In this document: positions 1-64,000 of the stretch, piece by piece
How positions within the stretch are numbered: the first letter of the stretch is position 1
Layout of the letters: every line of letters begins with the position of its first letter
From: Chlorokybus atmophyticus
Taxonomy: Eukaryota > Plantae > Mesostigma and Chlorokybus algae
Length of the DNA stretch: 64,000 nucleotides
Direction: 5' to 3'
NCBI GenBank assembly: GCA_009103225.1
Contig: RHPI01000585.1
Coordinates: forward strand, 285,061-349,060
The notes under the pieces: generated by a model
What the model was told of the DNA's origin: nothing
The model's database searches: none
What the model saw: only the letters and a program-made list of their open reading frames with translations
Translations under genes and position numbers: made by a program

Positions 1-1609
1 TGATATGTGACATTGCTGCAATGTCATGTGATGCTAAGATACTGTCGTCCACGTACACCAGCAACCACACTTGGCCGTCTTTACTGATAAAGAGCCCAGA
101 CCGCCCATCTACTCTAGCTCCTTACTGAGCCATATGTGCCAGACTCTTCGCGCTTGCCTAAGCCCAAAAAGAGCCTTGTATAGCAAGCAAGCCTTGTGTA
201 GCAAGCAAGCCATGCTTGAGCCTCCCTCCTCAAAACCTGAAGGCTGTTGCACGTAGATTTGCTCATTAAGCTCTCCATATAGAGAAGCAGTCTACACGTT
301 CAGGTGGTGCAGCTTGAAGTCCTCTACAGCAACCTTTGCAAACAGTGCCATGAAGGTTGTGTGCTTACTAGCAGGCGCAAACACCTCTTTGTAGTTAATG
401 CCCTCCTTTATAGGAAGACCTTTGCCACAAATCGCGCCTTATAGCGCTCACTGTTGCCGTTGCCATTACGCTTGATCTTATACACCTACTTGACAAGTTT
501 CACAAGGCGTCAAGCCCATGTACCTTGTGGAACCTAATTAAATACCCAAGGTAGCGTGTAGCGAAGCAATCTCCTCATCCATGGCCTTACGCCACACCTC
601 TGCGTCTGAAGCTGTAATGGCCTCTTTGTAGGTGCATGGCTCCTTCTTCTCAGTGGTTTGAGCACTCATGGCCTGAAAACTTTGGTACAATTGTGTGTGG
701 CGCTATGTTTCTCACAAGGTAGCGTCTCCTGCTCATCCACAGATGCAATCTTATCCTCCTCTAGATGTGGCGAATCGCCAAAGACCTCCACATCGACAGG
801 TGGTGCGGTGATGACGTCCGGCTTATCAGCAATGTCCATGGTTGTAAATAGTGTTGGTGGTGAAGTTGCCACCATATTCTCGTCGAAGACAACATCCCCC
901 CGAACCATAATCTTCTTGTTGTCCTCAAGCAAGATCCTGTATGCCTTGAGGTTTGGCTCGTACCTCACGAAGATGCCTGTCTCCCTTACATTCTCAAGCT
1001 TTTCCTCAGTTGCTTGGGGATGTATGGATACGCCTTGGCTCCAAACACACGCATGTGCGTCACATTAGGCTTCTCACCATAGTCACAACTCCCACGGGGT
1101 CTTGGCTTTGTTGCTCGTAGGGGCCCTTTTGCGAATGTAGTTGGCCGTGGCCAACGCCTCCGCCCACAAAGCTTTGTCCAATGTTGTATCTATAAGCATG
1201 GCAAGCGCTCCACAATCGTGCGGTTAAGACGCTCTGCAGCACCGTTTTGCTTAGGGGTGTAGGGTGCAGTAGTCTCATGCTTGATGCCATGCTCATTCAG
1301 GTGATTTTTTTTTAGGTGTGGTTGAGGTACTCAGAGCCCCGATAACTTCTCAACGCCAATACCTTTATCTTTGCTTGTGTAGCCAGCTAAGCCAGTGTCC
1401 TCTGGACTACAGCAGCAACATCCAACTTCGCAGCAACTGGAATGATAGCAGACAGTTTGCTGAAGTCATTAAAGAAAGTGGCAACATACCAACTCCCTCC
1501 AGTGGACGCAACTGGCATGGGATTGCACACATCTATGTGCACGAGCTGCAAGGGTGCTATATTAATGCGGGAAGAGGTAGGAAAAGGCTGGTTAAACATA
1601 CGAGGTTTG
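1..1609 (-). pseudogene. pol: Degenerate Ty1/copia pol fragment (integrase, SH3-like, RT)
   Basis: Peptides APLQLVHIDVCNPMPVASTGGSWYVATFFNDFSK (integrase, 1387-1599), YEPNLKAYRILLEDNKKIMVRGDVVFDE (666-968) and an ERYKARFVAK-like RT start near 420-460; many stops and frameshifts. Confidence 0.9.
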
Positions 1610-1977
1610 CTAGTATGTGATGCTTATAGTATAGTCAGCTTGTTGATGTTACGTAGACCATGTAACCCGGCTATGCTGTGGGATTTACAGTCAACACGAA
1701 TTATGGGAGTTATGGGTGTTATAACAGTTATGGTCAACTTTGACTTTTATTGCTGAGTAGTGTTAACTTCGACCAACTTGTTTGGATTAACTAGTTCTTG
1801 CTGGTGTTGACTAGCTTAATATATAAGTCACTATATGTGGCGCATATAGGGGGAATTGCCATAGGAACATACTTCTCTTTGTTGTTAACATGCTATTGCA
1901 CTTGTTATTCCCCCAATGTGAGCACATGTATGAAGTAGGGCGCATACATGCACATCAGTTCTTAACAGTTTGTGCTT
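1610..1977 (+). repeat. Diverged solo-LTR-like copy of the 11640/13322 LTR family
   Basis: Shares the ggagttatgg..gttatggtcaactttgact..gttgactag..tatataag core with the LTRs at 11640 and 13322 and ends in ..cttaaca; the left boundary and TSD are uncertain. Confidence 0.6.
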
Positions 1978-2849
1978 CTTTTTGTACATCATGTTGAATA
2001 CAATAATAGCGGTGTTGAGGTACAGCATAGTGCGTGAGTGTGTATCTGTTACATACTAAGCAATATGTCGCTCAGTTGGCTGTTGCTGCAGTTGCCACCT
2101 GCTTGGCAATGGGTGGTCTTTTAGTTGTTACACGCAAAATCTCTTTTGCACACGTGCGTTGTGACTATGTATACAATGTAGCTTCAAGTATGCATGCCGT
2201 TGCTCCTTGATTTCGTTGAGGCATTCCTGACGTTTTTGTGCCAGCTGTGCATCCTTTCAATGCTTTCTCTCATTGTTATTAGTGATGAGTCAAGCGTCAA
2301 CACTCACTTGTGTAAGTATGGATGCGTATGCAATCACCCCTGCACCCCAAATCAAGTAATAAGCGCAATACAACAATCCGCAACTACATTCATCTTGCAT
2401 GTTTCTCTTTGCGCCTTGCTACCCCATTAACAACCTCCAAATGCACTACCACATTAATAAAGCACTGCACGCTTCGCACCCACCATAAGCTCTGCATTCC
2501 TCTGAGCTACAACCTCAATGTGCGCTATTTGCGTGTTTAATACATCATTGGTTTATCAAAGCGCCTATCATCAAGCAGATTGTACATTCTTACTTTCACA
2601 CAACATTACTCGCGCTCAGCTACGACTTTAGCCAATGCAATATACAGATCTTGCATTTCAATGCCAATTGCTCGTTGCGCTACTGCAAAGCCAATGTACG
2701 CTATTGCGTGACTAATTCATGCTCCTACAAACTTTTCAACCAATCATGCTAAAATTTGCAACTTCAAAAACCTCCCAACCTTCCATTACTTTACCTCAAC
2801 TTCTCGCACGTAATATATAAGCGTTTAACGGCTCAACAAATCATCCCAT

Positions 2850-3660
2850 ATTGGACCCACCGGTGCTATTGTTTAAGTTGGAGGGCACTGGGCAATGAGC
2901 TGAGGCAATACAGCACATTAATGAAGTAAGCGAGGAGCAAGAGCTGCTTCTTATTCCTCTTGCCATCGAGACAACAACCCAGTTGCGCGCACACTATTGG
3001 GTACAGCATGCTCTTAGCAAGGTCCCAATATGGGTACTCAGCCTTGTCAGATACTGTTTAAACCATTGCTTCAACGAGGTACGTGCCGAGTGCTAATTGA
3101 ATAGACTCGGGCTTTTATTGCTAAGCCCGTACTTGGTGACACATCGTTTCACCATTTGTCCTTAACTAGTCGTAATCATGTGTGCTTCGCTGTTATGCTC
3201 TACCACCATGCTAAGAATCATCTTAATCTCCCCGAGGTTGCGCAATGCAAATGCTTACTGGAATCCGTGCTTTGTCTCCTTCAGGTCTTACCTTGCTTGG
3301 TCATAATGATGAGGTCGACCACATACACGAGCAAGTAAACCTTCTTCTCTTCATGATTAAAGAGCCCCGCAATTTTTGAGGATGCATTATAACTGAGTTT
3401 CTCCAACTTTGCTATGAGGCAAATGTGCCACAAATGTGGTGCTTATTGCAGCCCAAACGAAGTCTTTACAAAATTGCAAACCATGCCTGGCTCCCCTTCT
3501 ACATGGCCTAATGGTTGCTTAGTGTGGATCTCTTTCTCTAGCTCACATAAGAGAAAGCAGTTTGCACCAAATTGGTGACCCACCGTCTTGATCGACAACC
3601 ATGGTAACTAATGTGCAGAAGGTTGCATACTTACAGGTGCAAATACTTTCTCAAAATCTT
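2850..3660 (-). pseudogene. pol: Decayed copia RT segment from the family of the intact element at 57767
   Basis: The reverse complement aligns by eye with 61090-61750, e.g. catgaagagaagaaggtttacttgctcgtgtatgtgg is identical in both. Confidence 0.85.
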
Positions 3661-3863
3661 GTGAGTTCATGAAGCGCATGAAATGCGCGCCCATGAACTC
3701 AAGAACTCGTTGCTGAGTTATGAGACACTTGTGCCCCTAATGCCTTGGGCACTTGGGGGCACAAGCACTTATTGGGCGTGAGTTGCGAGTCTCAAGCTCC
3801 TTACCACGTCGCTTAAAACCCTAGCATGTCGGCGCCATCCTTGGTGTGGGTGGCGAGTGTGGT
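3661..3863 (+). repeat. Inverted copy of DIRS terminal repeat A
   Basis: Reverse complement of 4166-4369 and 8954-9158. Confidence 0.85.
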
Positions 3864-4447
3864 GCGCTTCAACTCACATACATATTATATGCGACACACA
3901 GCTCGTGCTGGGGGGTCGCTATGGGTCAATAGCACGGTGGCTATGCCCAGCACCCAAGTGCATTACACTACAAATGTGCAGTGTATAGATGCAGGCTGAT
4001 GTACTCACAAGTCTGCACTAGGGTGCTAGGCTACAACTATGAGAACTTTTTCTTCACGTTAGGTGCGAAAGTCACGCGCTTTTTCGGTCTTCGACATAGT
4101 GATGGCACCATCGTTGTTGATGCAGAGATCGAAGCCTAGAAAGCCTGTATACACCCGCTTAGTAAACCACACTCGCCACCCACGGCAAGGATGGCACCGC
4201 CGTGCTAGGGTTTCGTGCAACTAAGTAAGGAGCTTGTGACTTAGCACTCACTCTAGTGAGTGCTTGTGCCCCCAAGTGCTTAGGGCACTAAGGGCACAAG
4301 AGTCTCATAACTCATCAACGAGTTCTTGAGTTCACGGGTGCGCATGTCATGCGCTTCATGAACTCATATAACTCACACACGAGTTATATGCGACATACAG
4401 CTCATGCTGGGGGGTCGCTATGGGTCAATAGATGGATAAAAATAGTT

Positions 4448-5432
4448 TCAGCGCGTACCACCTAAGCCGAGGCTCCTCGTTAGAGTGTGCAACTCAGGCA
4501 ACGCAGCGCGCACATAGCCCTCAGCTGCATTAGAAGACTTCCAATGCCCGAATTGCTGCCACAAGTGCTGGGGCACACCAGCTTTCGCGGTTTGGGTCGC
4601 AGCTCTCGAATGGGCAGAGTATGTGCCAAAGCGCGTGGGGTCCTCCCCTACCGCCTTAATGCCTGCCTTCTTCCTACCAAGAATGGTGCCATATGGTACC
4701 ACGGTGTTGCGTATGACGCACGTTCCCCCCGCTCGTATAATGGAGCGCAGCAACTTGCCCGGACCCGCGTGCCGATATCCCGAGGCAAATAACAACTTTT
4801 TGGTGTGCATCACAAGGCACAAATCACCGCCCACAGCAGCTATATGCACTATGGCGCCCATACCGTGTTGATCGGTTTTGCTGCGCGGGATGATGAGATC
4901 CATGTGGCCTGGGCGAAACAATGTCCTCCGCATTGACCTTCGCTAGGTTGGAATATCGCATCATACCTGCAAATTGCAACAGCACCGCCACCGTTTGCAA
5001 CCTGGCCACCAAGTCCCACCCGTTGCAAGCAAAGTGCGAGACCATGGCTCGCAAGTGCTCAGGCGCGCAGGCGTCCTTCTTCCGCATGTTCAATGGGAGC
5101 AGCCTGGCAGCGACCTCACGCACCACAGAAACAAGTGCATGCGCAATGGGAGAGGCCTGGCCTACCATGGTATGCGCAGCATGTATGGCCAAAGAGGCAT
5201 GTTTCACAGGTGCCGGGGTGGTGGAATCCACCAACACCTTGGTCAGGAAAAGGGCCACTATGCCAGGGTTTGCTGGTAGGGCAGCCCAACCATGAGGCGT
5301 GCAGAACTCCACAAAGCGGCGCCAGTAGCCCTCATGGCCGCGGAGGGTGCTAGTAGCGCGTGACGCCGTGGCCATTGTCGGGTATAAGGTGCGCAGGCGC
5401 TCAATCTCATAGTCTCCAAGGACGTTGGGCAT
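4448..5432 (-). pseudogene. Tyrosine recombinase of the DIRS element (frameshifted near 4900)
   Basis: LQFAGMMRYSNL (catalytic R region), RSKTDQ (K), YSAHSRAA (HxxR-like), GHWKSSNAAEGY (H/W and catalytic Y). Confidence 0.9.
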
Positions 5433-5559
5433 GAGCGACTATAGGCTACGCTTAATAGCAGATGTAGACAGCATGTATCAATGGTCAGGACGCAAGTCAA
5501 TCCGCAATGCCCACATGCGACTATTAGGCAAGCCCTCTTGAAGTTCCGTGGCTTGAGGG

Positions 5560-5919
5560 CTAGGCCACAAGCAGGCTGGGCTTCTGGGTAGGCTTACAAC
5601 ATATGCGACAAATGGTGCCCACACCGCCGGGGCCGAGCACGGGCCACCAACATTGGGTTGTCCACTCGGGCACAATGAGGCACATGCGAGCCTTGCATTC
5701 GCGGGCATGGAGCAGGACAGTGCCAACACGGTGTGGTGGGGGATGGCACCAGTTGTTGCCACCACTCCAGTCAGAGTGAAAGGGATTGTCGGATGAGCTC
5801 GGACATGATAACGCCGAGTTGAAGGCCACACACACAATAGTGGCATCCGTGGCGGAGCGGTCTACATCAATAGGGCCCCACTTGCGAGCAAGCGGACCCA
5901 TGGGGTTTGCAAGGTCCAA
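5560..5919 (-). CDS. DIRS-type N6-adenine DNA methyltransferase-like (MT) domain
   Basis: GPIDVDRSA..NS..DNPFHSDWSGGNNWCHPPPHRVGTVLLHARECKARMCLIVPEWTTQCWWPVL matches the pattern of the MT domain that follows RNase H in DIRS1/PAT elements. Confidence 0.75.
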   Translation of the reverse strand: MDLANPMGPLARKWGPIDVDRSATDATIVCVAFNSALSCPSSSDNPFHSDWSGGNNWCHPPPHRVGTVLLHARECKARMCLIVPEWTTQCWWPVLGPGGVGTICRICCKPTQKPSLLVA

Positions 5920-7047
5920 CCGTTCCGATCCGGTGCTTTGGAGAGCGCGTCCGCCTCCTCATGGAGCTCACGTGGTAACCACTCCACATGCAAGCGGATG
6001 CAATGCCGGTGGAAATGTAAGAAAATACGGCATGCCACTTGCTGCAAGTGCTCGGCCTCACAGCCCCCTTTGCGCATAATGTAGTACACATTGCGGGCAT
6101 CGCCATGGCACAGCACCGTGCGTCCATGTAGCTCTTCCTCCACAGTGAGTAAGGCACGCTCAAGCCCGAGTAGCTCGCGATATGTTGATGAAGTCAAGCA
6201 CTCGTCCGGTGTGAATGTGCCTTTCGCCACGGGGGTATGCTGAATCTGCTTTCACCACGGCCAGGGTGGAGGCATGCGCAGCCTTGGAGCGAGCATCAAA
6301 TAGGAAATCGCCAATGTATGGCAGGACGCGGATGCCTTGTACACGCCAATAGCGCACCAATTGCTTTATCACCTTGGTGAATACGAAGCAAGCTGTGCTC
6401 AACTCAAACGGCAACGACTAAAAGTTGTACACTTTGCCCGCAAATGAGAACCCCAAGTAGCCCTAGAAGGCGGGGTGTATGTCTACATGATGGTATCCGG
6501 ACTGCAAGTCCGTGGAGAACAACCAGTCCTCAGGCTGCAAGTCTGGAATGCCGCGCACATCCTTATACTTGAACGATGTGTTCACGAAATAGGAGTTAAC
6601 GCAAGTCCATGATGAGGCGCAGCTTGCGGCCATCACTGACCACGTTAAGTGGGCTCACCACGAGGGGAGGGGGGGGTCACACACTCTTGTGCGGCCCCAC
6701 TATGCACTAGGTTGGCGATGGCAGCCGCAGTGAAGTCCGTAAACTCATGCACACCATTGTGGTTGGTGAATGCCCAGTCGGGGGGTGGGTCAGTCGCCCA
6801 TGGTAGCTTGTACCCGTACTCCACCCCCGAGAGCACCATGGTGGACTCACAAAATTGCTGCCATGCTGGCAGGGCCCCCCATAAGCGGTGCCTCATGTAT
6901 GGGCCTTCCACCACCAAATTGCTAGGTGCTCGTGCAAAGTCATGGTGTTTCCTCCAGTCCTCCACCAACTCCGACTCAATTGATGTGCAGTTAAGTGCCA
7001 CCGTGCACGCTGCCGCCGTTTCTGCACCCCGTCTGTCCAAGAAGTGA
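5862..7047 (-). pseudogene. DIRS reverse transcriptase / RNase H
   Basis: RLWGALPAW..GYKLPW (RT N-terminus), SGYHHVDIHP..YLGF..LPFELS..YIGDFL (RT), SSTYRELLG..ADALSK (RNase H); in-frame TAGs at 6463-6465 and 6418-6420 plus frameshifts. Confidence 0.9.
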
Positions 7048-7379
7048 GTGCATGCACTCTTATCTTGGCACGGTCATTTTTAATTAAAACGATGTCCGAT
7101 GGGGACGTTTAAGGTGTCAAAAGAAAACGTTTTTGAGCGCTGAAGCCCAGGAGCCAAATGTAAAAAGGCTTTCGTCTGGTCGGTGCCTCAAACGAAAGTT
7201 ATGAGCCAAACAAGTTGCAACCATAGCAAACCTTGTTCAAATTGCATGTTCTTGGGCTCTACTTGAGCGTCACTGTGTCATAATTATGAAATCAAAGCTT
7301 TAATCCATTTGAGGGTCATTTAAGACGTCAAAAGCAAGTACAGGCAATATATGCGCGCAAGTGTAAAGCTACTAGGCTG

Positions 7380-8054
7380 TCACAACACAGCTACGGGGCT
7401 ACTATGTGAGCAAATGGTCCCCACGCCCTGCAGGCTCACGGCAACATGCACGCAGGTGCCTAGGCTTCCCATAGATGTAGCAGATGCGGACATCCCGCTA
7501 GCCCCCAGTAGAAGCTGCTTGAGACTGCTTAGGAGCGGTTCGGTAACTGGTCTGCCCCGCACCCCATGCATAGGACCCAAAGTAGCGCGGGGGGGGGGGG
7601 GGGGGGGGGGNGGGGGGGGGGGGGGGGGTCTTACTGGCCCCGCCCCTTGTTGGGGTAGTAGGCAGGCTTTGCCTTGGGCTTTGGCTGCGCCGCAGCCACA
7701 TCCTTCAACGCCTTCTTCGGGCGCTTTGCCTCATCATCATCCACGGCGAGGGGGTTGCGCACCAGCTTGTCTACAACCTTCCAATCATGCTTGTTGGCCA
7801 CTTCCACATAGTGGAATTGCTTACACACCTCATCCAATGCTGCGCCCAGAGCACACATGAGCAACACGCGTTGCATGTTTCTACGGGCTTAAAGCCACCG
7901 CATCTAGCGCCAAGCGCACCCCCAATCCATTCCCATACCTATCATGTGCAAATGCGCATGCAAATGCAGATGTTGTGCCCTGTTGTGCTTGTTCCCTTGC
8001 TGTGGGGTAGTCGGAATGTGAATACAGAGGTTAACATACAATGGTGTTAAGTGC

Positions 8055-8135
<81 letters not shown>

Positions 8136-8921
8136 NTAAGGCCCATGATGCACGCATGTGCAAGCGTGCGTGGGCGAAGTCCACACCCACATGATCATGT
8201 GCCTACATGTGCATATGGCGGTGCTCAATAAAGAATGAGCCCACCTGTCATGTTCTCCTTTCGGCCTTTGGCGAAGTGGGGTCCCTCGGCAAGGTGCGTG
8301 GGCACTCGGGCGACGGAGGACGCCGCCGAGCCGAGACGAGCCGCCACCTCGAGGTGTTGTCGAGCCCGCTTCTTCAAATTCTCCTTTCAAGGGGTAACGG
8401 GCTCGCTGAAGCGGGTGGCCATGGCTCCCACTCGAGCATTGGGGTTGGTGGAGTCGCCGAAGGATGTCGCGACGAAGGATGCTCACAAGTAGGGGGTGGT
8501 TGAGCTCGTCACCGGGCTCATTACGAGGGATGGCGGGCGCCTTTCCACACTTTAAGCAAATGTTTTCCGCCTCCAACACCTCCAACCTCCTCGCCATGTC
8601 CTCCACGGACATCATGGACGGGGTGGTAGAGCGTCTTGGACTTGGAGCCCGCTTTTGGCGCTTTGGGCGAAAGTTCTCGTTCGACTCCTTAGCGGACTCC
8701 TCATCCTCACCTCCACCACCACCCTCCTTACTCACCTCCTCTTCTCTCCCACCGCCGGCGGGGCGCACCTCTCCCTCCTCTCTCTCCTTCCTTCCCTCCT
8801 CCACCTTTTGACGCGGACTCTTAGGCCGCGACAAGCGATTGGCGACTAGCAACGCCGCCGCGGCCGTGGCCGCCACCTCCTCTCCATCATAGTGGGCACT
8901 CGCTTGTGACCGTGTGACCAT
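7380..8921 (-). pseudogene. gag: DIRS ORF1 (gag-like) containing a spliceosomal intron at 7840-8244
   Basis: ATG at 8921 (MVTRSQAS); ENMT(G|CA)LDEVCKQF joins in frame across a GT..AG intron; homologous to the second copy at 9533-10030, which keeps a CYNCGEPG knuckle. Confidence 0.65.
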
Positions 8922-9532
8922 GGTGGAGGGCCGCCTCCGTCCACACCTTCTCCCCACACTCGCCACCCACGCCAAGGATGGCGCCGCCGTGCTAGGGTTC
9001 CAAGCGACTAGATAAGAAGCTTGTGATCCACAACTCACTCTGGTGAGTGCTTGTGCCCCCAAGTGCCTAGGGCACTAGGGGCACAAGAGTCTCATAACTC
9101 ACTAACGAGTTTTTGAGTTCATGGGCGCGCATTGCATGCGCTTCATGAACTCGTATGACGTGAGCAAACTCATGGTGCTTCATTCAGCCATGAACAAGGT
9201 CCTCCTCCATGCTAGTATAGCCACTGCACACGACTACGAAGCTTCATCAACAATGGAGCTCAGCAAGAGCCTCAACGGCATATCAACCGTAAAACGGCCA
9301 CAACTTATGCAAACAGTGTACAAATTATTTTTTATTTTGCTCAGCACAACACTCTCAGCGTTATTGTGATGGTCGTAACTTATTTAAGAATGTTCAAAGA
9401 CCCCCAGCAAAAGTTATGAGCAAAATGGCGAGTCTCACGTAGTGGATTACGAATCCAACACTTTTATTCACCTTGCTTGCAGTTTAATTCACCAAAGCAA
9501 CAGTCGTGAACGCAGAAAAGTGCCCCACCGGG

Positions 9533-10030
9533 CTATAGCATCAACGAGTGCAAGTGTACAGCTACTAAGCTGTCACAATAGCTACAGTGCTGCGCTACTA
9601 AACTAGTGGCCGCCACATCTTGCTGAGGGCTTACAGCAATAGGCACGAAGGGCCCCGGCTCCCCACAGTTGTAGCAAGTGCGCGAGTCGCGCTGGCCCTC
9701 CATGGATGCGGCCTGAGACTGCATAAGAGCAGTCCTGTGTCTTGTATGCCCCACATCAGATGCATATGACCCGAAGTAGCGGGGGGGGGAGGGGGGGTAA
9801 CGGCCCCGCTCCTTGTCGGGAGTGTAGGCCACCTTCGCCTTGGGCTTGGGCTGCGCCGCAGCCGCCTCCTTAATTGCCTTTTTAAGGCGCTTTGCCTCTG
9901 CATTGTTTGTAGCTAGAGGGTCTTTCGTGAGCTCCTCCACCACCTTCCAACTACGCTTGTTGACAACTTGAACATGGTGGAACTGCTGGCACACCTCGTC
10001 CAATGCTGGTGCACAGAGCAGATGTGAGCA
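9533..10030 (-). pseudogene. gag: Second, truncated DIRS gag copy (3' exon only)
   Basis: ALDEVCQQFHHVQVVNKRSWKVVEELTKDPLA..QPKPKAK matches 7631-7840; zinc-knuckle remnant RTCYNCGEPG. Confidence 0.8.
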
Positions 10031-10389
10031 ACGTTGGTTGCGGGCATTCATGCATAGGCTTAAAGCCCCTGGGTTTAGCGCCAGGTGCACCCACATTAAC
10101 ATCACCATCTCCCACATGCAAATCATCGACCATATGCAAAACCCCGCAATATAGCCCTAGGGAAAGCCGTTTGTGACTCGCAAACGGCTTGCCCCAATGT
10201 ATGATGCAGAAATATAACATATAAACCATAAGCAAAAATAGGTATTTTATTTTATGTGATCGCTTTTGCAAGCAGCCTTGCAAAAGTTTTGCCGTAAAAT
10301 TAGAGTGGTTACGGCAAGCTTACGGCCATTTCTCGTGTTCAACCCAAAGCAAAAAGTTGTTGTAACGTTTTTCATCACACCCCAACGTT

Positions 10390-10513
10390 TGGTAGTGTGC
10401 AAACGCACCCATACGCATGCGTTACCCGGCGAGGCTTGATGCAACATTGACATCAATGTTGCATCAAGCCTCGCCGGGTAACGCATCCGTATGGGTGCGT
10501 TTACACAACTACC
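10390..10513. repeat. Near-perfect ~100 bp palindrome
   Basis: Arms 10401-10450 and 10453-10502 are reverse complements with one mismatch around a 2-nt loop (CA); imperfect pairing extends about 10 nt further on each side. Confidence 0.95.
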
Positions 10514-11639
10514 ACGTACTGAGGGATGCTGGCAGCATTAACGTTGCAATGAGGTGAGTGTTCCAAATGAAGTTTTTAATTGGCCGTTGTAGCTTGATTA
10601 CAGTTGTGCGTACGATACCTTTCTCTACATGAGTATGATCTTTCGACAATTGCATAATGCAACTTTTAAAGTTTAAAATACCTGCGCCTGTCCATGGAGG
10701 TATTTCGCAAATCAAAGGAGGTATTTTGCGGCTCCTAGGCCGAAATACCAGCTAGCAGACGCACCGTTCGATTGGTGGTATTATACTATCTTTTGCATAC
10801 AAACTCACGCAACGCCAGCAGCCAAAGCGTTAACCTTTGCAGCTAAGACAAAGCTAATAGTCAGGGGTGCTTGGGCATTAGGCAAGAGATCGAGCGGTTG
10901 CAGATGAACGTAAGAACTACCAACGGCTAAAGCAAGACAAGGCTCGACAAAACATTATTGGTGTTCTTCACTTTAAATGAGCTTTGTGCGTGCGCCTAAT
11001 TGAGTATCAACCAGCTTCTCGTGCTGACACATATTCATGTGTTTGTTGTAAGCAGGTGTTGTTGCTGTTTCTTATTTTGTGGTAAAATCTAAGTAAGTTT
11101 TGTGTTTGGCCTCGCCACTGAAGGCGAGTACCGGTTGTCATGCTGACACATGTTTATGTGCCAATTGTCGGTGGTGTGCTATACTACTTATTACACTCTC
11201 TTGACTATGCCGGTTATACCAAGTGTGCTGCACTGCTCCAACCTACTCCAAGTGAGCTTTGTGTGCGGTCGTGTGTTAATGATGTACAGCGGCTTATGTT
11301 AATGCATGTTCATCTGGCAGTTGCAATAGATTTGCGCAGCAGTTGTGACATCTTGGCCTATCACTACTGCTGCTCAGCACTTATGGTGAGCTTCATGTTC
11401 AGGGCATTCACTTGTATCCACTGACATCCGTGTCTTATAGTGTTTGTTGCTGATGCGGATGTCAGAGTCTCAAGAGGTCCAGGCAATGTTTGAGAAGATT
11501 GTGGCTGGTGTTGGTTCAATTGCCAGGTTGGGCGATGCTTTCCGCCCGAGACGCTTCAATTGTTATGGCTTCAGAGGTCCTTGCATTTAGCACTGACATT
11601 GCAACATCAGCAATATCTTGAATGTATGCGCGTCCCGCC

Positions 11640-13710
11640 TGTTAAATGTTACAGGTTGTAGAAAGTACATGTATAGGCGGCGCCTACATGTAGTTAGTAC
11701 GATCAGCTTAACTTTTATAGTTACGGGAGTTACGAGGATTACGAGAGTTACGGCAGTTATGGTCAATCATGGTCAACTTTGACTTTGACCATTAACTAGT
11801 GTTGACTAGTGTTGACTTTGACCAGAGTTGACTAGAGTTGACTAGTGCTTACTAGCATAGTATATAAGACACTGTATACTGCTTACTACAATGGGTCGCA
11901 CATTGTCTCTATAGTTGGTGTGCTTGCTGCACTTGTCTTTAATGTGTGCACACTTGTATATAAGAGGCAAACACATACACACTAGGCGCATCACTAGTTC
12001 TCAACAGGTTATGGGCCCACATCCGCTTGTGTAATCGCTTGTGCTAGTGAGAGAAAGTGTTGAGCATAAGCACCTATTAGGAGAGTGTTTTTGAGGAGAG
12101 GGTGAGTTGTTCTATTGTGTAGCAAGCAATGGCTGACACAGTAAGGATGCCCATCGATTCCCTTGATCTTCACAACTACGCTTCATAATCGCTGAAGATG
12201 AAGTTGGTGCTGATCCGCAAGAAGCTCTGGAGTTTTGTTGACCCCACCTCCTCCACATCATTGCGGCCAAGAACAGTTGACGCTGGTACGTGGACAGAGA
12301 ACTCACCATTAGCTTTTGCGCTGATAGGCTTGCACGTGAAAGACTTCCATCTCCCCCTTATTGCGGATTGCAAGACTGGATGTGAGCCGTGAGAGGTCTT
12401 CGACACCCTCTTCAAGGCCAACAGCAACTCGCGCAAGTTGCAGCTGAGACGCAAGCTGACACTTCTGAAGATGGAGCACAAAGAGCCAATCCAGAAGTAC
12501 ATCTCGCGTGCAAGGGAGCTTTGGCAAGACCTTGCAGCAGTGGGCCACGATGTGAAAGAAGAGGACAAAGAGTGTCACTACTGCAAGATGAAGGGCCACT
12601 TCATTCGCAAGTACCAGAAGAGGATCCACGATGAGGCAACCAAGGAGGAGCACGCCACGATGGCGATTGCTTTTTAGCATTGGTGAGGACCTTAAAAAGT
12701 TGCAGTGGATGGTGTTCGTCCGTCCTCTCCCACTACAAGGGCGCGCGAAGGACATGCGTAGATGGAGGTCGCAGACACAAAGGTTTGTGAAAGTTATTGC
12801 TAGCCTATGAGTAGTTGCTGATGTTGAGCCGCGTACACTAGAGGTTGCATTGCTGTGGAGTTGTTTTTTGGTAGCACACAGGTGTGCGGTACTGGTTAGA
12901 ACACTTCAATTGATTGGCATGCAAGGACTGAGCTGTATAGCTAGCTAATAGGAGATGGGAGGGGTGCTTTCCTTGGTAGGGTCTGATCAACCCTTGCACG
13001 GCCTACACTCTGGTACCGCATTGCTAAGGTAAAGAACTCAGTGTAGTTTATATAGCATAGTTTGCCGTTGATGGAGTCTTCGAAACCACTTGAGCAAGGT
13101 CAGGCGTGGCGTGGTGGACCTAATGCGACCACCATGAAGAGGAAACAAGGAGTATTGGAACCTTGTAGTCCTGTTGGCAGCACGAGGAGAAGGATGGTGT
13201 CATTGAAACAAGCATCAAGTCCGTGGGAGCAACACATCCGTGAGAGTGTTCAATGGAGTAAGTTAATGTGGGTAAGCTTGCGAGGAGATCTTGGAGTTCA
13301 AGGAAGCTGCTCGCGTGGGAGTGTTAAATGTTATAGGTTGTAGAGAGTACATGTATAGGCGGCGCCTACATATAGTTGGTACGATCACCTTAACCTTTAT
13401 AGTTATGGGAGTTACGAGAGTTACGGGAGTTATGGGAGTTATGGCAGTTATGGTCAACCATATGGTCAACTTCAAATTTGACCGTTGACTTTGACCATTA
13501 ACTAGTGTTGACTAGTGTTGACTTTGACCAGAGTTGACTAGAGTTGACTAGTGCTTAGTAGCATAGTATAAGACACTGTATCCTGCTTAATACAGTGGGT
13601 CGCATATTGTCTCTATATTTGGCGTGCTTCCTGCACTTGTCCTTAATGTGTGCACACTTGTACGTAAAAGGCAAACACACACACATTAGGCGCATCACTA
13701 GTTCTCAACA
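11640..13710 (+). mobile_element. Non-autonomous Ty1/copia derivative (gag remnant only, pol deleted)
   Basis: LTRs 11640-12006 and 13322-13710 (TGTT..CAACA), 5-bp TSD CCGCC on both sides, PBS GGTTATGGGCCCAC at 12007, PPT-like CGCGTGGGAG before the 3' LTR, gag remnant KLQLRRKL..EPIQKYISRARELW..CHYCKMKGH at 12131-12677. Confidence 0.93.
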
Positions 13711-14985
13711 CCGCCTACTGAGTGTCCACAAGCGTGCCAAAACATTGTGTAGGTGTTGAAGGGTTCAGCACGGCATGGGGGTATGCCTTTATCATGTCTT
13801 TTTTGTATGTGGTGCGTGGGCTGCAATGTGATGTAGTGCATCACATGTATGTGAATGCAGGCATCGGTGTTGTTTCCATTATCTGTTGCCTAGCTACAGC
13901 AGTTTTATGGACCGATTTAGCGACCTTAACTCCCTCCTTGCGGGTTTACTCCTAACTGAAAAATGGCGGATGAGTCTTGTGCTGTTATTACAGAATCACC
14001 TGCGCACATGTTGGCGTGCTTCGGCTTTGCTATTGGGTGGACACGTGTGTAATAGGCGTCATATCTAATAGGGTGCTATGTAGTGTTGTTGAACTGTTTA
14101 AGTGCTATCAATTAGGCGCATTAGCATGTGTATCATCATTTGGATGCCTGTGTTCTACAATTTGACATGCGACATGCCTATCCGGCGTGGCTGAAAGGGT
14201 CTCTTCCTAAATGACGGGCCCGACATGCAGGTATTATCCGTTCCACTGTGTGCCTACATGGACTGGTATGAGGTGAGAGTGTGCTATTGTGTACCACTAC
14301 ACACTTGCACTTGTTCACTTGGCAGGTGCAATTTTTGACGTGGCTGCACATTGAATTGCTGTTCATTCACGGGCGTGTGTGGTATGGGACACCGAGGATG
14401 CTGCAGACACTGCGTCGACAACCTTTGATGAAGTTGTTAGATTCTCCCATCCTGTTTGTTGGCAAGCGAAACATTAGTGAGACCTGTGAGCTCCTTGCTC
14501 TTAACTTCAGGCATGCAGTATGCCATTTGACATGTTGGAGTTGATGCGTTACTGATGTGCTTATGCATTTGCTGTTGTTGCCAAGGATGCCTTTGATTTT
14601 GAGCTAAAGCCGTCCATGCTTCACCGTCACATCAGGGTGAGGTCACATGCTTATATCGCGGTGTGCACTCTGTGCATTGTGTACTATACTCGGATACTCA
14701 AATGTACATGTTGAATTCAGGTGTGAGGGAAGTGCTCCTTCTGCAGCCCTCGACATCATAGCTGTCATAAAGCAGGTTTTTGTTGAACTTATGAAATTTA
14801 GCAAGCATTATAATCTTCGAGCGCACAACTTGTCGCGCTCGCATAGGTATGTACATTGTCATTGCCGGTGTATCAAGTGGGCTCCAACCACTAGGCTATG
14901 GCAGCAAAAGACGCTACCATAAGTGAGCTGTCGTAGTTTATGTCAACTTGAAATCGTGACATTCCTCCCCAAATAACCTACGGGT

Positions 14986-15289
14986 TTTTTATTATTCAAT
15001 AAACCACTTATTAGCCCACGTCGCCGGCACGGCCGTACCGCGACCGGTTTTCCTGCAGCCATTTGGATCCGGCCATCCCCGCGCAACTTGCCATTGCGGC
15101 GCGATCGCTCATGCGGCCATAGGTCAAACTGGCTCGGCGCGCAGGTTGCAACCCTGCGCCCGGTCTAGGGCAAGCCGCCCCTAATGTTTTTTGCCCTTGG
15201 ATCTGCCTCAATCTTTAGGGAATCGAACCTGAGACGTCAAGCTTTATCACCATTGTACCGAGTGGGCTCCAACCAACAGGCAATTGTAG
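14986..15289 (-). mobile_element. Possible tRNA-derived SINE
   Basis: Minus strand: A-box-like TTGCCTGTTGGTTGGAGC, B-box GGTTCGATTCCC (15217-15228), GC-rich body and A-rich end (aataataaaaaa); a second head-only copy at ~14877-14910. No TSD found. Confidence 0.4.
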
Positions 15290-16379
15290 CAAAAGACGCT
15301 ACCATGAGTGAGGTCTTTCACAATTTATCTTAAGTTGTGACAGCTAGTGCCTCTACAACGGTGGTGTGGCAAGGGGAGTCGTACCTTATGAGCATCGTGC
15401 AAAAGTGTGTGTGCTAGTGTTGTTGCTGCCTCTCCCTTTTTATTGGTAGCATGAGCAGCAGCAACGCAAGCTTGGTTGCTTGATGTGGACTGCTTATGAC
15501 GCCAAACAAAAGAGGCAAGCATGAAGCACGTACGGAATTATTAATAAGCAAAACAGAGTATTCTTAGAATATTTGACATAAGCAGCTCGAAAATTATACT
15601 AACTAGCTTATTGAGCATGCAGCATGAAGCGCTAGGGCCGGACAATACTGCATGCATACGTATATACGGATGGAGAGGTGACAGTTGCTTTGAAAATTGC
15701 CTTTCATCAGTGGTAAAGATGTTACGACAGCCGTTGTTGTTGGCGGATGTTGCTGGATTTTGTTGTTATATTGTTGCTGCTCCTGCTGTAAGAACACAAG
15801 CGCATCAATAATCACTGACAACAACGACAATAATGACAAGGCGACAGCAGCGGCAGCTCCGACACAAGTTGCCGCAGCAGCTGCCGCCTGAAGCTGTTGA
15901 TGTCATTAATAGTGTTACGAGCACCATTAAATACCGTGCAACCATTAACTGCACCACATGTGCAACACTTGCAAACCTCCAGCAGCTCCGCCTCCGGCAC
16001 CTCGCCCCCCTCCGCTGTCGGCGCCAATAGCGCAGGTTTGGCAACCCATTGCGGCACTAGCAAACATCAGCATAGTGCCAGCTGCATGCTCGGTTAAGCA
16101 CGTGCTTGGCTGACATGTGTCTGCGCTCGCACTGATCCTGCAACCCGCGTGCCATAACGCAATTCATATGATAGGGTTTCAATAGCCGCACCTGAAAGGA
16201 CCAGGGACACGAGGAGCACAACATGCACGCTCCATCCTTCATGGACCATGCATATCTTGTACTTACAGCAATAATCCGAACAAAAACGTGCCTAATTCGA
16301 CCACGCACCACTATTTGTTTGGTCTCCTGCTAAAAAGGGACTGTATATTGTATTGTTCGGCATGCATAGTGCGCGGTTG

Positions 16380-16525
16380 CGTGCCAGGTATTGGATCCCC
16401 GAATGGACCATGAACGTTCCGTCCCCCGCAGACCAGGCACTCGTGGTTTGCGGGGCACGGACCATGTCAAGCCCGCGGGGTCCGCATGAAGGACCATATA
16501 GGGTCCTTGAACGTCAAGCCGTGTG
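16380..16525 (-). repeat. Orphan CACTA-family terminus (TIR plus palindromic subterminal repeats)
   Basis: The reverse complement of 16502-16525 (CACACGGCTTGACGTTCAAGGACC) matches the TIR at 29787 at 22 of 24 positions and is followed by GGACC..GGTCC motifs. Confidence 0.7.
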
Positions 16526-16601
16526 CTTGTAAGGAAGCCAGTTTGCATGCGCATGTGAAGTGCAGCTGCATGTCACACTAAGCATGATCAAGATGTGACA
16601 T

Positions 16602-16969
16602 TATTGAGATTGCACAGTAGCAACAATGACAAGCACAAGTATGGCGCTGACCATATAGTAGAGTGGATCTTACTGTATTGCACAACATACAGTATTTTAT
16701 ATAGTACACAAGTGAGTGCCAGTCAACACTAGTCAACGCTAGTCAAAGTCAACACTGGTCAACACTAGTCAACGGTTAAAGTCAAAGTCACATGTCGAAG
16801 TTAAGGTAAAAGTCAATGGTCAATGTCAACGTTGACCACAGTGGACTGTAACTCCCATAACGACAATTAACCGTAACTCCCAAATTGAAGATGACCGTAG
16901 AAGTTTAGCTAAAGCGCTAAACAAAGTACTTTTGATAGACATATATATAGTACATGGCATGAGGTGACA
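16602..16969 (-). repeat. Diverged solo-LTR-like copy of the 11640 LTR family
   Basis: Reverse-complement copies of the gttgactagtgttgact, ttgactttgac and gggagttacgg modules; the boundaries are approximate. Confidence 0.6.
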
Positions 16970-17600
16970 TGTTGCCATGATGGCAAATGGCTGTTCAAGC
17001 ATTGTGCTGTGTGTTGGACGTCTATTGCATGGTCAGCACACGTTTCTAAGGGGATATCCCCCTTGAGAAATTGTGTGGCCAAGTGAGAAAACATCAGGAA
17101 CGGGATATAATCATCCGGAATGCCTGTGAGCGGCCTTAGGAGGATGGGCATGCTCAAGGCAGCAATACTTGAAGTTGTGCACGTTGAGGATGGCGTAAGC
17201 ACTATTGTGCATACCTTGGCAGAGCGTTAGCAAGGTCTTTCCACCCACTAAGTGTGGGGTGCTAGGTGTTATTACTTAAGGGGCCTTCCCCTGCCATTTA
17301 TTGGGCAAGTTGCTTGTAAGAGGGGTGTGGGAGCTGCAAAGAAGCCGCCATGTAAGATTGACAGGTATCAAAAAGCTCAAAGCTCTGCTACAAGCTGCAC
17401 CATGAAGCTCTCACCGTTCCAACATGCCAGGGAGCATGTTCCTTGCCTCCCTCCGCATGTGCACGTCTCCCTATCCATGAACGAGCACTGTGCATGTGAC
17501 TATAGCAAAATAGACCTAGGTGTCTACATCGTGTGCAGACATGGACATGGTCCATGTACGGTGGACATGTGAATGATTCAAGGTCATGCATGATGTGCAT

Positions 17601-18020
17601 AAGTCCAATTGGAGACCTATTACGCTACTACCCCTTCACTACAAAATTTTAGCCAAGGCATTAGCAATACGCATTTCCCCTCTTTGGAATTTCGCCTGAG
17701 CAAGCCGGCTGTGTCAAGCACCGTTACATCTTGGACAATGTCTTGACAGCTTTGAATGCTGTTGCTTGGGCTGAGGAGTTAGACCATCAAGTGGCTTTTC
17801 TCATGCTTAACTTTGAGAAAGCATTTGACCAAATGGACTGGGACTTCCTTGAGGCGATGCTGCATGCCAAGGGCTTTGGGGACAGATTTTGTGGGTGGGT
17901 GCGCACGCTGAATGGTGGAGGCTACAGCAAGGTGTTGGTCAATGAGCATCTGTCTAAGGCCTTCCCGCTGCAGCAGAGCGTTCGCTTGGGCTGGCCACTA
18001 GCCCCTTTCCTCTCCCTTGG
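17601..18020 (+). pseudogene. Non-LTR (L1/Tx1-like) reverse transcriptase fragment
   Basis: NWRPITLL..YKILAKA, LDNVLTAL, LNFEKAFDQMDWDFL..GFGDRFCGWV..VRLGWPLAPFL (equivalent to RQGCPLSP). Confidence 0.85.
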
Positions 18021-21000
18021 CAGGCCAAATCCACCATCACTTGCAATCTTTGCAAGAAGACAGGTCATGGGGAGGCAGAGTGCTATGCAGCACAGAAGGC
18101 CAAGCAGCAGAAGGACAAAAAATAGGAATTGTCCGTGGTAGGTAGCTTAGTTTAGCAGAAAACGACTTTAAAAATGCTGTTCTTCTTGATAAAGTCTCCT
18201 CTCTTTGTGATGTATCAGATTTGGACTGATATGAGCACACCACCTGTGTTTACAAATGCAAATGGTTGTGTTTTAATCAATATTCCATTATCTGCATTAG
18301 TAACTGCTGTTAAGCACTTACACGAGTTGCAAGTACAACATGCTGTCACTGCATGTGTAGTTATCCCTTGATATCATGGCCCGTGGTCGCGATTGTTGAA
18401 AGGGGAAGAAGTAATTATGCAACTCTCATGCAAAGATACAGGAACTTCACCGTTACAAGTGATCTTTATCAAGTCTGCTATCAACTACAGCACTCCGACA
18501 TTAGCTACATTGATGGTCACTCAGTGCCACTCGAATGGAGATTTGAAAATCAACTTATGTGCACACCATGTACAGCAATGATTAATACTGGTGCAAACCA
18601 TAACTTTGAACATGCTTGGGTAAAATGTAATAACATACCTTTCACACCAGTCACGTCGTATGTACGTGCTGCTGGTTCCACCCTCAATGCAATTGGGGAG
18701 GTGAAGGGGCGTTTGGTTATTAACAGCCACAAGACTCAACCAGCTTTCATTGTGGTGGATATAGGTATCCCTGGGGTGGATGTTGTTTTGGGTGAACAGT
18801 GGCACACCAAAGCAGGTTTGCAATTTGACTCTCGAGCAAATATGTGCACCCTTCATAAGGGTAAACGTAAGGTAACGTTAAACACACCTGTACTCGCACG
18901 TGTTACTCGCGACAATGTTCCGCTCCTCTCTGCTATGCAATTAAACCATTGCATGCGTAAACGCGAGGAAGTATATCTGATGCACTTACGACAGGTAGAG
19001 ACACTTGTTAAACAAGCCTTAACTGACCCTGTGGTGCAATCACTTACGGAACAATACGCAAATGTATTTCAGGATGAACTCCCGGAGTTGCCTCCTGATA
19101 GAAACATACATCATACCATTCCGTTAGAAGAGGGGGCAAGAGTGGGCAAAGCCACCTTGGCGGTCTATCAATAGGCTAAGTCCCTTAGAACACGCGGAAA
19201 TGGAAAAGCAGCTCAAAGAGTTATTGGACAAAGGTTTATTAAGAAAGAGCATATCTCCTTTTAGTGCACCAATTTTGTCTGTGCCCAAAAAGAATGGCAA
19301 GCTACGCATGTGTATTGATTACCGTACGTTGAAGGTAACTATGAAAAATAGATACCTTTTGCCTCGGATTGATGATTTGCTTAATAAGCTGTCAGGTGCA
19401 ACAGTGTTCGGCACACTGGATTGGACCAATGGTTATCATTAAATAAATAAAAATAAAAATCCACCCGGTCAGATATACAAAAAACTGTTTGCACCCCACT
19501 AGGACACGTTGAGTATAAAGTGTTACTATTTGGGTTAACAAATGCACCAGCTACATTTCAGGCAGCAATGAACGCGGTATTTGCTGATGAGTTGTACAAG
19601 TTTGTACTGGTGTATCTTGACGACATTGTGTTCAGCAAAACCCAGGAGGAACACCAGAAGCATGTGGAATTGGTTCTAGCTAAGTTGCGCGAACACAAAT
19701 TCTATGTCAACCTGTCCAAATGCAACTTTGCAAAAGATGAACTACCCTTTTTAAGGTATGTGCTTGGCAAAAAAGGATTGAAACCAGATCCTCAACAGGT
19801 GTGTGCGGTGAAGGATTGGCCACCACCCAAGGATGTACATCAGTTACGTGCTTTCTTTGGGCTAGCCGATTATTTTTGCAAGTTCATGCAAGCATATTCT
19901 AGCATGGCAAATCCTTTAACATCTTTACTGAGAGAAGATGTTAATTTGTGTGGACGGAGGCACGAGGTTGCTTTACACGCATTAAAGATGCATTAATATA
20001 AGCCCCTTTGTTAGCCTTCCCCAACCACACCAAGCCTTTTGTGGTGATCAGTGATGCTTCCACCATTGGGTGTGGGGCAGTCCTTCTACAGGATGACGGA
20101 TGCATCCATGTGCATATGAAAGCAGAAAGTTCATTCATGCTAAACGTAATTACACAACCACTGAGCAGGAATTGCTCGGGGTGGTGCACGCGCTGCGCAC
20201 ATGGCGTTGCTACTTGGAAGGTGTGGAGTTTTTAGTGATTACTAATCACAACCCGCTCACATTCTTTCCTGCGCAACAGGACCTGTCGAGGCGGCAAGCT
20301 AGGTGGAATGAATTCATTTCTCGTTTCACTTTCACTTGGCAGTACCGTCCGGGTCGCACCAATGTGGCGGATCCACTAAGTCGTAGCCTTGCTCTTTTTG
20401 CACTTACGCGCTCTCGAAATACGCGTAATGTGCCACAGCCTGAAGATCCTTTCCCTAAAGGAAGTGTCCACAGGTTATAACTCAGATGATTGGTTTAGCT
20501 ATTAAACCAACTTGCAACGGTTTACTGCTGTTAGCAATTTGTGGTATAAAGGGGAGCAGCTGGCAATTCCCAACTCGGGCGACTTGCGTCAGCAATGTTT
20601 ACATTAAGTGTATGACCTGCCATATGTTGGGCATATGGGGAAACACAAAACACTCAAAGCTGCGCAATAGTTATACTGGTGGCCGTCAATGTCAGCTGAT
20701 GTGGATCAATGTGTTCGCACATGTGACGTGTGTCAATGTAATAAGCCACTACAACGAAAACAAGCGGGATTGCTTGAACCATTGGTAATTCCAGAATAAA
20801 AGTGGGATTGTGTCAGTATGGATTTGATTACTGACCTACCTGAGACAGCAGCCAAATACACTGCTATTGTGGTTTTTGTCGACCGGTTTAAAATGGTGCA
20901 TTTTGCCCCGTGTTGCACAACTGTGAGTGCACGGGACTTAGCACATTTATTTGTGTCCACGGTCTTTTGAGTTCACGGTGTACTGTGTGAGCTTATCACA

Positions 21001-21988
21001 AATCGTGATCCTCGGTTTGTCTCCAAGTTTTGGAGAGAAGTGTGTAAATTGTTGGGGGTAAAACAAAGCATGTCGACTGCTTTCCACCCGCAAATGAACG
21101 GTCAAACTGATCAAGCAAAACACTGGAAGAAATGCTTTGCCACTATGTGTCTCTTAACCATGTTGATTGAACAGGTACTTGCCAATCAACAAGTTCGCTG
21201 TGAACAACGCGTGGCAGAAAAGTGTAAAAGAAACCCCATTTTTCTTGAATTATGGGATTCGCCCTGTTACAGTCAAGGCCAAATTCTGTGAATTTCATGA
21301 CCGTTTTAGGCTTTATTTGTAAGGTACATGTTTTTTATGACTTGTGGCGGATATCGGCGAGTTATGAGTCTGCCGCGGATATCGACCGGGGCCCCAAGAC
21401 CAGTCCGGAAGGTGCCAGAAAACGGAGGCCAGTCGGGGCCAGTCGAGAAGGGCTCGACCAGATTTCTGAAAGGGCCTGGCGCCGAGTAGTATAATTTGAC
21501 CATATGAGCAGCAAATTAGGAGATCTTTGGTGCGTAAAAGAGGTCTAGAAGTGTACTACAGGATTCTGCAATTATATCTTAGCTTCTAGTTCCGTCTAGC
21601 GCTAGAATCGTCTAGACAGTAGCATGTGCAGACTGGTAGGTATAAAAGTAACATTCTACAATTTGCAATACAACCTTTAGCTCCCTAGTTTCTTGTGTGC
21701 AAGCTTGGTGGTGGCTAGAAGGGGTTGCTAGCGTGTGTCCACTGGTGTGTGCTTGCTTGTGTGACGATCCAAGGCGCTACACAAGTCGGTGTGTAGCTTC
21801 GAGCGCATGCGCGTGCGTACGCGAGTGGCGGGGCGCGCGTGTGTGCTTGGCCGAGGGGGCAAGGTTCCGGTGTGAATACCGTGTCTTGGTGAGAGGGTTG
21901 TGGGTTGGACCAACTCACAGGTGACAAGGCACGAGCACCGTCACAACTGGTATCGGAGCACGGTTTACGAAGGTGAGAGAGGAAGTGT

Positions 21989-23125
21989 GTGGGCGTTTAC
22001 ACTTTTTATTCGGAAGCGGAGTGTAGTGTGTTAGTGGAGATGGAGGATGCTCGCATGGAAGAGCTTCAAGCTGCCATCTTGGCACTGAGGGAAGAGCTTC
22101 ATCACACGCAAGCGGCGGCACAAGCACAACGCGAGGCGTATGAGCATGCGATGGCGCGTGTACAAATTCCCATGGCATCAAGCTGGCGCGTGCATGTGAA
22201 GGTGCCAAAGCCCAAGCCATTCAGGGGTCAACGTGATGGAGATGCAGTGGATGAATGGATTTTTCAAGTATCGTCTTGGTTGAAGCTCACGGAGGTGCCC
22301 ACGCATCTGCACATGGAGGTTGCAGCGACATTGCTTAAAGGTGCAGCACATGTGTGGTGGAGGCATCGATGTACGCGTGTTGCAAACGGGTTGGCGCTAC
22401 CATTGACCACCATGGAAGAGATGGCATTGGAGGTCAGACATCAATTGGTTCCCGTTGAGAGCGTGAAGGCCGCACGCGACAAACTTGCAGCCCTTGTGCA
22501 AATGGGGTCCGTGATGGCGTACACGGCCGCGTTTCAGCAATTAGTGATGTCCATACCCAATATGACCGAGGAGGAGCAGTTGGACAAGTATACACGTGGT
22601 TTAAAACCTTTGAGGCGTAAAAAAGTGGAGCTACGGGACTCGAAGACACTCGCGGAGGCTATACGCATCGCGGAGCGTCTCGACGCATTGTACTTCAAGT
22701 CCACCACAAGAAACACTGACTGGAGGCAAAGGCATGGTGATCAGCCCCGGGGAGGCTTTCAACATGCATGGAGACGAGGAGAACCAAGTTTAGCACTTGC
22801 CAATGGAGGTGGAGCTGACTCTGGGCCTGCACCAATCGAGGTGGGTGCCATACACACGCATGGAAGTGAGGTGAAGCACGGCGGACGTGGTGAAAGAGGT
22901 AAAGGTGTGCGCAAGTGTTATGCGTGTGGGTCGACGGAGCATTTGGCGTACGGATGCCCCAAACGAAGCACGCAAAGGCCAACACCGGATGGCAACCCTC
23001 GTCGTGATCGTCGCGTCAACACCATGGAGCAAAATGGCGTGGAGCAGGAAAACGACTTCCCCCAGTTGGTGAGGAGGCTACTGCTGGGGATAGGAAGGAG
23101 CCTCATGCACGGACGGATGCTGTGA
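21989..23125 (+). CDS. gag: Gag of the 21265 gypsy element
   Basis: PKPFRG..WIFQV..LLKGAAHVWW..ARDKL..Q.GSV..Y...F retrotransposon gag pattern with a CCHC knuckle. Confidence 0.9.
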   Translation: MGVYTFYSEAECSVLVEMEDARMEELQAAILALREELHHTQAAAQAQREAYEHAMARVQIPMASSWRVHVKVPKPKPFRGQRDGDAVDEWIFQVSSWLKLTEVPTHLHMEVAATLLKGAAHVWWRHRCTRVANGLALPLTTMEEMALEVRHQLVPVESVKAARDKLAALVQMGSVMAYTAAFQQLVMSIPNMTEEEQLDKYTRGLKPLRRKKVELRDSKTLAEAIRIAERLDALYFKSTTRNTDWRQRHGDQPRGGFQHAWRRGEPSLALANGGGADSGPAPIEVGAIHTHGSEVKHGGRGERGKGVRKCYACGSTEHLAYGCPKRSTQRPTPDGNPRRDRRVNTMEQNGVEQENDFPQLVRRLLLGIGRSLMHGRML

Positions 23126-25725
23126 CATTTCCATTAAAGAAGCAGGAGGAGATGGCTTTGAATGCGCCAATGATGGTGAGTTATGCAAACGAGGAGACAA
23201 CAAAGTACTTCGGGCTTCGAGCACACATTTGCGATGACCAAGGACGATGGAGAGAGTGCAAGCTCATGATTGATAGCGGTGCCAACAGCAACTTTATGAG
23301 TATTGATATTGCGCGGCGTGATGGTTGGCTTTCGTCATTACGAGGAGGTGAAGTGAAGCTCGCTAATGGAGAGCCACCCTCTGGAGGTGATGGCGCTGCG
23401 TTTATGACTAAAGAGTTGTGCGTTCGCATTGGGAAAATGAAGGAGAACATGCGATTTTGCTGCATCACCCTACGGAACGGGTTTGACGGGGTATTGGGAC
23501 TACCGTGGCTATGGCAACATAATCCATCCATCAATTGGAGAAAGCGCGCGCTCACCATCAAACAAAATGGTGGAGAATCCATTCAAGCTGCGTCGGACGT
23601 CATCGAGGCGCGGCACGCACAATCAGGTGTTACGACAATTGCTCAGATCTCTTATGTGCAATTGAGGAAGTGATTGTCTCCACGGAAGGCAAAGGCTGCA
23701 TGGTTGTGCGTTGTGCGCAAAAACACTGCAAAGTACAGCACCAAAGCTGAGTGACGATGTTAAGACGGCTACAATGGACCCCGAGGTGTGTAAACTTGTT
23801 AAAGAATACCAAGATATCATGGTGGACGGACTTCCATCTGGTCTACCACCTCCACGGAGCGTAGACCACCGTGTGGAGCTGATTGAGGGCGCGCACAAGC
23901 CACCGTATCGACCCGTATACAAGTTGTCACCTTTGGAGCTGGAAGAGGCCGAGAGGCAGGTGGTGGACTTGCTGCAAAGAGGCTACATCAGGCCTAGTAA
24001 GCTGGGGGGTCGCTATGGGTCGATAGCACGGTGGCTACACCCAGCACCCAAGTGCATTACAATACAAATGCGCAAGTGTACAGATATAGGCTGATCTATA
24101 CACAAGGTCTGCACTAGGGTGCTAGGCTACAACAACGGGAACTACTGCTTCTTCACGCCAGGTGCGAAAGTCACGCGCTACTTCGGTCTTCGACTTATCG
24201 ATGGCGCCACTGCTGCCGACGCCGAGGTCGAAGCCTGAGAAGCCTGTACACCTGCAAAGTAAACCACACTCGCCACCCACGCCAAGGATGGCGCCGCCGT
24301 GCTAGGGTTTTAAGCAACTAGATAAGGAGCTTGTGACTCACAACTCACGTCTACTGAGTGCTGGTGCCCTCAAGTGCCCAAGGCACTAGGGGCACAGGAG
24401 TCTCATAACTCATTAACGAGTTCTTGAGTTCATGGGCGCGCATTTCATGCGCTTTATGAACTCATATGTCCCCCTATGGTGCACCTATTTTGTTTATACG
24501 AAAGAAGAACGGGAGCTTGCGCATGTGCGTCGACTACCGAGCTCTCAACAACATCACGAAGAGGAATTGCTTTCCACTTCCACATATCGACGAGTTGCTG
24601 GAGCAATTGCAAGGTGCGCAGTACTTTACAACACTTGATCTTGCTGGAGGTTATCACCAAATCCGCATCGCGCCCGAGGATGTGGAGAAAACAGCATTTA
24701 ATACACGTTATGGGCACTACGAGTGGTTGGTCATGTCCTTCGGGCTTATGAACGCACCGGCAACATTTCAAACGCTTATGAACAGCGTTTTGGCTGACTT
24801 GATTGGTAAGGGAATCCTCGTGTACCTCGACGACATTTTGGTGTACGCGAAAACCAAGGAGGAGCACGTGGCACTTCTACGGCGCGTGTTGCAGCGTTTG
24901 CGCGAACACAAGTTGTACGCCCAGCTACAAAAGTGCAAATTCTTGCTTCGAGAGGTGGAGTACCTAGGCCACATTGTGTCGCATGAAGGCATCAAGCCGG
25001 ACCCCAACAAAGTGCAGGTGGTGCTCGAGTGGGCTTCCCCAACCAACGTAAAGGAGGTGATGTCCTTTTTAGGCCTTGCGGGGTATCATCGCAAGTTTAT
25101 CATGGGGTTTTCGCGCATAGCTGCTCCCTTGACTGCCCTACTCAAGAAGGGAAAGCCTTGAAGCTGGTCAGCAACAGAGGAACATGCAATTGCTGCGTTG
25201 AAGAAGGCGCTATTGGTGGCACAAAATCGGCAGAAGCAGTACGCAGACGCGCATCGCCGACACCTCACGTTTCAGGAAGGCGACATTGTGTTACACTCCG
25301 CAAAGCACATACAGGTGCGTACGGGAGTTTGCAAGCTGAATGAACGCTGGTTGGGACCATTTAAGGTCAGCAAAGTTGTCTCGGACGTGGCGTAAAAGCT
25401 GGAGCTACCCGACACCATGCGTGTGCACCCCGTTTTTCACGTCTCCCTTCTGGAAGCATACCGAGGACAACCGCTAGAAAGGCCGCCCCCCGAAGTTGGC
25501 ACGGACGGTGAACCAGAGTGGGAGGTAGAAGACATCCTTGGTGAGAAGTTTGTGCATGGCGTACGCATGTTTTTAGTGAAATGGAAGGGCTATCCGTTGC
25601 ATGAAGCATCCTGGGAGCCAGAGGCACACTTGACTAATGCTCAAGGTGTTGTGCGTGCCTATCTTGCTCGACGACAACCTCGCGAGCTTCGAGGACGAAG
25701 CTCACCTGGGGGGGGAGGAGTGTAA
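23053..25725 (+). pseudogene. pol: Pol of the 21265 gypsy element (PR, RT, IN C-terminus, chromodomain), disrupted
   Basis: The -1 frame is open from the slippery site at 23047-23053; stops at 23671, 25159 and 25393; insertion 24001-24468 splits IRPSK|SPYGAP. Confidence 0.9.
24001..24468 (-). mobile_element. Solo terminal unit (A-C-B) of the DIRS family inserted in gypsy RT
   Basis: Aligns along its length with 3907-4369; removing it restores RGYIRPSK-SPYGAPILF; no TSD beyond one ambiguous G. Confidence 0.92.
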
Positions 25726-27151
25726 CAGTCAAGGCCAAATTCTGTGATTTTCATGGCCGTTTTAGGCCTTATTTGTAAGGTACATGTTTTTTACGACTTG
25801 TGGCGGATATCGGCGAGTTATGAGTCTGCCGCGGATATCGGCCGGGGCCCCAAGACCAGTCCGGAAGGTGCCAGAAAACGGAGGCCAGTCGGGGCCAGTC
25901 GAGAAGGGCTCGACCAGATTTCTGAAAGGGCCTGGCGCCAAGTAGTATAACTTGACCATATGAGCAGCAAATTAGGAGATCTTTGGTGCGTTAAAGAGGT
26001 CTAGAAGTGTACTATAGGATTCTGCAATTATATCTTAGCTTCTAGTTCCGTCTAGCGCTAGAATCGTCTAGACAGTAGCATGTGCAGACTGGTAGGTATA
26101 AAAGTGACATTCTACAATTTGCAATACAACCTTTAGCTCCCTAGTTTCTTGTGTGCAAGCTTGGTGGTGGCTAGAAGCGGGTTGCTAGCGTGTGTCCACT
26201 GGTGTGTGCTTGCTTGTGTGACGATCCAAGGCGCTACACAAGTCGGTGTGTAGCTTCGAGCGCATGCGCGTGCGTACGCGAGTGGCGGGGCGCGCGTGTG
26301 TGCTTGGCCGAGGGGGCAAGGTTCCGGTGTGAATACCGTGTCTGGATGAGAGGGTTGTGGATTGGACCAACTCACAGGTGACAAGGCACGAGCACCGTCA
26401 CACGCCCGAACACATCAGCGTCATTGCGTGTACCCCGCAATGCCCTGATTGTACCATCGGCAAAGGAATTTGCCACTGACATGCAAGAGAATCTGGCTCG
26501 AGCCAAGCTATGTCTGTAAAAAGCACAGGACAGGCAAAAAGCTTATGATGATACACATCGAAGAATGGCCGCTTTCGATGTCGGCGATAAAGTTTTGCTT
26601 TTAACGCAAAGAACATAACCATGAAAGGTACGGGTGCTCGCAAGTTGCTGCCCCGATGGTTAGGTCCTTTCTCTATCATTGATAGAGTTGGTACGCACGC
26701 TTATCGACTGCAATTGCCCCCAAGTGTGTGTATACACAACGTGTTTCATGTGAACTTGTTGAAACCTTACCGCTCAGACGGTAGAACACAGCCACCACCA
26801 CCGCCAGTTGAGGTGGACAGCGAGCTCGAATACAAGGTGGAAGCTATATTGAACCATAAGCCAAATAGCCGAGGACGCGCAACTCGCTATTTGGTGAAAT
26901 GGAAAGGGTATGGCCCAGAACATAACAGTTGGGAGCCCAACAGGCATCTTACGCACTGCCGCGAGTTGCTTCGAGCTTATTGGGATTCACGTCCTGTCCC
27001 GTAAACTGTGGGCTTGATTTCATGACAGACTGGCAGTGCAGTTTCATTACCACCCTGTCATTTCCTGCTATCTCACTGGTTACAATTACTAAAAATCAAG
27101 CCTGATCAACTTGAGTTTAATGAGGACGTTGAAAACCCAAGTGGGGGGGAA

Positions 27152-27550
27152 TGTAACGGGAGCAATAATAATAGGGGTATTATTGCTACCTAGATAACAC
27201 ACTATGTATGAACAAGTACTTAAATATGCTTATTTATACCTCTTTTTTAAGGTTCCTCGCTTATTAAAGGCTATGATGCTTTATCATAGCTTAAAAAAGT
27301 CTCAATGGGTGTAGAACCGCTTATTCAAGCCTATTTGATGTCACATATGATAAAATGTAATCAATATCCTGTTAGGTGCCTTATAATAGGTATCTTTCGA
27401 TAGGTACCTGATCTGAGCTGTAATTGGCTCACGCTAGATTTCCTGACTACCCTATCTGTAGGGTCGATGTCTAATGTGTTACCTAAAAAGCAAAATTTTA
27501 AAAAATGATCGAAAGGTATATATTTGATCTACTCTTGATATAAAAGGTCA
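27152..27550 (+). repeat. Probable 3' LTR (AT-rich) of the old gypsy element
   Basis: Starts TGTAAC directly after the PPT; the 3' UTR matches that of the 41787 element (aatgaggac.ttgaaa.c.aagtggggggaatgtaacgg). No partner LTR was seen and the right end is a guess. Confidence 0.5.
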
Positions 27551-28999
27551 CATCAAACTGATGTGACCTCACTTTTAGTTCTCGGCTCAATGGCGGCCAC
27601 GCCGCTGAAAGGCTTGTCATAGGCGGTGTGGGTGTTGGGGTAGAGGATTGAAGGGGCATCACCGGCGACGGTGGTGCTGTTACACATAAACACAAACCGA
27701 AACACCTGTGGCCAGCAGGCTGGTGGTGGTGTAATGCATTCAGGTTGCGGATGGTGCTGCTCCTGTTGCTTCGGCCAGCGAGCATGGAGGGAGTGGTAGC
27801 CGGTAGGCGCTTGCTTTGCAAAGCCATGCCAATTTTTGCCTACGCGTTTAAGTGTGCCACATTGTTCAAAGCATCTATAAGGTAGTTGCACAACTCGCAA
27901 GCACGCACACATGCGCACGCGCACACACACGTGTGCGCACACACTGGTCACATGGCAGCACCAAAGTTGGCGCTTGTCTAGCCTTACTTCTCCTAGGTAG
28001 CTGTCCTAGCTAACCTGACATTTCAACTGATAGTGTTTTGCGTGAAGTGTAAACACAGACACACGAAGTTCACATAATATGACAAAGCATGCTTGGCATT
28101 GATGGTGGTTGCTCCTCATCAACAACATGTTTATGTGTTAGCATATGCGTCGTGCACGACAATCGCTTTCACCCCTCTATCATCAGCACTCCTTACGAAC
28201 AATGCGCCATCCTACATGTCAAGAGCAAAGTGGTTGACTCAAAGACACCGTGTAACATGCAACTCTGTGACCTATATACATTACCTGACCGCCGCATTTC
28301 TCCTTCGTACACTTGAAGACCTCTCCCTCCTTCGCTCGCACGCACTTATTATGGTGCATGTCTTTGCATTTGAAACACACCACCAATGCACCCAGTTCGT
28401 CTGCTTAAAAACAAGTGGCACATGCATATGCCTCGATGCCACGAGTAACCGGTAATACATGTAGCTCCATGGCTTGTAGTCTGTTCGACTATGTGTGCAA
28501 CCTGTTCACACATGATTTGGCAAAGCGCTCAGCATCACTCATCTGTGTCATGAGTGCACACACAGAATGCATGTAAGACAAACCCATAACCCACCCGAAC
28601 ATTGCGACCTTACGTGTTTAATCTCCTTTTTCGAGCACTTCCGCTTGCGCTTGTTAGCAGGGGCAAGGGCTTGTGCTGGCGGCAACCTTAATGACAATGC
28701 TAGCAGCAAGGGCAGGAACCATTGTGGCGTCGTTAGCAGGGGTGGGAACCTCGGTGATGACGCTACAAATGACACACATACATCGATAAGTCATTTATGT
28801 TTCCAGTCGCACACACACAACACTGTTAGTAAGTGTACATGACACACATACGCACTTAGCTTGTTGCCTCCGCTTGCACTGACACTTGGTGATATGGCTT
28901 GCAGGAACCTCGGTGGCGGCGCTGGCAGTGGCGGCAGCGATCAGAGCAACGACAATGGTAGGCGTGGCTGCAGTCTCCGGCTGCACATCAACTTGTCAG

Positions 29000-29345
29000 C
29001 CTGTGTCACAAAGCTGTAGGCTATACACGCATGCACATATGTGCGCGTGGGTACGCTTGCGCATGCACATGCTGACGTGTTATTGGTGGCGTGCATCCCA
29101 CGATGTGTGCACGTGTTAAGCATGCGTTATTGCTTGCATGCGCGTGTGCGCACGCATGCCTACATGCTATTGGTGGCGTGCATCCCACACTGTGTGCATG
29201 TGCCAAGCATGCACAACCGCTGGCGCGCACGTGTCACATTAAGCTGTATGTTGCACACACATGCACACATGTGCCAAGCATGCGTAAGCGCTTGCACGCA
29301 CGTGTGCGCACACGTCTTTCTGTATGCAATATCATTGTGTACACA
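29000..29345. repeat. Alternating purine-pyrimidine (GCACAC/GCATGC) low-complexity repeat, probably intronic
   Basis: At least two ~90 bp copies beginning tattggtggcgtgcatcccac within a TG/CA-rich tract. Confidence 0.7.
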
Positions 29346-29720
29346 CATACCGTGATGCAGTTGTGGCACACAAATGTAGTTTGGCGGTGCCCAGCATGCG
29401 GAAACTGTGCACGATCTTGTTTGCATGGTTCCAACAGGTAACGGTACTGTTGTGACCAAGCGAACACCTGCGCACAATCAACATTAAACAACCAACTTGA
29501 CATACGAGTTACTACAGTGTGGCAATGACCATACTCATACTAGTCACACTGCACCACCCATGGTTTCTTTTTGGCTTGCATAGGCGCATCTTCTTGACCG
29601 CAACGACAATTGATAACTGTATCTTCACCATCGCTATACTTGTGTGGCTCATGATGAATGCCTCGCAGCGCACCAATTTGTGCCAAGGCATAGAAGTCGA
29701 TTCTTAGTGCCATGCAAGCG
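29345..29720 (-). pseudogene. Degenerate PHD-finger gene fragment
   Basis: VINCRCGQEDAPMQAKKKPWVVQCD*YEYGH, then in the next exon ..TTFVCHNCIT followed by a gtatgt donor; C4HC3 PHD spacing with decayed ligands. Confidence 0.55.
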
Positions 29721-29806
29721 GACCTGGATTCAACAGTAGGCAATGTCAAGTCAAGCACGCCGCATGCAAACATACATTCACATGAACACACGGATTGACG
29801 TTAAAG

Positions 29807-30535
29807 GACCGGGTATGGTCCTTTCACGGACCCCCAGGACTATGCATGGTCCGTATCCCGCGGGCTATGACTGCCTGGTCCGCGGGGGACGGACCGTGCA
29901 TGGTCCGTTCGGGGTCCCGAATCCTGGTGCGCAGTCATGCACCAGATGTGGTGCGTGGTTGGACCAGACATATTACCGGTCCTACTGGCCGCAAAAGACT
30001 GGACCATACATGGTCTGCAGCCGGACCAGGCATATTGCCGGTGCGACTGTCAATGGGTGTACGGACCATGCGTGGTCTGGACCACAACAATGCCGGACCA
30101 TATGTGTTGCGGTGAATGAAATCGATGGGACTGGTCCAAACCACATTGATTGGGCGGACCGTTGCTGGTGCTTGCTCAGCTTATAGGTCATTACGGAAAA
30201 GCAGCACGCACCATACATGGTCTGCCGCCTTAACAAGCTCTTACTGGTCCAAATGCTAACAAATCGTGGACCATTCATGGTCCTTAATCTAACCAAGCAG
30301 CTATTGGTCCAAATTGTCGTATACTTGCGGACCCTATATGGTCCTTGACTTAACCAAGCTCTTTCTGGTCCGAAGGTCTAGGAGAGTACGGACGATTCAT
30401 GGTCCTTATGTAAGCAAGCAGCTATTGGTCCACATTGTATCGTATGATTGCGGACCCTACATGGTCCTTAACCAAGCTCTTCCTGGTCCGAAGGTCTGGG
30501 AGAGTACGGACCATGCGTGGTTTTAGGTTGGTCCG
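29807..30535. repeat. Left subterminal array of GGACCATGCATGGTCC-like palindromes
   Basis: About 15 degenerate copies of the 16-bp palindrome or its half-sites, at 30-45 nt spacing. Confidence 0.9.
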
Positions 30536-31829
30536 CAGAAGTGATTGGGACCATCGCTGATGCACGCTCAGCTCCTTGACAGTCGCACCATGCATGATGC
30601 GACGGTCAAGGGTAAGTCTTCATGGCAGCCTCTAGTAACCGTCGATCCAAGCTTATCGAACGGTGTGCACTTACTCCATAGAGTCAAGCACCTTGCATGG
30701 TGCGACTGTCAACTCACGTGCATGGGCTCAGAGTACCGTGGTCTGTGCAGTAGGGTTTTACCGCTCGATGAGGTGGCGCCGGCGGAGGGAGCAGGCGGCG
30801 GCGCTCTTGTTGGTGGCGGCGGCGGCGGCGGCCTCTTGCGGTGTTCTTGGTGGCGGAATGCTGGCGCAATATCAATGGCAAGCCAAAAAGCTGTCAAGTT
30901 TGCCAGGGACATTGGTACCAAGCTGGGAATCAACTTGCAACCAGCCGATAAGAGGAACACCAGTCGTAGGCACCGCCGTCGCAGCCAACAGAGTTCCCTA
31001 CCCATGCCGGAGCAGGCGGCTGATATGCAGCACGATGTTGACAACCCACAGCCTGCCCATGAAGTTGAGGCCACGCAGGACCAGCTGGATGGCGAGATCA
31101 GCCAACAGCATGAGCAGTAAGTGAACTTGCTGACCTTACTTGCTTCTGTGCAACGGTCACGCGGTCGTCTGTGCATGCCACCTGCTATCGTTGCTGTGAC
31201 AGCCTTCACCAGTAATATGTCCTTCACATGCTAAGAGGCTGTCAACGAACTGCACGTGCACTAGCTGCCTTGCTGTGTATTGCTGTCAGTTGATGGTGCC
31301 AGCGCATATGGTCTAACGACAGTCTGATCCACAGCCGACTGTCAACATGACTGGCACCAGTAGTGCTGCCCCCTCTCAGCAAACATGGCAACAATCAGAC
31401 CTGCAAGAGACTGTTGACATGCCAACTGACGACTTGCATGCGCTGACTAGTGACGAAGAGGCTGTTGAAGAATTCGAGCAGCAAGAAGTCTCCTAGAGGA
31501 TTTGCTCTTGCCTCAGGTGCCATGGCAAGGTGAGCACTAATCATGTTGCTCATGCTCACTCATAGCGCACACGGTTGTTGGACATGCACAAAGGCTGTCC
31601 ATGCGACTGTCATGTTCGCCCACTGCTATGCGCACAACGTTGTGAATCATACTTCAGTTGTTGACTGCCCGTTTCTTTGGGCAGTTGATTGACTTGGAGA
31701 CTGCCACAGCCCACATGCGATTGGACACGGCGGTGCAAGAAAGTATGCACCCACCGTCAATGCCTTCAGCACAATGCGATACCCCTCAACCAGGCATTTC
31801 TTGCCAACAACAAACCTCAGAGACACCTA

Positions 31830-32520
31830 AACACGAATTGACGTTCGGAGACCATGTATGGTCCTTCCACGGACCCCGCGGGCCACACATGGTCCGTGCC
31901 CCGAGGACCACGAGTGCCTGGTCCCAAGGGGACGGACCATCCATGGTCCTTTCGGGGCCCCGATACCTGGCGCGCAGTCGCGCACCATACATGGTCCGCG
32001 GCCGGACCAGGTGATACCGGTCCGATATGTCGTGAAAGTTTGGAATATAAATGGTTCGCAGCCGGACTAGGCATTTTCCTGGTCCGACTGTCAATGGGTC
32101 TACGGACCATGCATGGTGCAGACTACATCAATGCTGGACCATACATGTTCCGGTAGATAACATCAAAGCGGCTGGTCCGAACCGGAATCATTGGGCGAAC
32201 CATTGCTGGTGCACGCTGAGCTTATTGGTCACTCATGACAAGCAGCACGCATCGGGCATGGTCTGCGGCTCATAAAAGCTCATACAGGTCCACATCTTCG
32301 TAAAATTGCGGACCATGCATGGTCTTTAACCCAACCAGGCTCTTCCTAATCCGATTATCCGCGGGTAGGGACCATGCATGGTCGGTACCCCTGATTGCTG
32401 AACCATGCATGGTTCGAGGTTGGTCCCCACGTAAATGATTCCGGTTCGGCATATTATGTTATTACATGGAGTGAAGACTGGGCAGTCGAACCATGCAGGG
32501 GCCACTACTGGCCACTACCG
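31830..32520. repeat. Second (duplicated) left terminus and subterminal array
   Basis: Degenerate TIR AACACGAATTGACGTTCGGAGACC at 31830 followed by an array collinear with 29807-30535. Confidence 0.85.
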
Positions 32521-32967
32521 GCGACGGATGAAAAAAGAATTACCTTCAAATTATGGCAGCGGAGGATGTGCTCATTGACCCCGTCAGTGCATGCATTTGG
32601 ACAAGTGAAGGCGTTGACAGGGCCAACCAGCACATCCCTCCAACTGCCATAAGATTTGATACTTGGACATGTTTTCGTATATGATACACGTCATAGCTGA
32701 GATTGCGCGGACGCTGGGATTCAAGACGTAGACCAGCCTCTCATCTGACCGTCGATTCAAGCGTATCGAACGGTCGGCATATTCAGTGTTTTACATGGAG
32801 TGAAGACTTAACAGTCGCACCGTGCATGGTGCAACTGTCGAGTCACGTGCATGGGCCAACAATAGGGTTCCTACCTACATGGTCTGCGCAATAGGGTTGC
32901 GCTCAGGGAGGGAGCGGCGGCGCTCTGGTGGTGGCGGCGGCCTTGTTGGCAGAATCTAGCTGTACCA

Positions 32968-35190
32968 ATGGCCAGTAAAAAGGCTGTCCGCTTCGCCAAG
33001 GACATTAGTACTAAGCTGGGAATTAACTTGCAACTAGCCAGTAAGAGGAACACCTTTTATAGGAACAACCGCCTTTGCAGCCAACAGAGTTCCCTACCCT
33101 TACCGGAGCAGGCTGATGTCGTCCAGCACCGTATGGTTGATGACCAGCCCAATGAGGCTGTCAACCCTCAGCCCGCCCATGAAAATCCGGCCATGCTCGG
33201 GCAGCATAGCAACATCATCCAGCAGCATGAGCAGTAAGTTGACCACGCTGTTGTACCTGGCGTACTGCTCTTCATTGAGTATACATGACAGTATGCATGC
33301 CACTAACAATAGGAATGCTGTACATAAACAGCCTTCACCATGCTAAGAGACTGTCGATCAACTTAGTGCACTTGCTGCCTTGCCTTGTGATCTCCACTGT
33401 CAGCCGATGGTGCCATTGCATGTGGTGTGTAACTGACTACAAGATTGCTTCAGGCATCCCGTGCTTGGACATCCGATTGTTGGTTTGGCCGGCACCTGCA
33501 ATGAAGCGGCAGCTACACTTTACGAAAGGGAACAGTCAGGTGGACAGCCGACTTTCGATGTTGCCAGCACCAGCAGTGCCGCGACACTCCACTTCAACAT
33601 CAGGCTGATCCACAGCCAACTGTCAACATGCCCAGCTCCAGCAGCGCCGCAACTGCTCCACTTCAGCATCAGTCGGATCGATAGCCGACTGCTGACATGC
33701 CAATTGAAGACATGTTTGAGCCTCTTGGTAGCGATGAGGATGATTCAGAACAGCAAGAAGTGTCCTACACAATTTGCTCTTGCCCGAGGTGCCGTGACAA
33801 GGTGAGCAATCAACTTGTTGCGCGCACAGTTGTCGTACTGTAGCTGCCCATGTCTGGGAATGCTGCATGCCTGCGACTGTCCGTAGCCCACTGCACCATG
33901 CGCGCACGTTCAGCATTGCCATCCATGCTACCTACATTGACAGTCGTATGTTGCGATTGGGCAGTGGGTTGAGTTGGAGACTTCATTGGCTCACATGCGA
34001 CTGGACGAGGCAGCGCAAAAAAGTATGCACCCACCGCCAATGCCTTCAGCGCAATGTGATGCACCTCAACCCGGCATTTCTCGTCAACAACAGTCCTCGG
34101 AAACACCCACGCAAAACATGTGAGACAAGTTCATGTCGTTGCTGACAAACTTGGAGGACTCTCATGCACAGCAATCACTGATCAACAACGTGCTGAAGAC
34201 TGTTTTGGGTGCCGAAGACTCCATTGTACAGCTGGCCAAGCATCCCGCCTACGACCACAATCAGCTCCGTAACGATCTCCATGCCTTGCTCGGCCAGCGC
34301 AACCCCTCCGAGCCGGCTGACATCACGGCCATCGATGCATTGCTGACTTCCATCGGAATGCCAGAGTCACAAAGATATACAGCATGCACACGATGCAATT
34401 ATCTCTTTCCAGATGCCTATTCATCAGGCTGCAGTGACTGCGAGGACAGCTGCCAAGACGACAGTCGCCACAAGATTCTGAAACGCTTGTGGGAACAGCC
34501 GTGCGGAGGCGAATGCGGGCGCACGCGCAAGGAGTGTATAGAGTTTCTATACACGCCCATTAGTCCAAGACTCGGTCCGTGGCTGCAAGTTCCTTCGATC
34601 GCATATGACAACCTTGCTGCTTGGCGAGACAAAGACACCTGGCTCGACGTGCCAGCTAACCAGCCCCCAGTGCCTCAATGGGAAGATTGGCATGGCAGCA
34701 AGTGGAGAGAGCTGTCTTCTTTTTGTGACTGCACGAAGACCATTCCTCTGCCAAACAAATGCGATTGTGGACGCTACAATGATAACATTGACATGTCCTA
34801 GCACATGGATGGTTATTAAAAATGGCATTGCGAATGCTCATATGACAATGAAGAGGCTGCGCAGTGTACTGGAGACCTGCGCAACATTGCGCTCATGCTG
34901 CATAGTGATGGTTTTAGCTGCGCATCAACTACAAAGCGGAGCAGCCTTGTCATCAACGTTGTTGTACTCAACGGAGGCAAGCGCGTCAGCTCACAGGCTT
35001 CTTTCGTCATGCCCGTGGTGTTTGTCCCAGTTGACGAGCTACTCGACGCTGACAAGGACTGTCTAAACCCGTTTATGAAGCCCATGCTGGATGAGTTGGA
35101 GGATTTGTACGCCATGGGCTTCCCTACGCACGACGGTTTGGACTCCAGCCAGGTGGACATCAAGCTCCCTCATCGATCGGCCGGTACGCT
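32968..35190 (+). pseudogene. CACTA TnpD-like transposase, multi-exon, 3'-truncated
   Basis: YTPISPRLGPWL..EDWHGSKW..GDLRNIALMLHSDGF..FMKPMLDELEDLYAMGF, matching the Transposase_21 pattern D.RN..L...DGF and L.PL..EL..L...G; 34133-35190 is one frame broken by TAG 34799 and TAA 34817; LIDRP follows after a frameshift. Confidence 0.88.
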
Positions 35191-35262
35191 TGATACATCT
35201 GTTCACAAGACCTCATGCGCAATGCTGTGTAATGTATGCGAATGTCAACATCGCCTGTCAAC

Positions 35263-38200
35263 TTAATACCCATTGTAATGAATCGAGCAGAGTAAGCACA
35301 GTCCATTGAGGGCTGTGCAAAAACAACCGGCCGCACTTGAGGTGGACTCCAGCTGCTGCACCCGTTTCAACAGACTGGCGTTGCGCTGATGGTACTCGTG
35401 AAGCACCGCATCGGTGGAGCGCCAACGGTTCTCTGCGTCTGCCGCCATGGTGGTCATCGATGCGTTTGATGCTGCCGCCTCCTTCTGCGCCTGAAGCAAC
35501 TGCCGGCGCAGACTGTCAACCTCCTCAGCATTGGATTTTGCTGCCAACTCCCTTTGCCGCCGCAGCTCCTCAGCACTGGATACCGCCGCCAACTCCCTTT
35601 GCTGCAGCTCCTCAGCATGGGCTTTTGCTGCCAACTCCCTTTGCTGCAGCTCCTGTAGCTGCTGCCGCAGCAGTTTGTCTTCACGGGTGAAGTTGTCAGC
35701 CAGCAGCCTACGCTGCCGGTGTGACTCCTCCAGATTGTTGAGAGCACGTTCAAGTTGCTTCTTGCGCATCTCATTGACGTTGCGCATGAAATCCTGCAAG
35801 ACCGTGTGATTGGTCTGTGCCCGCTCGTTGGCATCCTGCATTAGCAAAACAAGAAGTGAGTCCACACACTAGCCAGCAGAGCATTGCCAACATACATCAA
35901 ACTCTGTGACAGTCGTCAACGACCATTGAGGACTGTCAACAGTTTGTGCCCATGCGGGCGCAAAATGTATGCTGCAAGCCTTGTTGACAGCCCATGTTTT
36001 TATAAACTGTATCTTTATTGCAGATGCCAGGTTTTGCACGGCTTGCAACGCAGCGTCGAAGTCGGCGGCGTGCACGCTATCGGCTTCTCGTATCTTCACA
36101 AGCGCCTCGGGCTCAGCGCTGGGAGTCAGGTCCTGGGTGGCATTTTGCAGAGGTAGAGGCGGCCGGCCCTGTGGCGTACTTGGTGTTGGCGTATTCGCTG
36201 GTGGTGTCGGACCTGCGACAACTTTTCGCAGATGTTCTCCGAACGAAGAGCCTGATAGCTGCAAGGTTGATAGCTGCAAGTTTCTGGTAGGGGTGGACTG
36301 ACCAGTTGATGGCGTGGTTGATTGTGGAGTTCCTTCTGTGGCTGCTGGCAGTAACTGGCGCTGCTTTTTGGGCGGTGGTGGAGTAAGAGGAGGGGGATCT
36401 TCTGTTCTCCTGGCAGGTAGCTTGGGACTGTCAACACGTGGAGGGTCTGGGGCTTGCGTACTGGTGCCAGCTGGCGTACTAGTACCAGGGGGAGGTGCCG
36501 GTGGGCCATGGGGATTGTGAGGGGGAGGGGACGGTGGGCCATGGGGGTTGTGAGTGGGACTGTGAGGGGGACTGTCCTTTGGCCTGTCAGACCGCATGGG
36601 CCTTGGACCAGTGGTGGGTGGACGCATGTTGGCACGCCCGAGCCAAGTCCACAGGGGATGCGAATCAATCTCTATATCACTCATGGGGTTCACAGGTTCA
36701 GGCCTAGCAGGCATCGCCTGAGCCGCAGTGGAAGGCTCCGTCATGGCTTCCAATGCACGTGCTGCATTAGCCTCTTTGTCCAGCTCCCCCTTCTTCTCCT
36801 CGTGCTCGATTTGCTCGTCGACGATAACACGCAGCGTTATCGTCAACGAGCAGATCGAGCACGAGGAGCTTCTTTCGCCTTTTTGAAGAATAGCTGTTAT
36901 CTTCTTCTCCCAATGCTTTTCCCTTTCCTCTTGCTGCAGTTCAAGCGATACAGCCTGCCGGGTAAGAGCTTTCTCTCTGGCAGCCATGCCAAGTGTCTGA
37001 GCTTGGTGCGCCTCGACTGTCTTGGTGTAGATGGCGGCTATTTTCTCCTGCAAACAAAGGTCATAAGTTAGGGCTATGTGTGGAATGTTTGGTGACCTAC
37101 ATGGCAACGTACCCTGAGCACATTCTCTTGTGTAATCCGTAGCTCTAAGTCTCTAATGACTTCTTTGAGGTCGTCTACTTGTCTGTTTGCTGCCTCTTTC
37201 ATTTCATAGGCAGCGTCATGCACAGCTTTACAGAAGTGAACAGATATTTGGCGCTGGACATGACCTTCAGGGTCTATCTGTTGACAGATGTGCATACTCT
37301 ATTGGTTGTTGGCATGCAATCCGCGGTGCAGTTCACGAACTGCACGGCGATTTGCATGCCAACAACAGACTGTCAATGTACATGCCCTGCCTCTACAAGA
37401 ATACATAACTTGCCATTGATCTGGTGCGCTTCAGCTTGACAGCACGGGTGAGCAACCGCCTGGAATACGCCCTGGCACTCTCGCCCGGCTCCCTTGGCGC
37501 CTTGCTCGTTACCAGCCACATAGCGTCCTCCATGGCCAGCCCCCAGCCATATACAAACTTCTGCGCAACATCTTCCATTCTCCACAGTTGGGTCTGCAAC
37601 CAAAAGGCCGGTTAGTGTCCTGTAACAGATTGACAGTTTGCATTGATAGTCTGGCATTGACAGCTGCCTAACAAGCAAGCATGCATGCAACAATGCAACC
37701 ACTTACTTTGTCTGCCCATCAGGTGGCCCACGGAAAGGGTCATAGTCCAGTAGTAGCTCCTCTCTTGCCTGTATGTCCTTGATCGCATACACAGTGACAG
37801 CTGGCTTGCCAGCGTCGTCGAAGTCCGACCAGAGCATGGCGTTGGGCTCACGTTGTTGCTCGTGTACGGAATTGATGTAAGCTGCCACATTGCCAGTGCG
37901 GGGGTGGCCATCGACAATAACCTGATGTTTGTTGGGTTTTTTTTGCGGGAACAGGTTGACGTAATATCGTTTGTGGTATTGAAAGCCGGTTGTTAGCTGG
38001 CAACTGCGGAAGACATCCCGCTGCTCCTGGTATGTGAACCATTTGCCGTCGTATGGCATCAAGTACTCTTCTGCGAAGTTGCACACAGGTCATCGGTAAT
38101 AAGCACAGGTGTATGCACAAACACATCGCGTATACACGTGCACGCACCGTTCGCTATGTCCTAGCGGGCGGGAAACAGTCCAACACGAGTAGTTGTGGAG

Positions 38201-39542
38201 TCCTTGATCTCCCAGTTGTGCAGGTAATATTTGAACTCCTCTTCGACCGGAATGCTTGTGGATGCTTTCACATCCTTCAAATAGTTCAGCCGCCACAGCT
38301 GGTGCTTGTCTCCAGCTCCACGATAGATGAGCTTCAGGTTGGGAATCTCATTGTCAGTCTGTTTGAAGCAGTGGTCAGTTGCAATGCTTTGAGAGCCACA
38401 CAGATGACAGTCTTGCTTGACAGTCCTCAACACACATGACAGATGACAGTCTTGCTTGACAGTTCTCTAAGCGGGGGGCTGATGTCGTCCANTGCAACAT
38501 ATTCTTACCCTAAAAATATCGTCCGACAGGTTGGGTGGCTGTGTGGTGCCCGTGGAACTGTAGCGTTTTACTTCAAACCTCTGCATCTCTTGAAGAGCTG
38601 CACGGAACTCTTCTTTGGGATCGACCGCAGGTCCTTTGCCGCGTTGCTGTGCGGAGGATTTACGCAATGGTGGACTTGTTGAGACATCTGCAGTCTCCTC
38701 CGAGTCTGCCTCCTCGCTTCCTTCCGGCTCCTGTTGTTGTTGCTGTTGCTGTTGATGCTGCTGCTGCGCCTGCTCCGCTTGCTCCTCTTCCACCTCCAAC
38801 TGCGTATTGCGAGGCCAAAAGATATACTGCCTTGACAGCCGTCCCGCTTCGTCCCACAGTTCTTGCGTCTGTAACCTTGGGTAAGTAAGAATGCCGCGAT
38901 AATTGGTGTACAAATGCATCAACTCACCCATCCTGGGATGGCCATGACTTCTGCCATTTTGTAGTACTTCAGCACCGCGACATGTGGGTGAGGGTGGGCC
39001 GGGAATTGATCCTTCTGCAATACGCTGCTGGTGAGTTTCTCGTGCAATGGGACATGTCACGCAAATGTCAGTTGATAACTAGGCTGGTAGATAAAAATGC
39101 ATGCATAGCAAGTGACATGCACAGGATCCCAGCAGCGACTGTCAATGCGATGCGCTATGCGCCATAGCACATAGCATTGACAGCCCATGCATGTCGTAAA
39201 TAAATCTTGATTGTTGAACGTTCTGACCTTGATGGCTTGCTGATATTGAAGCCCCATAGCCTTGCACACATCCTGGTCCTTCCTACTGCCCCAGTTGTTG
39301 ATCATGCGCACGCATCGGCACACCAGCGTGTTGAAGTGCTGTCCGATTTTGGTGGGCTTGGTCTCTCCCCCGGTTGGTTGACCCCTTGCATCACGGTGAC
39401 CAGCTTGCACATTGCACATGCCAAACGGGCAACCCCAAATAACCGGCGCCTCTGTGGACGCCCGCTTTCGTTCCATGATGTCCAACTGCCTAGCAATCCT
39501 TCTCCTAGCGACTGTCTTGTACAACTCCTCACAGCTCCGCAC
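35263..39542 (-). CDS. Multi-exon SET-domain protein with C-terminal coiled-coil and Pro-rich regions (one in-frame TAG; may be a pseudogene)
   Basis: WEIKDSTTTRVGLFPAR*DIAN-E (intron 38071-38147, in phase) EYLMPYDGKWFT..GHPRTGNVAAYINS..EPNA..VYAIKDIQAREELLLDY covers SET motifs I-IV; the other exons match ORFs 39057-39542, 38467-39060, 37393-37599, 37074-37295, 35869-37050 and 35263-35850. Confidence 0.75.
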
Positions 39543-40219
39543 ACCTCTCCTCGCTTTACCCTGCGCCCTGAGCTACACCCACACCCACACCCACAACCAC
39601 AACCACCACAACCACAACAACAGCAAACTATACTAGCGAGACCATGCAACGGCTATATACGCTGCCAACCTCCCGTCCAATCTATAATGTCCCATCAATG
39701 ACATCCGCCAAGTTGGTGAGTCCCTAGCCCTAACACTGCTAACCCTTGACAGCCGCCTTGTAAATTCTACACAATTTGTTGCTAGCAGTGCGTTTGGCGT
39801 CGATTCGACGTCAAATAAATGACAACCCCAAATATATAAGGTGAGTGCAGGGATTGACAGCCGCGTCACTAGCTTTGTGAGTTCTATTAACTATGTCGCA
39901 CTGCATTTGGCACTGCACAATTGTGGCTTGTGCGGCGGTCATATTGCTTATGCAGCTCGTGCGACTGTCCGTATGAAACACAGTAGGACTTGACAGTCCT
40001 AGTGAATGAGTAGTGAGTTCGCTTGCGAGTTTGCATGCGCCCTGGTTGTGTGTTGCTTGAAAATTTGCACTAGTCGTTTGTGGTTTGCTGCTTGAGCTGT
40101 CAGCGCTTACCTGAAAGGTGTTTGTTTTGCTTTGAAGCTTGCATGCCTTGTTGATTGCGCGCTGAGTCACTGTCTGTGCACTAAGTTCGGTTGGTTGTTC
40201 AGGCTGTTCAACTGACATT

Positions 40220-43200
40220 ATGGCTACTTGGGAGGGCAGCGAACTGCCTGCTGTAGCTGATTGCTTCAGGGCCAAGGGCAACCATTTGCTGGGCAAGGTG
40301 ATAGGCCAGCAGTTGTTGATGAAGGAGGAGTACAAGCATATGCGCACAACGCTGATGGTCAACCTGGAGAAGCTGAAGAAGGAGATGTTAAGCAAGTGGC
40401 CACTACCTCAAGGTATGAAGGGCAAGGACTTCAAGATGAATGCCGAGCACCGGCAGGAGCTCGACGAAGTATGCGAGGCGGTCTTGCAGCAGTCACTTCC
40501 ACTGGTCTTTGACGCAAACCACACGCACACGTGGACAAAAGGTGAGCTGCTTTATTGGTGACATCTGCTATTTTACAGGAACTTGAATTCAGCTGTGTTG
40601 AAGTCAGCTTTCAAGCATGTCGTTTAGCTTTCAGTTCACTCACTGTCTGCTTAGCTGTCTTGCCGTTGATAGTCCTTGCCCTGGTTGCTATGTTTGTGCT
40701 TGTTGATTCATTGACCAATTGCGATATGCTGTCTTTGAGGCTGTCTTGTGCTAGATGCCATCTTGCAACAGCTGAAAATGCTGTATTGGAGCTGTCTTGC
40801 CATTGACAGTCCTTGCCGTTTGTACTTTGCTGTACTCTTATCTGCTTGTGTTGCAGCACAAATCAAGCGACATGTACTGGTGCTGCAGTACTCCGTTGGC
40901 GCGAAGTGTGGCAGTGGTACCAGGAAGAGCGTCCAAGAACGCAATGAGGCCAAGAAGCAAAGGCGTGCCAGCGACATGGAAGCTGCACAAGGCAGCCGCG
41001 CTGCTCAAGCTGGAGCTGGCTGGGGCATGACATTTGTCTGGGGAGGGACATGAGGGCCAACCAGCAGGTGGTCATGCTTGCGCCTTTAACCGCTCTTCCT
41101 CTCATAAACGCTCAGTACCGGGCCACTTGGCTAAAAGAGAGGTAAGCAACCATGGTGCTGTCGGTCGACTGTCGGTCCTGTTGTACTGTTTTGCTGAGCT
41201 GCTGCCTCCATGCTAGCTTAACACATGGTGCCTGCTACTCTGAATGCTACTCTGCGTGTCACGACATGGGTGCGGACGGATATGCTGAAGATCAGGTGTT
41301 CGACATTTGCAACAACGCAGTAGTTGTTGGCGTCGCCACCATTGATTCCGTATGCGAGCCAGACCAACCAATGCGCACGAATCTAGTCTCTGTTAACCGC
41401 TGGATGGCAATGAGAAATGAGGATGGCAACCTTGCCGTTAAACTACATGTGAAAGAAAGGCATTTTCTCTATTGCACGCCGACAAGCAGCTGCCATGGTG
41501 GGCGTACTCTGGAGGTACATTGCTTGCTGTGGATATGCACATGCTCCTGCTGTGACTGTATGGTGTAGTGCATGAGCATTTCTTGTGTTAAACACAACAA
41601 CATGCAGAGCAGGGAGATGGAGTGGCCCATGATGTTCTTGGCCAGCGGAGGCATCTGCCCCTGTGAGGCATGCACTAACGATGAGCGCATTGCGGTGCCG
41701 GGTTGCATCAAGGACCGGCTGCCTACGCCCGCAGCCAGGCACAGCACAGACATAGAGGTTAATAAGCGCTGTTGTTAGGCTGCTGTTGTCAGGAGAGAGG
41801 GTGTGCCCCTCCTCCCTTTAATCCCCTACCCCAACACCACCACCAGCCTCGCCGCCGCCGCCGCTACTGCCGGGGCAGATGCCAGAGCAAAAGATGCTCT
41901 GGCTATGGCGGCCGCTGCGTTAGCAGCGCCGCCATGCAGCTGATATCAACATGAGACTCATGTCTCATGTCGATATCAGTGTTATAGTTAAGTAACACTA
42001 CATTAGGGCCTTAACACTAGGTTAACGGCCCTAATAAGGCTTAATAGGCTGTATAATCCCGTTGGGACCCTTATCTAATCCTAAATAAGGGCGGGGAACC
42101 TCTATGGAGGTAGCACACCGTTACATTCCCCCCCACTTAGGTTTCAATGTCCTCATTGAAGGGTTAGCAAAGCCCCATCACGAGTCACAAAACGAAAGCA
42201 GTGAGAGAACCAGGGCCGAAGCGGTAAAGATGTCTGCCAGCACCCTTTTACCGTTCGCGTGTGGACACAGTACTCCAGTACCCCCGAAGAACCTCTTGGC
42301 AGTTGGTAAGATTCCTTTCGGGCTCCCATGTATTGTGTTCAACACCATACCCTTTCCATTTCACCAAGTAGGACGGCGCGCGTCCGCGTCGAGGCTTACG
42401 GTGACTTAGGATTGCTTCCACCTCATACTCAAATGTATTGTCACCATCCACTGCGACTGGGGGTGGAGGAGGTTGAACCCGACCGTCTGATCGGTACGGT
42501 TTCAGTACACTCACATGAAACACATTGTGAATTCGTATCGACATTGGTAAATCCAAACGATACGCGTGAGTGCCGACCCGATCAATCACTTTGAAAGGGC
42601 CTATCCAGCGAGGGAAAAACTTGCGGGTACCCACTCCCTTGATGGATACGTTTTTGGTACTTAAAAGCACCGAACAGCCCACATCGTAGTTGGCCTCTCT
42701 ACGATGCGCATCAGCTTGGGCTTTTTGTCTGTCTTGCGCTGCGCGCAGACAGTCTTTTGCCAACGCTAACCTATCCTGCATGGCCGAAGCCATCTCGCGC
42801 GCTGCAGGTACGCGAGTCACGTCAGTAGCGGGCAACTTAATGTTCGCAGGACTCAGTGGATGCACTCCGTAATTCAAGAAGAACGGAGTCTCCTGCACAC
42901 TCTCTTGCCATGCATTATTGATCGCAAATTCAGCCATTGGGAGATAAATATCCCAATCACTCTGATTCGGGCTCACATAATGCCGGATGGTTTCCTCAAT
43001 CACTTGATTGGCGCGTTCTGTTTGACCATCCGTCTGTGGATGGTAAGCAGTGCTCATGTTCTGCTGAATGTGTAAGAAGCTGCATAGCGACTTCCAAAAC
43101 TGAGCCACAAATCGCGGATCGCGATCTGACACGAAGTTGCGGGGCAAGCCATGCAACTTGAACACAGACGCGACAAAAACCATCGCCAACTCACGGGAGC

Positions 43201-46200
43201 CTATCTCCGTGCGACAAGGGACAATGTGGACCATTTTTGTTAAACGATCCACGAAAACTGCAACCGCAGTGTGACCTAATGCTGTCTCTGGGAGCTCAGT
43301 AATTAAGTCCATACTCACACTTTCCCATTTGCCATCAGGAACAGGCAAAGGTCGCAGCAACCCAGCGGGTTTCTGACGTAACGGCTTGTCACGCTGACAT
43401 TTGTCACAGGTGTCAACATAACGCTTTACGTCAACAGGCAACGATGGCCACCAGTACAGCTGTTGCGCTGCCTTGGTAGTCTTGCGATTTCCAAAGTGCC
43501 CAGCGTACGGTGGGTCGTGTACATCAGCTATGCATTGCATGCGTAGCCCAGCATGGTCAGGTATCACCAAGCTAGCACCCATATAATACAAGTTGTCTCG
43601 TGCTTCAAGCTGTTGTATATTCTCTTGCCGTGAGAACCATGGGTCTAAGGAATACCCATGCAAAACAGATTGCACAAATGCATCATTAGCGGGCAATGTA
43701 ACTTGCGTCGCAAGCAATTGCGCACGCATAACTGCCAATAATGACGGACAGCGACTTAAAGGATCTGCCACATTAGTTCTGCCAGGCCGATATACCCATT
43801 CAAAAGTAAATCGCGACAGAAACTCATTCCAGCGAGCTTGCCTACGTGACAAGGTCAGCTGCGTTGAGAAGTATACTAATGGGTTGTGATCAGTCACCAC
43901 TGTGAACTGAACTCCCTCTAAGTAACATCGCCAAGTTTCGAGAGCATGTACGACACCAAGCAACTCTTGCTCAGTAGTAGTGTAGTTTACCTCCGCTGGG
44001 ATAAACTTCCTACTTTCATAAGCACATGGTCTGCCGTCTTGCAGTAGTACTGCACCACACCCAAGGGTGGAAGCATCACTGACCACAGTGAAATGTTTAT
44101 CCCAATTTGGCAATGCCAATACTGGAGCTGAAGTTAATGCTAACTTCACTTGTTGCATAGCAGCTTCTTGGTCTGACGTCCAAGAAAATGGCGCGTCCTT
44201 TCGCAACAATTTAGTCAAGGGCATTACAACTGTAGAATAACCCATCATAAATTTGCGAAAATAATTTGCCAATCCCAAAAATGATCTCAGTTGATGAATA
44301 TTTTTGGGTTGAGGCCAATTCTTGACAACTTGCACCTTGCGAGGGTCAGGCTTTACACCCGCACCACTCACAACATGTCCCAAGAATGGTAACTCCGATT
44401 TGCAAAAGTCACATTTTGCAAGGCTGGCAAATAAATGATGCTTCCGCAACAAAGTAAACACCGCTTCTAAGTGTTGCTTATGTTCCTCTTTGGTTTTACT
44501 AAAGACAATAATGTCATCCAAGTAAACCATAACATACTTGCCAAGTATATTACCGAAAATTTTATTCATTTCCTTCTGAAACACAGCAGGCGCATTCGTC
44601 AATCCAAAGGGTAGCACTTTGTATTGATAATGGCCCGAAGGTGTTCTGAAAGCTGTCTTATAGACATCAGCGGAATGAATTCGGATCTGATGATATCCAC
44701 TTGTCAGGTCTAATGTACTGAAGTATGCATTACCTGATAGTTTATCAAACACGTCATCAATCCGTGGCAACGGGTATCGATTTTTCACCGTGATTTTGTT
44801 TAAAGCACGATAGTCCACACACATGCGCAATTTTCCATTCTTTTTCATCACAAATAGGATGGGTGCGCCAAAGGGTGAAGAACTTGGTTCAATCAATCCT
44901 TTTTCCAATAACTCCTTGATTTGTGTTTCCATTTCCCCCCTTTCTCTAGGGCTTAGCCTATATATTGGCCGAAAAGGAGGATCACTATCAGGAATTAATG
45001 GTATAGTGTGTCCGACACCTCGGTCAGGAGGCAAGCCCGGCAACTCATCTGAGAACACATCTTGATATTCCTCAATGAGGTCTGCCACACCTTCAGTACT
45101 ACCCGGCGCAATGTCATCTGATGAAGACAAATGTACCAGAAAAGCCGGTGTGTTTTTGCGCAACGCACGTTTCACCTGTAGTGCCGTGAGTAACGCAGGG
45201 TCGGGTTGCTTGAATTCCAAGCTATGCGACCCTTTCACAGACAATGTAATCCGCTTACCGCCTTTCTTTACTGTGCACAAGCGTGCACCCGTATCCAATG
45301 TCATTGTGACATTATTTTGCCATTCTTGGCCTAGTACCACATCAACACCAGATATGTTGATTGCTACTACTATAAAGGCAAGATTGGCATAATAATTACC
45401 AATTTTAACCTTCAATTTTACTTCTCCCGTCACTGGCAATGTACCCCCAGCACCGGCAGCCGAAAATGCTGAGGGTTTGCGCATGATTTTATTGCGCGCA
45501 ACCCATTGCTCGTCCACGAAGTTGTGTGTCGCACCAGTGTCAATCAAAAACGAGCTATTCACACCTTGCATTGTGCCACTGAATGTCCACAACAAAGGTA
45601 CCACTCGTCCTTGAAAGGTAGCCAAGAATCCGTGACTAATGCGGGGGTTGATTAATATTGCTGATAATCGAATTGTCCCAGTCTCGCGCTTGGTGAATTG
45701 TTTTAAAACAGTACCCCCTCGAGTATACTTCAACCATGGGCCATGATATTTTGGCACCATTGCTACCACACTCAGGGATCTGTGTTTACATTGCAATTCA
45801 CTCAATGTGTGCAACACGTCGGTAAGCATGTTAAATTTCACATGTACCAGTACACAAGTATTTGCTTCCACTGTTGCAACATCAAACAGTGGTAACTTGT
45901 GATGTGTTTGCCATGCATGCGTCATTACATGCATTTGAGACAGATTATCAAACCAGTTAACTGCTTGTATCTCAAGCAACTGACTATCAACCTTTGCTAC
46001 ATCAGCCACAGCGTAATCCTATTCAACCTTCTTGGCTTTGCCCTTCGCCTTCGTAGGACAGGCCTTTGCAACGTGACCCGGCTGATGGCAGATGAAACAG
46101 GTGCGAGCTGCAGTAGGTGCATTACCAGCAGACGTACCACCAATTCGAGGAGCGAATGTCTTCGCTTTCTTCGCCACATGTACACTCGGCGGAGGATAGC

Positions 46201-48730
46201 GCTTTATTCCCCCCCCTTGCGGCTTGGCCATAGCTGTCACGTTCGACTTTTCCTGCACGACCGTGTCATCATTGTACAGGTAAACACTTAGCTTTTGCAG
46301 CTTGGCCAAGTCATCAGGAACCCAAGGAAGCCCCGTTGCAGTGTTGTACTGCAGCTGATCGCGAACACGCGCATCCAAGCCACGCTTGTACAACTCGAAC
46401 TGCTCAGCTTTGTCCATAGGCATCAGGCCGCTATTGGCACGACCAACTAATGCTTGGAACTCCTGCAGATACACTGATGCTGCTCGACCATTCTGTCGCA
46501 ACTTGCTAAGTTTGTTACGAGCCTGAGTAGCCGGATCCATGCCACCATAGCGCTCCATCAGAAACTGAAACAGTGCTGGTACTGTCTTCACAGCGCCATG
46601 CTCTGTTTGTCGTGCCCACTCGGCGAGAGCATCAGATGGCATAAGCAACTCAGCAACGGCAACGTGCTCACCCACCGGGCGCTTTAGCGCTGTCAGGTAA
46701 TGTTCGACAGTCACCACCCAATCATGGATACTTACACTACCGTTAGGCTTGAACTTTTCAGGTTTGTTCAATGCCGTAACCGGCAGCCCCACTGATGCGC
46801 CAACTGATGAAGCAGCACCCGCTACTTGCTGACGCAGCGCCATCAACTCAGATTGCATCGCATCGAGGCGTGCCTCCAACTTCACTCGGCCAGCCAACTT
46901 ATTTTCCAAGTTAGGTCCCAAGTACCAGAACACATCCTTGCAACGCTGCTGCGTTTCAACCATCAAGTTGGCTAAGGCCTCAAACGCCATCCGCTTCCCT
47001 TCGTATGGGAGCGGCCTATCGTAGACGGCCATCAGAGCAGCCACTTTTGGATCACCACGCACGAGTGGCGGAACATTGTTCGTCAACTCGTGCTCAATCA
47101 TGAGGATCACCATCTCCTTACTAGTGCGAGGGAGAGTGGCAAAATCTGTTTCATAGCCATTACGAACCTTCTGCGCCCATGCATCCCACACTTCTTGACG
47201 AAGCTGCGGGTGGGCGTCAAGTAAAGTCTTGCGCTCGCGCGCATACTTTTCAATGGCTCCGCCAATGACACTCGGTGTGTCCATTACAGCTGGCTCACTG
47301 TGGGTAGACAGGTCGGGGGAAGCTTCGCTATCTTGCTTAGCCTCTTCGCTTTTGTCACTGTCAGTGAGCTTATAGCTCTCACTCGTGTCCGAGTCCCTCA
47401 CTTTGTCATCACTGGATGGCTCATATGAGGATGATGAATCAGGGACGGTGAAGTACTTTTCACCTCCCTCTCCTTGGTCAGACATCTGCCCAAGGATAAC
47501 ACTGTTCGAATAGTGCTCCGATACCAATGTCAGGAGAGAGGGTGTGCCCCTCCTCCCTTTAATCCCCTACCCCAACACCACCACCAGCCTCGCCGCCGCC
47601 GCCGCCACTGCCGGGGCAGTTGCCAGAGCAAAAGATGCTCTGGCTATGGCGGCCGCTGCGTTAGCAGCGCCGCCATGCAGCTGATATCCACATGAGACTC
47701 ATGTCTCATGTCGATATCAGTGTTATAGTTAAGTAACACTACATTAGGGCCTTAACACTAGGTTAACGGCCCTAATAAGGCTTAATAGGCTGTATAATCC
47801 CGTTGGGACCCTTATTTAATCCTAAATAAGGGCGGGGAACCTCTATGGAGGTAGCACACCGTTACAGCTGTCACATGATGAACAGTCGCCAATGCAGCCA
47901 TTGATCACGCCTTGACAGTCGCAAATTGCATTACATGTTGCAGTTCTTGACAGTCATCAACGCATTGCAGACTGTCAATGATATTGACAGTCGCCAATGG
48001 ACTGCACTAACCACTCTGGGTCCTATGCAGGTTGCTGGGGCGATCTTTGAATGTGAAGATGAAGAAGCCGCCGCCATGGATTTGCGAACTGCAGCGGGGA
48101 TTGTGTGCAACACCAAGCCCAACGCCCCCACCAGAGAGGAGGCAATGGACATGTATGAGTACTACCACCACATCGAGCACACGCTGTTCCACAATGGTCA
48201 CCAGCTGGCATTCAAGGACCCCGACCGAATGGAGCGTGTGCCAGACGAGCTGATCTTGAGAGCAATTGTCAGCTTTGCTGCAAGGAAAAAGTGGTTGGTG
48301 TCCAACAAAGATGTTGAAGGAGGGTGCGAGTGGGGATCCAATCGCAAACTACCAGGTATGCATACTTCACTGCAGCAAGTTAATGACAGTCCTTTGCTGG
48401 TTTCAAGAGTGATGATTTGGTACAATGCAGGGCTTTTGAGCGAGGCAAAGAACAGAAAGCCATTCCGACCCAAGAGGCAGTGGATGCGACAGCCTTCGTC
48501 ATCCTCCTAGGTGGGTGGTTTCCTATGCTATGGTCAAGTTATTGTTTGTGTAAGCACGTGACAGTACAGTTGTTGTGCAGAGCTCAACAAGCACGCGCTG
48601 AGTGTTTGCAAGAGACGCTGTTGAGCAAGGCTGTCGCGGGTGTCTTCACATTGGGGCTGAATCAACTAGGGAGAGCACAAGTCTGGCTTCCAGGCAAAGG
48701 TGCTGGCAACACAACAGACCGATGTTGTTA
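40220..48730 (+). CDS. Multi-exon gene of unknown function, with a gypsy element in one intron
   Basis: Coding-like exons bounded by GT/AG at ~40220-40551, 40857-41050, 41260-41515, 41607-41759, ~48030-48355 and ~48408-48520; the full phase path was not resolved. Confidence 0.5.
42248..46018 (-). CDS. pol: Pol: MT-like domain, protease, RT, RNase H, integrase, chromodomain
   Basis: Uninterrupted ORF of ~1250 aa: IDTGA, YLDD, SDASTLG..ADPLSR, HDPPYAGH..CDKC, VSMDL..QTERANQ, GPF, YLVKWKGY..TWEP; in frame with gag after a single TAG. Confidence 0.96.
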   Translation of the reverse strand, partial: DYAVADVAKVDSQLLEIQAVNWFDNLSQMHVMTHAWQTHHKLPLFDVATVEANTCVLVHVKFNMLTDVLHTLSELQCKHRSLSVVAMVPKYHGPWLKYTRGGTVLKQFTKRETGTIRLSAILINPRISHGFLATFQGRVVPLLWTFSGTMQGVNSSFLIDTGATHNFVDEQWVARNKIMRKPSAFSAAGAGGTLPVTGEVKLKVKIGNYYANLAFIVVAINISGVDVVLGQEWQNNVTMTLDTGARLCTVKKGGKRITLSVKGSHSLEFKQPDPALLTALQVKRALRKNTPAFLVHLSSSDDIAPGSTEGVADLIEEYQDVFSDELPGLPPDRGVGHTIPLIPDSDPPFRPIYRLSPRERGEMETQIKELLEKGLIEPSSSPFGAPILFVMKKNGKLRMCVDYRALNKITVKNRYPLPRIDDVFDKLSGNAYFSTLDLTSGYHQIRIHSADVYKTAFRTPSGHYQYKVLPFGLTNAPAVFQKEMNKIFGNILGKYVMVYLDDIIVFSKTKEEHKQHLEAVFTLLRKHHLFASLAKCDFCKSELPFLGHVVSGAGVKPDPRKVQVVKNWPQPKNIHQLRSFLGLANYFRKFMMGYSTVVMPLTKLLRKDAPFSWTSDQEAAMQQVKLALTSAPVLALPNWDKHFTVVSDASTLGCGAVLLQDGRPCAYESRKFIPAEVNYTTTEQELLGVVHALETWRCYLEGVQFTVVTDHNPLVYFSTQLTLSRRQARWNEFLSRFTFEWVYRPGRTNVADPLSRCPSLLAVMRAQLLATQVTLPANDAFVQSVLHGYSLDPWFSRQENIQQLEARDNLYYMGASLVIPDHAGLRMQCIADVHDPPYAGHFGNRKTTKAAQQLYWWPSLPVDVKRYVDTCDKCQRDKPLRQKPAGLLRPLPVPDGKWESVSMDLITELPETALGHTAVAVFVDRLTKMVHIVPCRTEIGSRELAMVFVASVFKLHGLPRNFVSDRDPRFVAQFWKSLCSFLHIQQNMSTAYHPQTDGQTERANQVIEETIRHYVSPNQSDWDIYLPMAEFAINNAWQESVQETPFFLNYGVHPLSPANIKLPATDVTRVPAAREMASAMQDRLALAKDCLRAAQDRQKAQADAHRREANYDVGCSVLLSTKNVSIKGVGTRKFFPRWIGPFKVIDRVGTHAYRLDLPMSIRIHNVFHVSVLKPYRSDGRVQPPPPPVAVDGDNTFEYEVEAILSHRKPRRGRAPSYLVKWKGYGVEHNTWEPERNLTNCQEVLRGYWSTVSTRER
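46019..47484 (-). CDS. gag: Gag
   Basis: First ATG at 47484 (MSDQGEGG); KPEKF..W...VEHYL, ARNKLSKLRQ..Y.QEF, CFICHQPGHVAKAC knuckle; ends at TAG 46019-46021. Confidence 0.93.
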
Positions 48731-48899
48731 GCTGCTCCTGCTACCTCCTGTAACCGCAGCTTGAAGTGCATGTAGGAGACTGTAGCTACAGTCTCACTGG
48801 CTTGACACTGATGGGCTGTCGTTTAACAGTCCATTACAGCATTTCTGTGAATTGCATGCGTGTCGGATTGTATGCACCGGGCACAGTGCAGGCACCAGT

Positions 48900-49445
48900 G
48901 CCAAGACCATGCATGGCTTCAATAGCTGTGACATAATGACAGACCATGCATGGTGCGACTGTCAATCAGACCATGTGGTGCGTTGTCTGTTAGGACCAGA
49001 CATGGTGCCGCTTGTGGACCATGCATGGCTTCAATGGCTGTGACATCATGATAGACCATGCATGGTGCGACTGTCAATCAGACCATGTATGGTGCGTTGT
49101 CTGTTAGGACCATGCATGGTACCGCTTGTGGACCATATATGCACAACAACGTCCGTATCCATGGAACGTGCATGGTGCGACTATCGATCACCAGACATGT
49201 GGAAGTAATAAACCATGCCTGGTCTTCTGCGCCAGGGGGCATTGCACCATACATGGTCCTTGCAAACTCATACAAACAGGTCACCATACATGGTGCGACC
49301 CCAAAAAAACATGGGACCGTTCACGTGAGGTTTGGACCATGCATGGTCCGACTGTCATTAACAGTCCGACCATATATGGTCCCACCAAATTCACTTAGCA
49401 GGGGAAAATTCCGGTCCAGAGGTACAGACCATTCATGGTCCTTTG
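48900..49445. repeat. Right subterminal array of (G)ACCATGCATGGT palindromes
   Basis: About 12 copies, including two tandem ~110-bp units at ~48900-49120. Confidence 0.9.
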
Positions 49446-49689
49446 ACGTCAATCGGTGTGAAACATGACCACATAACAACGCCGAGCTGCTCAGTGGCGC
49501 CTTTCATAAACGCAACTTGTGGTGTTGATTTATAACAGCATTAGTCATCTATCAGCTTGTACTACTAATCCCACTGGTGGCGAGGGTTGACAAACACTAT
49601 AAATTAAAATTTCGGAAGCTTCTTGTCAAGGACCATGTGGAGCTGCTTAATACTAGTAACCCCCATGTCGATGAACCCTCGCTAACGAT

Positions 49690-51010
49690 AGTCCCTGAGC
49701 AGAACCACTGATCTGTACACGCGCAGCTGTTAGCAACGAGCACCACCACCACCAAGACAGTGCAGTTGTTACCTTAAAGCCTGCCAGTATGTTGCTTGCA
49801 CTCAGCCCTTGCACAAAGCATGGTTTGAGCATCTTCAGAAAGTCTTCGTTATATAGCCCTTTTACATGCCTGTGCGTGTTGAGCCATGCTTGGTACTCCC
49901 TCTTGTACACATATTAGATCTATTGAAGCATGCCACGTGCAGCACTTGCAGCCCGTGTGTCGTGTGTGGCGGGAGCACAGGATCTCCAGTCTTATGTCCT
50001 TGTCTATTGTACTAACATTGTACCGGCTAACGTGTTCATTACAGATCAGCAGGGTAGGATTATAAGGACTAATACCACCAGGCATGTTGAGCTGCAGGTG
50101 GTCAATCCACGTGGAGAAGTGCTCAGTGGTCATCCATGCATTTTCTTGGCAGCTGAGGCTAGCACCTGGCAGGTCAAATGCGTCTCCCCATTTTGGATAG
50201 AGATGCTTGCCTGCTGGGATTTCTGTGGGAGGGATTGCAACTCCAGATGCAGTGACAGCTGCCATTAATGCTATGTGCTGCCTCACTCCAGATGTAGCCA
50301 GTTGTGCATATCTGGATTTGTTGTGCACAGGGTGTGTCAGTCATGTGTTGTGCTAGTAGTCAAGCTGCAACTTACACCACGTGCATGACATTAAGCTTTT
50401 CATTATGACTTGTGTGTTTTTCAAGGTAGAGTCTGGCTCAAAGCCGATCTCGTCGCAGGAGATGATACGGTCAGGCCCATCGTTATAAAGATAAGGACCT
50501 CCTTCAGGCGCTTAAAATAAACTTTGACAATCCACCTTCCAAAGCTGTGGCGCCTGCTGGCATCCACAGCTTCTGCCTTACGCTTGCTGAGCTTGTGCCT
50601 CTTCATGAAGAGGCACCCATCATGCACTATGTATGCCATCTTTGCGCTGCAGTCGTCTTGCATTGTTGAAGAGCAGTTTGCCTACGTGCACCTGAATGTC
50701 GTACTGCATCATGGCACACCCAATATCATTTTGCCATGTAAGCAATTGCATCAACTTGCACTCCTCTTCAACAGTAAACAAGGTAGGCCTCTCCGCTCCT
50801 CTGAAATATGACATGTGTAAGCATGACCCCTTGCACTGTGGCACTCGCAAGCATGTAACAACTGACATGCGCAAAACCAGAACTCACTTGTCTTTGTCTA
50901 AGCGCGCAGGGTCAGCAATGTAGTCCTTCATGGTTGACTCTGGCAGGCCAACCTCTCTTGCAGCCTCACACGCAGACATGCAGCCCTGCTTGGATGGTCT
51001 CTCGCACCTT
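49690..51010 (-). pseudogene. pogo/Fot1-like (Tc1/mariner superfamily) transposase remnant with intron(s)
   Basis: EAAREVGLPESTM (psq-type HTH), PTLFTVEEE..FMKRHKLSKRK (CENP-B/Tc5 HTH), IISCDEIG, ALMAAVTASGVAIPP..NAWMTTEHFSTW..TLLICNEHVS (DDE_1 pattern); TIRs not found. Confidence 0.8.
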
Positions 51011-51314
51011 GGGCAGCAGTGCTTCTGTTTCCTTCCTCTTTATATATGGCCCCCTCTTAGCTAACCTATAGGTTGGTTCAGCTATGCCTTTGCGCGCAGC
51101 TGAACCTGTTTGTTGGTGATGCGTTTTGCACTACCTGCTGCAGCCCTTCTCACCTGCCAACAGAGTGCTTGAGATGAGGCACAGGGACATGCTTGCAATA
51201 TGAACTACATGGGCGAGGATGAGAAGACCTCTGAGCCCAATAGTAGACAAGCATAGCATTAGCCTAGCGCAGTAAACAGCAACTTACTTGTGTAGGCATA
51301 GCCTCCTTGCAATG

Positions 51315-51920
51315 TGTCATGCCTATCGCCCAAGCATGCCAGTCGTCATCGGGCATGCCTACAGCGAGACCCTCGCCCGGCTTACCAGCATGGCGACCCG
51401 CGCGCGTCACTGACCAGTAGCTAGGTCATGTCTCTAGAGTAGCTCATGACCATAGCCTACACAGGCACCGCGCGTAGCTGTTCAGCTGTGAGTTCAATTA
51501 TAAGTTGGGTTCTATATCGAGTGGGGATTTCCTGTGGAAATAGCCTCGATATGACCGTTAGCTTATGTTCTGGACAGTCATGAGTTGACTTGTATAAGTA
51601 GGCACAGTGTTCACCGGATCAGCTGGTGACACTGTAAGTGAGAAAGCTAAGAGCTTGTGAAGCGACTTGAACTACGAAACACACTATCCCGGTTCCCAAG
51701 AATCCCCTCACCGTGTGAGAACCTGTGCATGTTCTTGTGCACTGTGCTTGTCTTTGCTGTGAGCTTTGTGTACTTGGTCGCGGTGTGCTTGTTGGCATCA
51801 GTCAGGGCATAGCATCCACGTGTTGCTTGCTCATTCACCTCACTTAACAGTGTAATTTCTCTTCCACTCATGCAAAGAACTGTGTAAACAGCACTACCTA
51901 TAGTAGTGGCTTGTTGACTT
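51315..51920 (+). repeat. LTR copy 1, near-identical to 52152-52757 but lacking the terminal ACA
   Basis: Direct repeat of ~605 bp starting TGTCATGCC. Confidence 0.9.
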
Positions 51921-52151
51921 TGTGTGCTACAGCACAGCATGTACACTAGGGAGAACACCGACTCCATCTGCCCGTACTACCCAGCAGCAGCAGACCAGCT
52001 GCACAGAGCACTTGTCACCATGAGGGTTGGGGTCATCTTTTGCCTTTTGCTGCACGTTGCACAGGTGGCGCAGCAGCATGTCCAGCACGGCATGGCTGTC
52101 CATGCAGCTGTCCGAGACAGCGTGACCCTCGACTCCCCTCGACCCGACAGC

Positions 52152-52760
52152 TGTCATGCCTATCGCCCAAGCATGCCAGTCGTCATCGGGCATGCCTACA
52201 GCGAGACCCTCGCCCGGCTTACCAGCATGGCGACCCGCGCGCGTCTCTGACCAGTAGCTAGGTCATGTCTCTAGAGTAGCTCATGACCATAGCCTACATA
52301 GGCACCGCGCGTAGCTGTTCAGTTGTGAGTTCAGTTATAAGTTGGGTTCTATATCGAGTGGGGATTTCCTGTGGAAATAGCCTCGATATGACCGTTAGCT
52401 TATGTTCTGGACAGTCATGAGTTGACTTGTATAAGTAGGCACAGTGTTCACCAGATCAGCTGGTGACACTGTAAGTGAGAAAGCTAAGAGCTTGTGAAGC
52501 GACTTGAACTACGAAACACACTGTCCCGGTTCCCAAGAATTCCCTCACCGTGTGAGAACCTGTGCATGTTCTTGTGCACTGTGCTTGTCTTTGCTGTGAG
52601 CTTTGTGTACTTGGTCGCGGTGTGCTTGTTGGCATCAGTCAGGGCATAGCATCCACGTGTTGCTTGCTCATTCACCTCACTTAACAGTGTAATTTCTCTT
52701 CCACTCATGCAAAGAACTGTGTAAACAGCACTACCTATAGTAGTGGCTTGTTGACTTACA
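52152..52760 (+). repeat. 5' LTR of a truncated gypsy-like element
   Basis: TG..CA ends, TATAAG at 52430, followed by a leader and the gag ORF; no tRNA-type TGG PBS. Confidence 0.8.
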
Positions 52761-52967
52761 GTGTCACCCTCTTTGCTCAAGTGAGTGTAGTTGCAGGCTG
52801 TACATCAGCATCGCAATCTGCAGTTGTACACATCGCAGTGCATCGTTGTCACCGTCATCGCATAGCGCGCACAAGCGCTAGTGTGTTGGGTGATAGCAGC
52901 ACTGGAGATCCCATTGTAGAGCACAAACACTCTACCCTTCATCCACTTTCACCATCGCATCAGCTGT

Positions 52968-55360
52968 ATGAGCAGGCCCACCCCTTTCTCGCCAATAGAA
53001 GAAGGGGATCCCAACAGCTGGAGCCCAACCTCCAACCTTACCTACGAGCGCGCAAGTGAAGGGAGCGATTACCGTAGCAGCAGAGGCTCACGCCCCGTCT
53101 CCGGCTTCACCTCCTCTCACTCCACTCCTCGACAAGGAGCATCTCCACCACCGTCGGACAGTGACGACAAGGAGATGGAGCCTTCCAGCTCAACCAACTC
53201 CCTACGCTTCTCTGGACGCCTTGGCACCACCTCACTTGACAAGTTCATCATCAAGTTCCACTCCAAGATGCGGCAGCAAGCCCTAAAGAGCAAGGACTGG
53301 ACAGATGAGGTATCGTTTCATGTGTCCGCTCAATACCTTGATCACGAAGCACACGATGTGTGGAAGTCCGTCGCTGAGTTGCACAAGATTGATGGCTATG
53401 GCGAGTTGGCCAGCACAATAGCCNNNNNNNNNNNNNNNNNNNNNNNNNNNNNNNNNNNNNNNNNNNNNNNNNNNNNNNNNNNNNNNNNNNNNNNNNNNNN
53501 NNNNNNNNNNNNNNNNNNNNNNNNNNNNNNNNNNNNNNNNNNNNNNNNNNNNNNNNNNNNNNNNNNNNNNNNNNNNNNNNNNNNNNNNNNNNNNNNNNNN
53601 NNNNNNNNNNNNNNNNNNNNNNNNNNNNNNNNNNNNNNNNNNNNNNNNNNNNNNNCCCCTGCTACCAACACCGAACTCGCGTGCTCCAGCGGGAGGCAGT
53701 GTTTTCACCCTCGGCTCAGTGGCATTGCGTGCACCCGCGCTTACGGTGGGCGCGGCCATGTCGGACTCCCCGTTGAAGGACCTCTACGCCGCACTCCGGC
53801 GCACCTTCTCACCTCAAACCAACAGCAAGGTGGAGGAGTTGAGGCGTTTTCGACGCAAGCCCAACGAGGACCCTCTCCGACTGTATTCACGGTTGGAAGG
53901 GTTGCTTAAAGACACTGACTACAAGATCGTCAGTGAGGAGGCGGCAGCAGTGGTGTATGTGGCCGAGTTGGATCCCACCTCGAGCGAGTCCACGCGCCTG
54001 ACGCTGAACTACAGCAGGCCCCTCGGCTACACCCTCAAGGAAGCTTTCGAGACTGCACAAGCCATCCACAAGCGCGCAGTGTATGAGAAAGCGGTGCTGG
54101 ACACCAACCGCAGTGCCTCGCGGCCTATTGCAGGCACAAGTGCAGAGCCTCTTCGGCGGGACCGCAGCCGAGAGCCGCAAGGTATCCACAACAAGGATAA
54201 ACGGTCAGCTCATGCTGCCCTTGTGGCTCCAGTGCTGTGCCGCCGGTGTGGTCGACATGACCAATACAAAAAGGAGTGCACCGAAGATTACGGCAACCTT
54301 GTGTTCGACTACTGCCACAAGACGGGACTCTTGGAGACAGTATGCTGGCTCAAGTTCCCTGAGCTGCGGCCCTCTATTGGCTACAACAACGGCAACAACG
54401 CTGTTGGCTACCGCGGCAACAACAACAACAACAACAATAACGTGGGCTACAACAACAGCAACCACGCTGGCGGCTACAACAACAGCAACAACGCTGGTGG
54501 TCGCAACAATGGCAACAACGCTGGTGGCCACAACCCCAACCTCAACAACAACGCTGGGGCCCGCAAGGAAAAAGCTGGCTACAGAGGGAAAAACCTCCCT
54601 CCACAGCACAAAGGACCTGAGGGACGTCCTCGCGCTGGAGCTGCTGCTGTAAAGGCACCAACCAATCCACCAGCTATTGACCAAGTGGCAGCCCTGATGG
54701 CGCGCGTGGCACAGCTGGAGGAGAACAAGGAGCGGGACTATCAAGCCTGCTATGCTGCTAGGTGGGCACTGATGGCACCAAAACGGGATAGGGACACTCC
54801 CACGCCGTCACGCGTACAACCATCAAGACGTGCGCGCAGGGAAGCTGGCGCGTCGTCAACAGCGGCATCGTCGGACGCCACAAGTGGTGCTGCCTCGGCA
54901 GCCACAACCACTGCTAGGACGACGCCGTCGACGACGCCGTCGACGACTCCGTCGGCGTTCACACCGACCACGACAGCAGGTCAGCACTCTTGGCACCACG
55001 CTGTCCCCGGTGATGGAAAGCACCCACGCCGCAACAACCATGGTCGTTGGGTTCGAGGGTGGTGAATCCACCACTCCTGCCTCCATCGAAGCGACCACAT
55101 CGGCCGCAACTGCTGCCACCCTCACAGCCGCCACCTCAGTAACGACGGCTGCTGCCGGTGCCACCACCATCGCCTCCAGTAGTGCTGCCACACCCACTGC
55201 ACCACTTCTTGAGATTCGAACGGCACCGCCACCAGCACTTGACGTCACACAGCAAGTGCCACGCGGACCACATGCAGAACGCGCCTGGGCGTCGGTTCTA
55301 CGCAACGTGGAGCCCACCACCATTGCGTACGAACTAGGGGGGCAACGCACCACGCGCGTG
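52968..55360 (+). pseudogene. gag: Gag-like ORF (spans the assembly gap), cut off by the downstream DNA transposon
   Basis: LDKFIIKF..YLDHEAHDVW, LRRTF..VEELRRFRRKPNEDPLRLYSRLE, degenerate knuckles CRRCGRHDQYKKEC and YCHKTGLLETVC, Asn/Gly-rich and Thr/Ala-rich tails; no pol seen. Confidence 0.75.
53424..53655. other. Assembly gap (N run)
   Basis: 232 consecutive N. Confidence 1.
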
Positions 55361-55389
55361 GCACGCGATACCGGTAATTATGAGACCCC

Positions 55390-55960
55390 CGAATTTTTGA
55401 AAATTCATGGCAAACGCACTGAATCTTCGTTGTATTTACCGTTTCAGCTTTTTATCGCGTGAATATTCAAGTGTTTTCGTACATTCTGTGCAATCCCTGC
55501 CAAAACGAAATCGCGACATTCACCTATAAATCGCGTGAATATTCACACAATAAATCAATGCCACCTTTCAAAACCCATATACCTCGTATATTCAGTTGAA
55601 ATCAATTGAATGTTCAAGGGCATGCAATTGTGAATGGACACAGCATGTGCTCTGCTAAATATTCAGCTATACATTGCCTGAACATTCATGAAGGGGCATA
55701 AGCTTGTGGCTATAACAGACAGCTTAAACTCACCAAGTCCCAACTGCCCGTGAATAATCAATTGATCAGCTTGTCACACATGTATATTCATAACCTTCAT
55801 CAGTTTCATGCCACAGATGTGAGTGAACATTCAACACCAATCTGAAAATACGCAATACGATTCACACTAAGTCCTAGCTTTGAGTGAATTTTCAACACCA
55901 TTCCAAAACCAAGCAATACGTTTTGCACTAACTCCTAGCTGTGAGTGAATATTCAACCCC
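55390..55960. repeat. Subterminal array of TGAATATTCA-like palindromes, including three ~62-bp tandem units
   Basis: Variants near 55399, 55459, 55535, 55607, 55679, 55824, 55885 and 55946; tandem units at 55818-55960. Confidence 0.85.
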
Positions 55961-56165
55961 ACACGAATAAACATATACTCTCATTTTGGCCAAGTCCCGA
56001 AAGTGATTGAAACCAAGTAGATTGCACTGCTAATTCTAATATACAATCTAGTATATGTCAAAGCCAGAGTTGCTCAGCAATTCTACACAGCTGGTTTGAG
56101 TTGATGGTGGGGGACAGCTCTGATATGGACTACAGCATTGCTATGCTACACACCACCTGCTACTA

Positions 56166-59100
56166 CTAGCTCAACTCATGTCTTTGCTGTGCTAACATAC
56201 TGTCCATGAGTGTTCGCAATCGTCTTCTCAACCTGTCTGCCACTTGAGGATGAAACCAACTCCTTTGCATCTGCACACAACCACACAGCAATAACATGTG
56301 GTTACTAAGCACGTGTCGGCCTACACGACAGTGCCATTGAAGCACCTTCCACTTGTAAACATTGCAGTGCACATGCATGAACTGTACCTGTTGAAATATC
56401 CGTGCGTTTGGGTCAATTGGACCAGCTTGTACCCCATCTATAAACTTGTCAAGATACAGCATGACAAACAACCCGCACGCAACTCCATCCTTCTGCTGAG
56501 GGACCTGCACAAACATGTGTCAATGCTTGCAAACCAAATGCATGTGCATGCATCCAATCAGTGCTTGTGACAGAATGCATGCAAACTCATCACTAGTGCA
56601 ATGCAACGTGTGCTACCTGTGGTACAAGAAGCTGTACGTTTTCGGGAGAGAAGCGTCGTTGTGAGTCACTTCCATGCTTTCTGCCCCACATGTAGTCAAG
56701 GTAAGCGCGCATAGGTCCATCAACGTTGCGATGCAGGCCAAGGGAGTCGAGATGGACGAGTAAAGGCGGCGTGTCACTTCCAAGTTGGTTTCCAGGATTG
56801 CACACAAGCAGCAGACTCCAGTGAGTCCTGTGGACAATTAAAATAATTCCAGTTTGCAAATACAGCAGCAATTCAGCAAGATATTCTTGGCGCTTATTCT
56901 CACCGCGTGTCTGGGTTGACAATCACTCCCAGCAAGTCCTTGGCAAACGGATCACTCTCCCACCTGTCTATCCTGTGATTGCTCGTGTGCCAGTCATTTT
57001 GTCTATGGCAGCGCACGATCTTGGTGTAGAAATGCGGGTGGAACAGCTTCACCTGAATGCCATCTGCTCTGCCTAAGATTTCCTCTTCCTTGTATCTGCA
57101 TGTGCATCCCACGTACATATGAGATACACGAATAACACAGACGCAACAAATCACATACCTGCAAAAGAAGTGGAGGATGGTGTCATTGAGCTCTTGTCTG
57201 CCATCCAGCAACCTCCTGTCCGTTTCAAGCACTGGCACCGCATCACGTGCACTTGCACTAGGGTAAATGAACAGTGGCTGCGGTGTTGACGGCTGCGGGT
57301 TGCTGACTGGATCGTCCAGCACCATGATATCATCATCGCTGCCCACGAGGTCCACAACTGCCGCAGCCGTCGTGGGTTGCTGATTACAGCCCTCTTCGTC
57401 TTCATCGTCAACTTCCATCGTGACTGCCTCTGCAGCCATAAATGGTTCAATTGGGCAAGAACCACAACGCAAATCAACAAGCTCAAGCACACAGCAGCTT
57501 ACCATTGTTAGCCTCATCCCCACTCTCTTCAACGTGTTGAACCCCACTCTGCACAGGTTGTGAAACCCTACCGCAACTGCCCGGCAGAGAACGACGAGCA
57601 AGGCTCTCCCTTGGGAGCTGCGCTGGAGCACCACCTTCTTCGTACGCAGCGCATCGCGAGCACGTAACCTCAACCATGCTACCCACAGCGTGCCGTCGAC
57701 AGAGGCTGTTTGGACACGTCGCGCAGACTTGAAAAGCTGCTTCGTTGCAGTTCTTCACATGGCACCTGTTGAAGATATTCCTACATCCGGTCAGCCTGCC
57801 TTGCATACAAGAGAGAAGAGAAGGGACCTCGATGGGAGGACCTCGAAGACTCCGGACATAAAGGTCCTGGCGCGGACTGCAGAGAAGGGTCCTAGGAGAA
57901 TCGTCATATCTCCTAGAATACTCAGTCATTTGGGACGTGGCATAGCTTGTTGGAAAGCTTATCAAGTTAGCTACGTGGCACATCTTACAGCGTAGGATAT
58001 GGTTCAGTATATCGGACGCTGTTGCATGTAGACCAGCAATGTGTACAAACTGTGTACTGACTGGCGGGTATATAACCCCGTAGTCTGTTGGTAATAAATC
58101 GGGAAGTGTGTTGCCTTCTCCTGTGTGTCATTGCTTGCCCTCTTCACTTGCATGCTTGCTTCTCAACAGGTTATGGGCCCACACTACGCGTGAAAAGTGT
58201 GAGAAAGAGAAAGAAAGCGAAGTGAAGAAAAGTGACAAAGTGCATTGAAGTGAAGATCGAAGTCACTCAAGACTGAAGAGTGAAGAGAAGACCGAAGTCA
58301 CTCGAGACTGAAGGCGCTGAAGAGTGAAGTAAAGACCGAAGTCATTCAAGACCGAAGTCATTGAAGTCACTCAAAAGTGAAGTGTAAAAAAAAGTTACTG
58401 AAGTCAACAAAGTCACTCAAGTCACAACACGTGAAGATTATCAAAGCAAGTCTCAAGTGCTAACTGCAAGAAGAAAGCAGGCGCGGCAAAGATGGAGGCA
58501 AGCTACGATAAAGGGCTGATCACAAAGCTGGACACAAACAACTACAGCACTTGGTGCGTAGAGATGAAGGCACTACTTATCCACAAGAAGATGTGGAAGT
58601 ATGTTGACCCGAAGGCATCTGCACCAAGAGCAGGAGAAGAAAGCATCTGGCTTGAACACTCAGTTGAAGCACATTCATTGATGGTGCTTAACTGCAAGCC
58701 ACATCACTTTCCCATGCTCACAGCATGTGAAGATGGCAGACAAGCTTGGGAGAAGCTTGCAGCCGTATTTCAAGCCAAGAACAACGCCAGAAAGATACAA
58801 TTACGCAAGCAGCTAAGCGCGCTTCATAAAGAGACGGCCGAGCCGGTCACAAAGTATGTTGAACGTGCGAGAGAGCTGTGGGCGGACCTCATCAACGTCG
58901 GCCACAACATGGAAGAGACAGAGGTCGTATTGGCGATTGTTGCAGGACTGCCATTAGAGTACGAAGTTGTCGCTACTCTGCTCGAGACATCGTCATCGGA
59001 GCTAACCCTAGACGATGTGCTACCCAAGTTGCTCACTGTGGAGCAACGCGTCTTAAAGAAGGAAGAGCAAGCGGACTCTGTGGCCTTCTACACACGAGAC

Positions 59101-62100
59101 AAATACAAGAAATTAAGCAACTATGAAGACAAGAACAAGGCGAAAGGCAGCAACTCAAAGTTCAAGAATCTCACATGCCACTATTGTGGTATTAAAGGAC
59201 ATATCTCAAAGGATTGTCGTAAGCGCCAACGAGAGCAATCTGAAGCAGGCACCAGTAGCAACGCTCAACGCAAAGAAAAGGGTGTTGCATTTACTGCCTC
59301 AAGGAAGTTTGATACAACTTCATGGGCAATTGACTCAGGCTGTGACCAGCATCTCACACCGCACAAGGAGGTGATGGAGAACTACAGGAAGATGTCAACC
59401 ACAAGGAAGGTGGAAGGCTTTAGTGGTCACGAGTTGGAAGCAATAGGAGTTGGTGAAGTGAGGCTTCAATGCAAGATTGGTGATGGTGAGAGAGAGGTGG
59501 TACTGCGTGAAGTATTGCACGTACCTGGAGCTGCTGCAAGCTTGTTTTCTGTGAGAGTTGCTGAGCGCGTGGGAGCTGAGATAGTGATCCGGGAGGGACG
59601 CTGCTCCGTACGCATGGATGGGGTCGAGTACATGGTCGGCACCCAACGAGGAGGGCTCTACATTGTGGAGCAGACTCATGGCAGCAAGGCCATGATTGTG
59701 AAGGAGAAGGAGACGGCTGAGCTTTGGCATCGAAGGTTCGGGCATTTGGGCTACAGCAACCTCACACGCCTGGTCGCTGAAGACATGGTGAAGGGCATTA
59801 CTGGGAGCAAGGAAGATTTTCAAGCGTCTTCAACTACGCTCTGTGAACCCTGTGTGTTGGCCAAGCAGCATCGCATGCCGTTCTCATCATCTTCTTCAAG
59901 TAGCAAACATCCCTGCGAGCTTGTGCACATGGACGTTTGCGGGCCTATGCGCATTGTGGCGAAAGGAGGGGTAAGGTACTTTGCAACATTCCTCGACGAC
60001 TACAGCAAGCTTTCCATCGTCTTCCCTTTGATTCAAAAGTCAGAAGTCGCTGGAGCTGTGCGTACAGTCATTGCATTGCTTGAGATTCAATCGGGCAAGA
60101 AGATGAAAGCAATGAGAAGTGATCGAGGAGGGGAGTACATCAACGCCCAGCTCAAAGAGTTCTTCGCCAGCAAAGGCATACGGCATGAGACAACAGCACC
60201 ATACACTCCGCAGCAGAATGGAGCAGCTGAACGTCTCAACCGAACGTTGTTGGAGCGTGTTCGAGCCATGCTCAATGACACCAAGTTGGAGGACAGTCTG
60301 TGGAAAGAGGCCGTTCTCACTGCCAACTACATCCGCAACCGTTCACCGATAAGCTCTGAGCAAAAGACTCCGTGGGAGCTCTTTTACGGTGAAGCGCCAG
60401 ATGTGAGTGGCATGCGTGTGTTCGGATGTGTGGCATATGCACTTGTGCCAAGTCAATTGCGACACAAGTTGGAGCCGGTCAGCAAGAAGGGCATCTTCGT
60501 TGGCTACGAACCAGGCTCAAAGGCGTACAAGGTCCTACTGGAGGACACGCGCAAGATTGTGGTGAGCAGAGAAGTCGTGTTCCACGAAGGCTCATCACAA
60601 GTTGAAGCTGAAGAAGGTTTCTACCCTCAAGATGAAGATGACAAAGCACAACCTGAAGAGCTTTCAAGCAGAGAAGAGGTTGAAGGCGAGGCATCAGTCA
60701 TCAATAAAGAGCAGGGCTCATCTGTAGCAGGCGAGAAGCAGAAGCAGCAGGAGCAAGCTCGACGCTACCCAGTGAGGGAAAGACAAGCACCTGACTTCTA
60801 CAAGGCACACATCGCTAGTGTGCACAATGACGAGAGTGAAGAACCAAGCACCTACGAGGAGGCATTGCGAGCACCAGATGCAGAACAATGGCAGCGAGCT
60901 ATGGATGATGAGATTGCATCACTCCATGCCAACAACACATGGGTGTTGGAGAAGCCCCCGCAAGGTGTGAAGCCCATTCCGGTCAAGTGGGTGTTCAAGG
61001 TGAAGCGTGATGGTCAAGGCAACATCGAGCGCTACAAGGCAAGGTTGGTGGCAAAGGGATTTTTGCAACAAGAAGGTGTGGATTTCAATGAAGTGTTTGC
61101 ACCTGCAAGTAAGCATGCAACCTTCCGCACATTGATCGCCATGGTTGCTGCTGAAGACCTCGAGTGTCACCACCTTGATGTGAAGACTGCTTTCCTTTAC
61201 GGAGAGCTGGAGGAAGAGATCTACACCAAGCAACCACCAGGCTACGCAGAAGGGGAGCCAGGCATGGCTTGCAAGTTGATCAAGGCTTTGTATGGGCTGC
61301 GACAAGCACCACGTGTGTGGCACATTCGCCTCACGAAAGAGTTGGAGAAACTCGGCTACAAAGCATCCTCAGCGGATCCGGGGCTCTTCATCCATGAAGA
61401 GAAGAAGGTTTACTTGCTCGTGTATGTGGACGACATCATCGTCACGGCCAAGCAAGTTGAAGACCTGAAGCAAACGAAGCACGGATTGCAGCAAGCATTC
61501 GCAGTACGCGACCTTGGAGAGGTCAAGTTATTTCTTGGCATGGTGATAGAGCGTGACAGAGCAGCACGCACAATCAAGATCAGCCAAGAGCAGATGGTGA
61601 AGCAACTTGTCACCAAGTTCGGACTCAACGAAGCAAAGACCAAGTCTACTCCATTGGCACTCGGCACCAACCTCGTCAAAGCGAAAGATGAGGAAGTACT
61701 CGACAAGGCTCAGTATCCCTATGGTGAGCTTGTTGGGAGTATGCTCTACCTAGCAGTGTGCACAAGACCCGACATCGCACATGCAGTTGGAGTGCTTGCG
61801 CGCTACATGTCTGCACCAAGCATGGAGCACTGGCGTGCAGCGAAGGGAGTATTGCGCTACGTGGCTGGAAGCGCAAGTGTTGGCATCAAGTTTGGTTGCG
61901 GAAGCACAGAGATGGAGGGCTATTGCGACGCAGACTTTGCAGGTGACCTCGATAGCAGGAGGTCCACCACGGCGTACGTCTTCAAGTTGAATGGAGGCGT
62001 GGTGAGCTGGAACAGTAGGCTGCAACCTACAACAGCAGCATCTACTTCGGAAGCGGAGTACATGGCAGCATCGGCTGCAGTGAAGGAGGCGTTATGGCTT

Positions 62101-64000
62101 CGCAAGCTGATGGCAGATCTGGAGCACCCGATGGCGTGTATCACGATCAACTGCGACAACCAAGGCGCCATCAAGTTGCTGAAGCACCCCATTGCCTCGA
62201 CAAGGACAAAGCACATTGATGTCATGCATCACTTTGTGCGAGACAGAGTCACACGCAAGGAGGTTGAGTTCCAATATTGCAATACGGAAGACATGCTCGC
62301 GGACTTCATGACGAAGCCACTGTCACCGCTGAAGTTCAAGGCATGTTGCAAGGGACTCGGCATATGTGCTTAGGTGAAAGAAGACCAAGCGTTGGAGGCC
62401 AAGCTGCCCGCGTGGGAGTGTTGAAGATATTCCTACATCCGGTCAGCCTGCCTTGCATACAAGAGAGAAGAGAAGGGACCTCGATGGGAGGACCTCGAAG
62501 ACTCCGGACATAAAGGTCCTGGCGCGGACTGCAGAGAAGGGTCCTAGGAGAATCGTCATATCTCCTAGAATACTCAGTCATTTGGGACGTGGCATAGCTT
62601 GTTGGAAAGCTTATCAAGTTAGCTACGTGGCACATCTTACAGCGTAGGATATGGTTCAGTATATCGGACGCTGTTGCATGTAGACCAGCAGTGTGTACAA
62701 ACTGTGTACTGACTGGCGGGTATAACCCCGTAGTCTGTCGGTAATAAATCGGGAAGTGTGTTGCCTTCTCCTGTGTGTCATTGCTTGCCCTCTTCACTTG
62801 CATGCTTGCTTCTCAACAGCACCTGTGTTTTGGTTCAGTACAAGTGATGATGGTTCTAGGAGTGAAGTTCCTCACAACAAGATGCCAAGCATTTGCTGCA
62901 ATGAAGTCCACTTACTCATGCCTTGGGCACTCCCAATATTCATCCTCCACAGGTGGCATAGAGACACAGTGCGCGTGGTAGCTTTTCCAGCAACCTTCCA
63001 CATCGCAGCCAGATATGGTGCCCCCATCCTTGCAGACAAAGCAGTAGTCTTCATGTTCCCGATGTTCCAACGCATCCAGCTCCAGTCTCGGTCTCATCCT
63101 GTGAACAAAGGTTCGGTGGCCAGGTCTACAGTCTCACAGTAGGGATAGGAGGCATCACAATCGCAAACAGTACCTCTTGTACTCAAAATGCCAGTCACGG
63201 CGTGTGGTCCATGACACCTCGCTCGAGGCGCTATTGGTTTCGCTTTGGGCACCCTGCACCAAGTACACAAGATGGTTGTATGTGATGCCAAAACCCAGGA
63301 TATATGAGGACATCCAGATTCTAATGGACAACGTTGTTAACTCTCCTCTTACCGGAGTGTCCCGGTGCATGCCTCGACGCATGAGACTGCGCCTGTCTTT
63401 AACAAGCGCTACAATTACTTTGTTGTCATGGGGATCAATTCCCTCAAACCACTGGCCCTTGACCTGCCAGCAAGAAGGGATATTCATCAGCCATTTTCAT
63501 ACTACTATTTCAATTTACTATCATCACACCAAGCACACGCCAAAACGATTGCAACACAGCCACTTACCAGGTTGCAATCAAGGTAGGTTTGTTCTGCAAA
63601 GCGGGGCTTGTCTTTTCTTAGGATTGCAAATCCTCCACTGTGCTGGACTTGGTTGCTCATGTACCACCTAGCTCTGAGCAGCTGGTGCTCCCGACCAGCT
63701 ATCACCACAACATCAAAAGATTGCACCCTGCCATACCAATGGATCTTCTTGGTTGGGTCATCTGAGTCACGCCCAACGGTAAACACGCCACAGTCCATGG
63801 TGCGGAGTTTCTTCTCCATTTCCTCTGCTCTGAACTGACCGATGTCCTTGTAGCGTGCTCTGAAGTATCGCTTGATGTACTTTGGAAAGATTGGACCGCT
63901 TAATAGCTCCATCTCGTGCTTTGTAAGCTCCCTAGCAGGTCCACGCCAGTGATGCAGCTCAGTCATATGCTCCATGTCCTTTGCCACGACATGTCCACGA
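56166..64000 (-). CDS. Spliced fusion ORF: CACTA transposase C-terminus + PHD-C5HCH + SIMs + Ulp1/C48 SUMO protease (5'-incomplete)
   Basis: Exons 64000-63568, 63463-63353, 63253-63174, 63098-62916, 57765-57503, 57429-57159, 57095-56904, 56827-56617, 56504-56388 and 56270-56166; all nine introns are GT-AG with compatible phases and there is no in-frame stop (~650 aa visible). Motifs: WYGRVQSF..LLRARWY..TYLDCNLVKGQWFEGIDP; EDYCFVCKDGG..YHAHC..WECPRHECHVKNC..CATCPNSLCRRH; HWSL..HLDSL..PQQKDGVACG. Confidence 0.82.
58169..58182 (+). promoter_or_regulatory. Primer-binding site complementary to the anticodon stem-loop of initiator tRNA-Met
   Basis: GGTTATGGGCCCAC is the reverse complement of GUGGGCCCAUAACC of tRNAiMet, the half-tRNA priming type known from Drosophila copia, yeast Ty5 and Volvox Osser. 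Confidence 0.85.
58492..62373 (+). CDS. gag-pol: Gag-Pol polyprotein, 1293 aa (gag, CCHC, PR, GAG-pre-integrase, IN, RT, RNase H)
   Basis: CHYCGIKGHISKDC, WAIDSGC, LWHRRFGH..CEPC, VHMDVCGP..QQNGAAER, RYKARLVAKG, YVDD, YCDADFAGD..TKHIDV; uninterrupted. Confidence 0.98.
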   Translation: MEASYDKGLITKLDTNNYSTWCVEMKALLIHKKMWKYVDPKASAPRAGEESIWLEHSVEAHSLMVLNCKPHHFPMLTACEDGRQAWEKLAAVFQAKNNARKIQLRKQLSALHKETAEPVTKYVERARELWADLINVGHNMEETEVVLAIVAGLPLEYEVVATLLETSSSELTLDDVLPKLLTVEQRVLKKEEQADSVAFYTRDKYKKLSNYEDKNKAKGSNSKFKNLTCHYCGIKGHISKDCRKRQREQSEAGTSSNAQRKEKGVAFTASRKFDTTSWAIDSGCDQHLTPHKEVMENYRKMSTTRKVEGFSGHELEAIGVGEVRLQCKIGDGEREVVLREVLHVPGAAASLFSVRVAERVGAEIVIREGRCSVRMDGVEYMVGTQRGGLYIVEQTHGSKAMIVKEKETAELWHRRFGHLGYSNLTRLVAEDMVKGITGSKEDFQASSTTLCEPCVLAKQHRMPFSSSSSSSKHPCELVHMDVCGPMRIVAKGGVRYFATFLDDYSKLSIVFPLIQKSEVAGAVRTVIALLEIQSGKKMKAMRSDRGGEYINAQLKEFFASKGIRHETTAPYTPQQNGAAERLNRTLLERVRAMLNDTKLEDSLWKEAVLTANYIRNRSPISSEQKTPWELFYGEAPDVSGMRVFGCVAYALVPSQLRHKLEPVSKKGIFVGYEPGSKAYKVLLEDTRKIVVSREVVFHEGSSQVEAEEGFYPQDEDDKAQPEELSSREEVEGEASVINKEQGSSVAGEKQKQQEQARRYPVRERQAPDFYKAHIASVHNDESEEPSTYEEALRAPDAEQWQRAMDDEIASLHANNTWVLEKPPQGVKPIPVKWVFKVKRDGQGNIERYKARLVAKGFLQQEGVDFNEVFAPASKHATFRTLIAMVAAEDLECHHLDVKTAFLYGELEEEIYTKQPPGYAEGEPGMACKLIKALYGLRQAPRVWHIRLTKELEKLGYKASSADPGLFIHEEKKVYLLVYVDDIIVTAKQVEDLKQTKHGLQQAFAVRDLGEVKLFLGMVIERDRAARTIKISQEQMVKQLVTKFGLNEAKTKSTPLALGTNLVKAKDEEVLDKAQYPYGELVGSMLYLAVCTRPDIAHAVGVLARYMSAPSMEHWRAAKGVLRYVAGSASVGIKFGCGSTEMEGYCDADFAGDLDSRRSTTAYVFKLNGGVVSWNSRLQPTTAASTSEAEYMAASAAVKEALWLRKLMADLEHPMACITINCDNQGAIKLLKHPIASTRTKHIDVMHHFVRDRVTRKEVEFQYCNTEDMLADFMTKPLSPLKFKACCKGLGICA

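Follow-up and report, generated by a model that had tools for sequence, protein, structure and literature searches.

A transposon gene of Chlorokybus with an NSD-type PHD-C5HCH module and a predicted Ulp1 protease, interrupted by a recent copia insertion

Ulp1 protease (ULP) domains are known from several groups of cut-and-paste DNA transposons. Five CACTA families of grapevine, Cactavine-2, -3, -4, -5 and -13, carry such domains, and rice has proteins in which Tnp2 and ULP1 domains occur together (Benjak et al., 2008, PMC2528002). Ulp1 and PHD are listed as C-terminal domains of Ginger1 transposases, for example Ginger1-9_HM of Hydra, and according to the legend of Figure 1e in the same paper they were aligned with the corresponding domains in Mutator transposases (Bao, Kapitonov and Jurka, 2010, PMC2836005). 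In Arabidopsis, the Kaonashi (KIU) ULP genes belong to VANDAL/non-TIR MULEs (Hoen et al., 2006, as reviewed in PMC13317346). In the account given by this review, the Ulp1 domain of KIU has long been conserved and occurs in genes of the VANC type; VANC proteins bring about hypomethylation in related elements (PMC13317346). PMC12903978 is a further published precedent. A relative of a different kind is the PHD5-C5HCH module found in the H3K36 methyltransferases NSD1/2/3, represented by PDB entry 4gnd (He et al., 2013, as cited in PMC10629977).

We analyzed a window of 64,000 nucleotides from the genome of Chlorokybus atmophyticus (contig RHPI01000585.1, positions 285,061 to 349,060), in which a gene on the minus strand combines domains of these kinds. 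The gene model comprises the last ten exons of the gene (from 63999-63568 to 56270-56166) and nine GT-AG introns, and yields 654 codons followed by a single terminal stop. None of 2000 shuffles of the coding sequence was free of stops, and the GC content by codon position is 0.60/0.42/0.57, a pattern usual for coding DNA, compared with 0.44 in the introns. The exon-intron structure is real, which confirms the nine GT-AG introns with compatible phases proposed in the initial annotation. Eight of the introns measure 63-117 nt, and intron 4 measures 5150 nt. All domain searches were run per exon. The parts of the gene are as follows.

63568..63999, minus strand: exon 1 (partial), 144 codons of an open frame that runs off the window edge; GTAAGT donor
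63353..63463, minus strand: exon 2, 37 codons (VKGQWFEGIDPHDNKVIVAL...), joined by a phase-compatible GT-AG splice across intron 1 of 104 nt
63174..63253, minus strand: exon 3, 80 nt; Ser/Thr-rich linker
62916..63098, minus strand: exon 4, NSD-type PHD finger; in-frame ATG at 63097-63095
57503..57765, minus strand: exon 5, C5HCH-type Cys/His finger, then a linker; the acceptor consists of an LTR end and a duplicated G
57159..57429, minus strand: exon 6, acidic stretch, two SIM-like motifs, and LNDTILHFF, with which the C48 domain begins
56904..57095, minus strand: exon 7, middle part of the C48 domain
56617..56827, minus strand: exon 8, C48 core with His513 (56823-56821) and Asp538 (56748-56746)
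56388..56504, minus strand: exon 9, C48 core with Gln585 (56495-56493) and Cys591 (56477-56475)
56166..56270, minus strand: exon 10, 34 codons and a TAG stop
55370..56165, minus strand: 3' untranslated region and subterminal repeat field (repeats at 55459-55956), ending at the element terminus 55370/55371

Exons 4 and 5 encode a PHD finger of the NSD type directly followed by a C5HCH finger, both above the Pfam cut-offs. Exon 4 matches PHD_NSD (PF22908) with 29.5 bits (cut-off 23.9) and zf-HC5HC2H, also with 29.5 bits; its top matches in the PDB are the PHD5 fingers of NSD3 and NSD2 (E 4e-11 to 3e-10). The match of exon 5 to C5HCH (PF17982) is marginal (26.5 bits, cut-off 26.3) and covers profile positions 5-34 of 50, with positions 35-50 unmatched. 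The two exons are collinear with the PHD5-C5HCH pair of NSD3 (4gnd residues 12-59 and 63-92), and their junction, CPRHE|CHVKNC, spans intron 4. The NSD-type module of the initial annotation is thereby borne out, with a marginal C5HCH part. Since TCSRC follows CRRH in exon 5, the final ligands would read Cys/Cys (C-x2-C) rather than Cys/His. A SET domain, which with AWS and post-SET marks an NSD methyltransferase, was found by Pfam in none of the ten exons. Because SET, PWWP and the other NSD domains are absent, the gene product is not an NSD protein, and has the reader module alone in common with NSD1/2/3; binding of histones by this module is putative.

Exons 6-10 encode what appears to be a complete and intact Ulp1/C48 domain, a predicted SUMO protease. 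For proteases of clan CE, ubiquitin and Nedd8 are further possible targets. Exons 8 and 9 match Peptidase_C48 (PF02902) with 15.3 bits (profile positions 96-137) and 16.4 bits (162-188), each below the cut-off of 20.7 when taken singly, yet collinear. Exon 6 aligns to the start of SENP7 chain 3eay (residues 18-64) and to yeast Ulp1 1euv with E 0.26-1.1, C48 accounts for 90 of the 100 nearest named Atlas clusters of exon 8, and in exon 9 Gln585 and Cys591 fall on the QxxDxxxCG motif that the protease chains 4piq and 6gzu contain. The C48 matches in exons 6, 8 and 9 thus stand in the right order. Retention of intron 6 (63 nt) would neither shift the frame nor introduce a stop; splicing it out presumably brings the spacing nearer to that of other C48 domains. 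The motifs reported in the initial annotation are present as described, with His513 in HWSL, Asp538 in HLDSL, and Gln585 and Cys591 in PQQKDGVACG; these residues would correspond to the catalytic triad (Cys591 as nucleophile) and the oxyanion Gln of clan CE proteases. Upstream of the protease domain, the acidic stretch of exon 6 contains two SIM-like motifs, VVDLVGSDDD and IMVLDD, at 57358-57311.

The length of intron 4 is caused by a retrotransposon of 5052 bp inside it, inserted exactly at the acceptor of exon 5.

57767..62818, plus strand: Ty1/copia LTR retrotransposon, 5052 bp, antisense to the gene, intact
57767-58168 and 62419-62818, plus strand: its LTRs, 402 and 400 nt
58492-62373, plus strand: its gag-pol open reading frame, intact, 1293 aa
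62823-62819 and 57766-57762: 5-bp target-site duplication, GGTGC on the minus strand
62823..62915, minus strand: native intron 4, 93 nt, with the original AG acceptor at 62824-62823

The element has the gene order of copia (Retrotran_gag_2, zf-CCHC, gag_pre-integrs, rve, RVT_2 in Pfam), LTRs that read TGTTG...CAACA and a 5-bp duplication, which together place it in Ty1/copia. Its LTRs are ~99% alike, with two mismatches and one 2-nt indel, and the insertion is very recent. The frame stays open only by way of the acceptor rebuilt by the target-site duplication, and use of the native acceptor leads to a stop after two codons. The absence of a stop in ~650 codons, as initially claimed, therefore holds for the 654 codons of the model, but only with the entire copia element spliced out, because the element occupies intron 4. 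From the copy with copia, the main product is now probably a protein cut short behind the PHD finger. The initial annotation of the gene makes no mention of the insertion.

A copia-free form, 99.4-99.5% identical and with another flank, is present in DNA runs X1, X2 and X4, in the contigs of which exon 5 continues straight into native intron 4. It differs from the window copy at 3 of 1159 coding and 13 of 1241 non-coding positions (Fisher p=0.02), and the coding differences include one synonymous change and one N524G replacement. These counts hint, weakly, that coding constraint may have acted between the two copies. The filled and empty sites form a natural test of whether a retrotransposon that sits on a duplicated acceptor is spliced out. 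As the window edge truncates the gene and copia interrupts it, the window copy is not the best one for study.

The region upstream of exon 4 had been described as a DUF4216-like CACTA transposase C-terminus, a label that none of the homology searches supported. Exon 1 has no Pfam match at E<=1, no phmmer match among 1.84 billion representative proteins and none at E<=10 in a word-indexed search; exon 2 has no family match in Pfam, and exons 2 and 3 contain no domain. What points to a transposase are look-alikes in ESM features. The neighbours of exon 1 are DUF6830 at 0.95 (183 shared features) and DUF4216 at 0.81, at a low Atlas recognition value (1593, compared with 2300, a level attained by 91 of 100 proteins of known families). 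Of the ten best named Atlas hits, nine belong to the family or clan of the top one, DUF6830; DUF4216 makes up 26 further hits, and the structural neighbours of the top Atlas hits are Plavaka and Transposase_21 proteins. A single-sequence AF2 model of exon 1 (pLDDT 32) was unusable. As neither HMM nor sequence searches yielded a homologue for exons 1-3, the transposase label rests on a lead from a language model, the features of which suggest that the region is probably the C-terminal tail of the element's transposase. The frame of exon 1 continues up to the window edge, and any Transposase_21 (TNP2) DDE core would fall beyond base 64000.

Two observations place the gene within a mobile element. 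The region past its 3' end contains a cluster of subterminal repeats, with nine matches to GTGAATATTCA (<=1 mismatch), all in 55459-55956, where 1.1 would be expected in 64 kb, and none elsewhere in the 64-kb window; direct and inverted repeat families are both present. A field of short subterminal repeats is a feature that CACTA/En-Spm elements also have. In addition, contigs of X1 and X2 depart from the window at 55369-55371 into three different flanks, so that four different flanks in all meet at 55370/55371. The visible terminus at this position (CCGGTAATTATGAG...), the one end in view, is not CACTA-like: CCGGTAATTATGAGACC on the plus strand corresponds to ...TAATTACCGG on the gene strand, not to TAGTG as in a CACTA...TAGTG pair. 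A nested-insertion test, in which the foreign flanks of X1 were sought in the window, gave no matches, and tblastn at E<=1e-3 detected no other copy of any exon there. A host or domesticated gene outside any mobile element would fit the intact frame and the smaller divergence of coding than of non-coding positions from the nearest copy; it is highly improbable, and we rejected it on the repeats, the flanks and the copy number, given a subterminal field immediately past the 3' end, at least three other flanks at the terminus, further pieces ~92% identical among the contigs, and a locus embedded in retrotransposon sequence. Within a mobile element, exons 1-3 might instead be the lineage-specific N-terminus of a PHD-C5HCH-Ulp1 cargo gene, with the actual transposase encoded elsewhere in the element by another gene. 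The empty Pfam, phmmer and word searches with exon 1 and its low recognition value are in line with such a cargo gene, as is the lack of similarity between exons 1-3 and the other large element of the window (29787-49460): the first 207 residues gave noise alone against the window in tblastn at E<=50. Ten of the open reading frames of that element yielded no transposase family in Pfam, just a SET domain. Against it stand the Atlas neighbours of exon 1, among them the DUF6830 clan, DUF4216, Plavaka and Transposase_21, and we consider a cargo gene improbable.

With the transposase tail as the preferred identity of exons 1-3, it has to be asked whether the tail and the PHD-C5HCH-Ulp1 part are made as one chain. 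One long fusion protein is possible because three short, phase-compatible introns join exons 4-10 to the upstream region. The sequence thus permits the single chain of the initial annotation, but no transcript supports the fusion: exons 1-4 are held by no RNA run, and the sole RNA-like contig (X3, 57475-57632) crosses the donor of exon 5 unspliced into intron 5. The in-frame ATG at 63097, the first full codon of exon 4, also allows a separate PHD-Ulp1 protein. The PHD-C5HCH-Ulp1 part could then be an accessory product, made from this ATG or by alternative splicing of a common transcript, in the way that TnpA and TnpD arise from En/Spm. In that case the upstream protein would terminate within intron 1 (stop at 63507-63505) or intron 3 (63157-63155), both of which lead to quick stops when left unspliced; intron 2 (99 nt), a multiple of three with no stop, need not be removed for the frame to stay open. 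The lack of a domain in exons 2-3 and of a transcript that links exons 1-4 agrees with two products, and KIU is one of three separate genes in Arabidopsis MULEs (PMC13317346). On the other hand, introns 1-3 are canonical GT-AG introns of 75-104 nt, similar to the 63-117 nt of the others, and keep the frame; the ATG follows the read-through stop behind exon 3 at a distance of just 58 nt, leaving little room for a promoter; and in rice, Tnp2 and ULP1 domains have been reported together in single proteins (PMC2528002). We regard two products as possible, but unlikely.

The initial suggestion that the three-part fusion of this locus is undescribed was too strong, as the Tnp2-ULP1 proteins (PMC2528002) and Ginger1 with Ulp1 and PHD (PMC2836005) precede it. 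The CACTA elements of grapevine and rice likewise carry Ulp1/C48 on a cut-and-paste element, in rice in the same protein as an En/Spm-type transposase. However, neither a PHD-C5HCH module nor SIM-like motifs were reported for them (PMC2528002), whereas the Chlorokybus element has both; its visible terminus differs from that of CACTA, its Tnp2/Transposase_21 core would lie outside the window, and its host is an early-diverging streptophyte alga instead of a land plant. Ginger1 has the same kind of combination, a transposase tail with a PHD finger and Ulp1, but the transposase superfamily is another one (integrase-like or MuDR), the PHD finger is a plain one that is not shown as an NSD-type PHD5-C5HCH pair, and the hosts are animals. 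KIU, also a transposon-borne Ulp1, is the best functional precedent, but is a separate MULE gene rather than a transposase tail, and is without the PHD-C5HCH module in the reviewed account. Exons 4 and 5 find their best sequence match in the NSD1/2/3 module, with the two fingers next to each other and in the order of NSD3. The NSD-type PHD5-C5HCH flavour seems to be the sole new feature in a transposon.

The reading that we favour, and hold to be reasonably probable, is that the locus covers the 3' portion of a gene for the main protein encoded by a multi-copy cut-and-paste DNA transposon, with a PHD-C5HCH module, SIM-like motifs, Ulp1 and a probable transposase tail, and with a role in SUMO removal. 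The last seven exons supply the NSD-type PHD5-C5HCH module, the acidic stretch with its two SIM-like motifs and the complete Ulp1/C48 cysteine protease, in which all four catalytic residues are present. Judging from the ULP domains described on other transposons, the module and the motifs would most likely bring the protease to SUMO-modified chromatin, where it would strip SUMO from silencing, repair or transposition factors, and this removal might help the element to move or to escape silencing. The role in anti-silencing or target selection put forward in the initial annotation is likewise conjectural. A bolder version, about which we are doubtful, is that a streptophyte-alga cut-and-paste transposase unites in one chain an NSD-type reader of H3 tails, SIMs and an active SUMO protease, finds SUMO-marked silent chromatin and removes this mark from its own copies or from target sites. 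If true, such a transposase would be a self-contained anti-silencing device, and would suggest that the association of transposons with ULP domains is older than land plants. ULP domains recur on MULEs, CACTA elements and Ginger1 (PMC13317346, PMC2836005), and a module of the histone-reader type and SIM-like motifs beside an intact catalytic centre offer testable ideas on where the protease acts. With Chlorokybus as host, the transposon-ULP association reaches the deepest streptophyte branch.

The minus strand was read from 64000 to 56100 and ten exons were spliced together by script, yielding the following model for the last part of the mobile-element gene.

63999-63568, minus strand, exon 1, open to the window edge
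63463-63353, minus strand, exon 2
63253-63174, minus strand, exon 3
63098-62916, minus strand, exon 4
57765-57503, minus strand, exon 5
57429-57159, minus strand, exon 6
57095-56904, minus strand, exon 7
56827-56617, minus strand, exon 8
56504-56388, minus strand, exon 9
56270-56166, minus strand, exon 10

All nine introns have GT-AG ends, and the spliced frame runs for 654 codons to its only stop, a TAG at the end. When the spliced sequence was shuffled 2000 times, no shuffle came out free of stops. GC content is 0.60, 0.42 and 0.57 at codon positions 1, 2 and 3; the introns have 0.44. The exon-intron structure claimed in the initial annotation is therefore real and not a product of chance. 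Because exon 1 is open at the window edge, the gene must start beyond base 64000. Eight introns measure 63-117 nt, and intron 4 measures 5150 nt; the annotated absence of stops in about 650 codons holds for the spliced frame, but requires the removal of a whole retrotransposon from intron 4.

Domain searches, run exon by exon, bear out the NSD-type PHD5-C5HCH module. In Pfam, exon 4 matches PHD_NSD (29.5 bits, cut-off 23.9) and exon 5 matches C5HCH (26.5 bits, cut-off 26.3); the exon 5 match leaves the final third of its profile uncovered. The best PDB matches of exon 4 are the PHD5 fingers of NSD3 and NSD2 (E 4e-11 to 3e-10; residues 12-59 of NSD3 chain 4gnd), and exon 5 aligns to the next stretch of the same chain, residues 63-92. 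Intron 4 splits the junction CPRHE|CHVKNC. No SET domain was detected in the gene by exon-by-exon profile search. An acidic stretch between the zinc fingers and the protease, VVDLVGSDDDIMVLDD, reads like two SUMO-interaction motifs.

For the protease, exon 6 aligns with the beginning of the chains of SENP7 and yeast Ulp1, exons 8 and 9 match positions 96-137 and 162-188 of the Peptidase_C48 profile, and QQKDGVACG in exon 9 lines up with QxxDxxxCG, a motif that the protease chains 4piq and 6gzu contain. In the Atlas search, which finds look-alikes by protein language model, C48 accounts for 90 of the 100 named clusters nearest to exon 8. The proposed His-Asp-Cys triad and Gln are all present (His513, Asp538, Cys591 and Gln585).

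The identity of exons 1-3, annotated as a DUF4216-like transposase C-terminus, is less clear. They have no Pfam match at E<=1, and nothing similar to the exons was found in the second large element that the window contains (29787-49460). Exon 1 matched nothing among 1.84 billion representative proteins or in a word-indexed search, and its single-sequence fold prediction was unusable. The ESM-feature search, with a low recognition value, placed exon 1 nearest to the named clusters DUF6830 (0.95, 183 shared features) and DUF4216 (0.81), and the structural neighbours of its top matches are Plavaka and Transposase_21 proteins. These look-alikes are the one positive sign, a lead in favour of the annotated transposase tail rather than proof of it. 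In the second large element, the largest ORF (35872-37107, 412 aa) and eight others showed no transposase family; a minus-strand ORF inside it (37706-38086) carries a clear SET domain (Pfam E 2e-08). Of the two mobile elements, one thus has a domain of the histone-methyltransferase type and the other a reader module familiar chiefly from such enzymes.

Downstream of the stop lies a field of short repeats: all nine window matches to GTGAATATTCA fall within 55459-55956, and 1.1 would be expected by chance across the 64 kb. DNA contigs of the sequencing runs X1 and X2 depart from the window at 55369-55371 into three different flanks, four including the window's own, and the foreign flanks match nowhere else in the window. 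This breakpoint looks like a mobile-element terminus and, together with the repeat field, excludes a host gene. The sequence at this visible end, CCGGTAATTATGAG..., is not CACTA-like. The sequence to its left is high-copy (X1 word depth 116 at 55300-55396), and a plus-strand ORF at 53719-55065 (448 aa, rich in Asn/Gly repeats) has no Pfam match. It appears that the DNA transposon inserted into another repeat, perhaps an LTR element at 52430-52770.

The retrotransposon in intron 4 is a plus-strand Ty1/copia element of 5052 bp (57767-62818). Its 1293-aa gag-pol ORF is intact with the full copia domain set, and its LTRs (402 and 400 nt) are ~99% alike, set apart by two mismatches and a single indel of 2 nt; copies of this family may thus still be mobile. 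Before the insertion, intron 4 was 93 nt long. The target-site duplication of 5 bp (GGTGC when read on the gene strand) takes in the final G of the native AG acceptor plus four bases from the start of exon 5, so that exon 5 now has two acceptors. The native one (62824-62823) runs into the LTR and encodes Glu-Cys-Cys-stop; with the second, formed by the LTR end and the duplicated G, the frame is as it was before the insertion. Since the native acceptor retains its own upstream intron sequence, it would probably be the likelier of the two to be used. The window copy is probably impaired by the insertion.

A copia-free form of the gene exists as DNA, since contigs of X1, X2 and a further run, X4, cross the empty site (57762-62823), running from exon 5 past 57769 into GTTTTGGTTCAGTAC..., the window's native 93-nt intron 4. 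Relative to the window, the X1 version shows 14 changed letters and one gap over 2400 nt, the X2 version 8 changed letters over 1760 nt. The copia-free form could be allelic, from another strain, reflecting an insertion polymorphism, or it could be a near-identical paralogue. The window's copia junction and left junction (55369/55370) do not appear in the X1, X2 and X4 contigs, which does not establish that they are lacking there, as contigs can drop variants. Coding sequence differs at 3 of 1159 positions and non-coding sequence at 13 of 1241 (Fisher p=0.02), a weak sign of constraint; the coding changes include one synonymous change and one N524G. Between the window and the X1 and X2 contigs (55370-57769) the changes are mainly transitions (in X1, A>G at 7 and T>C at 6 of 27 places), and they cluster among the subterminal repeats (55419-55604). 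Short X1 and X2 contigs ~92% identical to exon 7 (56898-56993; 5 of 60 and 6 of 84 letters differing) reveal more diverged copies of this protease exon in both genomes.

The evidence best fits a transposon protein that would, in its C-terminal part, join chromatin or SUMO recognition (PHD-C5HCH and SIM-like motifs) to a SUMO-type protease with its catalytic residues complete. We lean towards a single-chain fusion with the transposase. That the PHD-Ulp1 part is a separate or alternatively spliced product seems rather unlikely to us; in its favour are the ATG with which exon 4 opens and the absence of transcripts for the fusion, exons 1-4 having no match in any RNA run searched. The sole RNA-like record is one 158-nt contig from run X3 (57475-57632, 1 mismatch), which passes the exon 5 donor unspliced and extends 28 nt into intron 5, lending no support to the spliced model. 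It may represent pre-mRNA, an intron-retaining form or contaminating DNA. With intron 5 retained, translation would stop after ...NNGKLLCA, and the product would end after the C5HCH finger, without the protease.

The initial annotation is thus confirmed in part as an observation and supported in part as an interpretation: the exons, domains and catalytic residues stand, as does a mobile-element gene with PHD-C5HCH and C48 domains; the transposase-tail label is weak, the visible element end does not look like CACTA, and to call the three-part fusion undescribed is too strong. Ginger1 transposases are on record as carrying Ulp1 and PHD at the C-terminus (Bao, Kapitonov and Jurka 2010, PMC2836005), the two domains being aligned there with those of Mutator transposases (Figure 1e legend), and ULP domains occur in five grapevine CACTA families and, with Tnp2, in rice proteins (Benjak et al. 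2008, PMC2528002). Rice ULPs are also fused to MULE and En/Spm transposase domains (2026 study, PMC12903978), and a fungal survey lists the C48 protease among the 'specific accessory domains' by which it identified DNA transposons (PMC5751038). In VANDAL elements, KIU genes carry a Ulp1 domain of unknown role within genes of the VANC type, whose proteins guide the hypomethylation of related elements (PMC13317346). Our literature search found no paper tying a C5HCH domain to a transposon.

By analogy, the most plausible function is that the protease would act on the chromatin of the element itself, taking SUMO off factors of silencing, repair or transposition. The novelty is confined to the NSD-type PHD5-C5HCH pair with the SIM-like motifs, and possibly to the algal host.

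Follow-up and report, generated by a model that had tools for sequence, protein, structure and literature searches.

A copia retrotransposon at a splice acceptor in Chlorokybus atmophyticus, its rebuilt acceptor and the likely fate of the interrupted gene

In a 64,000-nucleotide stretch of the genome of Chlorokybus atmophyticus (hereafter the window, 64 kb), a copia element has inserted recently, and in antisense orientation, exactly where a 93-nt intron meets the C5HCH exon in a putative PHD-C5HCH-Ulp1 gene, such that the splice acceptor of this intron is now present twice, once on either side of the element. LTR elements end in ..CA on either strand; because the LTR ends in CA and the target-site duplication begins with the G of the acceptor, the acceptor was rebuilt in register. 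This rebuilding is an automatic by-product of integration and calls for no special adaptation. The fullest explanation of the locus, which is held here with moderate confidence, is that of a by-product copia insertion in a disabled gene copy, nested in what would be a CACTA transposase gene.

The copia element and the duplicated acceptor

The coordinates of the element, of the duplication and of the interrupted gene are compiled in Table 1. The two LTRs differ at 58039 (A/G), at 58069-70 (a TA indel) and at 58089 (T/C), that is, by two substitutions and one 2-bp indel, which corresponds to a divergence of ≈ 0.5% of sites (≈ 99% identity). The order of domains in the open reading frame, as assigned by Pfam, is gag, zinc knuckle, Pol beta-barrel (Pol_BBD), pre-integrase, integrase core, SH3-like and RVT_2, with the integrase preceding the reverse transcriptase (rve 473-573, RVT_2 814-1055). 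The element is young and intact, and it is probably still autonomous. At the position of the polypurine tract, only the short GTGGGAG precedes the 3' LTR at 62419.

Table 1. Features of the copia insertion and of the interrupted gene, in positions of the window (a slash in a motif marks a splice or insertion junction throughout)
Feature	Position	Strand	Description
Intact Ty1/copia LTR retrotransposon	57767-62818	+	5052 nt, antisense to the minus-strand host gene
5' LTR	57767-58168	+	402 nt, TG...CA; begins TGTTG, ends CAACA; direct-repeat search
3' LTR	62419-62818	+	400 nt, TG...CA; begins TGTTG, ends CAACA; direct-repeat search
Primer-binding site	58169-58181	+	GGTTATGGGCCCA; directly adjoins the 5' LTR
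gag-pol open reading frame	58492-62373	+	1293 aa, uninterrupted
Target-site duplication, distal copy	57762-57766		plus strand GCACC, gene strand GGTGC; the new AG ends on its first G (57766)
Target-site duplication, proximal copy	62819-62823		G of the old AG at 62823; formal donor GT at 62822-62821
Upstream host exon	63568-64000	-	144 aa, runs off the end of the window
PHD exon	62916-63098	-	NSD-type PHD finger, ends ..WECPRH + GA
Original intron	62823-62915	-	93 nt, GTAAGT...CACAG, fully intact
C5HCH exon	57503-57765	-	starts G TGC CAT GTG
Downstream protease exons	57429-57159, 57095-56904, 56827-56617, 56504-about 56169	-	Ulp1/C48-like; frames open, introns GT-AG

The primer-binding site GGTTATGGGCCCA is a 13-mer that recurs identically in the antisense oligonucleotide against human tRNA-Met(i) given in PMC1797187. 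It complements the region of the anticodon stem-loop in initiator tRNA-Met, the reference tRNA being the human one; no tRNA gene was found within the 64-kb window. The site is of the internal half-tRNA type, as in Drosophila copia and in Ty5 of yeast (PMC5371799), a type of priming that is seen here in an element of the green lineage. The nearest public relative of the polyprotein is 54% identical, and the exact polyprotein is absent from the protein collection searched, as is a 30-mer of the LTR from the metagenome contigs searched. Likewise, a second copy of the same family was not found in the window, and blastn searches with the LTR and the internal region returned old relatives only, at 66-76% identity. 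Between the primer-binding site and the start of gag, the leader contains three GAAG-rich tandem units of ≈ 44 nt each (58238-58360).

At the proximal junction the minus strand reads CACAG/GTGC, followed by LTR sequence, with the old AG at 62824-62823. At the distal junction it reads CAACAG/GTGCCATG, with a new AG at 57767-57766, the A of which is the terminal base of the LTR (57767) and the G the first base of the duplication, such that a second CAG/GTGC is obtained at 57768-57766. At its inner end, the other LTR has CAACA/C and no AG. Within the antisense LTR end, the motif CTGAC at 57794-57790 offers a candidate branch A at 57791, 25 nt before the new junction, together with a weak pyrimidine run. 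In terms of mechanism, a staggered integrase cut of 5 bp would have begun, on the gene strand, with the G of the acceptor AG; the distal junction would then necessarily consist of CA plus G, and the acceptor CAG/GTGC would thereby be duplicated. A CAG at the distal edge is to be expected of any insertion with a duplication that opens on G.

Much of this anatomy had been proposed in the first-pass annotation, according to which the duplication GGTGC includes the G of the original AG, the LTR end and the duplicated G form a new CAG at 57766-57768, a branch-like CTGAC lies inside the LTR, and the other LTR lacks the AG. All of its coordinates hold: the duplication agrees base for base in both copies, and the new CAG, the CTGAC and the lack of AG at the other LTR were found as described. 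A feature that had not been part of this first observation is the GT supplied by the duplication at 62822-62821, which makes the old acceptor, to judge by its letters, a recursive-type site.

The interrupted gene and its predicted splicing

Taken alone, the PHD exon scores 29.5 bits against PF22908 (PHD_NSD, cut-off 23.9) and can be aligned with PHD finger 5 of NSD3 as far as ..WECPWH (4gnd residues 12-59, E 3e-10). The C5HCH exon alone passes the cut-off of PF17982 narrowly, with 26.5 versus 26.3 bits, and aligns to residues 63-92 of NSD3 in 4gnd, its first loop being two residues longer. By homology, the exon-wise alignments to NSD3 support the PHD-C5HCH exon junction: NSD3 has H-Q-C at the join of the two fingers and the present gene H-E-C, the E codon being split as GA/G, and the motif CP-x-H-x-C spans the join. 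For the protease part, PF02902 (Peptidase_C48) gave 17.3 and 17.7 bits on two single exons, both below the cut-off of 20.7; the motifs THWSLL, HLDSLG and DGVACG, with the His, Asp and Cys residues, are visible by eye. The other introns of the gene model (n = 8) are all 63-112 nt long and canonical GT-AG; a literature search on intron lengths in Chlorokybus yielded nothing usable. One of them, the 63-nt intron at 57096-57158 on the minus strand, which separates the two exons ahead of the protease core, is in frame and free of stop codons, and its retention would add 21 residues and no truncation. The 144-aa upstream exon has no Pfam match and gave 0 hits among 1.84 billion representative proteins. 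A link of this exon to fungal hypothetical clusters, one of them with DUF6830, was set aside, since the Atlas matches were low-recognition ones only.

The donor of the original intron reads CATGA/GTAAGT, and the intron starts at base 62915. Translated on short junction strings of 12 to 18 codons, with the host exons analysed one by one and not joined, the splice to the old acceptor reads HECC-stop in silico, and the splice to the new acceptor, across an intron of 5150 nt, reads HECHVKNCNEAAF (..WECPRH-E-CHVKNC..). Furthermore, the element and one copy of the duplication together constitute a formal GT-AG intron of 5057 nt (GT 62822-62821, AG 57767-57766), the removal of which leaves exactly one copy of the duplication and an open frame, with the product HECHVKNC. 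In silico, two earlier claims are borne out by these strings, namely that joining the donor at 62915 to the rebuilt acceptor, in the frame CAT GA/G TGC CAT, restores the pre-insertion product, and that use of the old acceptor truncates the protein after the first PHD.

Two routes could lead to an intact product. In the first, the donor at 62915 would be joined directly to the AG at 57767-57766; in the second, the 93-nt intron would be removed in the normal manner, and the element would then be taken out from the regenerated GA/GTGCTGTT. Because the old acceptor, the branch region and the 93-nt spacing are all unchanged, use of the distant acceptor is the less likely choice; the proximal acceptor is 55 times closer, and the distal route calls for an intron ≈ 50 times the length of the others in the gene model. 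If the untouched proximal acceptor is used, the frame would stop after four codons (HECC-stop), and four or more exon junctions would follow. As alternatives to truncation, the transcript might not extend across the 5-kb antisense copia, or the locus might be silenced, an outcome that a convergent, intact copia presumably invites. Precise removal of the element would be at most a minor product. As far as can be read from the locus, the balance tips in favour of a disabled gene copy, in which the precise product would be absent or minor.

The insertion might instead be tolerated, if a sizeable share of the transcripts were to lose the element, directly or recursively, and the full PHD-C5HCH-Ulp1 protein were made, perhaps only with the copia silent. 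For such a course the GT...AG geometry and the reading frame are perfect, but introns of 5057-5150 nt would be needed where local introns measure 63-112 nt, and the intact proximal acceptor lies at a small fraction of that distance. The CTGAC motif is placed suitably, 25 nt before the new AG, yet a competing TAG at 57782-57781 lies 10 nt past the candidate branch A and would, if used as acceptor, add 15 nt in frame (HENIFNRCHV). With regard to the donor, the regenerated GTGCTGTT resembles the donor of the gene's own intron 3, AG/GTACTGTT, from which it is one purine apart, and the antisense element holds neither a GTRAGT, that is, a strong consensus donor, nor an AATAAA, its nine GT[AG]AG sites being about the chance number. 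It is because of this resemblance, and because GTRAGT and AATAAA are missing from the antisense element, that the two-step route is not absurd. The convergent orientation of the intact copia speaks against tolerance. There is experimental precedent in Evelknievel, inserted in CMT1, but the full-length mRNA was recovered there only in very low amount (PMC6238269). The open frames of the downstream exons were considered as a sign of tolerance and rejected: with LTRs ≈ 99% identical, too little time has passed for decay, and open exons are uninformative on selection since the insertion. On balance, tolerance of the insertion is regarded as doubtful, and disablement of the gene copy is preferred.

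A narrower form of precise removal would be that the copia and one copy of the duplication leave as the 5057-nt GT-AG intron at an accidental recursive site of zero length, and only while the copia is silenced. This is judged decidedly improbable. If it were true, the copia would gate the full-length transposase-reader-protease of a CACTA transposon, in an alga whose neighbouring introns are 63-112 nt long. The first-pass annotation had gone further and regarded the 5-kb insertion as potentially harmless; of this claim, the geometry, the product and the precedent stand, whereas the intact proximal acceptor, 93 nt from the donor, and the probable nature of the host as a transposon gene tell against it. 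The possible on/off switch that it proposed, and the idea that the family is enriched at host 3' splice sites, are speculative.

The nature of the host gene and the part played by chance

Some 200-700 nt past the stop codon of the host gene, the palindromic motif GTGAATATTCA has nine matches within 55459-55956 and none elsewhere in the 64-kb window, a count that was reached by 0 of 100 shuffles. The motif occurs in both orientations, as is the case in the subterminal arrays of CACTA/EnSpm elements, and three 61-nt tandem units lie in the same region at 55815-55997. The array probably represents subterminal repeats of the carrier transposon in which the host gene resides. No CACTA-type terminal end could be fixed near the array, and the window's other CACTA element has ends that show no similarity to the region below the host gene. 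The window is dense with other transposons besides. The host exons seen here probably make up the 3' tail of a multi-copy CACTA transposase gene, with the putative transposase located beyond position 64000, and we hold with good confidence that the copia insertion is a case of nested transposons. Since the host is probably a transposon gene, the notions of an insertion 'made harmless' and of a 'switch' hold little selective meaning.

A host that is a cellular chromatin gene present in a single copy, in which case the insertion would be a true mutant allele with phenotypic consequences, is unlikely. The domains PHD_NSD, C5HCH and C48 do occur in cellular proteins as well, and tblastn searches with every host exon detected neither a paralogue nor an uninterrupted copy within the window; however, an array of the transposon-subterminal type lies just downstream of the gene, in surroundings full of other transposons. 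Nesting within a CACTA transposon is therefore the reading that is retained.

Two further repeats were observed on this side of the gene. An imperfect, CAACAAC-rich repeat at 54384-54552 lies within plus-strand open reading frames (53719-55462) and adjoins the presumed end of the host transposon, and a pair of 300-nt direct repeats (51315-51614 and 52152-52451), 99% identical, is spaced by 837 nt.

As to the position of the copia, there are four patterns of duplication, GGTNN, AGGTN, NAGGT and NNAGG, which turn an element and one copy of its duplication into a formal, precise GT...AG intron; GGTGC is of the GGTNN type. Within the host gene, 4.8% of the 5-mers fit one of the precise patterns, and by this measure copia insertions would in ≈ 4-5% of all cases be 'spliceable', formally, by this geometry. 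An existing acceptor would be rebuilt in register at 8 of the 2772 host-gene positions (≈ 0.29%), and a few such cases are expected in a copia-rich genome. That the position is not due to chance, be it that the copia integrase prefers acceptor-like or protosplice (AG/GT) targets or that only such insertions survive, as in an intron-mimicking family, is scarcely credible: the one case at hand, with its duplication GGTGC starting on the AG, stands against a single copy of the family in the window, public relatives that are at most 54% identical, and the ≈ 0.3% of genic insertions that chance alone would place in register.

Comparison with known systems

For CMT1::Evelknievel, the source is reportedly Henikoff and Comai (1998). 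The copia-like Evelknievel resides in exon 13 of CMT1 in Arabidopsis Ler, flanked by the duplication GGCTG (PMC6238269, Yadav et al. 2018). One of the splice variants, SV2, accounts for 25% of the splices that remove the element; it makes use of a GC donor in the upstream duplication, its AG consists of the LTR's last A together with the G that opens the downstream copy, and it restores the reading frame (PMC6238269). The full-length mRNA was recovered in very low amount only, and none was recovered when the element was de-silenced (PMC6238269). The likeness to the present locus is close: in both, a whole LTR element and one copy of its 5-bp duplication are removable, the AG is built identically, and the frame remains intact, here in silico. 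The differences lie in the donor, which is a non-canonical GC inside an exon in CMT1 and a canonical GT from GGTGC in Chlorokybus, and in the position, in that the insertion occurred here on an existing acceptor and the native donor, 93 nt upstream, can also pair with the new AG. In addition, RNA evidence is at hand for Evelknievel, whereas the present case is known from sequence alone.

That splice sites are borrowed from target-site duplications is the accepted model for introner-derived introns (PMC11282704). Introners and other transposon-derived introns (PMC11282704, PMC9860276) share with the Chlorokybus copia that the duplication completes one splice dinucleotide and that exact removal is possible. 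They are, however, short, non-autonomous and mostly DNA transposons, with many spliced copies, in contrast to a single autonomous retrotransposon of 5 kb, the splicing of which is in silico.

Recursive splice sites, or ratchet points, are known from long Drosophila introns and have the consensus AG/GTAAGT. The old acceptor resembles them in that a GT follows at once (CACAG/GTGCTG, 62827-62817), such that a first splice would regenerate a 5' splice site with an exon of zero length. It differs in its donor half, GTGCTG, which is weak, off the consensus, and arose by accident from the duplication. Judged on these motifs, a ratchet-point-like function of the old acceptor is possible.

Retrotransposon alleles of maize waxy provide a further parallel, with intragenic elements located in introns. 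Along these lines, COPIA-R7 occupies intron 1 of RPP7 in Arabidopsis (PMC7529245). In these cases, as would be required here, an intragenic element has to be transcribed through and spliced out, and how much full-length mRNA is obtained depends on the element's chromatin state. Unlike the present copia, the elements in question are located within introns, in organisms whose introns are long, and no splice site was duplicated.

As it stands, the anatomy of the Chlorokybus locus is correct and tidy, and its explanation is ordinary. Were the element spliced out, it would be a second and cleaner (canonical GT-AG) case of a whole LTR retrotransposon that serves as an intron by way of its own duplication, and one found in a green lineage that diverged early and whose introns are very short. 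Such a case would bear on the birth of introns from transposons and on the maximum intron size that a spliceosome of this kind can handle. The mechanism is already known in kind; what this locus adds to the known systems is the canonical dinucleotides and the position on an existing acceptor.
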